Source of the DNA: Escherichia coli
GTDB lineage: Bacteria > Pseudomonadota > Gammaproteobacteria > Enterobacterales > Enterobacteriaceae
DNA length: 64,000 nt
NCBI RefSeq assembly: GCF_017348835.2
Contig: NZ_CP071375.1
Strand: one strand, 5' to 3'
Shown: positions 1 through 64,000 of the stretch, piece by piece
How positions within the stretch are numbered: the first letter of the stretch is position 1
Layout: each line of letters starts with the position of its first letter
The notes under the pieces: model-generated
What the model saw: the letters and a program-made list of their open reading frames with translations, nothing else
Databases searched by the model: none
What the model was told of the DNA's origin: nothing
Translations under genes and position numbers: made by a program

Positions 1-21
1 CATGAGCGTAAAGCCAGCTGA
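1..21 (+). CDS. ribB: 3' end of ribB (3,4-dihydroxy-2-butanone 4-phosphate synthase), partial, runs off window start
   Basis: Final codons read H-E-R-K-A-S-stop, matching the remembered RibB C-terminus; a hairpin terminator follows; position next to zupT fits K-12 synteny. Confidence 0.45.
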   Translation, partial: HERKAS

Positions 22-53
22 AAACCGCTGCTTAAATTACTGCCTTAATCAAG

Positions 54-88
54 AAACCGAAGTTGTAGCAGGCTTCGGTTTTTATTTT
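54..88 (+). terminator. Rho-independent terminator after ribB
   Basis: Stem aaaccgaag / cttcggttt with T-run (ttttatttttc) directly downstream. Confidence 0.55.
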
Positions 89-258
89 TCCCTGCTATGC
101 AAGATGTTAATTCCGCTTCTCTTTCTATGAGAAAATTTCATTAATATCAGGCATTCTTTTTCATTATGATCAAAATCATATAATTGTTCCGTTATTATGC
201 GACCATATGAATATATCCGAAAAAGGATATGTGAAATTTATGCGCTAAATGTTTAGTA

Positions 259-453
259 TTGTTAAATATTAAGGGTAAAAGGATGTTTATCGCCTGGTAC
301 TGGATTGTATTGATTGCTCTGGTTGTGGTGGGTTATTTCCTGCATTTGAAACGTTATTGTCGGGCGTTTCGCCAGGACAGAGACGCACTGCTTGAAGCGC
401 GGAACAAATACTTAAACAGTACGAGAGAAGAGACAGCCGAAAAGGTAGAATAA
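259..453 (+). CDS. Small hypothetical membrane protein (56-64 aa, start ambiguous)
   Basis: ORF with one strongly hydrophobic helix-like stretch (FIAWYWIVLIALVVVGYFL) followed by a charged tail; followed by a perfect hairpin; not recognised by me as a named gene. Confidence 0.3.
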   Translation: MLNIKGKRMFIAWYWIVLIALVVVGYFLHLKRYCRAFRQDRDALLEARNKYLNSTREETAEKVE

Positions 454-469
454 GGCTTTCGTGAAGCTG

Positions 470-505
470 GCAGAAGTTGTCCATGCGCTGGACAACTTCT
501 GATGT
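470..505. terminator. Bidirectional hairpin terminator between the small ORF and zupT
   Basis: Perfect 13-bp inverted repeat cagaagttgtcca / tggacaacttctg, T-run after it; lies between two convergent stops. Confidence 0.55.
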
Positions 506-510
506 TGTTT

Positions 511-1284
511 TTAACCAATTCCCGCCGTTTGTAGCAGCACTAAACTGAATCCCATCACTGACATTCCACATAGTACGCCATAGCTGGGGTTATTATTAGG
601 GTCAATCTCTTTGGCGAGCGGCATTAATTCATCAACCGAGAGCGCCACCATAATTCCTGCAACCGCCGCCATGATTGCCGCCATGACCACGGGGGAAATC
701 ATGCTACCGAGGATTAACCACGCCAGCACACCACCAAGAATTTCTGCTAGTCCAGAAATCCCCGCCCACAGAATCGCCGTGCGTTTAGACCCCGTTGCTG
801 CGTAAACCGGGCCTGCCACTGCCAGACCTTCAGGAATATTGTGCAACGCTACGGCCAGAGCGATGCCAAATCCCAGCTCCAGGTTGCTGCTCGCCGTGAC
901 AAAGGTGGCAATCCCTTCCGGGAAGTTATGCAGACTGATGCCGAGAGTGAGCAGAATGGCTGTGCGCTTGATCGATTTTGGCAACGGCTGCACCGATTTT
1001 TGCATTAAATCCTGCGGATGCGCATGTGGCAACATGCGGTCCAGGCCAAAATAGCCAAGCAGACCGAAGATAAACATTCCATAACCCAACACAGGCGACA
1101 TTCCTTCAGCTGCTAGTGCGGCAGGAAGCATTTCCATTAATGAGATGAGCAACATGATCCCCGCCGCAAATCCTAGCGAAAACGCCAGTAAGCGGTTCGA
1201 GGGTTTTTGCCCGAGAACGCCGAGAAACGCGCCAATAAACGTGGCTGCCCCCGCCAGTATGGTCAGAATGAGAGGTACTGACAT
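511..1284 (-). CDS. zupT: Zinc transporter ZupT (ZIP family)
   Basis: Translation from [20 protein letters not shown]... (257 aa) matches remembered ZupT; ORF-track start is an upstream in-frame extension. Confidence 0.9.
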
Positions 1285-1399
1285 CGACAACTCCTTATAA
1301 ATCTTCACCTTCAGGCAGATCGTCAAAATAACTGATGATCATCATCATTGTTATCCGGGTTCTTACTCCGCCGAACAAGCGTATTGTGAGGATATCAAA

Positions 1400-2215
1400 A
1401 TGACACCTTTAGTTAAGGATATCATCATGTCTTCAACACGTATGCCAGCATTGTTTTTAGGTCACGGTAGTCCGATGAACGTGCTGGAAGATAATTTGTA
1501 TACCCGCAGCTGGCAGAAGTTGGGGATGACATTGCCACGCCCGCAAGCGATTGTGGTGGTTTCGGCTCACTGGTTTACCCGTGGAACAGGAGTGACCGCG
1601 ATGGAGACGCCGCCCACGATTCATGACTTTGGTGGCTTCCCGCAGGCGCTATACGATACACATTATCCTGCTCCGGGTTCGCCTGCGCTAGCACAGCGTC
1701 TGGTTGAGCTGTTAGCGCCGATCCCGGTGACGCTGGATAAAGAAGCCTGGGGCTTTGACCACGGTTCCTGGGGCGTGCTGATTAAGATGTATCCTGACGC
1801 GGATATCCCGATGGTGCAGTTGAGTATCGACAGTAGCAAACCTGCCGCCTGGCATTTCGAAATGGGGCGCAAACTCGCGGCGCTGCGAGATGAAGGAATA
1901 ATGTTGGTCGCCAGCGGTAACGTGGTGCATAACCTGCGCACAGTGAAGTGGCACGGTGATAGTTCACCGTATCCGTGGGCGACGTCGTTTAATGAGTATG
2001 TGAAAGCGAATCTGACGTGGCAAGGGCCGGTAGAGCAGCATCCTCTGGTGAATTATCTCGACCATGAAGGTGGCGCGTTATCGAACCCAACGCCAGAGCA
2101 CTATCTGCCGTTGTTGTATGTGTTAGGTGCGTGGGATGGGCAGGAGCCAATTACCATTCCGGTCGATGGTATAGAAATGGGCAGTTTAAGTATGCTGTCG
2201 GTGCAGATAGGTTAA
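1400..2215 (+). CDS. ygiD: Extradiol ring-cleavage dioxygenase-like protein YgiD (DODA family)
   Basis: 271-aa ORF with LFLGHGSPMN and dioxygenase class III signature; K-12 synteny; exact start uncertain (alternative ATG at 1427). Confidence 0.85.
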   Translation: MTPLVKDIIMSSTRMPALFLGHGSPMNVLEDNLYTRSWQKLGMTLPRPQAIVVVSAHWFTRGTGVTAMETPPTIHDFGGFPQALYDTHYPAPGSPALAQRLVELLAPIPVTLDKEAWGFDHGSWGVLIKMYPDADIPMVQLSIDSSKPAAWHFEMGRKLAALRDEGIMLVASGNVVHNLRTVKWHGDSSPYPWATSFNEYVKANLTWQGPVEQHPLVNYLDHEGGALSNPTPEHYLPLLYVLGAWDGQEPITIPVDGIEMGSLSMLSVQIG

Positions 2216-2252
2216 CAATTACCGGATGGCGAATGCCATCCGGCATCATTGA

Positions 2253-3413
2253 TTATTCAACAAAAATATGTGGATAAAACCGAGACATATCCTGGGTGAT
2301 CAATGCACGGTCTTCACGAATGCCAATTCCGGCGGGTTGATCGTTCACCAGCCAGCTACCAATCAGCATATAGCTGTCGCCGAATTTCGGTAACGGGTGG
2401 AATTGCTGAACAATCATCCCTTCTTCGCCATACGGACCTTCCGCTGCTTCAATGGTTTTGCCGTTCTCAATGATCGACACGTTTGCGCCTTCACGGGAGA
2501 AGATCGGTTTAACCACATATTTTTCCATTTGCGGATGATCATCTTCCGCAAAATAAGCGGGCAGCAGGTTCGGGTGATTCGGGAACATCTCCCACAGTAG
2601 CGGTAGAAGTGCCTTGTTGGAGATAATGCTCTTCCACGCCGGTTCCAGCCAGCGTACGCCTGCATCCTCCAGCTTGGTGGAAAACATCTCACGCAACATA
2701 AATTCCCACGGATACAGCTTGAACAGGTTGGAAATTACCTGATCCTGTAAATCCGTGAACTGACCTTTTTCACCTAACCCGATATCGTCAATGTAGAGGA
2801 ACTCGGTAGCGATTTCAGCTTCCGTCGCGCAGTCCTGCAAATACTGAATGGTTCCGCGATCTTCCACCGTGTCGCGACAGCAGGTGAGATGTAGCAACTG
2901 GAAGCCATACTGTTCACGCAGCTCAACGAAGCGATCGATCAGTTTTTCTTGCAGACTGTTAAACTGGTCGCTGCCCTCCGGCAAGTTACCGGCGTTAAGC
3001 TGATCTTCCAGCCAGATCCACTGAAAGAACGCCGCCTCGTATAGTGACGTTGGCGTATCGGCGTTATTTTCCAGAAGTTTAGGTTCGCCAGTGCCATCCC
3101 ACGCCAGATCAAGACGCGAATAAAGCGATGGCTGGTGCGTCAGCCATGACTGGCGCACAAAACTCCAGGTGTGTTTTGGAATGCGGAATTTGGTCATCAG
3201 CTCATCGCTGGCGATCACTTTTTCCACCACTTTCAGGCACATCTGGTGCAGTTCGGCGGTGACTTCTTCCAGCTTTTCAACCTGGGCGAGGGTCAACTTG
3301 TAGTAAGCATCTTCACACCAGTACGGCTCGCCGTACATGGTGTGAAAATTGAAGCCGTATTCGTGGGCTTTCTCACGCCAGTCCGGGCGCTCGGTAATAC
3401 TGACTCTTTCCAT
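2253..3413 (-). CDS. ygiC: Glutathionylspermidine synthase homologue YgiC (ATP-grasp)
   Basis: 386-aa ORF, paralogue of the Gss synthetase domain; downstream of ygiB and tolC as in K-12. Confidence 0.85.
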
Positions 3414-3418
3414 CGGTA

Positions 3419-4090
3419 TCAGCCACCCATTGAACGAGAAGAGGTACCGGTTGCGCTACGCTGCATAGTGCTTTGTTTGGCAACAGATTCACCAAAACCG
3501 CCACGGGTAACGGTAGTGGTGGTCGCCGGTTTTGGTGCCATTGCCGTCTTCGGTACGGTCATGGTGCGGCCTGGCTGGGCTGCGCCATAGTTTTTACCCG
3601 TCGCGTCGGTATATTTACCGTAAGCCGGACTGGCTGGGTTTTTCGAGGAGAACAGCGGCTGCTGTGCAAATCCCGCGCCGCCGCCCATCAGACGCCCCAT
3701 CATGTAACCGGCCATCAGCGGCATCCAGAAACTCCCGCTGGATTGCTGAGCCTGCGCCTGGTTTTCTGGTGCCATGCCAGCCTGGGCTGGTGCTTGCTGG
3801 CACTGACCTTCACCAAATTCAGCAACACAGTCTTCACGGGTGGCGTATTTCGGCGCAGTACGTTCGGCTTCTTTCAGCGCATTGTTGTACGCGGTGGTAC
3901 ATTCGGCGCTTTTGCCTGGGTTTGCAGCTGAACAGTCGTCAGCATTTTGATAGAGAGACACTGTTTCATCACTCTTTTCACAGCCAGCCAGCATAAAAAC
4001 AGTGGCAACCGCGAGAGCGACTGGTGTCAGATGGCGTGCGCTCCAGTTTTTGCGGAACGATGCGTGGCGTATGGATTTTGTCCGTTTCAT
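3419..4090 (-). CDS. ygiB: YgiB (DUF1190 family)
   Basis: 223 aa from [12 protein letters not shown]...; Gln/Ala-rich low-complexity central region; start 6 bp after ygiC start region, so probable tolC-ygiB-ygiC operon. Confidence 0.8.
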
Positions 4091-4237
4091 TTTTGTCTTC
4101 CGGGACCAGTGGTAAATACCCATCAGAATAGAGGATGGCTGGTCGAAATTGAAGCGAGAAGGGGGAAGAATGCGGCAGATAACCCGTATCTTTACGTTGC
4201 CTTACGTTCAGACGGGGCCGAAGCCCCGTCGTCGTCA

Positions 4238-5719
4238 TCAGTTACGGAAAGGGTTATGACCGTTACTGGTGGTAGTGCGTGCGGATGTTTGCTGAACGAC
4301 GGGGGCCGGGCTATCAGGCGCATAACCATCAGCAATAGCATTCTGTTCCGGCGTTTGCGGGGCAACGTTTTCCGGATTAGTGGAAACCGGTTTGCTCAGC
4401 GCATTGTTCAGTGCCAGCAGATCCTGCTCGTTCAACGTACCCAGGGCTGACTTAATATTCAGCTGATTAATCAGGTAGTTATAACGCGCATTCGCCAGCT
4501 CTTGCTTGGCGTTGTACAGCGTGGTGGTCGCATCCAACACATCAACAATGGTACGCGTACCGACCGAGTAGCCCGCTTCCATCGCGTCTAATGAGCTTTG
4601 AGCGGAAACTACGGCTTGTTTGTAGGCGTTAATACTACTGATAGAAGCATTAATGTTGTTGAAGGAGGAACGTACGGTTTGCACGACGCTACGATGTGCG
4701 CTTTCCAGTTGCTCGCTGGCACCAACAAAGTTGTACTGTGCCTGTTTCACCTGCGAGTTAACCATTCCGCCCTGATAAATCGGCAGCGAGAAGCTCAGGC
4801 CAACTTTGTTCTGGCCCATATTGCTATCGTCATACTGGGTACCAGCGGCACCACGGGTTTTCGAACCGCTATAAGAGGTGTCAGAAATCCCGGTAGAAGC
4901 CGTTAAATCCAGAGTCGGTAAGTGACCATCCTGCGCTTGGCGAATTTGCTCGCGGGCCAGGTCCTGGCTCAAGCGTGCCTGTAACAGCGACAGGTTGCGT
5001 TTTTCGGCTTCTTTCAGCAGCGCGTTAACCGGCTGTGGTTTGTCGGTTTTAAAGTTTTCGACATTCAGCGCCGCCAGTTCCGGATAGTAGTTACCGGTGA
5101 TCTGGCGCAGCTGCTCTACCGCGTTATCAAGGTTATTACGTGCGGTCACTTCGTTCGCCAGCACGGTATCGTACTGCGCGCGGGCGTTCTGCACGTCGGT
5201 GATCGCTACCAGGCCCACGTTAAAACGTTGGGTGGTTTGATCTAATTGACGGTAGATCGCTTCTTTTTGTGCCTGTGTATAGGAAAGAACGTCAATAGCA
5301 TTCAACACGTTGAAATAAGCGGTCGCGGTGTTGAGGATCAAGGTTTGCTGATCGGTCTGATATGTGACGTCCTGAATCCCTGCTGCTTTTTCCTGCAGCG
5401 TTAACGCACGCCATTTCGACATATCAAAAATGGATTGAGTTAACTGCAGGGACGCACTGGCCGCGTTAGAGTTGATGCCGTTCGCGTCGCGGTAGCCGTT
5501 GCTATAGGTGTAATCTGCACCTAAACCTAGCTGTGGCAGTAATGGACTGCGCGCTTCATTAATTTTTTCAAAGGCAGCATCACGATCGGCGGCAGACTTA
5601 CGCAATTCCGGGTTACTAAGGCGTGCTTGCTGATAAACTTGCATCAGGTTCTCGGCCTGGCTCAACGAACTGAACCCAGAAAGGCTCAGGCCGATAAGAA
5701 TGGGGAGCAATTTCTTCAT
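4238..5719 (-). CDS. tolC: Outer membrane channel TolC
   Basis: 493 aa from MKKLLPILIGLSLSGFSSLSQA (signal peptide) followed by ENLMQVYQQARLSNPELRKSAADRDAAFEKINEARSPLLPQLGLGADYTYSNGYRDANG; ORF-track start is a 13-codon upstream extension. Confidence 0.93.
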   Translation of the reverse strand: MKKLLPILIGLSLSGFSSLSQAENLMQVYQQARLSNPELRKSAADRDAAFEKINEARSPLLPQLGLGADYTYSNGYRDANGINSNAASASLQLTQSIFDMSKWRALTLQEKAAGIQDVTYQTDQQTLILNTATAYFNVLNAIDVLSYTQAQKEAIYRQLDQTTQRFNVGLVAITDVQNARAQYDTVLANEVTARNNLDNAVEQLRQITGNYYPELAALNVENFKTDKPQPVNALLKEAEKRNLSLLQARLSQDLAREQIRQAQDGHLPTLDLTASTGISDTSYSGSKTRGAAGTQYDDSNMGQNKVGLSFSLPIYQGGMVNSQVKQAQYNFVGASEQLESAHRSVVQTVRSSFNNINASISSINAYKQAVVSAQSSLDAMEAGYSVGTRTIVDVLDATTTLYNAKQELANARYNYLINQLNIKSALGTLNEQDLLALNNALSKPVSTNPENVAPQTPEQNAIADGYAPDSPAPVVQQTSARTTTSNGHNPFRN

Positions 5720-5923
5720 TTGCATTCCTTGTGGTGAAGCAGTATTTAGCGCGATCAAACTGTAAAATTATTGCGGATTCTAGCAGAAGCCGCTACCGCA
5801 AAAGGTTGGCGTTACGTGCCATAGGGCGTTAATGTGCCTCAATTTAACACATGACTGCTCAAACGGCAGTCAAACGTCGCTGAAATTCACATTTAATTCA
5901 CTATTAGTGCCAGGACATTAACA

Positions 5924-6553
5924 ATGCTTAAGCCAGACAACCTGCCCGTTACACTTGGCAAAAACGATGTAGAAATTATTGCACGAGAAACACTTTATCG
6001 CGGCTTTTTTTCATTAGATCTTTATAGATTTCGTCATCGTTTATTCAACGGGCAAATGAGTCATGAGGTACGGCGGGAAATTTTTGAGCGCGGTCACGCC
6101 GCAGTCTTGCTACCCTTTGACCCAGTGCGTGATGAAGTTGTGCTGATTGAGCAGATTCGGATTGCCGCATACGACACCAGTGAAACCCCCTGGCTACTGG
6201 AGATGGTTGCCGGGATGATTGAAGAGGGTGAAAGTGTGGAAGATGTTGCCCGTCGCGAAGCGATTGAAGAGGCGGGACTGATAGTCAAACGGACCAAACC
6301 GGTGTTAAGTTTCCTGGCAAGCCCGGGGGGCACCAGTGAGCGTTCGTCAATTATGGTGGGCGAAGTGGACGCCACGACCGCAAGCGGTATTCATGGTCTG
6401 GCTGATGAAAACGAAGATATTCGCGTTCATGTGGTAAGCCGGGAACAGGCATACCAGTGGGTAGAAGAGGGGAAAATCGACAACGCAGCGTCGGTCATCG
6501 CTTTGCAATGGCTGCAGCTGCATCATCAAGCGTTAAAAAATGAGTGGGCATAA
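5924..6553 (+). CDS. nudF: ADP-ribose pyrophosphatase (Nudix)
   Basis: 209-aa ORF with Nudix box ([23 protein letters not shown]); divergent from tolC as in K-12. Confidence 0.9.
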
Positions 6554-6976
6554 ATGAAGCGTTACACACCTGACTTTCCTGAAATGATGCGCCTGTGCGA
6601 GATGAACTTTTCACAATTGCGCCGTTTGTTACCGCGCAATGACGCACCCGGCGAAACTGTAAGCTATCAGGTGGCAAACGCACAATATCGGCTGACGATT
6701 GTGGAATCGACCCGATACACTACCCTGGTGACAATAGAACAGACTGCGCCCGCGATCAGTTACTGGAGCCTTCCGTCAATGACGGTGCGTCTGTATCATG
6801 ACGCGATGGTGGCTGAAGTGTGTTCAAGCCAGCAGATTTTTCGCTTCAAAGCGCGGTATGATTATCCTAATAAAAAGTTGCATCAACGCGACGAAAAGCA
6901 TCAAATTAACCAGTTTTTAGCGGACTGGTTGCGATACTGTTTAGCACATGGAGCGATGGCGATTCCGGTTTACTAG
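6554..6976 (+). CDS. yqiB: YqiB (DUF1249 family)
   Basis: 140-aa ORF starting at nudF stop (operon nudF-yqiB-cpdA-yqiA). Confidence 0.8.
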
Positions 6977-7000
6977 CGTCGTGAAACCTAAGGACACCAT

Positions 7001-7828
7001 TTGGAAAGCCTGTTAACCCTTCCTCTGGCTGGTGAGGCCAGAGTCAGGATTTTACAAATTACCGATACTCACCTGTTTGCACAAAAGCACGAAGCCCTGT
7101 TAGGGGTAAACACCTGGGAAAGCTACCAGGCGGTGCTGGAGGCGATTCGTCCACACCAGCACGAATTCGACCTGATTGTCGCGACAGGTGATTTAGCGCA
7201 GGATCAATCCTCTGCGGCCTATCAGCATTTCGCTGAAGGCATCGCAAGTTTTCGTGCGCCCTGCGTCTGGCTGCCGGGCAACCACGATTTCCAGCCCGCG
7301 ATGTACAGCGCGTTACAGGATGCGGGTATCTCCCCGGCGAAGCGCGTGTTTATTGGTGAGCAATGGCAAATCCTGTTGCTGGATAGCCAGGTGTTTGGCG
7401 TGCCGCACGGTGAGCTGAGCGAGTTTCAGCTTGAGTGGCTGGAACGTAAACTGGCCGATGCGCCAGAACGCCATACGTTGCTGCTGCTGCATCATCATCC
7501 GCTACCTGCGGGTTGTAGTTGGCTCGATCAACACAGTCTGCGTAACGCGGGCGAACTGGATACCGTGCTGGCGAAGTTTCCGCACGTCAAATACTTGCTG
7601 TGCGGTCATATTCATCAGGAGCTGGATCTCGACTGGAACGGTCGCCGCCTGCTGGCAACGCCGTCGACCTGTGTGCAGTTTAAGCCGCACTGTTCCAACT
7701 TTACGCTGGATACTATCGCGCCCGGCTGGCGTACTCTCGAGTTACATGCTGATGGCACGCTGACCACCGAGGTGCATCGCCTGGCGGACACACGTTTCCA
7801 ACCTGATACCGCTTCAGAAGGCTACTGA
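7001..7828 (+). CDS. cpdA: 3',5'-cyclic AMP phosphodiesterase (calcineurin-like metallophosphoesterase)
   Basis: 275 aa; metallophosphoesterase motifs (DTH, GDL, GNHD, GHIH); appears to use a TTG start. Confidence 0.9.
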
Positions 7829-8409
7829 TGTCTACGCTTCTTTATTTACACGGTTTCAACAGCTCGCCGCGCTCTGCAAAAGCGAGCTTGTTAAAAAACT
7901 GGCTGGCGGAACATCACCCTGACGTTGAGATGATCATTCCGCAGTTGCCGCCGTATCCTTCCGACGCGGCAGAGCTGCTGGAATCCATTGTCCTGGAACA
8001 TGGCGGCGATTCGCTGGGTATTGTCGGTTCGTCACTGGGGGGATATTACGCCACCTGGTTGTCACAATGTTTTATGCTGCCCGCAGTGGTGGTAAACCCG
8101 GCGGTGCGCCCGTTTGAACTGCTGACGGACTATCTCGGTCAGAACGAGAACCCCTACACCGGGCAGCAATATGTGCTAGAGTCACGCCATATTTACGATC
8201 TCAAAGTCATGCAGATTGACCCGCTGGAAGCGCCGGATTTGATCTGGCTGCTGCAACAGACGGGAGATGAAGTGCTGGATTACCGCCAGGCGGTGGCGTA
8301 CTACGCTTCCTGCCGCCAGACTGTCATAGAAGGCGGCAACCACGCATTCACGGGCTTCGAAGATTATTTCAACCCGATCGTCGATTTTCTTGGTCTGCAC
8401 CATCTCTGA
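7828..8409 (+). CDS. yqiA: Esterase YqiA (alpha/beta hydrolase)
   Basis: 193 aa, GSSLGG nucleophile elbow; start overlaps cpdA stop. Confidence 0.85.
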
Positions 8410-8434
8410 CGATCAACTCGAATTGCTAACTTAA

Positions 8435-10330
<1,896 letters not shown>

Positions 10331-10358
10331 TAATCCTCCCGCCAGAAGAATAAAACAT

Positions 10359-10391
10359 AGCCCGGTATACAAGTGTATACCGGGCTTTTTT
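10359..10391. terminator. Bidirectional terminator between parE and the TonB-dependent receptor gene
   Basis: Hairpin cccggtatac...gtataccggg followed by TTTTTT; between convergent stops. Confidence 0.6.
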
Positions 10392-10393
10392 GA

Positions 10394-12535
10394 TCAAAAT
10401 TCCATTTTCACCGTGAATTGCACTTCACGCGGATCGCCAATCTGATTCCCCAGATTATTTGTGGCGATGGAAGAGGTGTAATACGTTTTATCAAACAGGT
10501 TTTTGACGTTTAATTGCAGTGTGACCGGATACTGCAATTTCATTTTGTATGCGGCGAAGGCATCGGCAACGAAATAGCCTGGCAGATAATAGTCAGCCCC
10601 ATTGGTTGCCGAACGACGGCTTACGCCATGTCCACCACCGCCAAACGTCAGTGTGTTATTGCCTGGCATGTTATGAATGTCATAGGTCAGGAATAGCGAA
10701 CCGGTATGACGAGGAACATTCGGCAATGGTTTCCCTGCATAATCAGGATCTTCCAGAACCTTAGCATCGGTATAGCCGTAGCTGGCAATGATATTAATGT
10801 TTTCAGTTAATGCTCCCGCAAGGTCGACTTCTACCCCTCTTGAACGAACGCGGCCTGCCGTTTTGGCGATGGTTTCATCACCAATACTTTCGGTATACAA
10901 CACGTTACGTTTATGGATATCAAACAGCGCAATATCTGCGGTTATACCATCGAACAGCTCGAATTTTGCCCCGACTTCGTAAGCATTAGATGATTCCGGT
11001 GGAAGATCTCCGATGTAGCTGGCAATTGACGATTGCGGCATAAATGTTTGCGAATAATTAGCAAATAAGGATACCGATGGCGTCAGTTTGTAGACTAACC
11101 CCAGTTTGGGCGTCCATTGTTCATCGCGGCTGTCAGTATTGACATTAAAAGGACGGCCTTTACCCGCATACTGCGTGTAATACTGATAGCGGATCCCGGC
11201 GACGGCAATCCAGTTATCGGTCAGATAGAGCGCGTCCTGTGCATAAGCTGAGTAGCTCTCCTGTTTGATCGTCTGATCACTGTCCGACGCCGAAACCGTT
11301 GTGCATTTGCTGGTATTGCCATAAACGGGGTTGTAGATATTGAAATCTTTAGCGTTTTTACAGCGAATCATATCTGTGCGCAGAAGATCATAATATTCAT
11401 ATGACACCCCACCCAGAATCTCATTATAGAACCCAGCAATATCAACATTCCCTTGCAGATCCGCACGAGTAGAATGCATACGCTGGGTAGATCCCTGAGT
11501 TGCATCAACACGCCGTGTCAGCGTTCCTGTCGTTGCATCATACGCGGTAACGCGAGCCTGATTGTCGCTGTATTTATCCTGGCTGTAGCTGTAATCAAAG
11601 CGCGCTGTCCACTGGCTATTGAGATGATATTCTGCGTTGAGTTGCGCCAGATCGGACTGACCATCTGTAATATTAAACGGTTCGTCAAAACGTATTTTTC
11701 GATCAACGTTTACGGGCTGTTTCGTCGTAAGGTCGAAAATCGTTCCACGATCGAACGGAGTTTTATAGTCCCGATGGGAATAGAGCATGGTTACTGTTGC
11801 ATTATCACCAAACCAGGTGAGTGACGGGGCAATAAATGTACTGCGCTCTTTACCGAAGTTTCGCCAGTAATCTTCATCCTGCACTTCCCCCGTCAGGCGG
11901 TATGTCAGCTGAGTGCCTTCAATGGGACCTGTGATATCAAGTTGCCCAGTGCCTCCGCCAAAACTGGAGGACGTGGCTGAGACAGAACCATGGAATGTTT
12001 TTTCCGGGCGCTTGGTCACGACGTTAATCAATCCACCAGGATCGAGAATGCCATACAGCGTGGAGGCCGGACCTTTTAGCACTTCCACACGTTCTGTGGC
12101 GGCGTTGAAACTGCGAGGAAGTACAGTTCGCAGACCGTTGGTCATGATGGAGCCATCCCGGTTAGCACCAAACCCACGACGTACAAAGGCGTCCTGAGTT
12201 CCGCCTAATGTATTGGTCTGTACCACGTTACTGACGTTATAAAGCGCTTCATCCAGCGTCGTTGCATTCTGATTTTCCAGAACCTGATCGCTAACCGTAT
12301 TGACCACCTGCGGAATATCCAGCATCGGCATATCGGTTAATGTCGCCGTGGAAGTGCTCAGAGGTTGATAACCATCGGTCGCCTCAGTTGCGGTATTTGC
12401 ATCCGCTGTAACAGTGATTGTTTCGCCATCTTTGGTCGTTGCAGTGTCGGTTGCATGAATCATTGGTGCTGCAAAGAGCAGTGAAAAGAGCGCCCGACCT
12501 TTGATTCCTGAGAATGAAGGTGTGAACTTAGCCAT
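10394..12535 (-). CDS. TonB-dependent outer-membrane siderophore/iron receptor (accessory, not in K-12 at this site)
   Basis: 713 aa; signal peptide, TonB-box-like ETITVTA, plug-domain motifs, C-terminal aromatic residue (..KMEF); similarity to fitA is from memory only. Confidence 0.85.
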   Translation of the reverse strand: MAKFTPSFSGIKGRALFSLLFAAPMIHATDTATTKDGETITVTADANTATEATDGYQPLSTSTATLTDMPMLDIPQVVNTVSDQVLENQNATTLDEALYNVSNVVQTNTLGGTQDAFVRRGFGANRDGSIMTNGLRTVLPRSFNAATERVEVLKGPASTLYGILDPGGLINVVTKRPEKTFHGSVSATSSSFGGGTGQLDITGPIEGTQLTYRLTGEVQDEDYWRNFGKERSTFIAPSLTWFGDNATVTMLYSHRDYKTPFDRGTIFDLTTKQPVNVDRKIRFDEPFNITDGQSDLAQLNAEYHLNSQWTARFDYSYSQDKYSDNQARVTAYDATTGTLTRRVDATQGSTQRMHSTRADLQGNVDIAGFYNEILGGVSYEYYDLLRTDMIRCKNAKDFNIYNPVYGNTSKCTTVSASDSDQTIKQESYSAYAQDALYLTDNWIAVAGIRYQYYTQYAGKGRPFNVNTDSRDEQWTPKLGLVYKLTPSVSLFANYSQTFMPQSSIASYIGDLPPESSNAYEVGAKFELFDGITADIALFDIHKRNVLYTESIGDETIAKTAGRVRSRGVEVDLAGALTENINIIASYGYTDAKVLEDPDYAGKPLPNVPRHTGSLFLTYDIHNMPGNNTLTFGGGGHGVSRRSATNGADYYLPGYFVADAFAAYKMKLQYPVTLQLNVKNLFDKTYYTSSIATNNLGNQIGDPREVQFTVKMEF

Positions 12536-12908
12536 TTAGTCTGTTATCCCAAAAACTCACGGATTGTCGTGAGTGAAAATTGTTTCTTGTTGCTCACTAA
12601 GCACTATCCGTTTGTTATTTCACCATCGGATATGTAATTGAGAATCATTCAACCATGCGCTGATGTAGTAGTAAATGAGAAATAACAAAAAATTGCTACA
12701 TGTGTTTTTATGAGAGGTTAATGCAATTCAATTGATGGTAATTTATTAATATTTAATGGTTTTATTTTTATCTTTAAAAATATTTCACCTATTATTTACC
12801 TTGTTTTTGTATGGCTTTTAACTTCTTGACTACTACATTTTGTGGCGTCAAACTCTCAAAGGAGAATGAGTTTTATTTTTGTTTGTCTTTGATTAAGTTG
12901 GCGTACAC
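12536..12908. promoter_or_regulatory. AT-rich divergent promoter region for receptor gene and ABC operon, with Fur-box-like element near 12634-12652
   Basis: About 370 bp AT-rich intergenic between divergent starts; gagaatcattc resembles half of the Fur consensus GATAATGATAATCATTATC. Confidence 0.35.
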
Positions 12909-13718
12909 GTGGCACATAACGCAAAAGGGCAGGGGCTGATCCTCGACAATGTTTCTGCCGGGTATCACAAGAAAATCATTGTTGATGGTGTTTCTTTCTC
13001 CGTTCCCACAGAAAAAATGACCGTTCTGGTTGGGGCAAACGGCTGTGGAAAGTCGACGTTGCTCAGCACCATTGCACGTATCTTGCAACCCATGGGCGGC
13101 TCAATATTGCTGGATGGTAAAGCGATTCACGAGCAACCAACGAAAGCGTTATCCCGTAGACTTGGGATCTTGCCGCAGTCGCCATTATTGCCGGAGGGCT
13201 TAATCGTTTATGAACTGGTGTCGCGTGGGCGTTTTCCCTGGCAGAATTTCATTCGTCAATGGAGCGACGCCGACGAGCAGGCGGTAGAAGAGGCTCTGAA
13301 ATTAACCGGTACGCAGGAGTTTGCTCATTTACCTGTTGAAAAACTCTCTGGTGGGCAGCGCCAGCGTTGCTGGATTGCGATGGTGTTGGCGCAAAAGACG
13401 CCTTATATCCTACTGGATGAACCCACAACCTGGCTTGATTTACGTTATCAGGTTGAAATTCTTGAGTTATTACATGATTTAACGCGTCATCACGGGCGTA
13501 CAGTCGTCGTGGTGTTGCATGATCTGAATTTTGCCGTCAATTATGGTGATACGTTGATATTTTTACGCCAGGGGAAAGTGGTGCGTGTGTTGAATGAGGG
13601 GGAGCATTGCACGCCTGAGCTGGTAAAAGCTGTCTTTGACGTTGATGTTCACGCATCAATAAATCCTCTGTCGGGAAAGCCGTTCTTCATGCCGTTTCGT
13701 GGTGTAGAAAAAGTATGA
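12909..13718 (+). CDS. Iron-siderophore ABC transporter ATP-binding protein (FecE/FepC-like)
   Basis: Walker A GANGCGKST, signature LSGGQRQR, Walker B ILLDEPT; start codon appears to be GTG. Confidence 0.85.
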   Translation: MAHNAKGQGLILDNVSAGYHKKIIVDGVSFSVPTEKMTVLVGANGCGKSTLLSTIARILQPMGGSILLDGKAIHEQPTKALSRRLGILPQSPLLPEGLIVYELVSRGRFPWQNFIRQWSDADEQAVEEALKLTGTQEFAHLPVEKLSGGQRQRCWIAMVLAQKTPYILLDEPTTWLDLRYQVEILELLHDLTRHHGRTVVVVLHDLNFAVNYGDTLIFLRQGKVVRVLNEGEHCTPELVKAVFDVDVHASINPLSGKPFFMPFRGVEKV

Positions 13719-14698
13719 TGCGCACAGGGCTGGTTACTGTAATTTTCCTCGCCTTACTGCTGGTGGGATGCGTGGTATATCCAGGGATTGGTGCCCGATT
13801 TATTGCACCACAAACGGTGTTGCAGGCATTTCTTCATTTTGAACCGCAAAACTTCGATCACAACGTAATTGTAAGACTCCGTTTGCCGCGTTTAGCGGCA
13901 GCATTGCTTACCGGTGCTTCTCTTGGAGTTGCTGGTGCTTTGTTGCAGGCTGTCATTCGTAACCCATTGGGGGAGCCACATATTTTAGGCTTAAATGCCG
14001 GAGCCGCTCTTGCTGTCGTTGCTGCCAGTGCGCTTGGGCTGGCCTTTCCGGTTGGACGCCCACTGCTGGCATCTACGGGCGGCGCGTTATTGTTCCTGTT
14101 GATATTGCTGCTTTCCTCCGCAGGGCGTTCAGGGTTAACGCCAATGAAAGTTACTTTATGCGGCGTGGCGCTATCGGCGTTCGTGTCCTCAATAACGGCT
14201 GCAATCCTGATTCTTGACGAACAAACACTGCTGGCGATGCGGACATGGCTAGCAGGTGATTTAGCGGGGCAGGATTGGGTGACGCTGGGTACGTCCGCCT
14301 GGTTTTCTCTGGGGGGATTTGTGTTAGCCATTTACCTTGCGCCCTCTCTTAACATGTTGGCACTGGGTGATCGCATGGCGCAGGGGCTGGGCGTCTCGGT
14401 ACTCCGCACGCGAACATTCACCCTGCTTGCGATCGCGTTGCTCTGTGGCGCAGCCGTATCGATTGCTGGCCCCATTGGTTTTGTCGGTCTGCTAGTACCG
14501 CAGATTGTCAGGCGTCTGGTATCAGCGGATCTGCGCGTTCTGCTCCCTCTTTCAGCTTGTGTCGGCGCGCTTTTGTTATTACTGGCAGATATTATTGCTC
14601 GGACGCTCTTCACGCCCCATGAGTTAGCGACCGGTGTCATGACGGCGTTAGTTGGTGCGCCTGTTTTTGTCATTATGGCGACGAGGATGTTCAAATGA
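13715..14698 (+). CDS. Iron-siderophore ABC transporter permease (FecCD family)
   Basis: 327 aa polytopic membrane protein; start overlaps ATPase stop. Confidence 0.8.
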   Translation: MMRTGLVTVIFLALLLVGCVVYPGIGARFIAPQTVLQAFLHFEPQNFDHNVIVRLRLPRLAAALLTGASLGVAGALLQAVIRNPLGEPHILGLNAGAALAVVAASALGLAFPVGRPLLASTGGALLFLLILLLSSAGRSGLTPMKVTLCGVALSAFVSSITAAILILDEQTLLAMRTWLAGDLAGQDWVTLGTSAWFSLGGFVLAIYLAPSLNMLALGDRMAQGLGVSVLRTRTFTLLAIALLCGAAVSIAGPIGFVGLLVPQIVRRLVSADLRVLLPLSACVGALLLLLADIIARTLFTPHELATGVMTALVGAPVFVIMATRMFK

Positions 14699-15744
14699 GT
14701 CGGATAATGAACGTCGGGCTACGCCCACTACGTGTTGGTAAGTTTTCGACACTGGTACGCCCTAAAAATCTGGTGTTGCTTGGTGGGCTGTTTCTGTTTG
14801 CGGTTGGAATACTGATATTCGGTCTGATGCATGGTTCTTTTTCTGTCCCGGCATCGGAAGTAGGACGAGCGTTGTTTGCTCCAGAAAACGTAAGCACAGA
14901 CGCACGTTATATTGTGCAGGATATTCGCTTGCCGAGAGTCATCATGGCATTGCTATGCGGAGCCATGTTAGGTATGGCGGGGGCCGCGATGCAATCCATT
15001 GCGCGTAACGGCCTTGCCGATCCTGGTTTAATCGGCGTCAAAGAAGGATGTAGCGTGGCGGTGCTGTGGCTGATTATCCAGTTTCCAATGCTGGGAATGT
15101 TCTGGCGTCCAGTGGCTGGTCTTGCTGGTGGCTTGTTGGTGGCTTTAATCGTGATTTTTTGTGCACGCGATATTTCCCGCCCGCGATTTGTTCTGATTGG
15201 TATTGGTGTTTCCTGGTTTTTCGCCGCCGGTATCGGTGTATTTATGACCACTGCAGATGTTCGAGATGTACAAACTGCATTGATGTGGTTATCGGGAAGC
15301 CTGCATGCAGCAAACTGGATGTTAGTCGGTATTTCAGCCTGTTGGATGTTGCCAGCCGCTCTTTTATTGCTGTTCACCGCCAGGACGGCGGATATCGCTC
15401 TGCTTGGTCATCAGGTTGCAACCGGGTTAGGGGTGAATAGTTCTCGTCTGGCGTTGTTACGTGTCGCCGCACCAATAATCCTGACAGCCGTCTGCGTTTC
15501 GTGTGTTGGTAACATCGGTTTTGTCGGATTGATAGCACCCCATATATCACGTTTTATTCTACGTGGCGGGCAGACGACATTACTGCTGGGGAGCGCGGTA
15601 TCGGGGGCGTTGTTAGTTATTCTGGCGGATAGCATTGGTCGTTTGGCTTTTTTGCCTTTGCAACTGCCTGCAGGAATCATTATCTCACTGATTGGTGGGC
15701 CATTTTTTTTGCTACTGCTCTGGCAGCGCAGGAACAGTTTTTAA
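14695..15744 (+). CDS. Iron-siderophore ABC transporter permease (FecCD family), second copy
   Basis: 349 aa polytopic membrane protein; start overlaps preceding stop. Confidence 0.8.
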   Translation: MSRIMNVGLRPLRVGKFSTLVRPKNLVLLGGLFLFAVGILIFGLMHGSFSVPASEVGRALFAPENVSTDARYIVQDIRLPRVIMALLCGAMLGMAGAAMQSIARNGLADPGLIGVKEGCSVAVLWLIIQFPMLGMFWRPVAGLAGGLLVALIVIFCARDISRPRFVLIGIGVSWFFAAGIGVFMTTADVRDVQTALMWLSGSLHAANWMLVGISACWMLPAALLLLFTARTADIALLGHQVATGLGVNSSRLALLRVAAPIILTAVCVSCVGNIGFVGLIAPHISRFILRGGQTTLLLGSAVSGALLVILADSIGRLAFLPLQLPAGIIISLIGGPFFLLLLWQRRNSF

Positions 15745-15754
15745 TGGGAGTTAT

Positions 15755-16702
15755 ATGCGTTTATTTTTTTCTCTGCTGATACTGTTGTCATTCTTTGCCC
15801 GCGCGACAGAACCTGTTCAGGTCTTTACTGATGATTTAGGGCGCAAAGTCACTGTTCCTGCTCATCCAAAGAGAATTGTCTCTTTACACGATCTTGATAT
15901 CACTATTCCTCTGATTGAGCTCGGTGTACCTCCTGTCGCCAGCCACGGGCGAACCCGGCCTGACGGTAGCCATTTCATTCGATCAGGCGCGTTATTGACA
16001 GGTGTCGACTTTGATAATTCATCGATCGCTTTTATTGGCACCGCTGATATTGATATTGAAGCGATTGTGGCGGCAAAGCCTGATCTGATTATCACAGAAC
16101 CGACCCGTAATACGCCCATTGAACAACTGGAAAAAATTGCGCCCACGGTGAGCATTGATCATCTCAAAGGAGGCGCGCCAGAAATCTACCGCAAGCTGGC
16201 AGAACTGACAGGAACGCAGTCGCAGCTGGCGATACTTGAACGCCGCTATCAGGCACAAATCAATGCGCTGAAGGCGACGCTGGACAGCCAAAAAATAACG
16301 GTATCGGTGATTCAGGCAAATCAGGGAAAAATTAATGTGATGCATAGCTATCATTCGCTGGGGCGGGTATTACGCGATGCTGGTTTTCGCTTTCCGCCGC
16401 TGATTGAGAGCATTCCTGAAGGTGGGCGAATGGATGTGAGCGCGGAGCGTTTACCTGAACTGGATGCCGATTTTGTTTTTGCAACCTGGCGCGGTGACAC
16501 CGGTGGTAAACCTCAGGATGAGCTGGCAGCAATGGAAAAAGTCATGCCGGGATGGTGTCAGTTTCTGACTGCCTGTCGTTCCGGGCGTTATGTGCTGATT
16601 TCTCGTGAAGAGGCAATTTCTAACTCCTTTGCATCTCTGGGGCTGATGGCTGCGCAGATACAATCACAAATTGCGGGACGACCTCTACCGGAGGCTAAAT
16701 GA
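15755..16702 (+). CDS. Periplasmic iron-siderophore binding protein (cluster A substrate-binding protein)
   Basis: 315 aa from MRLFFSLLILLSFFARA (signal peptide), GGAG-like RBS upstream; ORF-track start is an upstream extension. Confidence 0.75.
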   Translation: MRLFFSLLILLSFFARATEPVQVFTDDLGRKVTVPAHPKRIVSLHDLDITIPLIELGVPPVASHGRTRPDGSHFIRSGALLTGVDFDNSSIAFIGTADIDIEAIVAAKPDLIITEPTRNTPIEQLEKIAPTVSIDHLKGGAPEIYRKLAELTGTQSQLAILERRYQAQINALKATLDSQKITVSVIQANQGKINVMHSYHSLGRVLRDAGFRFPPLIESIPEGGRMDVSAERLPELDADFVFATWRGDTGGKPQDELAAMEKVMPGWCQFLTACRSGRYVLISREEAISNSFASLGLMAAQIQSQIAGRPLPEAK

Positions 16703-17586
16703 TCCAGAAAGACAAAACGCGGGTTGATATTTATGGTGAGCGTTTTCGCACTCGCGCGAGTCAGTTAACGCCTGGGTTAAGAGCTGTCGCAAGCTACATT
16801 AATGAGCATCGTGAAGTGGTACTCGAGCAAACGGCGATGGAAATTGCGGCCACGTTGAACACTTCCGATGCCACAGTTATCAGGGCTATACAGGCCCTGG
16901 GGTTTGCCGGGCTGCGTGATCTGAAACGCACTCTGGAACAGTGGCTTGGTCCAGCCCTTAGTTCCAGCGAAAAGATGTCTACGACGGTGAGTAACTTGAC
17001 GAGCGATGTTAACACCGCAATCGACTTTGTTCTTGAAGGGCATTTGTATACCTGTAATGTCCTGTCAGAGCCTGAAAACCGCCACGCGCTTGCGCAAGCT
17101 GTAGCGTTGTTGGTACAGGCACGGCAAGTCGCAATTTTTGGCATTGGCGCTTCGGGTATTCTGGCGGACTATACCGCACGACTATTCAACCGCATAGGTT
17201 TGCCTGCCACGGCACTAAACCGTACGGGTATTGGCCTTGCCGAGCAACTGATCGCGCTTCAACGTGGCGATGTTCTGATCATGATGGCGCAAAAATCTGC
17301 GCACCGGGAAGGACTGACAACGCTGCGTGAAGCGAGACGGCTGGGGATCCCTGTTATTTTGCTGACAAACGCGCTGGATTCACGTTTTAGCAAAGACGCC
17401 AGTATCGTGATTCATGTTCCGCGCGGGGATGAAAAGGGGAAAACGCCACTACATGGTACGGTATTGTTGTGCCTGGAAATGATTGTTTGGTCGGTGGCTT
17501 CCGCGATGCCGCAGCGTGCGGTTAAAACCATTAAGCGAATTAACGATTTCCATCGGGGTTTGAAAACAGGAAGAAAGAATGGCTAA
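16699..17586 (+). CDS. RpiR/MurR-family transcriptional regulator (HTH_6 + SIS domain)
   Basis: 295 aa; N-terminal HTH, central SIS-type fold (VAIFGIGASG); start overlaps stop of binding-protein gene. Confidence 0.75.
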   Translation: MIQKDKTRVDIYGERFRTRASQLTPGLRAVASYINEHREVVLEQTAMEIAATLNTSDATVIRAIQALGFAGLRDLKRTLEQWLGPALSSSEKMSTTVSNLTSDVNTAIDFVLEGHLYTCNVLSEPENRHALAQAVALLVQARQVAIFGIGASGILADYTARLFNRIGLPATALNRTGIGLAEQLIALQRGDVLIMMAQKSAHREGLTTLREARRLGIPVILLTNALDSRFSKDASIVIHVPRGDEKGKTPLHGTVLLCLEMIVWSVASAMPQRAVKTIKRINDFHRGLKTGRKNG

Positions 17587-17594
17587 TCTGACCT

Positions 17595-17622
17595 GAGGCC
17601 GGTAGCAACACCGGCCTTTTTC
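17595..17622. terminator. Terminator after RpiR-family gene, facing ygiN stop
   Basis: Hairpin ggccgg...ccggcc followed by TTTTT. Confidence 0.55.
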
Positions 17623-17629
17623 AGGAATG

Positions 17630-17944
17630 TTAAATCCCCGGTTGCAGAATACGGATATTCATCTCCAGCACGTCGCCTTTTACGGCTTCGCTGTACGCCT
17701 TCATGTGCGGGGTTTGCAGATGCGCTTCAAGGTGCGCGATGCTTTCCCACTGCTCAATCATCACGATAGAATCCGGTGCCATAGACTGGAAACTCACGCC
17801 AGCAGCGCAATCCACCATTGGCGCATAGCCGTGGCAACCTTCTTCTTTCAGTACGGTTGGAACGATTTTAGCAAACTGATCCAATACCGCCTGACGGTGA
17901 TGTTGACCAGGACGAGTACGGATTTCTGCGATTACGGTAAGCAT
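17630..17944 (-). CDS. ygiN: Quinol monooxygenase YgiN
   Basis: 104 aa, ABM-domain; follows mdaB as in K-12. Confidence 0.9.
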   Translation of the reverse strand: MLTVIAEIRTRPGQHHRQAVLDQFAKIVPTVLKEEGCHGYAPMVDCAAGVSFQSMAPDSIVMIEQWESIAHLEAHLQTPHMKAYSEAVKGDVLEMNIRILQPGI

Positions 17945-17974
17945 GGTTAACTCCTTCTAAAGCCTGAGCTCTAG

Positions 17975-18556
17975 TTAACCAAAAATTTCCACAAGATGCT
18001 TGCGATATTCTTCAGTATAGCGGGGAACATCAGGCATTTTTATCACGTCATTAGCGATAAATGTCGGCAGCGGTTCCATACCGAGGAATTGGTTTGCTTT
18101 ATGGAACGACAGATACACACCGTCAACGCCAACGCCGTGGAAGAACTGATCTTTTTCGGTGAAGGCTTCCATTGGTGCGTTCCAGGTTAGAGAAAGCATA
18201 TATTTTTTGCCCTGTACCAGGCCGCCGGAACCGTATTTTTTCGACGGATCTTTGCGGGTACGACCATCGCTGGCATACAGAGTCCCGTGACCTTCGGTGA
18301 ATACATCATCAATGTATTTTTTCACTGTCCACGGCGCGCCCATCCACCAGCCTGGCATCTGCCAGATCACCACATCAGCCCAGAGAAAGTTTTGTACTTC
18401 CGCTTTGACATCGTAGTCGCTGTCGGCGCGAACGATGCGAACATCATGCCCGAGGTCGCGCAGTGTGCCATCCGCGACTTCGGTCAGGGTGTCGTTCAGT
18501 TGACCATTGGAGTGGGCGAATTTTTTCACGCCGTTGATAATCAGGATGTTGCTCAT
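17975..18556 (-). CDS. mdaB: NADPH:quinone oxidoreductase MdaB
   Basis: 193 aa flavodoxin-like fold protein (MSNILIINGVKKFAHSNGQLN...). Confidence 0.9.
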   Translation of the reverse strand: MSNILIINGVKKFAHSNGQLNDTLTEVADGTLRDLGHDVRIVRADSDYDVKAEVQNFLWADVVIWQMPGWWMGAPWTVKKYIDDVFTEGHGTLYASDGRTRKDPSKKYGSGGLVQGKKYMLSLTWNAPMEAFTEKDQFFHGVGVDGVYLSFHKANQFLGMEPLPTFIANDVIKMPDVPRYTEEYRKHLVEIFG

Positions 18557-18665
18557 TTTTTAACCTCAAGGTGAGACGTTTGCCAACTATAGTACGTCAC
18601 AGAGCGGTACGGTGAAATTAGCAAAATGTGCAAAGTCTTTTGCGAATTTAGCAAAAGTCTTACCC

Positions 18666-20015
18666 TTACCAGCTTACTTTCGCCTCAAATCCACCTTGTT
18701 CCGCATTCCCAAATTCAACATTCATGCCATGCAGCTTGGCGATTCGCTGGACAATCGATAGCCCAAGTCCACTGCCGGTAGCGGTTTGTCCGGGTGGGCG
18801 ATAGAAGCGTTCGCCAATTCGCGCCAGTGCCTCTGGTGTCACACCGGGGCCGTTATCCCTCACGATGAAATTATCGGCATTCAGCGTGACGTCCACCACG
18901 CTGCCCTGTGGACTGTAACGCACGGCGTTATCCAGCAAATTTCGCACCAACAAACTTAGCAATAGCGGTTGTCCGGTGCGTTTGATGCCCTGGACATTGA
19001 GTGTCAGTCGCACGTCAATTTTCGCCTGCTGCGCCGTGTGGTAAATATCCATCACCGACGATTGCAGGAGATCTTCAAGCGGGATCTCCGCGACGTCCTG
19101 AAGGTTATCCAGTGAGTCCAGCCGCGATAGCGTGAGCAGTTGATCAACCAGACGAGTAGCGCGATCGATCCCGTAATGTAATTGAAGCAGTGCTTTTTTC
19201 CGCGCCTGCGGATCATCGTCAGAGAGCTGCGCAACTTCGGTTTGCACTTTCAGCGCTGTTAACGGGCTACGTAGTTCGTGAGCTGCATCGGAGGTAAAGC
19301 GTCGTTCTCGAACCATCATCGCATGTGTGCGGGCGAACAGTTGATTTAGCGACTCAACCAGTGGTCGTACTTCGCTGGGTACGCCAGTCGCGTTTAGTGG
19401 TTTTTCCGAGTCAGGGTCACGCATACGTAGCGCCAGCGCCAGCTTGTTCAGCGGCGCGAGTTCACGACCCAGTAGTACCATCATGATGATTAACATAATC
19501 GGCAGTGCAACCAGCCACGGGATCAATTGCCCGGCAACAATCGCCAGCGCCATGTCTTCACGGTATTCCCATTCCTGACCAACAACGATGCGATATTTGC
19601 CATCAGGTGAGGTCATCCAGACAAAACGCCAGGGATCGTCTTCACCGACCAGTTGCCCGTCAGCAAAACCTTCCCGTTGATAGCTATAGGGAATATCTTC
19701 TCCGTTATCGCCATCATTAAGGACCATTCTGCCGTCGTGGGTAAAGATGGCAAAGGTCAACGCATCGTCATCAACATGACCGTGTTTTAATTTATTCGGC
19801 GTCTGTGCCATGCGATCCGCCGCGTTGATTTCGTTGAGATCGAGCGTACTTAACCGCTTGGCAAACAGCATCAGTTGGGTGTCGAACAACTCATCGACGT
19901 TATCCGTTGTTTGTTTCCAGGCGACAAAGCTGGAAAGCAGCCAGGTCACCGAGGCCAGAATTAAAAAGATTAGCGTCAGCCTGACTCGCAGACTAAGACG
20001 TTGGGTAAATTTCAT
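18666..20015 (-). CDS. qseC: Sensor histidine kinase QseC
   Basis: 449 aa, two TM segments, HAMP, H-box (AAHELRSPL), HATPase_c. Confidence 0.92.
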
Positions 20016-20671
20016 TTCTCACCTAATGTATAGCCAATACCATGCACGGTACGAATAAAATCACTACCGAGTTTGCGTCGCAGATGATGCACATGCACTT
20101 CAACGGCATTACTGGTGACCTCTTCGTCCCAGGTATACAGTTTCTCTTCAATCAGTTTGCGCGGCAGTACCCGACCAGCGTTACGCATCAGTAATTCCAG
20201 CAGGGCAAATTCTTTTGGTTTCAGTGTTAAGGGTTCGCCAGCCAGCGTGGCGATACGTTTGCCGGGGTCGAGCATGACGTTACCGTGGCGCAGCTCGTTG
20301 CTGGCCTGGCCGTTGGTTCGGCGCATCAGAGCTTCCAGCCTGGCGGCGACTTCTATCAACGCAAAAGGTTTACACAGATAATCGTCAGCTCCCAGACGCA
20401 GCCCCTCTACACGTTCCGCCAGCGCATCGCGCGCGGTCAGGATCAGTACCGGCTCACGCTGACCTTTTTCTCGCCATTCGCGCAAAATATCGCGACCATC
20501 CATGCCTGGTAAGGTTAAATCCAGGATCACCGCATCATAAGGCGCGCTATAAAGCGCCTCTTTTCCCTGACGACCTTGTGTAAACCAGTCGACGCTAAAA
20601 CCCATTTTACTAAGGCCCGTTTTGATGCCGTCGCCAATCAGCATGTCATCTTCTATCAGTAAAATTCGCAT
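20012..20671 (-). CDS. qseB: Response regulator QseB (OmpR family)
   Basis: 219 aa, receiver domain + winged-helix; stop overlaps qseC start. Confidence 0.92.
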
Positions 20672-20822
20672 TTTTTCATCCCTGCGATAACCGTATTTGC
20701 TGCCAGTAAACCGTGTTGTAACGCGCTCTGTACAGCATTAAATTTTATTTTTTTCCCTTAAGAAGTTGTTAAGGACTATCTTGTTAAATGCTCGGAAACA
20801 GACATTAAAGGGAGTAACAAAC

Positions 20823-21215
20823 ATGAAAAAATTCGCAGCAGTAATCGCAGTAATGGCCCTGTGCAGTGCACCGGTGATGGCAGCAGAGCAGGGCGGTTTT
20901 TCTGGCCCATCGGCAACGCAAAGTCAGGCTGGAGGATTCCAGGGGCCGAACGGCAGCGTAACGACTGTAGAAAGCGCAAAATCCCTGCGTGACGACACCT
21001 GGGTAACCCTGCGCGGCAATATCGTTGAACGCATCTCTGACGATCTCTACGTGTTCAAAGATGCCAGCGGTACTATCAATGTTGATATCGACCACAAACG
21101 CTGGAACGGCGTGACGGTGACGCCGAAAGATACGGTTGAGATTCAGGGTGAAGTCGATAAAGACTGGAATTCTGTTGAAATTGACGTCAAACAGATCCGC
21201 AAAGTAAATCCGTAA
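20823..21215 (+). CDS. ygiW: Periplasmic OB-fold (BOF) protein YgiW
   Basis: 130 aa from MKKFAAVIAVMALCSAPVMA; divergent from qseBC. Confidence 0.85.
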   Translation: MKKFAAVIAVMALCSAPVMAAEQGGFSGPSATQSQAGGFQGPNGSVTTVESAKSLRDDTWVTLRGNIVERISDDLYVFKDASGTINVDIDHKRWNGVTVTPKDTVEIQGEVDKDWNSVEIDVKQIRKVNP

Positions 21216-21224
21216 TTGTTACCG

Positions 21225-21255
21225 CTCCCGGGATGCGTTCCCGGGAATAATTTCG
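21225..21255. terminator. Hairpin after ygiW
   Basis: cccggga / tcccggg stem; weak T-tract. Confidence 0.4.
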
Positions 21256-21267
21256 CAGGGAGGCAAC

Positions 21268-21750
21268 ATGACAAACCTGACACTGGATGTAAACATTATC
21301 GATTTCCCATCAATCCCTGTGGCGATGTTGCCGCACCGCTGTAGCCCTGAGTTGCTCAACTACAGCGTGGCGAAATTTATCATGTGGCGTAAAGAGACGG
21401 GGCTTTCTCCTGTTAACCAAAGCCAGACTTTTGGCGTCGCCTGGGACGACCCTGCCACCACCGCACCGGAAGCGTTTCGCTTTGATATCTGCGGCAGCGT
21501 TAGCGAACCGATTCCCGATAATCGTTATGGTGTGAGCAATGGTGAACTTACCGGTGGACGTTATGCCGTGGCCCGCCACGTAGGCGAGCTGGATGATATT
21601 TCACACACGATATGGGGCATTATTCGCCACTGGCTGCCTGCAAGCGGCGAGAAAATGCGTAAAGCACCGATTCTGTTTCACTACACCAATCTTGCCAAAG
21701 GGGTGACAGAGCAGCGACTGGAAACGGATATTTATGTGCCGTTGGCGTGA
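21268..21750 (+). CDS. ygiV: GyrI-like small-molecule-binding protein YgiV
   Basis: 160-aa ORF, remembered YgiV sequence. Confidence 0.85.
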   Translation: MTNLTLDVNIIDFPSIPVAMLPHRCSPELLNYSVAKFIMWRKETGLSPVNQSQTFGVAWDDPATTAPEAFRFDICGSVSEPIPDNRYGVSNGELTGGRYAVARHVGELDDISHTIWGIIRHWLPASGEKMRKAPILFHYTNLAKGVTEQRLETDIYVPLA

Positions 21751-21858
21751 TGGGGTATCTTTACCGGAGTGTGAGCCAAATCACTCGCGATAAGTTTGAG
21801 CGAACAATGCCACAGGCGTATTGTTGTTGGGCTTATAATTTCTCCGGTAAGGAATACC

Positions 21859-23466
21859 ATGTATACGCGAAATTTATTATGGCTGGTCAGCCTGGTAAGT
21901 GCGGCTCCTCTCTACGCTGCTGACGTTCCCGCCAACACACAGCTCGCCCCGCAACAAGTCTTTCGTTACAACAATCATAGCGACCCAGGTACGCTCGACC
22001 CGCAAAAGGTGGAGGAGAATACTGCTGCGCAGATTGTGCTGGATCTGTTTGAAGGTCTGGTATGGATGGACGGTGAAGGCCAGGTGCAGCCCGCTCAGGC
22101 TGAACGCTGGGAGATACTGGACGGCGGCAAGCGCTATATTTTCCATCTGCGTAGCGGTTTGCAGTGGTCCGACGGTCAGCCTCTGACGGCAGAGGATTTT
22201 GTCCTCGGCTGGCAGCGCGCGGTTGACCCGAAAACGGCAAGCCCTTTTGCTGGCTATCTGGCACAGGCGCACATTAACAATGCCGCGGCTATTGTTGCGG
22301 GTAAAGCAGATGTTACATCGCTGGGTGTCAAAGCGACGGATGATCGTACTCTTGAAGTTACGCTTGAGCAGCCGGTTCCTTGGTTCACGACGATGCTCGC
22401 CTGGCCGACGCTGTTCCCGGTTCCTCATCATGTCATCGCTAAACATGGCGATAGCTGGAGTAAGCCAGAGAACATGGTTTACAACGGTGCCTTTGTGCTT
22501 GATCAGTGGGTAGTTAACGAAAAGATTACTGCACGCAAAAATCCAAAGTACCGCGATGCGCAACATACAGTATTGCAACAGGTTGAGTATCTGGCGCTGG
22601 ATAATTCGGTCACCGGCTATAACCGCTATCGCGCGGGAGAGGTCGATCTCACCTGGGTTCCGGCGCAGCAAATTCCCGCCATTGAAAAATCACTGCCTGG
22701 TGAGCTACGAATTATTCCGCGTCTGAACAGCGAATATTACAACTTCAACCTTGAGAAACCGCCATTTAACGATGTGCGAGTGCGTCGGGCGCTATATCTT
22801 ACGGTTGATCGACAGCTTATTGCGCAAAAGGTACTGGGGTTGAGGACGCCCGCAACCACGCTGACGCCGCCAGAGGTAAAAGGCTTTAGCGTGACGACGT
22901 TCGATGAACTGCAAAAGCCAATGAGTGAGCGCGTCGCGATGGCAAAAGCCTTGCTGAAACAGGCGGGATACGACGCCTCTCATCCGCTACGCTTTGAGCT
23001 GTTCTACAACAAGTACGATCTGCATGAAAAGACCGCGATAGCGTTGTCTTCCGAATGGAAAAAATGGCTGGGTGCACAGGTGACGCTGCGCACAATGGAG
23101 TGGAAAACCTATCTTGATGCCCGACGAGCCGGTGATTTCATGCTGTCTCGGCAGTCGTGGGATGCGACGTACAATGATGCTTCCAGCTTCCTGAACACGC
23201 TCAAAAGCGATAGTGAAGAAAACGTCGGTCACTGGAAAAATGCACAGTATGACGCCTTACTAAACCAGGCCACGCAGATCACTGATGCGACAAAGCGTAA
23301 TGCGTTGTATCAGCAGGCAGAAGTGATCATCAACCAACAAGCACCGCTGATTCCTATCTACTATCAGCCGTTAATCAAACTGCTTAAACCCTACGTTGGC
23401 GGTTTTCCGCTGCATAATCCCCAGGATTATGTCTACAGCAAAGAGTTGTATATCAAGGCACATTGA
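21859..23466 (+). CDS. ygiS: Periplasmic solute-binding protein YgiS (oligopeptide/Dpp family, SBP_bac_5)
   Basis: 535 aa from MYTRNLLWLVSLVSAAPLYA (signal peptide); ORF-track start is an upstream extension. Confidence 0.88.
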   Translation: MYTRNLLWLVSLVSAAPLYAADVPANTQLAPQQVFRYNNHSDPGTLDPQKVEENTAAQIVLDLFEGLVWMDGEGQVQPAQAERWEILDGGKRYIFHLRSGLQWSDGQPLTAEDFVLGWQRAVDPKTASPFAGYLAQAHINNAAAIVAGKADVTSLGVKATDDRTLEVTLEQPVPWFTTMLAWPTLFPVPHHVIAKHGDSWSKPENMVYNGAFVLDQWVVNEKITARKNPKYRDAQHTVLQQVEYLALDNSVTGYNRYRAGEVDLTWVPAQQIPAIEKSLPGELRIIPRLNSEYYNFNLEKPPFNDVRVRRALYLTVDRQLIAQKVLGLRTPATTLTPPEVKGFSVTTFDELQKPMSERVAMAKALLKQAGYDASHPLRFELFYNKYDLHEKTAIALSSEWKKWLGAQVTLRTMEWKTYLDARRAGDFMLSRQSWDATYNDASSFLNTLKSDSEENVGHWKNAQYDALLNQATQITDATKRNALYQQAEVIINQQAPLIPIYYQPLIKLLKPYVGGFPLHNPQDYVYSKELYIKAH

Positions 23467-23603
23467 TGCCTTTATCGCCGTCGGAGCACGTCCGGCGGCG
23501 CTATTCACGCTGATCTCCTGTGACTCGACGCGGCAGATAATGTAGTATCTCCGGCAATATTGCCCCTTTGAAGGCTGGCGAATAAGTTGAGGAATCAGAA
23601 TTA

Positions 23604-25862
23604 ATGAGCGATATGGCAGAGCGCCTTGCGCTACATGAATTTACGGAAAACGCCTACTTAAACTACTCCATGTACGTGATCATGGACCGTGCGTTGCCGT
23701 TTATTGGTGATGGTCTGAAACCTGTTCAGCGCCGCATTGTGTATGCGATGTCTGAACTGGGCCTGAATGCCAGCGCCAAATTTAAAAAATCGGCCCGTAC
23801 CGTCGGTGACGTACTGGGTAAATACCATCCGCACGGCGATAGCGCCTGTTATGAAGCGATGGTCCTGATGGCGCAGCCGTTCTCTTACCGTTATCCGCTG
23901 GTTGATGGTCAGGGGAACTGGGGCGCGCCGGACGATCCGAAATCGTTCGCGGCAATGCGTTACACCGAATCCCGGTTGTCGAAATATTCCGAGCTGCTAT
24001 TGAGCGAGTTGGGGCAGGGGACGGCTGACTGGGTGCCAAACTTCGACGGCACTTTGCAGGAGCCGAAAATGCTACCTGCCCGTCTGCCAAACATTTTGCT
24101 TAACGGCACCACCGGTATTGCCGTCGGCATGGCGACCGATATTCCACCGCATAACCTGCGTGAAGTGGCTCAGGCGGCAATCGCATTAATCGACCAGCCG
24201 AAAACCACGCTCGATCAGCTGCTGGATATCGTGCAGGGGCCGGATTATCCGACTGAAGCGGAAATTATCACTTCGCGCGCCGAGATCCGTAAAATCTACG
24301 AGAACGGACGTGGTTCAGTGCGTATGCGCGCGGTGTGGAAGAAAGAAGATGGTGCGGTGGTTATCAGCGCATTGCCGCATCAGGTTTCAGGTGCGCGCGT
24401 ACTGGAGCAAATTGCTGCGCAAATGCGCAACAAAAAGCTGCCGATGGTTGACGATCTGCGCGATGAATCTGACCACGAGAACCCGACCCGTCTGGTGATT
24501 GTGCCGCGTTCCAACCGCGTGGATATGGATCAGGTGATGAACCACCTCTTCGCTACCACCGATCTGGAAAAGAGCTATCGCATTAACCTCAATATGATCG
24601 GTCTGGATGGTCGTCCGGCGGTGAAAAACCTGCTGGAAATTCTCTCCGAATGGCTGGTGTTCCGCCGCGATACCGTGCGCCGCCGACTGAACTATCGTCT
24701 GGAGAAAGTCCTCAAGCGCCTGCATATCCTCGAAGGTTTGCTGGTGGCGTTTCTCAATATCGACGAAGTGATTGAGATCATACGTAATGAAGATGAACCG
24801 AAACCGGCGCTGATGTCGCGGTTTGGCCTTACGGAAACCCAGGCGGAAGCGATCCTCGAACTGAAACTGCGTCATCTTGCCAAACTGGAAGAGATGAAGA
24901 TTCGCGGTGAGCAGAGTGAGCTGGAAAAAGAGCGCGACCAGTTGCAGGGCATTTTGGCTTCCGAGCGTAAAATGAATAACCTGCTGAAGAAAGAACTGCA
25001 GGCAGACGCGCAAGCCTACGGTGACGATCGTCGTTCGCCGTTGCAGGAACGCGAAGAAGCGAAAGCGATGAGCGAGCACGACATGCTGCCGTCTGAACCT
25101 GTCACCATTGTGCTGTCGCAGATGGGCTGGGTACGCAGCGCTAAAGGCCATGATATCGACGCGCCGGGCCTGAATTATAAAGCGGGTGATAGCTTCAAAG
25201 CGGCGGTGAAAGGTAAGAGCAACCAACCGGTAGTGTTTGTTGATTCCACCGGTCGTAGCTATGCCATTGACCCGATTACGCTGCCGTCGGCGCGTGGTCA
25301 GGGCGAACCGCTCACCGGCAAATTAACGTTGCCGCCTGGGGCGACCGTTGACCATATGCTGATGGAAAGCGACGATCAGAAACTGCTGATGGCTTCCGAT
25401 GCGGGTTACGGTTTCGTCTGCACCTTTAACGATCTGGTGGCGCGTAACCGTGCAGGTAAGGCTTTGATCACCTTACCGGAAAATGCCCATGTTATGCCGC
25501 CGGTGGTGATTGAAGATGCTTCCGATATGCTGCTGGCAATCACTCAGGCAGGCCGTATGTTGATGTTCCCGGTAAGTGATCTGCCGCAGCTGTCGAAGGG
25601 CAAAGGCAACAAGATTATCAACATTCCATCGGCAGAAGCCGCGCGTGGCGAGGATGGTCTGGCGCAACTGTACGTTCTGCCGCCGCAAAGCACGCTGACC
25701 ATTCATGTTGGGAAACGCAAAATTAAACTGCGTCCGGAAGAGCTACAGAAAGTCACTGGCGAACGTGGACGCCGCGGTACGTTGATGCGCGGTTTGCAGC
25801 GTATCGATCGTGTTGAGATCGACTCTCCTCGCCGTGCCAGCAGCGGTGATAGCGAAGAGTAA
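23604..25862 (+). CDS. parC: DNA topoisomerase IV subunit A
   Basis: 752 aa; N-terminus [45 protein letters not shown] with active-site Tyr region. Confidence 0.95.
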
Positions 25863-25960
25863 TATGCCGGGGAGGGCGCTGTTTCCTCCCGCTTGCAAGG
25901 AACGCCGGATGAAACGTTAAGTCGTCATCCGGCAGCGTATTCAACCCCCGGAAACGATAA
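25863..25960. terminator. Hairpin-rich 3' region after parC
   Basis: Two inverted repeats (ggggagggcgctgtttcctccc and gccggatgaaacgttaagtcgtcatccggc). Confidence 0.4.
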
Positions 25961-26095
25961 AAATTCCCTTGAAACCGTTGTTTATTCATGCGTTGCGATT
26001 AACAATACGCTTTTCCAGAGAGCGGCTTTTAACAATGCCCTAACCTGATTTCAGGTGACGTACAATGCCAGTCTCTCAGACCTTCAGAGGGTGTT

Positions 26096-26833
26096 ATGCT
26101 ATATATCTTTCGTCTTATTATTACCGTTATTTACAGCATCTTAGTCTGTGTATTCGGCTCCATTTACTGCCTTTTCAGCCCGCGTAACCCGAAACATGTG
26201 GCCACCTTTGGGCATATGTTTGGTCGTCTTGCGCCGCTGTTCGGCCTGAAAGTTGAGTGCCGCAAACCTGCAGATGCTGAAAGCTACGGCAATGCTATCT
26301 ATATCGCTAACCACCAGAACAACTATGACATGGTGACAGCATCGAACATTGTGCAACCGCCGACGGTGACGGTAGGTAAAAAGAGCTTGCTGTGGATCCC
26401 CTTCTTCGGGCAGTTGTACTGGTTAACCGGCAACTTATTGATCGACAGAAACAATCGCACTAAAGCTCACGGCACTATTGCGGAAGTAGTGAATCATTTC
26501 AAAAAACGCCGTATTTCCATCTGGATGTTCCCGGAAGGTACCCGCAGCCGTGGTCGCGGCCTGCTACCGTTCAAGACCGGGGCATTTCACGCGGCAATTG
26601 CGGCGGGCGTCCCGATTATTCCCGTGTGCGTCTCTACAACTTCGAATAAGATTAATCTTAATCGACTGCACAACGGTCTGGTGATTGTCGAAATGCTGCC
26701 GCCAATTGACGTCAGTCAGTATGGCAAAGATCAGGTTCGTGAGCTGGCTGCCCATTGTCGTTCGATAATGGAACAAAAAATCGCCGAGCTCGATAAAGAA
26801 GTCGCAGAGCGCGAAGCCGCCGGAAAAGTTTAA
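26096..26833 (+). CDS. plsC: 1-acyl-sn-glycerol-3-phosphate acyltransferase
   Basis: 245 aa; HxxxxD acyltransferase motif (NHQNNYD) and FPEGTR motif. Confidence 0.93.
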   Translation: MLYIFRLIITVIYSILVCVFGSIYCLFSPRNPKHVATFGHMFGRLAPLFGLKVECRKPADAESYGNAIYIANHQNNYDMVTASNIVQPPTVTVGKKSLLWIPFFGQLYWLTGNLLIDRNNRTKAHGTIAEVVNHFKKRRISIWMFPEGTRSRGRGLLPFKTGAFHAAIAAGVPIIPVCVSTTSNKINLNRLHNGLVIVEMLPPIDVSQYGKDQVRELAAHCRSIMEQKIAELDKEVAEREAAGKV

Positions 26834-26907
26834 GTCGGCAATCTGTATTTTTGCGGGGAACACTTTCCTGCACGGTATTACTTTAGCCAGTTTTACATGG
26901 AGCAAAT

Positions 26908-28320
26908 ATGTCACTCAGTCGGCGTCAGTTCATTCAGGCATCGGGGATTGCACTTTGTGCAGGCGCTGTTCCCCTGAAGGCCAGCGCAGCCGGGCAACAG
27001 CAACCGCTACCCGTTCCGCCGCTACTTGAATCTCGCCGTGGGCAACCGCTGTTTATGACTGTACAACGTGCGCACTGGTCATTTACGCCAGGGACACGCG
27101 CGTCGGTCTGGGGAATCAATGGTCGTTACCTGGGGCCGACTATCCGCGTCTGGAAGGGCGATGATGTTAAGCTTATTTACAGCAACCGCCTGACAGAAAA
27201 TGTCTCAATGACGGTGGCCGGGCTACAGGTACCAGGCCCGCTGATGGGCGGTCCGGCACGGATGATGTCGCCAAACGCTGACTGGGCACCCGTACTGCCT
27301 ATTCGCCAGAACGCAGCTACTCTGTGGTATCACGCCAATACTCCCAACCGCACGGCTCAGCAGGTCTATAACGGCCTTGCCGGAATGTGGCTGGTGGAAG
27401 ATGAAGTCAGCAAGTCGCTGCCTATCCCCAACCATTATGGTGTGGATGATTTTCCGGTCATTATCCAGGATAAACGGCTGGATAACTTTGGTACGCCAGA
27501 ATACAACGAACCGGGAAGCGGCGGCTTTGTTGGAGATACGCTGCTGGTTAACGGTGTGCAAAGCCCGTACGTTGAAGTCTCGCGTGGCTGGGTGCGCTTG
27601 CGACTGCTGAACGCGTCGAACTCTCGTCGCTATCAACTACAGATGAGCGATGGTCGCCCGTTACATGTGATTTCTGGCGATCAGGGATTCCTGCCTGCTC
27701 CTGTATCGGTGAAGCAACTTTCGCTGGCACCGGGCGAGCGCCGCGAGATTCTGGTGGATATGAGCAACGGTGATGAAGTGTCGATCACCTGTGGTGAAGC
27801 GGCGAGCATTGTTGATCGTATTCGCGGCTTCTTTGAGCCATCCAGTATTCTGGTTTCTACCCTGGTGCTAACGCTGCGCCCAACCGGCCTTCTGCCGCTG
27901 GTCACAGACAGTCTTCCGATGCGCCTGCTGCCAACTGAAATCATGGCCGGTTCGCCGATTCGCAGTCGCGATATCAGTCTGGGTGATGACCCGGGTATTA
28001 ATGGACAGCTGTGGGACGTCAACCGTATTGATGTCACCGCGCAGCAAGGAACGTGGGAACGCTGGACGGTACGCGCGGACGAGCCGCAAGCGTTCCATAT
28101 TGAAGGCGTGATGTTCCAGATCCGTAACGTGAATGGTGCGATGCCGTTCCCGGAAGACAGAGGCTGGAAAGATACCGTTTGGGTTGACGGACAAGTGGAG
28201 CTGCTTGTTTATTTCGGTCAGCCTTCCTGGGCGCACTTCCCGTTCTACTTCAACAGTCAGACGCTGGAAATGGCGGACCGTGGCTCGATTGGGCAACTGT
28301 TAGTCAATCCGGTACCGTAA
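26908..28320 (+). CDS. ftsP: Cell division protein FtsP (SufI), multicopper-oxidase-like, Tat-exported
   Basis: 470 aa; twin-arginine signal MSLSRRQFIQASGIALCAGA. Confidence 0.93.
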   Translation: MSLSRRQFIQASGIALCAGAVPLKASAAGQQQPLPVPPLLESRRGQPLFMTVQRAHWSFTPGTRASVWGINGRYLGPTIRVWKGDDVKLIYSNRLTENVSMTVAGLQVPGPLMGGPARMMSPNADWAPVLPIRQNAATLWYHANTPNRTAQQVYNGLAGMWLVEDEVSKSLPIPNHYGVDDFPVIIQDKRLDNFGTPEYNEPGSGGFVGDTLLVNGVQSPYVEVSRGWVRLRLLNASNSRRYQLQMSDGRPLHVISGDQGFLPAPVSVKQLSLAPGERREILVDMSNGDEVSITCGEAASIVDRIRGFFEPSSILVSTLVLTLRPTGLLPLVTDSLPMRLLPTEIMAGSPIRSRDISLGDDPGINGQLWDVNRIDVTAQQGTWERWTVRADEPQAFHIEGVMFQIRNVNGAMPFPEDRGWKDTVWVDGQVELLVYFGQPSWAHFPFYFNSQTLEMADRGSIGQLLVNPVP

Positions 28321-28430
28321 TCTTCATACTCGCCCGAGGAGGGCGAGTATGGAATACCTTTCGATTTCTCTTTCGTTCCGGCTTATAATCCCCGGCCTTT
28401 GATTATTTTTTTATCATTTCTGGAAGCAAA

Positions 28431-30650
28431 ATGAGCTCTATCTCCCTGATCCAACCGGATCGCGACCTGTTCTCCTGGCCGCAGTACTGGGCCGCTTGTT
28501 TTGGACCGGCACCGTTTTTGCCGATGTCTCGTGAAGAGATGGATCAACTTGGCTGGGATAGCTGCGACATCATTTTGGTTACTGGCGACGCGTATGTCGA
28601 TCACCCAAGCTTCGGGATGGCGATTTGCGGTCGTATGCTGGAAGCGCAGGGCTTTCGCGTCGGGATCATCGCCCAGCCGGACTGGAGCAGCAAAGACGAC
28701 TTTATGCGTCTGGGTAAACCGAATCTGTTTTTTGGTGTTACTGCTGGCAACATGGACTCGATGATCAACCGCTATACTGCCGATCGCCGTTTACGTCATG
28801 ATGATGCCTACACGCCGGATAATGTCGCGGGTAAGCGCCCGGATCGCGCCACGCTGGTTTATACCCAGCGTTGTAAAGAGGCGTGGAAAGATGTGCCGGT
28901 GATCCTCGGCGGTATTGAGGCTAGTCTGCGCCGTACCGCGCATTATGATTACTGGTCCGATACCGTGCGCCGTTCCGTGCTGGTGGATTCGAAAGCCGAC
29001 ATGCTGATGTTTGGTAACGGTGAGCGTCCGCTGGTGGAGGTGGCGCACCGTCTGGCGATGGGCGAGCCGATTAGTGAAATCCGCGATGTGCGTAATACTG
29101 CGATTATCGTAAAAGAGGCGTTGCCAGGCTGGAGCGGTGTGGATTCTACTCGTCTTGATACTCCTGGGAAAATCGACCCGATCCCGCATCCGTATGGCGA
29201 AGATTTGCCGTGTGCGGATAACAAACCTGTTGCTCCGAAAAAGCAGGAAGCGAAAGTCGTAACCGTGCAGCCACCGCGCCCGAAACCGTGGGAAAAAACC
29301 TACGTGTTGCTGCCTTCTTTCGAGAAAGTGAAGGGCGATAAAGTGCTGTACGCCCATGCTTCGCGTATTCTGCACCACGAAACCAACCCAGGCTGTGCCC
29401 GCGCATTGATGCAAAAACACGGCGATCGCTATGTGTGGATCAACCCGCCTGCTATCCCGCTTTCTACCGAAGAGATGGACAGCGTTTTTGCGCTGCCGTA
29501 CAAGCGCGTGCCGCATCCGGCCTATGGCAATGCCCGTATTCCGGCTTACGAAATGATCCGTTTCTCGGTCAACATTATGCGCGGCTGCTTTGGCGGCTGC
29601 TCTTTCTGTTCTATCACCGAGCACGAAGGGCGCATTATTCAGAGCCGTTCGGAAGATTCGATCATTAATGAGATCGAAGCGATCCGCGACACCGTTCCTG
29701 GTTTTACGGGCGTAATTTCCGATCTCGGTGGGCCAACTGCCAACATGTATATGTTGCGCTGCAAATCGCCACGCGCTGAACAAACCTGCCGTCGTTTGTC
29801 CTGCGTTTACCCGGATATTTGTCCGCACATGGACACGAACCACGAACCGACGATCAATCTCTATCGCCGTGCGCGTGATCTGAAAGGCATTAAAAAAATC
29901 CTCATCGCCTCAGGCGTACGTTATGACATCGCCGTGGAAGATCCGCGCTATATCAAAGAACTGGCGACCCATCACGTCGGCGGTTATCTGAAGATTGCTC
30001 CGGAACATACCGAAGAAGGGCCGTTGTCGAAGATGATGAAGCCGGGCATGGGCAGTTATGACCGCTTTAAAGAGCTGTTCGATACTTACTCGAAACAGGC
30101 AGGTAAAGAGCAATATCTGATCCCGTATTTCATCTCTGCACACCCCGGTACGCGCGATGAAGATATGGTGAACCTGGCGCTGTGGCTGAAAAAGCATCGC
30201 TTCCGCCTCGATCAGGTACAGAACTTCTATCCGTCGCCACTGGCTAACTCGACCACCATGTATTACACCGGGAAAAACCCGCTGGCGAAGATTGGTTATA
30301 AGAGTGAAGACGTCTTCGTACCGAAGGGCGACAAACAGCGTCGTTTGCATAAAGCGTTGTTGCGTTACCACGATCCGGCAAACTGGCCGTTAATCCGCCA
30401 GGCGCTGGAAGCGATGGGCAAAAAGCATCTGATTGGCAGCCGTCGCGATTGCTTAGTGCCTGCGCCAACCATTGAAGAGATGCGTGAGGCTCGTCGCCAG
30501 AACCGCAATACCCGTCCGGCGTTGACGAAACATACGCCGATGGCGACCCAGCGTCAGACGCCTGCTACGGCAAAAAAAGCGTCGTCTACGCAATCTCGTC
30601 CGGTGAATGCTGGTGCGAAGAAACGCCCTAAAGCGGCGGTTGGACGTTAA
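28431..30650 (+). CDS. ygiQ: Radical SAM protein YgiQ (UPF0313)
   Basis: 739 aa; radical-SAM cysteine cluster CFGGCSFCS; basic C-terminal tail. Confidence 0.9.
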
Positions 30651-30690
30651 AAAAAATCCCCGGCAACTGACACGCTGCCGGGGATTTTTT
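30649..30690. terminator. Bidirectional terminator between ygiQ and yqhH
   Basis: A-run, hairpin atccccggca...tgccggggat, T-run. Confidence 0.65.
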
Positions 30691-30691
30691 A

Positions 30692-30949
30692 TCATTCTGC
30701 GTACATACGCAAGCAGCGCAGGCAATCAAAATAGTCCTGTGCATCAAGACGCGTATTGGCTCTGTTAGCTTCGGATTTGGCAGCATAGATTTGTGGGCGT
30801 AGTGCTTTCATATCCTGCTCAAGCCGGGCGATTTTGGCATTTAATGTTTGCACATTGCTCGCCAGCTGATTGACCTTTTGCTCATTGACGCAGCCACTGA
30901 GCAAGCAGGTTGCCAGAACAACAGCTCCCACGGTGAAAATCGTTTTCAT
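30692..30949 (-). CDS. yqhH: Lipoprotein YqhH (Lpp-like)
   Basis: 85 aa, lipobox LLSGC, coiled-coil Lpp-like body. Confidence 0.85.
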
Positions 30950-30999
30950 ATAGTGTTCCCTTTTATTTATTGTTCCGGCTAATTGTTATTTAATTCAGC

Positions 31000-31926
31000 T
31001 CATTGCTTTAATCTGGCGGCGGTTTTTGCCTCAATCTGCTTAAGTAGGCTGCCGCTGTTCGGGCGGATAAAATCAGCGATTTCCCACTTACCTTCGCGCC
31101 GCTGTAAAACCAGTTCTTGCTCTTCGTTGTTGCCATTGGTCAGCGTAAAACGAACATGAATGCGGGCGGAATCGGCGGTTTTCTCCAGGACTCGAATTTC
31201 ATCAACGCGTGAAAATAGCGACTCTTCGCCAAAACAGATCGGATTGTCGTAAATAAATTGCCGTTCTATTTGCATATCTTCATCGGGATTGTTGGCCGTC
31301 TTGAAGGTGGTTTTATAGAAGGCATTGACCGCCTGGCGGTAAGAGTCGGAAACCACCCACGTCCACGGCCATCTATAATCGGCAATATGTTCAAAGAGTT
31401 CGGCAACAAAGGCTTCCGGCTGTTCTTTTTGCAACGAAGCTAAAGCGGCCAGCGTTTTTTCATTCTCGCTATTAACTGCTTGTAAGACGCTGCCATGATT
31501 GCTGACAATATCGTCAATGACCCAACGACCATTTTCCGCCACCATTTTCAGTGTCTGCGTGGTCTTTTCTTTATCATCTTTAAAGATACGAAAGCGCACA
31601 ACGGCATCGGCATGATCGGCGTCAGTTTGAGTTATCGCTACGCTTTCTAGCACCAGATCGCCAAAATCCTGACAATCACAAACCGGATCATAATCCAGCC
31701 AGCCAATATTGCCCGGCAGCGTAAGATTGTCGTTCAGGGTAAGCGCCTGTTGAATACGCGCAGAAGTTATCGCCCGCTCTCCGGTTTCACCAAAATAAGG
31801 GGCAGTGGCATCTGATTTATAGTTCTGATAAATATGCCGGACTGTTTGTTCTACGGTCTGTGAGGGGGGCTGTGCGTGTACGGTAAAACATGCCAGGGCT
31901 GCTAAAAACAGAAGTATTATTTTCAT
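31000..31926 (-). CDS. yqhG: YqhG (DUF3828, secreted)
   Basis: 308 aa with signal peptide MKIILLFLAALACFTVHA. Confidence 0.85.
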   Translation of the reverse strand: MKIILLFLAALACFTVHAQPPSQTVEQTVRHIYQNYKSDATAPYFGETGERAITSARIQQALTLNDNLTLPGNIGWLDYDPVCDCQDFGDLVLESVAITQTDADHADAVVRFRIFKDDKEKTTQTLKMVAENGRWVIDDIVSNHGSVLQAVNSENEKTLAALASLQKEQPEAFVAELFEHIADYRWPWTWVVSDSYRQAVNAFYKTTFKTANNPDEDMQIERQFIYDNPICFGEESLFSRVDEIRVLEKTADSARIHVRFTLTNGNNEEQELVLQRREGKWEIADFIRPNSGSLLKQIEAKTAARLKQ

Positions 31927-32125
31927 CTGTTTTTCACCTCTCCGTTGCGTTTATCCCGGATATAGATGAGTTGTTCTTTTAAGAGCTTCCGGCTCTGCAT
32001 GATGATGTCCTTATATTTGGCATTCCTGAACAAGGAAGAGTAACAACGGGCAGGACGCGAGGGGAATAAATGATTTCTGAAAAGTCCGGTAGCGGAACAT
32101 TACCGCCACCGGGAGAATTTGCACG

Positions 32126-32953
32126 TTAGCCGCCGAACTGGTCAGGATCGGGACCGAGACGCTTGCCCTGATCGAGTTTTGCAATTTCGCCGAGTTCGTC
32201 TTTGTCGAGACGGAAATCCCAGACATCAAAGTTTTCGACAATGCGTGAAGGTGTGACCGATTTCGGGATCACCACCAGGCCGCTATCCAGATGCCAGCGG
32301 ATAACAATCTGCGCCGGGGTTTTGCCATATTTATCTGCCAGATCGCGAATGACTTTCTGATCGAAAACGCCTTTCCCTCCTTGCGCTAATGGGCTCCAGG
32401 ATTCGGTCTGGATTTTGTGTGTCGCGTTCCAGGCATGTAGCTGGCGTTGTTGCATCAGCGGGTGAAGTTCGATCTGATTAATAACAGGCGTCACGCCAGT
32501 TTCATCAATCAGGCGTTGCAGGTGATGGATCTGGAAGTTGCACACGCCGATGCTTTTGATTAATCCCTCTTTTTGCAATTCGATCATGCCTTTCCATGCT
32601 TCGACATAATGGTCGATAGCGGGAACGGGCCAGTGCATTAAGTAGAGGTCGATATAATCAAGCTGGAGTTTTTTCAGGCTGTCGAGCAGGGCTTCGCGGG
32701 GGCGCTTGTGGTCGTCGTTCCACAGCTTAGTGGTGATGAACAGTTCTTCTCTGTTGACTGAGGCATTTTTCAGGGCTTTGCCGACACCTTCTTCGTTCTT
32801 GTAGGCCGCGGCGGTATCAATCGAGCGATAACCCACTTCTAACGCTTTTTGAATGGCGGTGATTACTTCCTCATTACTTGCTTGCCAGACGCCCAGTCCC
32901 AGCTGGGGCATGACATTGCCATCCTGTAGCTTAATAACGGTTGGATTAGCCAT
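32126..32953 (-). CDS. dkgA: 2,5-diketo-D-gluconate reductase A / methylglyoxal reductase (aldo-keto reductase)
   Basis: 275 aa AKR; MANPTVIKLQDGNVMPQLGLGVWQ. Confidence 0.92.
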   Translation of the reverse strand: MANPTVIKLQDGNVMPQLGLGVWQASNEEVITAIQKALEVGYRSIDTAAAYKNEEGVGKALKNASVNREELFITTKLWNDDHKRPREALLDSLKKLQLDYIDLYLMHWPVPAIDHYVEAWKGMIELQKEGLIKSIGVCNFQIHHLQRLIDETGVTPVINQIELHPLMQQRQLHAWNATHKIQTESWSPLAQGGKGVFDQKVIRDLADKYGKTPAQIVIRWHLDSGLVVIPKSVTPSRIVENFDVWDFRLDKDELGEIAKLDQGKRLGPDPDQFGG

Positions 32954-33057
32954 ACGTTCCTCCTTTATATGAACTCACCGGAGCAGGCTCCGGTGAGGTG
33001 TTGTGAACTTAAGTCTGGACGAAATGCCCGAAAACGAAAGTTTGAGGCGTAAAAAGC

Positions 33058-34221
33058 TTAGCGGGCGGCTTCGTATATACGGCGGCTGACATCCAGCGTA
33101 ATGTCATGATTTTCGCCCAGTTGGGTCATGCCGTGCTCTTCCAGTTTTTTCAGCAAAGCCGGGATGGAGCTGCCGTCCAGACCGTAGTCGGAGAGGTGGG
33201 TAGGCACGCCTAATTGCTCAAAGAAATTGCGGGTTGCGGCAATCGCGGCGTCAATACGCTCATCGTCGGAACCTTCAGTGATGTTCCAGACGCGTTCAGC
33301 ATATTGCAGCAGCTTAGCGCGCTTGGTATCGCGTTTTTCATTCCACAGTGCAGGCAGGACGATAGCCAGTGTTTGCGCGTGATCCAGACCGTGCATCGCC
33401 GTCAGTTCGTGACCCAGCATATGCGTTGCCCAGTCCTGCGGTACGCCAGCGCCAATCAAACCGTTCAGCGCCTGCGTCGCCGCCCACATGACGTTGGCGC
33501 GCACATCGTAGTTTTCTGGCTCTTTCAGGGCTTTCGGACCATCTTCGATCAGCGTCAGCAAAATGCCTTCTGCGAAACGGTCCTGAATTTTGGCATCAAC
33601 CGGTTTGGTAACATACTGTTCCACGGTGTGTACAAAGGCGTCCACTACGCCGTTAGCCACCTGACGCGGCGGCAGGGTGTAGGTATAAACCGGATCGAGC
33701 ACGGCAAATACCGGCTGAACATGGGCAGAATGGAACGCCTGCTTATCGCCTGTGGTTTTACGGGAGATCACCGCACCGGCGTTGGATTCTGAACCGGTTG
33801 CTGGCAGCGTCAGCACACAGCCCATCGGGATGGCGCTTTTAATCTCTTTACCACCCGTTTGCAGAATGTGCCACGGATCGATATTTTCCGGATAGTTAGC
33901 CGCTGCGGCGATAAATTTGGTGCCGTCCAGTACAGAACCGCCGCCAACCGCCAGCAGGAAAGTCACTTTCTGTTCGCGAACCAGTTTCACGGCGTTCATC
34001 AGCGTTTCATAAGCCGGGTTTGGCTCAATACCGCCAAATTCCAGCACGTCCATGCCTTTCAGGGCATCCAGAACTTGATCGAGAACGCCGGTTTTTTTCA
34101 CGCTGCCGCCACCGTAGGTAATCAATACGCGAGCATCGTGAGGAATTTGTTCGCGTAAACCAGCGATTGCGCCTTTACCAAACAGAATGCGGGTTGGGGT
34201 GTGCAGATTAAAGTTGTTCAT
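33058..34221 (-). CDS. yqhD: NADPH-dependent aldehyde reductase YqhD (iron-containing alcohol dehydrogenase family)
   Basis: 387 aa from [19 protein letters not shown]; upstream of dkgA in same orientation. Confidence 0.92.
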
Positions 34222-34357
34222 TACTTGCTCCCTTTGCTGGGCCAATATGAGGGCAGAGAACGATCTGCCTGATGTTTTTCATTGTGATCGCCAGCGCCCT
34301 GGCTCTCAATGCTCATTTCTGCCTATGTCTTGCCTATTTCTCCAGAGTGCTGGAGAA

Positions 34358-35314
34358 ATGCTACAAAATTGCGCACAATCAAATTGCCGCATTATTCCTA
34401 AGAAATTACGCGATATGAAACGTGAAGAGATTTGCCGCTTGCTGGCGGATAAAGTTAATAAACTGAAAAATAAAGAAAATAGTTTGTCAGAACTGTTGCC
34501 TGATGTGCGTTTGTTGTATGGCGAGACGCCTTTCGCACGTACACCGGTGATGTACGAGCCTGGCATCATAATTCTCTTTTCCGGACATAAAATCGGTTAT
34601 ATCAATGAACGCGTGTTTCGTTATGATGCCAATGAATACCTGCTGCTGACGGTGCCGTTGCCGTTTGAGTGCGAAACCTATGCCACGTCAGAGGTGCCGC
34701 TGGCAGGGTTGCGTCTCAATGTCGATATTTTGCAGTTACAGGAACTGTTGATGGACATTGGCGAAGATGATCATTTCCAGCCGTCGATGGCAGCCAGCGG
34801 GATTAACTCCGCCACGTTATCAGAAGAGATTTTATGCGCGGCGGAGCGGTTACTCGACGTGATGGAGCGACCACTGGATGCGCGTATTCTCGGCAAACAG
34901 ATCATCCGCGAAATTCTGTACTACGTGCTGACCGGACCTTGCGGCGGCGCGTTACTGGCGCTGGTCAGTCGCCAGACTCACTTCAGCCTGATTAGCCGCG
35001 TGTTGAAACGGATTGAGAATAAATACACCGAAAACCTGAGCGTCGAGCAACTGGCGGCAGAAGCCAACATGAGCGTATCGGCGTTCCACCATAATTTTAA
35101 GTCTGTCACCAGCACCTCGCCGTTGCAGTATTTGAAGAATTACCGTCTGCATAAGGCGCGGATGATGATCATCCACGACGGCATGAAGGCCAGCGCGGCG
35201 GCGATGCGCGTCGGCTATGAAAGCGCATCGCAATTTAGCCGTGAGTTTAAACGTTACTTCGGTGTGACGCCGGGGGAAGATGCGGCAAGAATGCGGGCGA
35301 TGCAGGGGAATTAA
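34358..35314 (+). CDS. yqhC: AraC-family transcriptional activator YqhC
   Basis: 318 aa from [10 protein letters not shown]...; C-terminal AraC HTH; divergent from yqhD. Confidence 0.85.
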
Positions 35315-35353
35315 ATACGTTCCCGGTACAGCAACCGGGAACAGGGAAAATCG

Positions 35354-36013
35354 TCAGGCGTTACAGTATTTTTTTTTAATCACCACAAACAGCGTGCCCA
35401 ACAAGCCAGCGGTTAACAAGGCAATTGGCAGGATCATCAGGAACGTCATTACCTGATCTTCATGGCGTTTAACGAACGGAATCATACTTAAGGCATAGCC
35501 GAAACTGGTTACTACGCTGACCCACAGCAATCCGCTTAACCAGTTGAAAAACTGGAAACGGCGGTTTGGCAGACCGGAAATTCCCGCCATGGTTGGCAGC
35601 AACGTACGGACAAATGCAAGAAAACGTCCAGCCAGCAGCGCCAGCAGACCGTGGCGGTCAAACATGCAGGTGGCGCGCTGGTGGTATTTAGCAGGAAGCT
35701 GTGCCAGCCAGCCTTTCACCGTTTTGGTATTCCCTAACCAGCGCCCCTGAATATAACTTAGCCAGCAGCCCAGACTTGCTGCGGCGGTCAGAATCGCAAT
35801 CGTAGGCAGAAAATCCATAACCCCCTGGGCAATCAATGCGCCAGCCAATATCAACAAGCTGTCGCCTGGCAAAAATGAGGCGGGCAGCAGGCCGTTTTCT
35901 AAAAACAGCGTGGCAAACATGACAAAGTAAACAACGCTAACAATATGAGGATCCGCCAGCGCGGCAAAGTCGTGTTGCCAGAGCGCAGCGATGATATCTT
36001 GAATAACAGCCAT
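35354..36013 (-). CDS. yghB: DedA-family inner membrane protein YghB
   Basis: 219 aa polytopic membrane protein. Confidence 0.88.
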
Positions 36014-36152
36014 GGACTTTCCTGTGGAACAGCGTTTAAGCCTTTATCTGCCTATTGTACTCCTGAATCGTCCGGGACGCCTTGATCCCGGACGCAACAA
36101 TTTAAGACTTTTCACAATAAAATGTCTGCAAAATTGTCCAAAAGTGGCAATG

Positions 36153-37340
36153 TTATACAATCCGCGCAAAACCGGCGTCCAGATCGGCAATCAGATCGTC
36201 GACATCTTCCAGACCAATATGCAGGCGAATCAAGGTCCCGCTAAAATCGATCTCGCCTTGTGGGCGAATGGCGGCGATATGTTCTGGTTGATTTGCCAGG
36301 ATCAACGATTCATACCCACCCCACGAGTAGGCCATGCTGAATAAACTGAAGTTATCCAGATAGTTCGCCAGCTCTTCATCATTGAGTTTTTTCTTAAGCA
36401 CAAAGGAAAATAGCCCGCTGCTGCCTGTAAAGTCTCGTTTCCAGAATTCGTGTCCTTTACTGCCAGGCAGGGCAGGGTGGTTAACTCGCGCAACTTGCGG
36501 ATGTTCTGCCAGCCATTCGGCCACTTTCAGACTGCTTTCATGATGTTGACGCAAACGCACACCTAATGTGCGCAGGCCACGGCTGGTTATATAGGCGGTA
36601 TCAGCATCGACCATTTGGCCCATCAGATAGGCATTTTCCCGTAGCTGCTCCCAGCAACGGGCATTGCACACCGCAGTGCCAATCATCGCATCTGAATGCC
36701 CAACCAGATATTTGGTGGCGGCCTGAATAGAAACATCGATGCCAAAATCCAGCGCCTTAAACAGCATACCGGCTGCCCAGGTGTTGTCGATCATAATGAT
36801 GGCATCCGGCACCACACTGCGCACGGCGGCAACAATCGCCGGAACGTCGTGGACTTCCATAGTGATGGAACCCGGCGATTCCAGAAATACGATTTTAGTG
36901 TTTGGCTGCAGATGCTTAACGATATCGGTACCAATCAGCGGATCAAACCACGATGTCGTTACGCCCAGTTTGCTGAGGATTTTGCTACAGAAATCTTGAC
37001 TCGGTTCATAGGCGGTGTTGGTCATCAACACATGATCGCCCTGTTCGACAAAAGCAAGAATGGAATTAGCAACCGCTGCCGCCCCGCAGGGAAATAGCAC
37101 GCAGCCTGCGCCACCTTCCAGTTCACACATCGCTTGTTGTAAGGAAAAATGGGTTAACGTTCCGCGCCGTCCATAGAACAACTCGCCATTGGCGCGATTG
37201 CGTGTCGCGTGCTTTTTGGCTTCCACACTGTCAAAGACCAGCGAAGAAGCGCGCTGAATCACGCTATTTACCGCGCCGAGAGTGTATTTTTTGCTGCGTC
37301 CTGCATTCACCAGTTGAGTATCAAGCTTTTTGTCCGCCAT
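36153..37340 (-). CDS. metC: Cystathionine beta-lyase (PLP-dependent)
   Basis: 395 aa from [20 protein letters not shown]; PLP-lysine region; ORF-track start is upstream extension. Confidence 0.92.
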
Positions 37341-37360
37341 GTCGGGATTCCTGTTTTTAT

Positions 37361-37376
37361 ACGTCTGGATGTCTAA
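37361..37376 (-). promoter_or_regulatory. Candidate tandem MetJ boxes upstream of metC
   Basis: Minus-strand reads AGACATCCAGACGT, two adjacent 8-mers close to the met-box consensus AGACGTCT, about 20-35 bp upstream of the metC start. Confidence 0.45.
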
Positions 37377-37503
37377 ACTAGCATGAATATTCGCGGGCGC
37401 ATCCTGAAGAATTGGCATAAAGCAGAAAATTTTCGCAAATGGCGTGCTGGTGACTTTTTTACTGCGTAAACGCAAGGAAAAGAAAGCAAAGGTACGGCAG
37501 TAT

Positions 37504-37532
37504 GCAAATAGTAATGAGAACGACTATCAATT
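37504..37532 (+). promoter_or_regulatory. Candidate Fur box upstream of exbB
   Basis: aatagtaatgagaacgactatcaatt resembles Fur consensus; exbBD is a known Fur-regulated operon. Confidence 0.4.
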
Positions 37533-37591
37533 CGACGTCGTTTTGATATTATTATGCGCAGATTTTGTGACTTGCGTCCTGGAGATACACA

Positions 37592-38326
37592 GTGGGTAAT
37601 AATTTAATGCAGACGGACCTTTCCGTCTGGGGTATGTATCAGCACGCCGATATTGTCGTTAAGTGCGTGATGATTGGGCTTATTTTGGCCTCCGTAGTCA
37701 CCTGGGCAATCTTCTTCAGTAAGAGCGTAGAGTTCTTCAATCAGAAGCGTCGCCTTAAGCGCGAGCAGCAACTGCTGGCTGAAGCGCGTTCCTTAAACCA
37801 GGCCAACGATATCGCCGCTGATTTTGGTAGCAAAAGCTTAAGCCTGCATTTGCTCAATGAAGCGCAGAATGAGCTGGAACTGTCAGAAGGCAGCGACGAT
37901 AACGAAGGTATTAAAGAACGTACCAGCTTCCGTCTGGAGCGTCGGGTCGCCGCAGTAGGTCGTCAAATGGGCCGCGGTAACGGCTATCTGGCAACCATCG
38001 GCGCGATTTCGCCGTTCGTTGGGCTGTTTGGTACGGTCTGGGGCATCATGAACAGCTTTATTGGTATCGCGCAAACGCAGACTACTAACCTGGCAGTCGT
38101 TGCGCCGGGTATCGCAGAAGCTCTGTTAGCAACGGCAATCGGTCTGGTGGCAGCGATTCCGGCGGTCGTTATCTATAACGTATTCGCGCGTCAGATTGGC
38201 GGCTTTAAAGCGATGCTGGGTGATGTCGCAGCGCAGGTATTGTTGCTGCAAAGCCGTGACCTGGATCTGGAAGCCAGCGCCGCTGCGCATCCGGTTCGTG
38301 TCGCACAAAAATTACGCGCAGGATAA
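37592..38326 (+). CDS. exbB: TonB-system energiser ExbB
   Basis: 244 aa MotA/TolQ/ExbB family; apparent GTG start. Confidence 0.92.
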   Translation: MGNNLMQTDLSVWGMYQHADIVVKCVMIGLILASVVTWAIFFSKSVEFFNQKRRLKREQQLLAEARSLNQANDIAADFGSKSLSLHLLNEAQNELELSEGSDDNEGIKERTSFRLERRVAAVGRQMGRGNGYLATIGAISPFVGLFGTVWGIMNSFIGIAQTQTTNLAVVAPGIAEALLATAIGLVAAIPAVVIYNVFARQIGGFKAMLGDVAAQVLLLQSRDLDLEASAAAHPVRVAQKLRAG

Positions 38327-38332
38327 TGTCCG

Positions 38333-38758
38333 ATGGCAATGCATCTTAACGAAAACCTCGACGATAACGGCGAAATGCATGATATCAACGTGACGCCGTT
38401 TATCGACGTGATGTTGGTTCTGCTGATTATCTTTATGGTGGCGGCACCGTTAGCGACGGTAGATGTGAAGGTGAACTTGCCTGCTTCTACCAGCACGCCG
38501 CAGCCACGCCCGGAAAAACCGGTTTATCTGTCGGTGAAGGCAGACAACTCGATGTTTATCGGTAACGATCCGGTCACCGATGAAACAATGATTACGGCGT
38601 TGAATGCGTTAACCGAAGGCAAGAAAGACACCACCATCTTCTTCCGAGCGGATAAAACCGTCGATTACGAGACGTTGATGAAGGTAATGGATACGCTGCA
38701 TCAGGCGGGTTACCTGAAGATAGGTCTGGTCGGCGAAGAAACCGCCAAAGCGAAGTAA
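38333..38758 (+). CDS. exbD: TonB-system protein ExbD
   Basis: 141 aa, single TM then periplasmic domain. Confidence 0.92.
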   Translation: MAMHLNENLDDNGEMHDINVTPFIDVMLVLLIIFMVAAPLATVDVKVNLPASTSTPQPRPEKPVYLSVKADNSMFIGNDPVTDETMITALNALTEGKKDTTIFFRADKTVDYETLMKVMDTLHQAGYLKIGLVGEETAKAK

Positions 38759-38765
38759 AGTAGAA

Positions 38766-38980
38766 TTGCCTGATGCGCTACGCTCATCAAGCCTACAAAA
38801 TCTATTGCAACATGTTGAATCTTCGTGCGTTTGTAGGCCGGATAAGGCGTTCACGCCGCATCCGGCATTAGGTGCTCAATGCCTGATGCGCTACGCTTAT
38901 CAGGCCTACAAAATCTATTGCAACATGTTGAATCTTCATGCGTTTGTAGGCGGATAAGGCGTTTTCGCCACATCAGGTAA
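38766..38980. repeat. Tandem pair of REP/BIME-type extragenic palindromic units (two ~110-bp near-identical copies)
   Basis: gcctgatgcgctacgct[c/t]atca[a/g]gcctacaaaatctattgcaacatgttgaatcttc... occurs twice in tandem with few substitutions. Confidence 0.8.
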
Positions 38981-38997
38981 GAGTGAATTCACAATGA

Positions 38998-39031
38998 TGC
39001 CCGGTTGCTTTTCACAACCGGGCATTTTTTT
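38998..39031. terminator. Hairpin terminator adjacent to yghA stop
   Basis: gcccggttg...caaccgggc stem followed by TTTTTTT. Confidence 0.55.
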
Positions 39032-39914
39032 AACCTAAATGCTCGCCGCCGCACACGCCGTGCACTTCTGCGGTGACGTAGCTCGACTCCTGACTTGCCA
39101 GATAAACATATACAGGGGCCAGTTCCGCCGGTTGCCCCGCACGCTTCATCGGCGTTTTCTGACCAAACTGCGGGATCTTATCCTGCGTTTGTCCGCCGGA
39201 AATTTGTAGTGCCGTCCAGATAGGGCCTGGCGCGACAATATTCACCCGAATACCTTTCTCCGCGACCTGTTTTGCCAGGCCACGGCTGTAGTTCAGAATC
39301 GCCGCCTTCGTAGCCGCATAGTCCAGTAAATGCGGACTTGGCTGGTATGCCTGGATTGACGAAGTGGTGATGATACTTGCACCTTTCGGTAGCAGGGGGA
39401 TCGCTTCCTGGGTTAGCCAGAACAGCGCGAAAACGTTAATGGCAAAGGTCTTTTGAAACTGTTCGCTGGTGAGGTCTGCAATATCCGGAATGGCAACCTG
39501 TTTCCCGGCGACCAGCGCCATAATATCCAGCCCACCTAAGGCCTTATGCGCTTCGTGAACCAGCGAACGGGCAAATTTCTCATCGCTTAAATCGCCTGGC
39601 AGCAGAACGGCTTTGCGTCCGCATTCTTCAATGATCTTTTTCACATCCTGAGCGTCTTCTTCTTCCACGGGAAGATAACTGATCGCCACGTCAGCCCCTT
39701 CACGCGCGTAAGCGATGGCGGCAGCGCGACCGATTCCGGAATCGCCCCCTGTCACCAGGGCTTTACGATCTTTCAGGCGACCGCTACCAACATAGGTTTT
39801 CTCGCCGCAATCTGGTACCGGTGTCATCTTCGCCTGGATGCCTGGCGTCGGTTGTTTCTGTTTGGGATATTCACCAGTGTAATACTGCGTGGTCGGGTCT
39901 TTTAAATGAGACAT
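39030..39914 (-). CDS. yghA: Short-chain dehydrogenase/reductase YghA
   Basis: 294 aa [13 protein letters not shown] cofactor motif. Confidence 0.9.
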
Positions 39915-40035
39915 CGTTTTTCTCCCTTCAGGTTCAACGTCCTTTAAGGGTAGACGCTCTCGATGCGTTGATAAGGGAACCAGGAAGATCCCTAACCCTC
40001 AGAATTATGCGACAAAGGTTTAACGGATATGTTGA

Positions 40036-40599
<564 letters not shown>

Positions 40600-40638
40600 T
40601 CTGATACGGGCGCGGTTCTCGCGCCCGTAATTAACAGG

Positions 40639-41679
40639 TCATTTATCGGAAGACGCCTGCCACAGATTCAGCTCGCCATCGGCGATATGCTGATCAATCT
40701 GCGCCAGCTCCTCGGTGCTAAATGTCTGATTATTCAGCGCCTGCACGTTCTCCTCAAGTTGCTCCGCGCGGCTGGCACCAATCAATACCGACGTCACGCG
40801 ATCATCTTTCAGCAACCAGCTTAACGCCATTTGCGTCATTGATTGTCCACGCTGCTGTGCCATTTCATTCAATAAGCGCAGGCTGTTGAGGTTGGCTTCG
40901 GTGAGCATTTTCGGCGTCAGGCCACGAACTTTATTCCCTTCACGATGCATCCGTGAATCTTCAGGAATGCCGTTGAGATATTTTCCGGTCAGCAATCCCT
41001 GAGCCAGAGGAGTAAAGGCAATGCAGCCCACGCCGTTATTTTGCAGGGTATCCAGCAGGCCGCTTTTATCCACCCAGCGGTTCAGTAAATTGTACGAAGG
41101 TTGATGAATTAACAGCGGAATTTTCCACTCGCGCAGTAACTCGACCATTTTTTGCGTCCGCTCAGGCGAGTAAGAGGAGATCCCGACATAAAGCGCCTTA
41201 CCGCTTTGTACCGCATGAGCCAGCGCAGAGGCGGTTTCTTCCATCGGCGTATTTTCATCGACGCGATGAGAGTAAAAGATATCGACATACTCAAGCCCCA
41301 TACGCTTCAGGCTTTGGTCGAGGCTGGCGAGCAGGTATTTACGTGAACCGCCAGAGCCGTACGGGCCGGGCCACATATCGTAGCCAGCCTTGGTAGAGAT
41401 AATCAGTTCATCGCGATAAGCGGCAAAATCCTCCCGCAGCAGGCGACCAAAGTTCTCTTCTGCGCTTCCTGGAGGCGGCCCGTAATTGTTGGCTAAATCA
41501 AAGTGCGTAATGCCCAAATCAAACGCTTTACGCAGGATCGCACGCTGTGATTCCAGCGCGTTAACGTGACCGAAATTGTGCCATAAACCGAGCGATAACG
41601 CGGGCAGGCGTAAACCACTTTTTCCGCAATAGCGGTACTGCATCTGCCCGTAACGTTCGGGATTCGCTAACCAGACCAT
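40639..41679 (-). CDS. yghZ: Aldo-keto reductase YghZ
   Basis: 346 aa AKR family. Confidence 0.9.
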   Translation of the reverse strand: MVWLANPERYGQMQYRYCGKSGLRLPALSLGLWHNFGHVNALESQRAILRKAFDLGITHFDLANNYGPPPGSAEENFGRLLREDFAAYRDELIISTKAGYDMWPGPYGSGGSRKYLLASLDQSLKRMGLEYVDIFYSHRVDENTPMEETASALAHAVQSGKALYVGISSYSPERTQKMVELLREWKIPLLIHQPSYNLLNRWVDKSGLLDTLQNNGVGCIAFTPLAQGLLTGKYLNGIPEDSRMHREGNKVRGLTPKMLTEANLNSLRLLNEMAQQRGQSMTQMALSWLLKDDRVTSVLIGASRAEQLEENVQALNNQTFSTEELAQIDQHIADGELNLWQASSDK

Positions 41680-41835
41680 GACCTCTCCTTTCCACCGTTC
41701 AATTTCGAAACAATGTTTCTAGTTTAGCGATTCGCCAGCGCGTATCCCGTAGTCTGGCTCACAGAGTGACGAAAAATTGGGCAAAAACACGCGCTTATGC
41801 TTTGCTTAAAACAACACCAGTTGAGGAGTGCAACG

Positions 41836-42723
41836 ATGCCGCGTTTAACCGCCAAAGATTTCCCACAAGAGTTGCTGGATTACTACGACTATTACGCTCA
41901 CGGGAAAATCTCGAAACGTGAGTTCCTCAACCTTGCGGCGAAGTATGCGGTAGGCGGGATGACGGCATTAGCGTTATTTGATTTGCTCAAACCAAATTAT
42001 GCGCTGGCGACTCAGGTAGAGTTTACCGACCCGGAAATTGTTGCTGAGTACATCACGTATCCTTCGCCAAATGGTCACGGCGAGGTACGGGGTTATCTGG
42101 TGAAACCCGCAAGGATGAGCGGCAAAACGCCAGCCGTGGTGGTGGTGCATGAGAATCGTGGACTGAATCCGTATATCGAAGATGTGGCACGGCGAGTGGC
42201 GAAGGCGGGGTATATCGCCCTGGCACCTGACGGCTTAAGTTCCGTTGGAGGTTATCCGGGTAATGATGATAAAGGTCGTGAGCTGCAACAGCAGGTTGAT
42301 CCAACCAAACTGATGAATGATTTCTTTGCCGCAATTGAGTTTATGCAACGCTATCCGCAAGCGACAGGCAAAGTGGGTATTACCGGATTTTGCTATGGCG
42401 GTGGCGTATCGAACGCGGCGGCTGTCGCGTATCCGGAACTGGCCTGCGCGGTGCCGTTTTATGGTCGTCAGGCACCCACTGCCGATGTGGCGAAGATTGA
42501 AGCGCCTTTACTACTCCACTTCGCGGAACTGGACACCCGAATCAACGAGGGCTGGCCTGCTTACGAGGCGGCGTTGAAAGCCAATAATAAGGTTTATGAG
42601 GCGTATATCTATCCGGGGGTTAATCACGGATTCCATAATGATTCCACGCCCCGTTATGACAAATCTGCCGCCGATCTTGCCTGGCAAAGGACACTGAAAT
42701 GGTTCGATAAATATCTCTCCTGA
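41836..42723 (+). CDS. yghX: Dienelactone hydrolase-family protein (intact yghX-type gene)
   Basis: 295 aa from MPRLTAKDF...; Tat-like KREFLNL signal region; DLH fold motifs; uninterrupted reading frame. Confidence 0.7.
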   Translation: MPRLTAKDFPQELLDYYDYYAHGKISKREFLNLAAKYAVGGMTALALFDLLKPNYALATQVEFTDPEIVAEYITYPSPNGHGEVRGYLVKPARMSGKTPAVVVVHENRGLNPYIEDVARRVAKAGYIALAPDGLSSVGGYPGNDDKGRELQQQVDPTKLMNDFFAAIEFMQRYPQATGKVGITGFCYGGGVSNAAAVAYPELACAVPFYGRQAPTADVAKIEAPLLLHFAELDTRINEGWPAYEAALKANNKVYEAYIYPGVNHGFHNDSTPRYDKSAADLAWQRTLKWFDKYLS

Positions 42724-42841
42724 TAGGTTTATCTCTTACGGGATTACGTCTTAAACAAGCATGAAAAAATAGCGTGCGCAAAAGTCGTTCTTTGCCTAAA
42801 ATATTGCTATATATGATGATATATAGCGAATGAGGTGAACG

Positions 42842-43129
42842 ATGAATAACCATTTTGGTAAAGGCTTAATGGCGGGATTAAAAGCAACGCATGCCGACAG
42901 TGCGGTTAATGTGACAAAATTCTGTGCCGATTATAAACGCGGTTTTGTATTAGGCTACTCACACCGGATGTACGAAAAGACCGGAGATCGCCAGCTTAGC
43001 GCCTGGGAAGCGGGTATTCTGACGCGCCGCTATGGACTGGATAAAGAGATGGTAATGGATTTCTTTCGTGAGAATAATTCCTGTTCTACGTTGCGCTTTT
43101 TTATGGCCGGTTATCGCCTCGAAAATTGA
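42842..43129 (+). CDS. yghW: YghW (DUF2623)
   Basis: 95 aa ORF, remembered sequence. Confidence 0.8.
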
Positions 43130-43317
43130 TCAAACATACGTATTATCTTGCTTTAATTAATTACACTAATGCTTCTTCCCTTCGTTTTAGCACCCCGCCG
43201 CAGTATCATGATATCGATAACCATAATAAATGTGTGGTAAATGGCGCATCGATCGCATTATTGATTTTGCGATTGAGGCAAAATATATGCCAGGTCTTCG
43301 CAACGGAATAACTATAA

Positions 43318-44436
43318 ATGACTGGAGATAACACCCTCATCCATTCTCACGGCATTAACCGTCGTGATTTCATGAAGCTTTGTGCAGCATTAGCCGCCAC
43401 CATGGGGTTAAGTAGCAAAGCCGCTGCAGAGATGGCCGAATCGGTTACTAACCCGCAGCGTCCGCCAGTTATCTGGATTGGCGCGCAGGAGTGCACCGGT
43501 TGTACGGAATCTCTGCTTCGTGCAACGCATCCAACGGTAGAAAACCTCGTACTGGAGACTATCTCTCTGGAGTATCACGAAGTGCTTTCCGCCGCCTTCG
43601 GTCATCAGGTCGAAGAGAACAAACATAACGCTCTCGAGAAGTACAAAGGGCAGTATGTGTTAGTGGTGGATGGTTCCATCCCATTAAAAGATAACGGTAT
43701 TTATTGCATGGTTGCCGGTGAGCCGATTGTGGATCACATCCGCAAAGCGGCGGAAGGCGCAGCAGCCATTATCGCTATCGGTTCCTGCTCTGCGTGGGGC
43801 GGTGTTGCCGCAGCTGGAGTTAACCCAACTGGCGCAGTCAGCCTGCAAGAAGTTCTGCCAGGCAAAACCGTTATCAACATTCCGGGCTGCCCGCCGAACC
43901 CGCACAACTTCCTCGCGACCGTTGCGCACATCATCACTTACGGCAAACCGCCGAAACTGGATGACAAAAACCGTCCGACCTTCGCCTATGGCCGTCTGAT
44001 TCACGAACACTGCGAACGTCGCCCGCACTTCGATGCTGGTCGTTTTGCCAAAGAGTTCGGTGATGAAGGCCACCGCGAAGGCTGGTGCCTGTACCACCTC
44101 GGCTGTAAAGGGCCAGAAACTTACGGCAACTGCTCAACGCTGCAATTCTGCGATGTTGGCGGTGTGTGGCCGGTGGCCATTGGTCACCCGTGCTATGGCT
44201 GTAACGAAGAAGGTATCGGCTTCCATAAAGGCATCCATCAGCTTGCCAACGTCGAAAATCAGACTCCGCGTTCACAGAAACCGGATGTTAACGCTAAAGA
44301 GGGCGGCAACGTCTCTGCAGGCGCTATTGGTTTGCTCGGCGGTGTGGTTGGGCTGGTTGCCGGTGTCAGCGTGATGGCGGTGCGTGAACTGGGTCGTCAG
44401 CAAAAGAAAGATAACGCTGACTCACGGGGAGAATAA
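43318..44436 (+). CDS. hybO: Hydrogenase 2 small subunit (Tat-exported [NiFe] hydrogenase)
   Basis: 372 aa; twin-arginine signal RRDFMK; Fe-S cysteine ligands; C-terminal TM anchor. Confidence 0.95.
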
Positions 44437-44438
44437 CC

Positions 44439-45425
44439 GTGAACAGACGTAATTTTATTAAAGCAGCCTCCTGCGGGGCATTGCTGACGGGCGCGCTGCC
44501 GTCTGTCAGTCATGCGGCTGCTGAAAACCGCCCGCCAATTCCGGGATCGCTGGGGATGTTGTACGACTCGACCTTGTGCGTAGGCTGCCAGGCTTGCGTC
44601 ACCAAGTGTCAGGATATCAACTTCCCTGAACGTAACCCGCAAGGGGAACAGACCTGGTCGAACAACGACAAACTGTCGCCGTATACCAATAACATCATTC
44701 AGGTGTGGACCAGCGGCACAGGGGTCAACAAAGACCAGGAGGAGAACGGCTACGCGTACATTAAGAAACAGTGTATGCACTGCGTCGATCCGAACTGTGT
44801 CTCTGTGTGCCCGGTCTCTGCGCTGAAAAAAGATCCGAAAACCGGCATTGTCCATTACGACAAAGACGTGTGCACCGGTTGCCGTTACTGCATGGTCGCC
44901 TGTCCGTACAACGTGCCGAAGTACGACTACAACAACCCGTTTGGTGCGCTGCATAAGTGCGAGCTGTGCAACCAGAAAGGTGTGGAACGTCTCGATAAAG
45001 GCGGTCTGCCTGGCTGCGTAGAAGTGTGCCCGGCGGGCGCGGTGATTTTTGGTACGCGTGAAGAGCTGATGGCGGAGGCGAAAAAACGTCTGGCGCTGAA
45101 GCCTGGCAGCGAATACCACTATCCGCGTCAGACGCTGAAATCTGGCGACACTTACCTGCATACGGTGCCGAAATATTATCCGCATCTGTACGGCGAGAAA
45201 GAGGGCGGCGGTACTCAGGTTCTGGTACTGACGGGTGTGCCTTATGAAAATCTCGACCTGCCGAAACTGGACGATCTTTCTACCGGTGCGCGTTCCGAAA
45301 ATATTCAACACACCCTGTATAAAGGCATGATGCTACCACTGGCTGTGCTGGCGGGCTTAACCGTGCTGGTTCGTCGCAACACCAAAAACGACCATCACGA
45401 CGGAGGAGACGATCATGAGTCATGA
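44439..45425 (+). CDS. hybA: Hydrogenase 2 ferredoxin-type 4Fe-4S subunit
   Basis: 328 aa; Tat signal RRNFIK; multiple CxxCxxCxxxCP motifs. Confidence 0.95.
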
Positions 45426-46593
45426 TCCAAAACCGCTGGGCGGCAAAATCATCAGTAAACCGGTCATGATTTTTGGACCGTTAATCGTCATCTGTATGCT
45501 CCTGATTGTGAAGCGTCTGGTGTTCGGTCTGGGCTCTGTCTCCGACCTGAACGGCGGCTTTCCGTGGGGCGTGTGGATCGCGTTTGACCTGCTGATCGGC
45601 ACCGGCTTTGCCTGTGGCGGCTGGGCGCTGGCGTGGGCGGTATACGTCTTTAACCGTGGGCAATACCATCCGCTGGTGCGTCCGGCGCTGTTGGCGAGTC
45701 TGTTTGGTTACTCACTGGGTGGTTTGTCGATCACTATCGACGTGGGTCGCTACTGGAACCTGCCGTACTTCTACATTCCGGGTCACTTCAACGTGAACTC
45801 GGTACTGTTCGAGACGGCGGTCTGTATGACCATCTACATCGGTGTGATGGCACTGGAGTTTGCTCCGGCACTGTTTGAACGTCTGGGCTGGAAGGTGTCG
45901 CTACAGCGTCTGAACAAGGTGATGTTCTTCATCATTGCACTTGGCGCGCTGCTGCCGACCATGCACCAGTCTTCAATGGGGTCGCTGATGATTTCGGCGG
46001 GCTACAAGGTGCATCCGCTGTGGCAGAGCTATGAAATGTTGCCGCTGTTCTCGCTGCTGACGGCGTTCATCATGGGCTTCTCGATTGTCATCTTTGAAGG
46101 TTCGCTGGTGCAGGCGGGTCTACGTGGCAACGGTCCGGATGAAAAGAGTCTGTTCGTTAAGCTGACCAACACCATCAGTGTGTTGCTGGCGATTTTCATC
46201 GTGCTGCGCTTTGGCGAGCTTATCTATCGCGACAAGCTGTCGTTAGCGTTTGCCGGTGACTTCTACTCCGTGATGTTCTGGATTGAAGTCCTGCTGATGC
46301 TCTTCCCGCTGGTGGTTCTGCGTGTGGCGAAGCTGCGTAATGATTCCCGCATGCTGTTCCTGTCGGCACTGAGCGCGCTGTTAGGTTGTGCAACCTGGCG
46401 TCTGACCTATTCGCTGGTGGCATTCAACCCGGGCGGCGGTTACGCCTACTTCCCGACCTGGGAAGAACTGTTGATTTCTATTGGTTTTGTGGCTATTGAG
46501 ATTTGCGCTTACATCGTACTCATTCGTCTACTGCCGATACTTCCTCCTTTAAAACAAAACGATCATAATCGTCATGAGGCGAGCAAAGCATGA
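45415..46593 (+). CDS. hybB: Hydrogenase 2 integral membrane subunit (NrfD/PsrC family)
   Basis: 392 aa polytopic membrane protein; overlaps hybA stop. Confidence 0.93.
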
Positions 46594-56445: not shown

Positions 56446-58050
56446 ATGGTAACTAAAAAGGTAAAAACAAACCACCCGTACTATCGTGTTTTATCTGGCA
56501 CCTCCATGCCGTTTCCCCACATACATGAAGCTGTTTCCGAACAGTTGCTTCTACTCATTTTCAAAGCACGCAGATTGTATCTGGATCCAGAATATCGTCC
56601 CTGGTTTGATGAACAACATCGGATTCTCTCGGCATTACGCGCTAACACAAAACTACAAAATATTTTAGAGCAAAATAGAGAGGACTACTCCATAGGTGAG
56701 ACCGATAATCCACTATCTAAAGAGCTGTATGCTGCTTTTCAGGTTATGTGCCATTTATACAATGGTTTTGATAACAGACTCGTCAGCCTGAAAACCTGGG
56801 GAGATATGAACAGGGAACCAACAGCAAAATTTGTCGGCCAAAATAGTGGTGGCTGGAAAACACCTGAGATGGAAGAATTCGTCAGAAACGATTTGTTCAA
56901 TATTCTGACAGATTGCAAAGCTCATTGCTCACCACTTCCCGCTCTGGTTCGACAAGGATATTGCCATCAGGATCTTTCTGTTGCGCACTCATGTACTAAA
57001 GAATTACTGGAACAACTGAACCGATACCATCAAATTGATGAATCAGCGATACTTGCCAGAACCCTTGGTTTGGCTATTAACAACTGCTATCACTCAAAAA
57101 CAGAGATTCCTGAATGGCTTTCTCCTTTTGAAAATGAATACAAAAGTCCCTGGAATTGTGAGAAACCAGATACTAACGATGTGAGTAAACTTAGAAAACA
57201 ATTGCTAACAATCGGGCGTACAGAATTCGTGGACAAAATGTTTTCGCTAGCCAACAAAAATGCAACAAAGATAATATATGATGGATACGTTAAACTTTAT
57301 GCTCTGGAAATATATGAATGGTTAAATAAATTAGTGCAATATTTTAAAGGAAATGATTTTATTCGTTACACCTGGAAATTCACAACAATTATTTCCGATG
57401 AAAGTGACACGATTGAAAACACCACCGCATGGGAAAAAGACTATTGTCAAATCACTATACAGCGCGATGAACTTCTGAAACTGATTTATACCAATACCCT
57501 GCAGGATGCAGCAATGAATCTTGCTGGTTGCCTGCAACAGGCATACATAGAACCGTTAAAAAGGGAAATAAATTATCCAGGAATAAACATTGATGCAAAA
57601 GAGCGTGAAATTAGAAAATCTATTGAATTCAGGAGCGAACTGAATAACTTCACAAACATCATGAAACAACTGGAAACATTTGAAAAATGGTATAATGCCA
57701 ATAAAATTCTGTTGGTAAGTAACAAAAAGAAACGTACAGAAAAGATTGACGTGAATATTCGTCTTGCAGGACTGAAAGGCTATGATCTGAATGAAGGTAT
57801 ACCTGATGGTCAGGGACGCAAAATTAAAGATGGTGTGAATGAACTCGTCAAGGCAGATGGCAGTCTACAACTTCCACAAGATATCAGTGACACTTCGCTT
57901 AACCGTTACCGTCAAGCAGTTCAACACATTATTAAGGATGAGATCGACACGTTGCTGATAGCACAGAGGGAAAAAAATAAAATAAATCCATATAGCGAAG
58001 ATAGATACTCTATACGACCTTTATGGGGAAAATGTCTGGTCGAACAGTAA
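56446..58050 (+). CDS. Hypothetical protein, 534 aa, no recognisable domain (islet cargo)
   Basis: Long uninterrupted ORF with RBS-like GGAAG upstream of ATG; AT-rich, Lys/Glu/Asn-rich, predicted helical; no Walker, nuclease, TIR or other motif found by eye. Confidence 0.6.
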   Translation: MVTKKVKTNHPYYRVLSGTSMPFPHIHEAVSEQLLLLIFKARRLYLDPEYRPWFDEQHRILSALRANTKLQNILEQNREDYSIGETDNPLSKELYAAFQVMCHLYNGFDNRLVSLKTWGDMNREPTAKFVGQNSGGWKTPEMEEFVRNDLFNILTDCKAHCSPLPALVRQGYCHQDLSVAHSCTKELLEQLNRYHQIDESAILARTLGLAINNCYHSKTEIPEWLSPFENEYKSPWNCEKPDTNDVSKLRKQLLTIGRTEFVDKMFSLANKNATKIIYDGYVKLYALEIYEWLNKLVQYFKGNDFIRYTWKFTTIISDESDTIENTTAWEKDYCQITIQRDELLKLIYTNTLQDAAMNLAGCLQQAYIEPLKREINYPGINIDAKEREIRKSIEFRSELNNFTNIMKQLETFEKWYNANKILLVSNKKKRTEKIDVNIRLAGLKGYDLNEGIPDGQGRKIKDGVNELVKADGSLQLPQDISDTSLNRYRQAVQHIIKDEIDTLLIAQREKNKINPYSEDRYSIRPLWGKCLVEQ

Positions 58051-58132
58051 CTCACTGAGAAAGGGGATAGCAGTTCGCTATCCCCAAGGGAGACTTTCCA
58101 GCAAGATCTCAAAAAACGAGACACTCGGCAAA

Positions 58133-58729
58133 TTATGCGGCTTTACCATTAACAGATTCAGCCACAAGAACGACAGCGTGTCTGTTTCGCTCAGGATGTT
58201 CACTCCAGATTTCTGATTCCGGGATGCTTTTCCCGTCATAACTGATCCGTTCGCCATCAAACGGGTAATACCGTGCGGAATCAGTATCTAAAATAAACAC
58301 CTTCAGATTCGTTGAACGACGCGCAATATGCTGCCAGAGAGCTTTACCTCCTTCATATTGCTCGTTATCACTTAATAGTACAACGCCCGCTTTTGTGACT
58401 ATCGTTTCATAAACAAACGTTGCAAGACCAACATCACGTACAGCGCCATCGACAACAATCCCTTCAATCTGAGCAACATCCTGTTCTTCCCAGAATTTCT
58501 GGACAAACACGCCTTCAAGCCGGGGACGACGCTGAAGCTCCAGAGTGGCAACAACCTTATGGCGAACATCACCATCAATAACAGAAGGTGCAGCTTCGAT
58601 TACCGCAGCAAACGGAGTCTTTGGATCCCAGATGATCTGGTAAAGCACGCCCTGAATAGTTACTCCATCCAGTATCGAAAAACGACGAGCTACAGTAGCA
58701 GGGGAGTAAGACATTGGAATTACAGCCAT
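58133..58729 (-). CDS. Hypothetical protein, ~198 aa (islet cargo; convergent with the 534-aa gene, same strand as integrase)
   Basis: ORF with GAGGGG RBS 9 nt upstream of ATG (MAVIPMSYSP...); ORF-track version starts at an upstream GTG (58759); no domain recognised. Confidence 0.55.
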   Translation of the reverse strand: MAVIPMSYSPATVARRFSILDGVTIQGVLYQIIWDPKTPFAAVIEAAPSVIDGDVRHKVVATLELQRRPRLEGVFVQKFWEEQDVAQIEGIVVDGAVRDVGLATFVYETIVTKAGVVLLSDNEQYEGGKALWQHIARRSTNLKVFILDTDSARYYPFDGERISYDGKSIPESEIWSEHPERNRHAVVLVAESVNGKAA

Positions 58730-58858
58730 TTTTGAATCCCCTCTGAGTAATACCGGCACGAAAATTTACCTCAATAATTATAGTAAACAATACAAGAACC
58801 AAGTGCATCAACAATACCCATCAATTGTACACAATTCGTACAGCGACCAGGAACTCCC

Positions 58859-60175
58859 TCACCTTCTGCCAAACAGATTGACAACATTATTGCCTGTTTG
58901 CTGTTGATAGTTATTAACCCGGTCCTCCCAGATCTCAAGTGCTCTGCGTTTTTCTGGCAAATAATCGTATCGATCATAATGTTTTGAACTGACATCGTTC
59001 AACGCATGATTTTGAATACGATCGCGGATTTCCTTACTGATCCCAGCTTCTCCCATTAACGTTTTACAGGTCCGACGTAAGTCACGTGCTGTAAAAATTT
59101 TAAAGTCAGGATTAAAAGCCCGGAAATACATGATAGCGCGAGCCAGACTGTCCGTACGAACCGGACGCTTACCATTAGTCGAAAGTGGAAAAATGTAAGG
59201 GCTGGATTTTTCTTTTGTTAACTCCTGCACACAGGATAATTCCTGTAATGCTGATTCAGTCAACGGTATCAAATGCTCTCGTTTATTTTTAGAGACATCA
59301 GCAGTCACCAGCAGCGTTTTTTGTTGAAAATCAACATCACACCACTGACTGGCGATCATTTCGAAGGGACGTTGCCCTCCGGTATAGATACAGAATCGGA
59401 TCAAATGTTGCATCAATAATCCAACGTTGGTTGCTTCAGCAAAATGTTCCATTAGAAAACGCAACTCTTCAAGTGTCAGCCAGGTATCACCGACTTTTTC
59501 AGCAGATGACTGTTTCGGTATCACTGACACCGGATTTGCCTCCAGCCCAAAAGTAATCCCTGCACTTGTGTTCATCGGATCGTTATCTGCTTTCAGTCCA
59601 TAGTTAAATGCAGCCATCAGGTAAGAACGGATCCGGTTAGAGTGAACCACAGCACCACGCTGAATGATCCCGGCCAGGATATGTTTAATCTGTCCGGAAG
59701 TCACATCTTTAGCTTTAGTTTCACGGGGGATCACTGTATAGCATTCATTTTCAAGGCGTTTCAGAACATCCTGCCATGTCCTCTTATTATCAATTTTCAT
59801 TTTGTTAACATAACCATGAATCAATGCTTCAAATGAGCCCTGTGATTGATGGAGTTGTATCCGCTGCTGTTCTGCAAACTGTTGTCGTTCCAGTTCTGCC
59901 TGGGGATCCTTTCCTTCAATGAGCCAGGCACCATACTTTTTTGCCAGTTCATTCGCTGTGGCCAGTTTCATCTCAGGCCATATACCCAATTGAATGAATC
60001 TTTCTTTTTTCCCTTTTTCCACGTAATAGCGGAAATAGAAAATCTTGCTGCCAGAAGACTGAACTTTGACACCAAGTCGTCCAGTGCCACGTTGAGAGCT
60101 GTTGCTCCAGACATAGAACGATGTCTTTTTTGCTTTCAATGCTCGGATGGCTGTTTCAGTAAGATTGACGGCCAT
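58859..60175 (-). CDS. Tyrosine site-specific integrase (P4-like, N-terminal DUF4102-type arm-binding domain)
   Basis: 438 aa; C-terminal catalytic region with R...HxLR...Y pattern (..LRRTCKTL.., ..HYDRYDY..); adjacent to tRNA-derived att repeat. Confidence 0.85.
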   Translation of the reverse strand: MAVNLTETAIRALKAKKTSFYVWSNSSQRGTGRLGVKVQSSGSKIFYFRYYVEKGKKERFIQLGIWPEMKLATANELAKKYGAWLIEGKDPQAELERQQFAEQQRIQLHQSQGSFEALIHGYVNKMKIDNKRTWQDVLKRLENECYTVIPRETKAKDVTSGQIKHILAGIIQRGAVVHSNRIRSYLMAAFNYGLKADNDPMNTSAGITFGLEANPVSVIPKQSSAEKVGDTWLTLEELRFLMEHFAEATNVGLLMQHLIRFCIYTGGQRPFEMIASQWCDVDFQQKTLLVTADVSKNKREHLIPLTESALQELSCVQELTKEKSSPYIFPLSTNGKRPVRTDSLARAIMYFRAFNPDFKIFTARDLRRTCKTLMGEAGISKEIRDRIQNHALNDVSSKHYDRYDYLPEKRRALEIWEDRVNNYQQQTGNNVVNLFGRR

Positions 60176-60371
60176 AGAACCTCTTTTCTAAACCAGTAAC
60201 AATCAGAATAACTCGTGATTTTGGGTCAGGTAATGGGTCAGGTAACGATCGTACAATGAAGAAAAAACGGAACCAAGCGGAGACAGAGAAAATTACATAA
60301 TTCATTGATTATAAACAACTAATAAAGCAATCGCGAACAAACAAAAACAATATAGAACGAACTTGCCTCAT

Positions 60372-60418
60372 GACTCATAATCGCTTGGTCGCTGGTTCAA
60401 GTCCAGCAGGGGCCACCA
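60372..60418 (+). repeat. Partial tRNA-Ile(CAU) (ileX-type) 3' end: 47-nt att direct repeat, not a functional tRNA gene
   Basis: GACTCATAATCGCTTGGTCGCTGGTTCAAGTCCAGCAGGGGCCACCA matches anticodon stem-loop (CAU) through CCA of ileX as remembered; the 5' half of the tRNA (GGCCCCTTAGCTCAG...) is absent and replaced by island sequence. Confidence 0.75.
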
Positions 60419-60426
60419 GATACAGT

Positions 60427-60460
60427 AAAGGCTGACGAGAAATCGTCAGCCTTTTTCTTT
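60427..60460 (+). terminator. Native ileX terminator
   Basis: Hairpin ggctgacga...tcgtcagcc followed by TTTTTC. Confidence 0.6.
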
Positions 60461-60471
60461 TCATATATCAG

Positions 60472-61236
60472 TTACTTCGCGTGCCAGTAAGCCGCTGCAC
60501 GTACCTGTTGAGGGTCATACTGTTCCGCTTCAAAGCGACGGCTTAAATTCTTCACCACCTTCCCTTCGCCGGTTATCCAGATGAAGTAATCATCGGCAGG
60601 GATTTGCATCTGCGCCAGACGCGCATCTACCGCCTGCTCATCATGTGCCAGCCATTCGATATTAAAACCATCAAGGTGCGCGAGATAATCCTGACAGGCG
60701 TTATCCCGCACGCTAACCAGCGCGCTAACTTGCGGTTTAACGGCAAGTTTGCTCAACGTTTCCAGGCGGCGGCGCAGTGCGGGCATTCCGGATTCATCGC
60801 AGACATACAGCTGATACGCGTAATCTTCCGGCACCACCAGCGAACCGCGCGGACCTGCCACCGTGAGTTTATCGCCCGGTTGGGCCTGCATTGCCCAGCT
60901 ACTGGCGACGCCGTCTTCGTGAATAAAGAAATCAATCGCCAGTTCATGGCGTAGTTCGTCATACAACGGCGTATAGTCACGCGACGGTGGGCGTGGTCCT
61001 TCCGGCCAGACGATGCCCTCTTCCGTTACCGTTGGCGGCACAAAGTGAGCGTCAGGTTGAGGAAAGAAGAGTTTGCTGTGATCGTCAAAGCCGCGCGATG
61101 TAAAACCGTCCAGCGCCTCGCCGCCAAGGACAATGCGCTGAAAACCGGCGCTGATACGCTCAACGCGTAGCACAGTCAGTTCACGGAACCGCAGATCATT
61201 GCGAACGCGCTGCGGGTAGCGGGGGGTGTTATTCAT
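60472..61236 (-). CDS. yqjH: NADPH-dependent ferric-siderophore reductase (siderophore-interacting protein, FAD-binding)
   Basis: 254 aa, MNNTPRYPQRVRNDLRFRELTVLRVERIS..., ViuB-like. Confidence 0.9.
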   Translation of the reverse strand: MNNTPRYPQRVRNDLRFRELTVLRVERISAGFQRIVLGGEALDGFTSRGFDDHSKLFFPQPDAHFVPPTVTEEGIVWPEGPRPPSRDYTPLYDELRHELAIDFFIHEDGVASSWAMQAQPGDKLTVAGPRGSLVVPEDYAYQLYVCDESGMPALRRRLETLSKLAVKPQVSALVSVRDNACQDYLAHLDGFNIEWLAHDEQAVDARLAQMQIPADDYFIWITGEGKVVKNLSRRFEAEQYDPQQVRAAAYWHAK

Positions 61237-61257
61237 TGTTATCGCCTTCGTGATGGT

Positions 61258-61314
61258 AATCAGATATATCTAAATAAAACTCGCAAATGATAATGATTGT
61301 TAATCATGATAAAT
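61258..61314. promoter_or_regulatory. yqjH promoter region: palindrome ATCAGATATATCTAAAT plus Fur-box-like AAATGATAATGATTGTTAATCATGATAAAT
   Basis: Near-perfect dyad symmetry seen directly; matches Fur consensus GATAATGATAATCATTATC; yqjH is a known Fur- and YqjI-regulated gene. Confidence 0.55.
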
Positions 61315-61389
61315 GCAAGCGATTTGTAGAACTGATATGTCTATAGTCTGATAAGACGAACCGCCTCTTCTCAGGCATCATTACTCAAC

Positions 61390-61424
61390 GCCGGATGCGG
61401 CGTGAACGCCTTATCCGGCCTACG
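61390..61424. repeat. REP element in yqjH-yqjI intergenic region
   Basis: gccggatgcggcgtgaacgccttatccggcctac. Confidence 0.7.
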
Positions 61425-61477
61425 TGTGAGATGAGTCCACGTTTAAAAATCATTTTTACACTTGCAAGAGCTCTCAT

Positions 61478-61505
61478 ATCAGATATAAATTAGATATATC
61501 TAATT
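61478..61505. promoter_or_regulatory. Second palindromic operator-like site (ATCAGATATAaattAGATATATCTAAT) immediately upstream of yqjI
   Basis: Shares the AGATATATCT core with the site at 61258-61275; sits 20 bp upstream of the yqjI start, consistent with autoregulation. Confidence 0.45.
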
Positions 61506-61523
61506 AAGCAAAAGGAGGCTGAT

Positions 61524-62147
61524 ATGAGCCATCATCACGAAGGGTGTTGTAAACATGAAGGCCAGCCACGCCATGAGGGCTGCTGCAAAGGTGAGAAGTC
61601 AGAACACGAGCACTGCGGACACGGTCACCAGCATGAACACGGTCAATGCTGCGGTGGTCGCCACGGTCGCGGCGGCGGTCGTCGACAACGTTTCTTTGGT
61701 CACGGTGAATTGCGTCTGGTGATTCTGGATATTCTCTCGCGCGATGACAGCCACGGTTACGAATTGATTAAAGCGATTGAGAATCTAACCCAAGGGAATT
61801 ACACCCCAAGCCCGGGCGTCATCTACCCGACGCTGGATTTTCTGCAGGAGCAGTCGCTGATTACCATCCGCGAAGAGGAAGGTGGTAAGAAGCAGATTGC
61901 GCTGACCGAACAAGGCGCGCAGTGGCTGGAAGAAAACCGCGAACAGGTGGAGATGATTGAAGAACGCATCAAAGCGCGTTGCGTTGGCGCTGCGCTGCGC
62001 CAGAACCCGCAAATGAAGCGGGCGCTGGATAATTTTAAAGCGGTGCTGGATTTACGCGTCAACCAGAGTGATATCACTGATGCACAAATAAAAAAGATCA
62101 TTGCGGTGATCGACCGCGCCGCTTTTGATATTACGCAACTGGATTAA
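61524..62147 (+). CDS. yqjI: PadR-family Ni/Fe-responsive repressor YqjI (NfeR) with His/Cys-rich N-terminal tail
   Basis: 207 aa; N-terminus MSHHHEGCCKHEGQPRHEGCCKGEKSEHEHCGHGHQHEHGQCCGG followed by PadR winged helix. Confidence 0.9.
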   Translation: MSHHHEGCCKHEGQPRHEGCCKGEKSEHEHCGHGHQHEHGQCCGGRHGRGGGRRQRFFGHGELRLVILDILSRDDSHGYELIKAIENLTQGNYTPSPGVIYPTLDFLQEQSLITIREEEGGKKQIALTEQGAQWLEENREQVEMIEERIKARCVGAALRQNPQMKRALDNFKAVLDLRVNQSDITDAQIKKIIAVIDRAAFDITQLD

Positions 62148-62152
62148 TCACC

Positions 62153-62250
62153 GATTGCCGGATGCGGCGTACCCTACACACCCCGTAGGCCTGATAAGAT
62201 GCGCCAGCATCGCATCAGGCATTGTGCTCCAACCGCCGGATCCGGCATAC
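62153..62250. repeat. REP cluster between yqjI and aer
   Basis: gccggatgcggcgtaccc...taggcctgataagatgcgccagcatcgcatcaggc...ccgccggatccggcat. Confidence 0.75.
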
Positions 62251-62253
62251 CGA

Positions 62254-63774
62254 TTAATGCAGCACCGTCACCGCGTCTTCCAGTCGGCTGGCGCGGTGTT
62301 TCACCATCGCCGACACCTGCGCACTCTCTTCCACCAGCTCAGCATTTTTCTGGGTGATGAGGTTAAGCTCATCCACTGCACGGGTCAGGCTGGAAAGACC
62401 ATCGGCCTGTTCCAGCGTTGAATGGCTAATCTGGGCAATCAACTGGGTGACGTTTTTCACCTGTGCCACAATATCTTCCATCGTACGTCCGGCGGCGTGT
62501 ACCTGCTGCGAACCGGATTGCACCTTATCAGCACTGGCATCAATCAGCTTGCGAATATCGTTGGCAGCATTGGCGCTGCGGCTGGCTAAATGACGCACTT
62601 CCCCCGCCACCACTGCAAAACCTTTGCCCTGTTCGCCGGCTCGCGCCGCTTCCACCGCCGCATTCAGGGCCAGAATATTGGTCTGAAACGCAATATCGTT
62701 AATCAGCGAAGTAATGGTGCCAATGCGCTGGGTACTGTCGGCGATATCGTCCATAGTCTTGATCACCGTGGTCATCGCCTCCCCGCCCTGCACTGCCGCA
62801 TTACTGGCAGTGATTGACAGTTTATCGGCAGCCGACGCCGTGGCAGAGTTCTGTTTCACCGACGCCGCCATTTGGTTCATGGTCGCCACCGTTTGCTGAA
62901 CGTTATCAACTGTCTGCTGGGTATGTTCGTTCAGTTCATCGGTGCCTTTCGCTAGCGTCTCACTGCCATTTCTGACACTGGACACCTGGCTTGAGACATC
63001 GTTAATTAGCCAACGGCACATCAGGCCAAGCTGCCCTACCGCGCGTAATGTCAGCCCCAGCTCATCGCTGCGATTCAGATGCTCAACACTATTACGCTCT
63101 CCGGTCGCCACCTTCAGCGCCTGACGGGCGACATTTTCTATCGGGCGGACAATCTGCCATTCAAAACAGGCGCTTGCCAACAATACCACTAACGCACAGA
63201 GGATATACGTCACCACCGGGGCAGCAACAAACCAAAGCATGGCCGCCAGCAAGATAAACATCAGGGTCATCACTCCACGCGCCCGCCAGCGAAGCGGTAA
63301 TGAAGGCAGTTTACCCAGCCAGCCTTTACGCACCACCAGGCCTTTATGAATACGCTTACCGGTACGTCCGGCGTTCAGCGCTTTGTACAGCGGCTCCACC
63401 GCCGCGATCTCTTCATCCGTCGCCCGGGTACGAATCGACATATAACCACTGATTTTTCCCTCGCGCACCATCGGTACCGCATTGGCCCGCCCCCAATAAT
63501 GGTCACCATTTTTGCGGCGATTTTTCACGATGCCGCTCCAGGGCTCCCCTTTTTTCAGGGTGAACCACATATCCGCAAACGCCGCTTTTGGCATATCCGG
63601 GTGACGCACCATATTGTGCGGCTGCCCCTGTAACTCTTGCAAGGTATAGCCGCTCACCTGCACAAAAGTGTCATTAGCATGAGTGATATAGCTTTGCAGA
63701 TCGGTAGTGGACATCAGAGTGGTATCGTCCGCCAGCGGGGTATTTTGCTGGGTGACATACGGATGAGAAGACAT
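62254..63774 (-). CDS. aer: Aerotaxis receptor Aer (PAS-FAD + HAMP + methyl-accepting signalling domain)
   Basis: 506 aa; N-terminal PAS (..[39 protein letters not shown]..), C-terminal MCP signalling domain. Confidence 0.93.
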
Positions 63775-63821
63775 GTTCGCGTCCTGTGCAGGTTATATGG
63801 TTGTTAACTTCTTGTCAGAGT

Positions 63822-63850
63822 TTATGTCGGCCCCGCTGCGGTTATCTTTA
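63822..63850 (-). promoter_or_regulatory. Candidate sigma-28 (FliA) promoter for aer
   Basis: Minus strand reads TAAAGATA-N11-GCCGACATAA versus consensus TAAAGTTT-N11-GCCGATAA, about 50-75 bp upstream of the aer start. Confidence 0.4.
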
Positions 63851-64000
63851 ACCGATTAATTTGATTTAGATCGCAATTTGCGATTAAAGCACAAATCTAA
63901 TTCGTTGATTTAAAATACTTTCACTCTGTTACTATACGAAAACGTTAATTATCTTGCCCAAAAATCAGGCAATTATTGCCCTGAAAACGTGCATTTGCGC

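Follow-up and report, generated by a model that had tools for sequence, protein, structure and literature searches.

The product of yghX has a direct structural counterpart in PDB 4ZV9 (released 2015), which represents the protein encoded by the same gene in Escherichia coli O157:H7 Sakai. This structure has the same catalytic triad as the YghX analyzed here; across residues 59-295 the two sequences share 98% identity, and the solved portion differs at three positions (V69F, R93K, and S135N); it should be noted, however, that the construct begins at about residue 59, lacks residues 1-58, and is silent on the N-terminal segment. A more distant relative, ClcD of Pseudomonas knackmussii (PDB 1DIN), shares the fold of YghX at 24-26% identity and also has a Cys-Asp-His triad and a Glu near the oxyanion region (Glu36 in ClcD, Glu106 in YghX), but unlike YghX it is a cytoplasmic enzyme of 236 residues that functions in chlorocatechol degradation and has no N-terminal extension. 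A 2026 preprint on the purified E. coli enzyme ("EcoDLH") reports that it has no phosphotriesterase activity and that its active-site cysteine is oxidized or modified in the crystal, and an older proposal placed yghX among the candidate cPHB polymerases on the basis of its GxCxG motif. In K-12, the yghX locus routinely serves as a "pseudogene," that is, a neutral integration site, and this is the use made of it in most papers that mention yghX; a small protein encoded in K-12, YqhI, has been detected by chromosomal epitope tagging (PMC6001520). An intact yghX is already on record, since RefSeq names it in thousands of genomes and NCBI maintains a dedicated family model, and the same is true of the O157 crystal structure, the purified protein, and the K-12 stump, which is a named small protein.

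The gene examined here lies in a stretch of 64,000 nucleotides of E. coli DNA (contig NZ_CP071375.1), which is referred to as the window. The features at this locus, with window coordinates, are as follows.

41836..42723, + strand: intact yghX coding sequence, YghX family hydrolase (open reading frame list and sequence; NF041440; Pfam; RefSeq annotation of strain PE164)
41823..41828, + strand: Shine-Dalgarno sequence GAGGAG, 7 nt before the yghX ATG (read directly from the sequence)
41836..42009, + strand: N-terminal 58 codons, candidate Tat signal peptide with putative cleavage after Ala58 (Pfam, family alignment, hydrophobicity)
42010..42720, + strand: catalytic α/β-hydrolase domain of the DLH fold, residues 59-295 (identity to PDB 4ZV9, Foldseek, alignment with ClcD)
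41944..41945, + strand: TA of codon 37, deleted in K-12 and related strains and present in the window (pairwise alignment)
42305..42306, + strand: CC of codon 157, of which one C is deleted in K-12 and both are present in the window (pairwise alignment)
40639-41679, strand opposite to yghX: neighboring gene gpr/yghZ, aldo-keto reductase
42842-43129: neighboring gene yghW
43318 onward: neighboring gene hybO

The yghX frame extends without interruption from the ATG at 41836 to the TGA at 42721-42723 (295 codons plus stop). An earlier note made from the letters of this DNA had described a continuous frame of about 295 codons, an N-terminal motif with a Lys-Arg pair, SKREFLNL, and an α/β-hydrolase body, and all three are borne out, the motif being residues 26-33 of YghX. 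The NCBIfam model for YghX, NF041440, matches residues 3-294 with 586.5 bits (cut-off 460; E 8e-177), and the Pfam DLH model, PF01738, matches residues 85-294 with 163.9 bits against a cut-off of 21 (E 5e-48), scores that are far above chance in both cases; residues 1-36 correspond to a 36-residue N-terminal domain, PF23678 (YqhI-like). Strain PE164 is 100% identical over window positions 41700-42800, and its RefSeq coding sequence, which has the same coordinates and the same start at 41836, is named "yghX: YghX family hydrolase." An in-frame ATG at 41797, which would give a product of 308 residues, was rejected as the start because it is without a Shine-Dalgarno sequence and because both RefSeq and the N termini of family members favor 41836.

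The gene order gpr-yghX-yghW-hybO is identical in the annotated K-12 and PE164 loci and is the E. coli arrangement; 5,425 of the 5,426 complete E. coli genomes gave a match to a segment of 1,101 bp around yghX. In strain ZH063, the gpr gene beside yghX is annotated as truncated (L009, 1-280). No σ70-like site was detected on the + strand ahead of yghX in a simple scan for promoters and terminators. Beyond the gene, a perfect inverted repeat, GCTATATAT-N4-ATATATAGC, occupies window positions 42806-42827, 14 nt upstream of the start codon of yghW, and may serve as an operator or belong to the promoter region. The Rfam family naRNA4, a REP-derived nucleoid-associated RNA, matches positions 38836-38906 (+), outside yghX, and the 68.1 bits of this match exceed the gathering score of 59.5.

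The reading that we consider probable is that the window carries the intact ancestral form of yghX, that the gene encodes an exported hydrolase with a Cys triad and a KR-type Tat signal, and that K-12 has lost this enzyme. According to this reading, yghX encodes a precursor of 295 residues, in which residues 1-58 most likely constitute a long Tat signal peptide that is a natural KR variant; this peptide would direct export of the folded enzyme into the periplasm and would be cut after Ala56-Leu-Ala58, and residues 59-295 form a hydrolase of the DLH fold in which Cys186-Asp233-His264 is predicted to hydrolyze an ester, lactone, or thioester. K-12 and its relatives lost the enzyme when a 2-bp deletion was followed by one of 1 bp, and they still translate the first 36 codons within the 47-residue YqhI. 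The analysis shows the identity and intactness of the gene, the K-12 lesions and how common they are, purifying selection, the fold, and the triad; Tat export, the cleavage site, and the substrate class are inferred.

The fold of the catalytic domain is well defined. The AlphaFold2 model of YghX superimposes on 4ZV9 with an rmsd of 1.0 and a TMt of 0.99 in Foldseek, and the same program aligns it with 1DIN and its variants at TMt values of 0.81-0.85 (E about 1e-16). YghX has a nucleophile elbow, Gly184-Phe-Cys186-Tyr-Gly188 (GxCxG), together with Asp233, His264, and Glu106, the last of which is part of an HENRG motif; Cys186, Asp233, and His264 align with C123(S), Asp171, and His202 of ClcD variants, and Glu106 aligns with Glu36. 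In a curated alignment of 36 diverse full-length members of the YghX family, Cys186, Asp233, His264, and Glu106 are kept in 34, 36, 34, and 31 members, respectively. Judged by these alignments, the triad of YghX is Cys186-Asp233-His264, and covalent catalysis by Cys186 is the best supported mechanism, the substrate class probably being an ester, lactone, or thioester.

The substrate itself is likely to differ from that of ClcD. Arg206 of ClcD is a carboxylate-binding residue, and the corresponding position in YghX is occupied by Asn268, which is Asn in 31 of the 36 family members. No chlorocatechol pathway context was found around yghX, whose neighbors are gpr, yghW, and the hyb genes, and because E. 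coli has no chlorocatechol pathway, YghX probably acts on a different compound. YghX therefore does not show the features expected of a carboxymethylenebutenolidase (EC 3.1.1.45), having Asn268 at the position of Arg206 and no such pathway context. The name "dienelactone hydrolase," which the earlier note had applied to the gene, is therefore appropriate as a label for the fold, as indicated by PF01738 and Foldseek, but not as a demonstrated activity. The neighborhoods of three distant homologues (P0122, P0126, and P0131), which are on short contigs with unrelated neighbors, gave no functional clue, and no report on the localization or substrate of YghX and no export experiment was found in the literature on yghX or on Tat-linked dienelactone hydrolases and carboxymethylenebutenolidases.

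The N-terminal segment of YghX consists of a pre-motif helix, the motif Ser26-Lys-Arg-Glu-Phe-Leu-Asn32, a moderately hydrophobic stretch, Lys52-Pro53, and Ala56-Leu-Ala58. When compared with the Tat consensus, S/T-R-R-x-F-L-K, the motif has Lys in place of the first Arg. Among 604 relatives of YghX recovered at E ≤ 1e-30 from 1.84 billion representative proteins, those that retain the N terminus have, after a conserved H-G-x-(I/L/M)-x, an RR pair in 46 cases, KR in 11, and another combination in 2. In the curated alignment, the column of Lys27 contains Arg in 29 and Lys in 7 of the 36 members, Arg28 is Arg in 34, and Phe30 is Phe in 32, whereas at the putative cleavage site Ala56 (−3) is present in 25 and Ala58 (−1) in 30. 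The family consensus thus reads (S/D)-R-R-x-F-L followed by an uncharged stretch rich in Ala, Gly, and Thr and often by Pro-Asn-Tyr-Ala-x-Ala. HybO, which is encoded 600 bp downstream of yghX, is an established Tat substrate, and the best 13-residue Kyte-Doolittle mean of YghX, 1.75, compares with 1.56 for HybO. Natural KR Tat signal peptides exist, an example being that of Salmonella TtrB, and they share with YghX the KR pair in an S-x-R-x-F-L context, a weakly hydrophobic region, and an AxA sequence; YghX differs from them in that its motif is preceded by an additional conserved helix of roughly 25 residues (PF23678). We know of no cofactor or chaperone for YghX.

Three distant members of the family (P0204, P0214, and P0228) have the pre-motif helix and an RR pair, followed by a lipobox (LAAC) in place of AxA, a long linker of Ala, Pro, and Thr, and the hydrolase domain. 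These proteins look like Tat-type lipoprotein versions of the YghX enzyme, a lipobox and long linker ahead of a catalytic domain being a hallmark of an exported lipoprotein.

The curated Tat models TIGR01409 and PF10518 do not match E. coli YghX at E ≤ 10, whereas the HybO control passes with 29.8 bits; TIGR01409 gives one RR homologue 15.1 bits, short of its cut-off of 16.7, and detects no more than 6 of the 36 family members at E ≤ 1. In addition, Lys36 and Asp49 interrupt the hydrophobic stretch of YghX. Because the curated models miss the E. coli protein, its assignment as a Tat substrate is based on the motif and the family comparison. The KR-variant Tat signal proposed in the earlier note is thus favored by the family columns (Arg in 29 of 36 and 34 of 36 members at the two positions of the pair) but finds no match among the curated models; export through such a signal is nevertheless a plausible and reasonable prediction, and it is the only element of that reading that goes beyond what is on record. 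Weighing these features, we lean toward Tat export of YghX.

It is also conceivable, but unlikely, that YghX is a cytoplasmic protein in which residues 1-58 form a permanent three-helix cap or interaction domain that merely resembles a Tat signal. The structural predictions are in its favor. In the AlphaFold2 model of full-length YghX (whole-chain pTM 0.93), residues 1-60 have pLDDT values of 91-95 and form helices at residues 11-21, 27-37, which carries the KR pair, and 44-51; when residues 1-62 alone (window positions 41836-42021) were modeled with their own alignment, the same three helices were obtained, with a mean pLDDT of 89.7 and a pTM of 0.72. Signal peptides are usually modeled poorly, so that such a confident model is odd for a segment of this type, and the failure of the Tat models to recognize YghX, the presence of KR rather than RR, and the two charged residues in the hydrophobic stretch, Lys36 and Asp49, are in keeping with a cytoplasmic location. 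Against it, the family consensus is that of a textbook Tat signal, with (S/D)-R-R-x-F-L, an uncharged Ala/Gly stretch, and AxA, and the members with a lipobox and linker fit an export signal and not an integral domain. The depositors of 4ZV9 left out exactly residues 1-58, and what remained crystallized as a complete domain; moreover, the 62-residue N-terminal model resembled no PDB structure in a Foldseek search (best E 3.3). The approximately 25 residues that precede the arginine pair are conserved throughout the family (PF23678; consensus DLYDxY.H), and since the variants with a lipobox and linker retain the pre-motif helix, this helix appears to be tied to the signal and not to the enzyme core.

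The unusual conservation of the segment around the Tat-like motif in the YghX family, and the confidence with which it is modeled, nevertheless form a modest thread. It might be supposed that the first 58 or so residues go beyond a plain signal peptide and are an autonomous three-helix module, in which the conserved pre-motif helix, the helix with the KR or RR pair, and part of the hydrophobic stretch are predicted to fold together, a proposal that we regard as doubtful. If it were true, the module could shield the hydrophobic region, bind a partner, or prevent the enzyme from becoming active before it is exported by Tat and cleaved, and the initial two-thirds of the module would persist in K-12 as YqhI.

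A different outcome of targeting, in which the N terminus is an uncleaved Tat (or Sec/YidC) signal-anchor that keeps the enzyme bound to the inner membrane on its periplasmic side, is quite improbable. It would draw on the same targeting features as the signal peptide, and the N-terminal segment is strongly conserved from end to end, even around the putative cleavage site (PNYALAxQV), which may mean that it is retained in the mature protein. However, the uncharged stretch comprises only about 12 residues (Tyr37-Phe48) and contains Gly-Gly, which makes it short for a stable transmembrane helix, and the frequency of Ala at −3 and −1 (25 and 30 of 36 members) is what signal peptidase I would be expected to require.

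The relationship of the window allele to that of K-12 is clear from pairwise alignment. The yghX gene of K-12 MG1655 is annotated in RefSeq as "frameshifted" and has 885 bp, as compared with 888 bp in the window; the two genes differ by eight substitutions and two deletions, and the DNA identity over window positions 41700-42800 is 98.5%. The first deletion removes 2 bp at gene positions 109-110 and the second removes 1 bp at gene position 470/471. Because the deletions total 3 bp, the frame is restored after codon 157, but a three-frame translation shows that the intervening 120 codons are read out of frame and are rich in stops. The earlier note had described the K-12 gene as a frameshifted pseudogene and had suggested an alignment to locate the frameshift; the description is correct, the lesions are at codon 37 (2 bp) and codon 157 (1 bp), and the K-12 frame is not intact. 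The yghX gene of the window has neither deletion and is not the K-12-type pseudogene allele.

The frame-0 product of the K-12 gene stops after 47 residues (MPRL...LAAKCGRRDDGISVV), of which 36 are native and 11 are out of frame (MG1655 locus extract L001, 2637-2780), and the published sequence of YqhI is exactly this stump (PMC6001520). Since YqhI is made in K-12, the promoter and start site of yghX are still used there. The K-12 pseudogene, with YqhI, thus shares its locus, its neighbors, and the residues of its first 36 codons with yghX of the window, but it yields only a 47-residue product, whereas the window gene encodes the full enzyme of 295 residues.

The distribution of these lesions was determined in the 5,426 complete E. 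coli genomes. Of the 4,995 genomes scored at the 2-bp site, at least 1,248 have the exact K-12 junction, the figures for this site being lower bounds; at the 1-bp site, 1,197 of 5,383 genomes have it. K-12-type lesions therefore affect about 22-25% of the complete genomes, and roughly three-quarters of the genomes are without the K-12 deletions. The carriers of the K-12 junctions include many laboratory derivatives of K-12 as well as isolates from humans, pigs, poultry, soil, and sewage. Strain AVS0467 has the K-12 single nucleotide polymorphism haplotype with only the 2-bp deletion (yghX at L003, 437-1322), which indicates that the 2-bp lesion preceded the 1-bp lesion. Other lesions are distinct from those of K-12: strain IAL7252 has an independent +1 insertion of A at gene position 241 (L004, 437-1325), and strain NCTC9041 matches no more than the final 16% of the 1,101-bp yghX query, most of the gene having been deleted there. 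Inactivation of yghX has thus occurred repeatedly within E. coli.

In spite of these losses, the intact alleles are under strong purifying selection. Among four intact E. coli alleles, dN/dS is 0.04-0.12 at dS values of up to 0.23, and the differences between intact alleles of divergent lineages are mostly synonymous. Citrobacter, Pseudescherichia, Enterobacter, Kosakonia, and Leclercia have collinear proteins of 294-299 residues that are 85-92% identical to YghX. The collinear relatives, the purifying selection, and the frequencies of the lesions together identify the intact gene as the ancestral and majority state, which is selected, and the K-12 pseudogene as derived. The view that yghX of the window is open by chance, a dispensable gene that is drifting to loss and whose intact copy is functionally irrelevant, would accommodate the repeated inactivation (the K-12 double deletion in 22-25% of genomes, the intermediate in AVS0467, the +1 insertion in IAL7252, and the near-complete deletion in NCTC9041), the growth of K-12 without yghX, and the treatment of the locus by engineers as a neutral integration site, but ongoing purifying selection at this level of divergence, the conservation of the protein across several genera of Enterobacteriaceae, and the intact catalytic residues speak against it, and it is quite unlikely to be correct.

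The proposal in the earlier note that this strain retains the ancestral functional enzyme is accordingly upheld with respect to the ancestral intact state, for which the relatives and dN/dS speak, but not with respect to any rarity of that state, as some three-quarters of the genomes are without the K-12 deletions. K-12 is in this respect an incomplete reference for E. coli: about one-quarter of complete genomes share its broken yghX, and most strains keep a conserved and selected YghX enzyme. With regard to the individual allele, codon 93 (42112-42114) specifies Arg in the window but Lys in K-12, in three other divergent E. coli alleles, and in PDB 4ZV9, and Arg93 is a private conservative substitution of the window allele.

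Follow-up and report, generated by a model that had tools for sequence, protein, structure and literature searches.

The window analyzed in this study, a contiguous stretch of 64,000 nt, carries at positions 60372-60418 (plus strand) the sequence GACTCATAATCGCTTGGTCGCTGGTTCAAGTCCAGCAGGGGCCACCA, which is identical at 47 of 47 positions to nucleotides 30-76 of K-12 MG1655 ileX, the gene of tRNA-Ile2 with the anticodon CAU. The matching part begins two bases before the anticodon loop, within the 5' strand of the anticodon stem, and covers the loop and everything 3' of it up to the CCA end. The three bases immediately before it are CAT in the window versus GGC in K-12 ileX, and the match is therefore exactly 47 nt long. 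Apart from a single mismatch, the 64-kb window follows the chromosome of E. coli PE164 collinearly (NZ_CP114128.1, descending from record position 726521 to 662522), and the fragment falls at record 666104-666150. As the ileY gene of PE164 (record 1120137-1120212) differs from ileX at three positions, two of which lie inside the 47-nt region, the fragment can be assigned to ileX and not to ileY.

An earlier note on this DNA had stated that only the 3' 47 nt of tRNA-Ile(CAU) are present here, which the full identity and the CAT/GGC boundary confirm. ARAGORN called no tRNA in the whole 64-kb window, and hence no complete tRNA at the fragment, and an Rfam scan of positions 58000-64000 (E<=10) gave neither a tRNA nor a truncated-tRNA match. 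No promoter-like site was found upstream of the fragment, which is non-functional and unable to fold into a tRNA. Judged by the alignment, chance cannot explain an exact match of 47 nt together with a collinear native flank.

This flank lies to the right, where the K-12 order is retained with few SNPs. The intrinsic terminator of native ileX was identified by a terminator scan at 60427-60464 (plus strand), with a 12-bp stem-loop at 60427-60454 followed by a T tract, and it is collinear with K-12. It is followed by nfeF (yqjH; 60472-61236, minus strand), the native right-hand chromosomal flank according to annotation and K-12 comparison, and then by nfeR and aer. The earlier description of a sequence running from the anticodon stem-loop through CCA into the native terminator and yqjH is thus correct. 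A permissive Rfam scan of 58000-64000 returned, besides noise, REP-like naRNA4 matches at 61345-61420 and 62188-62247 (REP/BIME-like, about 46.5 bits and hence below the gathering score of 59.5), which occupy the nfeF-nfeR and nfeR-aer intergenic regions.

On the left, the sequence next to the fragment has no homology to the mug-ileX region of K-12, in agreement with the view that the D-arm and the 5' acceptor half have been replaced by islet DNA. An AT-rich spacer of 196 nt (60176-60371, plus strand) separates the fragment from the start codon of an integrase gene and constitutes the P arm of the attachment site; it is conserved in the E. coli genomes C7 and F2_81. A motif search detected two tandem copies of GGGTCAGGTAA within this arm (60223-60245, plus strand). 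They are the only exact copies in the window, in which 0.68 chance matches would be expected at up to one mismatch. The same doublet is found 58 nt downstream of the regenerated ileX described below, in the same orientation relative to ileX, and loci of Kluyvera, Enterobacter, and Escherichia sp. have it at unchanged offsets. We infer from this arrangement that the repeats are candidate arm-type binding sites of the integrase, and their presence at both junctions would fit a single ancestral attP.

The integrase gene (58859-60175, minus strand) is intact and encodes a tyrosine integrase of 438 aa that is transcribed away from the fragment, antiparallel to it. Pfam searches detected Arm-DNA-bind_3 (56 bits) and Phage_integrase (41.3 bits), both over their cut-offs, and Phage_int_M at 23.8 bits, slightly below the cut-off of 27 bits. 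The resulting layout of an N-terminal arm-binding, a central, and a C-terminal catalytic domain is the P4/CP4-type architecture. The curated NCBIfam integrase model PRK09692 was not reached (77.9 bits versus a cut-off of 434), and the identity to K-12 IntA is 24% over the full length, which together mark the protein as a distant relative, and not a member, of the family covered by this model. Of the catalytic residues R...HxxR...H...Y, the first Arg, the LR of the HxxR motif, the later His, and the Tyr have counterparts when the protein is aligned pairwise with IntA, whereas the first His of HxxR is an Arg in our integrase (RDLR versus HGLR). The best match to a phage integrase was found with Providencia phage PSTCR3 (38%). 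PE164, C7, and F2_81 have the same integrase accession, WP_000290292.1.

Directly beside the integrase gene, there are two genes for hypothetical proteins of 198 aa (58133-58729, minus strand) and 534 aa (56446-58050, plus strand). Both island genes are annotated in PE164, C7, F2_81, and Salmonella, and searches of Pfam, NCBIfam, and PADLOC gave no family match for either protein. No other cargo was kept in what is a surviving 4.06-kb remnant (56317-60371) of an ileX island of about 32 kb that is complete in F2_81. The left edge of the remnant lies 129 bp past the end of the 534-aa gene and corresponds to position 10256 of the F2_81 island locus (L007). The CP4-type cargo set from the GTPase gene to DUF4942, which is present in the intact islands of F2_81 and C7, is absent from the remnant in the window.

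The remnant is bordered on the left by an IS3-family element of 1,310 bp (55007-56316, plus strand) with the terminal repeats TGAACCGCCCCGG, no target-site duplication, and an annotated programmed frameshift. By its length (about 1,310 bp) and its ends, we take it to be IS629-like. PE164 has about 30 copies of the element and F2_81 about 25. Two of the PE164 copies were inspected, the one in the window and another at 17657-18966 of the PE164 locus L003, and as both lack target-site duplications, each sits at a rearrangement joint. In the window, the element is fused to a truncated yghT (54756-55006, minus strand; annotated as "thymidylate kinase") whose N-terminus is missing.

Everything further to the left (1-54755) is core chromosome, with zupT, tolC, parE/parC, hyb, and pitB in this order, pitB being followed leftwards by 53 kb of core genes, and comparison of the PE164 annotation with K-12 shows that this block is inverted relative to the nfeF side. 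The GC skew is positive from 1 to 57 kb of the window and negative beyond, which agrees weakly with an inverted block, as the un-inverted sample comprises a few kb and includes island DNA. Two side aspects of this block may be mentioned. The ygiN-parE interval contains, at about 10394-17586 (PE164 record 708936-716128), genes for a MurR/RpiR regulator, an iron-siderophore ABC transporter (binding protein, two FecCD permeases, and ATPase), and a TonB-dependent receptor; the AT skew is unusually negative at this cluster, which is presumably absent from K-12. In the yghA-exbD intergenic region, off-diagonal BLAST matches revealed two adjacent copies of about 99 nt (38767-38865 and 38880-38977) that are about 92% alike.

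PE164 does possess a full-length ileX. It lies beside mug (record 751715-751790), separated from the fragment by 85.6 kb and situated about 25 kb past the left end of the window, and together with the ileY copy it bears out the expectation that functional tRNA must be encoded elsewhere. The upstream region and the 5' half of this gene are identical to K-12, but from the T-stem on it reads GTTGGTTCAAACCCAAC instead of the native GCTGGTTCAAGTCCAGC. The differences comprise a C-to-T and a G-to-A exchange across one T-stem pair, which compensate each other, and two changes in the loop. On its 3' side, there follow a terminator that is not that of K-12 and then DUF4942, DUF957, and a truncated DUF5983, so that the intact ileX is indeed flanked by the complementary part of the islet, as had been proposed. 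The T-arm of the fragment, in contrast, is of the native E. coli type. Because the full-length gene combines a K-12-type 5' half with a foreign T-arm, a foreign terminator, and subsequent island genes, it is, on this sequence evidence, an island-regenerated hybrid, and the fragment in the window, ileX', is the displaced native 3' part that forms the core of attR. AUA decoding in PE164 rests on the hybrid ileX and ileY. Hybrid genes with the foreign T-arm and terminator were also found beside mug in F2_81 and C7.

The origin of the foreign half can be narrowed down. In other Enterobacterales genera, the island-type 47 nt are part of an ordinary full-length tRNA-Ile2 gene at 54 of 62 loci, including those of Kluyvera, Kosakonia, Edwardsiella, Dickeya, Lonsdalea, Serratia, Atlantibacter, and Citrobacter. 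This makes the island-type 3' half foreign to E. coli, and the tRNA half carried by the island reflects a non-E. coli host. The hybrid ileX and the fragment have exactly 20 nt in common, GACTCATAATCGCTTGGTCG (60372-60391, plus strand), with the first difference at the T-stem. This block around the anticodon loop would bracket the strand exchange, with a repeat that begins in the anticodon stem. The earlier note had described the fragment as an attR-type scar of integration at the 3' end of the tRNA gene. The attR part stands, with a P4-type integrase gene 196 nt upstream, a native T-arm in the fragment, and a foreign T-arm and terminator at the other island end, whereas the integration at the tRNA 3' end is to be refined to a probably anticodon-centered site, in view of the crossover bracketed to 20 nt around the anticodon loop.

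The arrangement is widespread. Among 5,426 complete E. coli genomes, the attR junction (int-fragment-nfeF) was found in 359 and the attL junction (mug-ileX-DUF4942) in 347, and K-12 exemplifies the empty ileX site. In all 359 genomes, as well as in loci of Kluyvera, Enterobacter, and Escherichia sp., the fragment breaks at the identical base and is accompanied by the integrase gene and the arm motif. An identical fragment of 47 nt, next to integrases that are 85-86% identical, is found in Kluyvera ascorbata, Enterobacter sp. Bisph1, and Escherichia sp. ESNIH1, and a Salmonella record shows the same layout of nfeF, int, two hypothetical genes, and AlpA.

An undisturbed CP4-type island of 32 kb is present in F2_81. 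Starting from the ileX side, the order is mug, hybrid ileX, DUF4942, DUF957, DUF5983, CbtA, CbeA, YeeT, YeeS, an antirestriction protein, DUF932, Cah, and the GTPase, followed by IS copies, type I restriction-modification, Gp2/YfjJ-like genes, an AlpA-family regulator, the 534-aa and 198-aa genes, int, ileX', and nfeF. The earlier assumption that the islet once extended leftwards to an intact ileX is supported by this island, which runs 32 kb leftwards to ileX, but the copy found there is the regenerated hybrid and not an untouched original. For 13 genomes, the positions of both junctions were visible, and in this sample attL and attR were on one strand and 31-71 kb apart in nine, and on opposite strands and 85-142 kb apart in four (PE164, FORC 064, CD45, and C7). 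We also considered the possibility that the position of the integrase gene beside the fragment is a product of rearrangement, and rejected it, as this layout is normal in F2_81 and the eight other one-strand genomes and in the Kluyvera and Enterobacter loci.

A reconstructed attP, composed of P arm, island core, and P' arm, had no contiguous match in E. coli genomes or plasmids. The record CP101363.1, labeled as the Salmonella enterica plasmid pIndS102_4, was considered as an excised circle and rejected, because it appears to be a linear piece of Salmonella chromosome with the same attR junction. This 11.7-kb linear record carries chromosomal genes for an MCP, a PadR regulator, and a siderophore-interacting protein, followed by the integrase, the two uncharacterised genes, and AlpA.

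In PE164, the two ends of the island are thus on opposite strands, 85.6 kb apart, and have core genes between them, whereas in F2_81 the gene and its fragment have the same orientation and are separated by the island alone (32 kb). As the same-orientation arrangement is lost here and yet present in relatives such as F2_81, a PE164-type genome holds a disrupted former member of the tRNA-gene-integrated islands. The order in K-12 is pheV, yghT, pitB, rpoD, mug, ileX, and nfeF, with further genes between pheV and yghT and between pitB and rpoD. Relative to both nfeF and pheV, the block from the truncated yghT to ileX is inverted in PE164. The convergent ileX and pheV genes are separated by 21 kb in PE164 and by 12 kb in C7.

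C7 has both reciprocal products of an inversion in which the ileX island and a similar one at pheV took part. One runs from ileX' and int to the DUF5983-DUF957-DUF4942 module and ends in a 3' remnant of pheV next to yghD; the other has the order mug, ileX, DUF4942, DUF957, truncated DUF5983, IS1, toxin gene, and pheV. PE164 has the second product in the same form, while the first is cut down and joined via the IS element to the truncated yghT. The distance between attL and attR is accordingly about 142 kb in C7 and 85.6 kb in PE164, which is about 57 kb shorter. The joint between islet and IS is found in PE164 only (1 of 5,426 genomes), and the joint between the truncated yghT and the IS is shared by PE164 only with the un-inverted F2_81. 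The pheV 3' remnant of C7 (about 2750-2775 of locus L006, at the joint of DUF4942 and yghD) has a one-base deletion in a G run a few bases ahead of the discriminator, GTCCGGCACCA versus GTCCGGGCACCA, and small deletions of the same kind in displaced fragments are mentioned in the Islander paper (PMC4383910).

The regions adjoining pheV offer further side aspects. In PE164, a gene for a protein of 2,979 aa with a TcdA/TcdB glycosyltransferase domain lies outside the window between the ileX-side island end and pheV (record 754554-763490; L003 4554-13490). We take this protein to be Efa1/LifA-like. C7 carries the gene for the 2,979-aa protein directly beside pheV, and PE164 has an additional conjugative-type remnant between this gene and pheV (truncated TraG, TraI, and a 320-aa integrase). 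The pheV island of F2_81 (L010 31109-35812) is wholly unlike that of PE164 and contains a Qat anti-phage system, a KAP NTPase, and a two-partner-secretion hemagglutinin. PE164 and F2_81 nevertheless have ileX junctions that are 100% identical and the yghT'-IS joint in common, despite their unlike pheV islands, which points to a rapid turnover of pheV islands within one lineage.

Taken together, it is very probable that the 47 nt are the native 3' part of ileX, displaced by the integration of a CP4-type island, and that a later inversion and an IS-associated deletion split this island. The attachment site of the island would have brought its own tRNA copy from the anticodon stem to CCA, and the integrase would have exchanged strands within the 20-nt block centered on the anticodon loop. 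At attL, the native promoter and 5' half would thereby have been joined to the 3' half and terminator of the island, yielding the hybrid ileX, and at attR, the displaced native 3' fragment would have remained before its own terminator and nfeF. The islands at ileX and pheV, oppositely oriented and with similar end modules, could then have served as recombination substrates, so that the block between them was inverted, most likely by homologous recombination of the DUF5983-DUF957-DUF4942 end modules. An IS-associated deletion of about 57 kb may subsequently have removed most of the island, leaving the 4-kb remnant with the integrase gene and two uncharacterised genes fused via the IS3-family element to the truncated yghT. 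We favor an inversion through the island end modules followed by an IS-associated deletion because attL and attR are about 57 kb closer together in PE164 than in C7. No other order of events is as economical, although it speaks against it that the pheV island of F2_81, to which PE164 is most closely related at both junctions, is of quite another kind.

The inversion could also have arisen directly between two inverted IS copies, one in yghT and one after the 534-aa gene, with the DUF4942 modules uninvolved. Over its first 140 nt and the yghT' flank, the IS at the joint matches the yghT copy of F2_81 without a difference, then deviates from it at 14 sites, and it is 100% identical to the island-borne copy of C7, as would be expected of a recombinant. 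Moreover, the joint between yghT' and IS is older than the rearrangement. However, the rearranged region of PE164 is flanked by two IS copies in direct orientation, and a reciprocal product connecting island interior, IS, and pheV-side flank was not found in the regions examined. As the region after ileX is structurally identical to the DUF4942-module product of C7, and as additional deletions would be needed, we regard a direct IS-by-IS inversion as a weaker and rather unlikely alternative to the route through the island modules. A simple inversion between the two flanking IS copies as the sole mechanism was rejected, as these copies are in direct orientation, lack target-site duplications, and have flanks that do not pair up.

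It was in principle also possible that the separation of fragment and ileX is an assembly artefact, with an IS-bounded block mis-joined or flipped in a genome that in reality resembles F2_81. The islet-IS-yghT' joint occurs in a single assembly, this 1.3-kb repeat is present about 30 times in the strain, and GC skew is blind to the difference between a real inversion and an assembly flip. However, a flip between flanking IS copies in direct orientation would not be consistent with reads, and opposite strands for attL and attR are likewise seen in FORC 064 and CD45. Misassembly is unlikely, and in our estimation very much so, because the pheV-side evidence, with ileX, DUF4942, DUF957, truncated DUF5983, IS1, toxin gene, and pheV in convergent arrangement, does not involve this IS and is reproduced in the independent assembly of C7.

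The remnant can presumably no longer excise, as attL and attR now face each other in inverted orientation and the gene of the AlpA family has been lost. We give very little credence to the idea that the intact integrase could flip the 85.6-kb block between the inverted attL and attR, which would make it a site-specifically invertible segment and not a dead scar; if this were true, the invertible block would include rpoD, dnaG, parC, parE, and tolC.

Two simpler origins of the fragment can be set aside with near certainty. A decayed pseudogene, in which an IS insertion or a random deletion destroyed the 5' half of ileX without any island integration, might be suggested by the nearby IS3-family element and its roughly 30 copies in the strain, but the element is 4 kb away from the fragment and not at the break, the break recurs at one base in the genomes and genera listed above, always with integrase and motif, and a regenerated ileX with a foreign 3' half is present at the other island end. 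Equally improbable, the fragment could be the island's own tRNA 3' half, which islands do carry in their attachment sites, with the full-length gene beside mug as the untouched original; however, the fragment, its terminator, and the nfeF flank are K-12 sequence, while the full-length gene has a non-E. coli T-arm and a non-K-12 downstream region.

The knowledge of tRNA-targeted integration is unchanged by this scar. It provides a worked example of how a T-arm difference tags the native versus the island-supplied half of a tRNA gene, and of how two islands of similar make-up, one at ileX and one at pheV, can bring about the inversion of some 100 kb of core chromosome and leave the scar of an attachment site at a great distance from its counterpart. 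The T-arm polymorphism as a tag, the geometry with the integrase gene beside the fragment, and the strain-specific splitting of the island are modest points.

Reiter in 1989 and Williams in 2002 are said to have described islands in tRNA and tmRNA genes that leave a regenerated gene and a displaced 3' fragment. In tRNA-targeted islands, the regenerated tDNA and the displaced fragment mark the ends, and anticodon-centered sites account for about half of the mapped islands (PMC4383910). Our locus resembles this anticodon-centered 'A' class in its tyrosine integrase, the island-supplied 3' part of the tRNA, and the repeat from the anticodon stem to CCA, and the island family also shares the full-length gene at one end and the same-sense 3' fragment at the other. 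Unlike in that class, gene and fragment are here oppositely oriented and 85.6 kb apart, with 4 kb of island beside the fragment. The orientation filter of Islander would reject such an opposite-orientation pair, and island finders that demand tRNA gene and fragment in the same orientation would miss the PE164 arrangement (PMC4383910).

The CP4-type elements of K-12 (CP4-57 at ssrA with IntA, CP4-44, and CP4-6) have the same integrase domain architecture, and the likeness extends, in the relatives of our island, to the GTPase, Ag43/Cah, DUF932, antirestriction protein, YeeS/RadC, YeeT, CbeA/CbtA, DUF5983, DUF957, and DUF4942. The integrase is, however, only 24% identical to IntA, and its gene is the neighbor of the displaced fragment and runs antiparallel to the tRNA, whereas intA is the neighbor of the intact ssrA gene and runs parallel to it.

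In Shiga-toxin-producing E. coli, ileX has been reported to harbor integrative elements as well as LAA modules (PMC7067040, PMC5539235, PMC7545054), and an inversion between integrative elements at two tRNA loci has been reported as well (PMC7067040). The likeness of our island to these elements is one of the chromosomal target gene. The attB of coliphage 186 is listed as ileY/ileX (table in PMC3448106), and the island thus has the same tRNA-Ile2 target genes as this P2-like phage, in contrast to which nothing phage-like is found at the island in the window. Set beside these systems, the tRNA-fragment scar is real, ordinary, and already known in kind.
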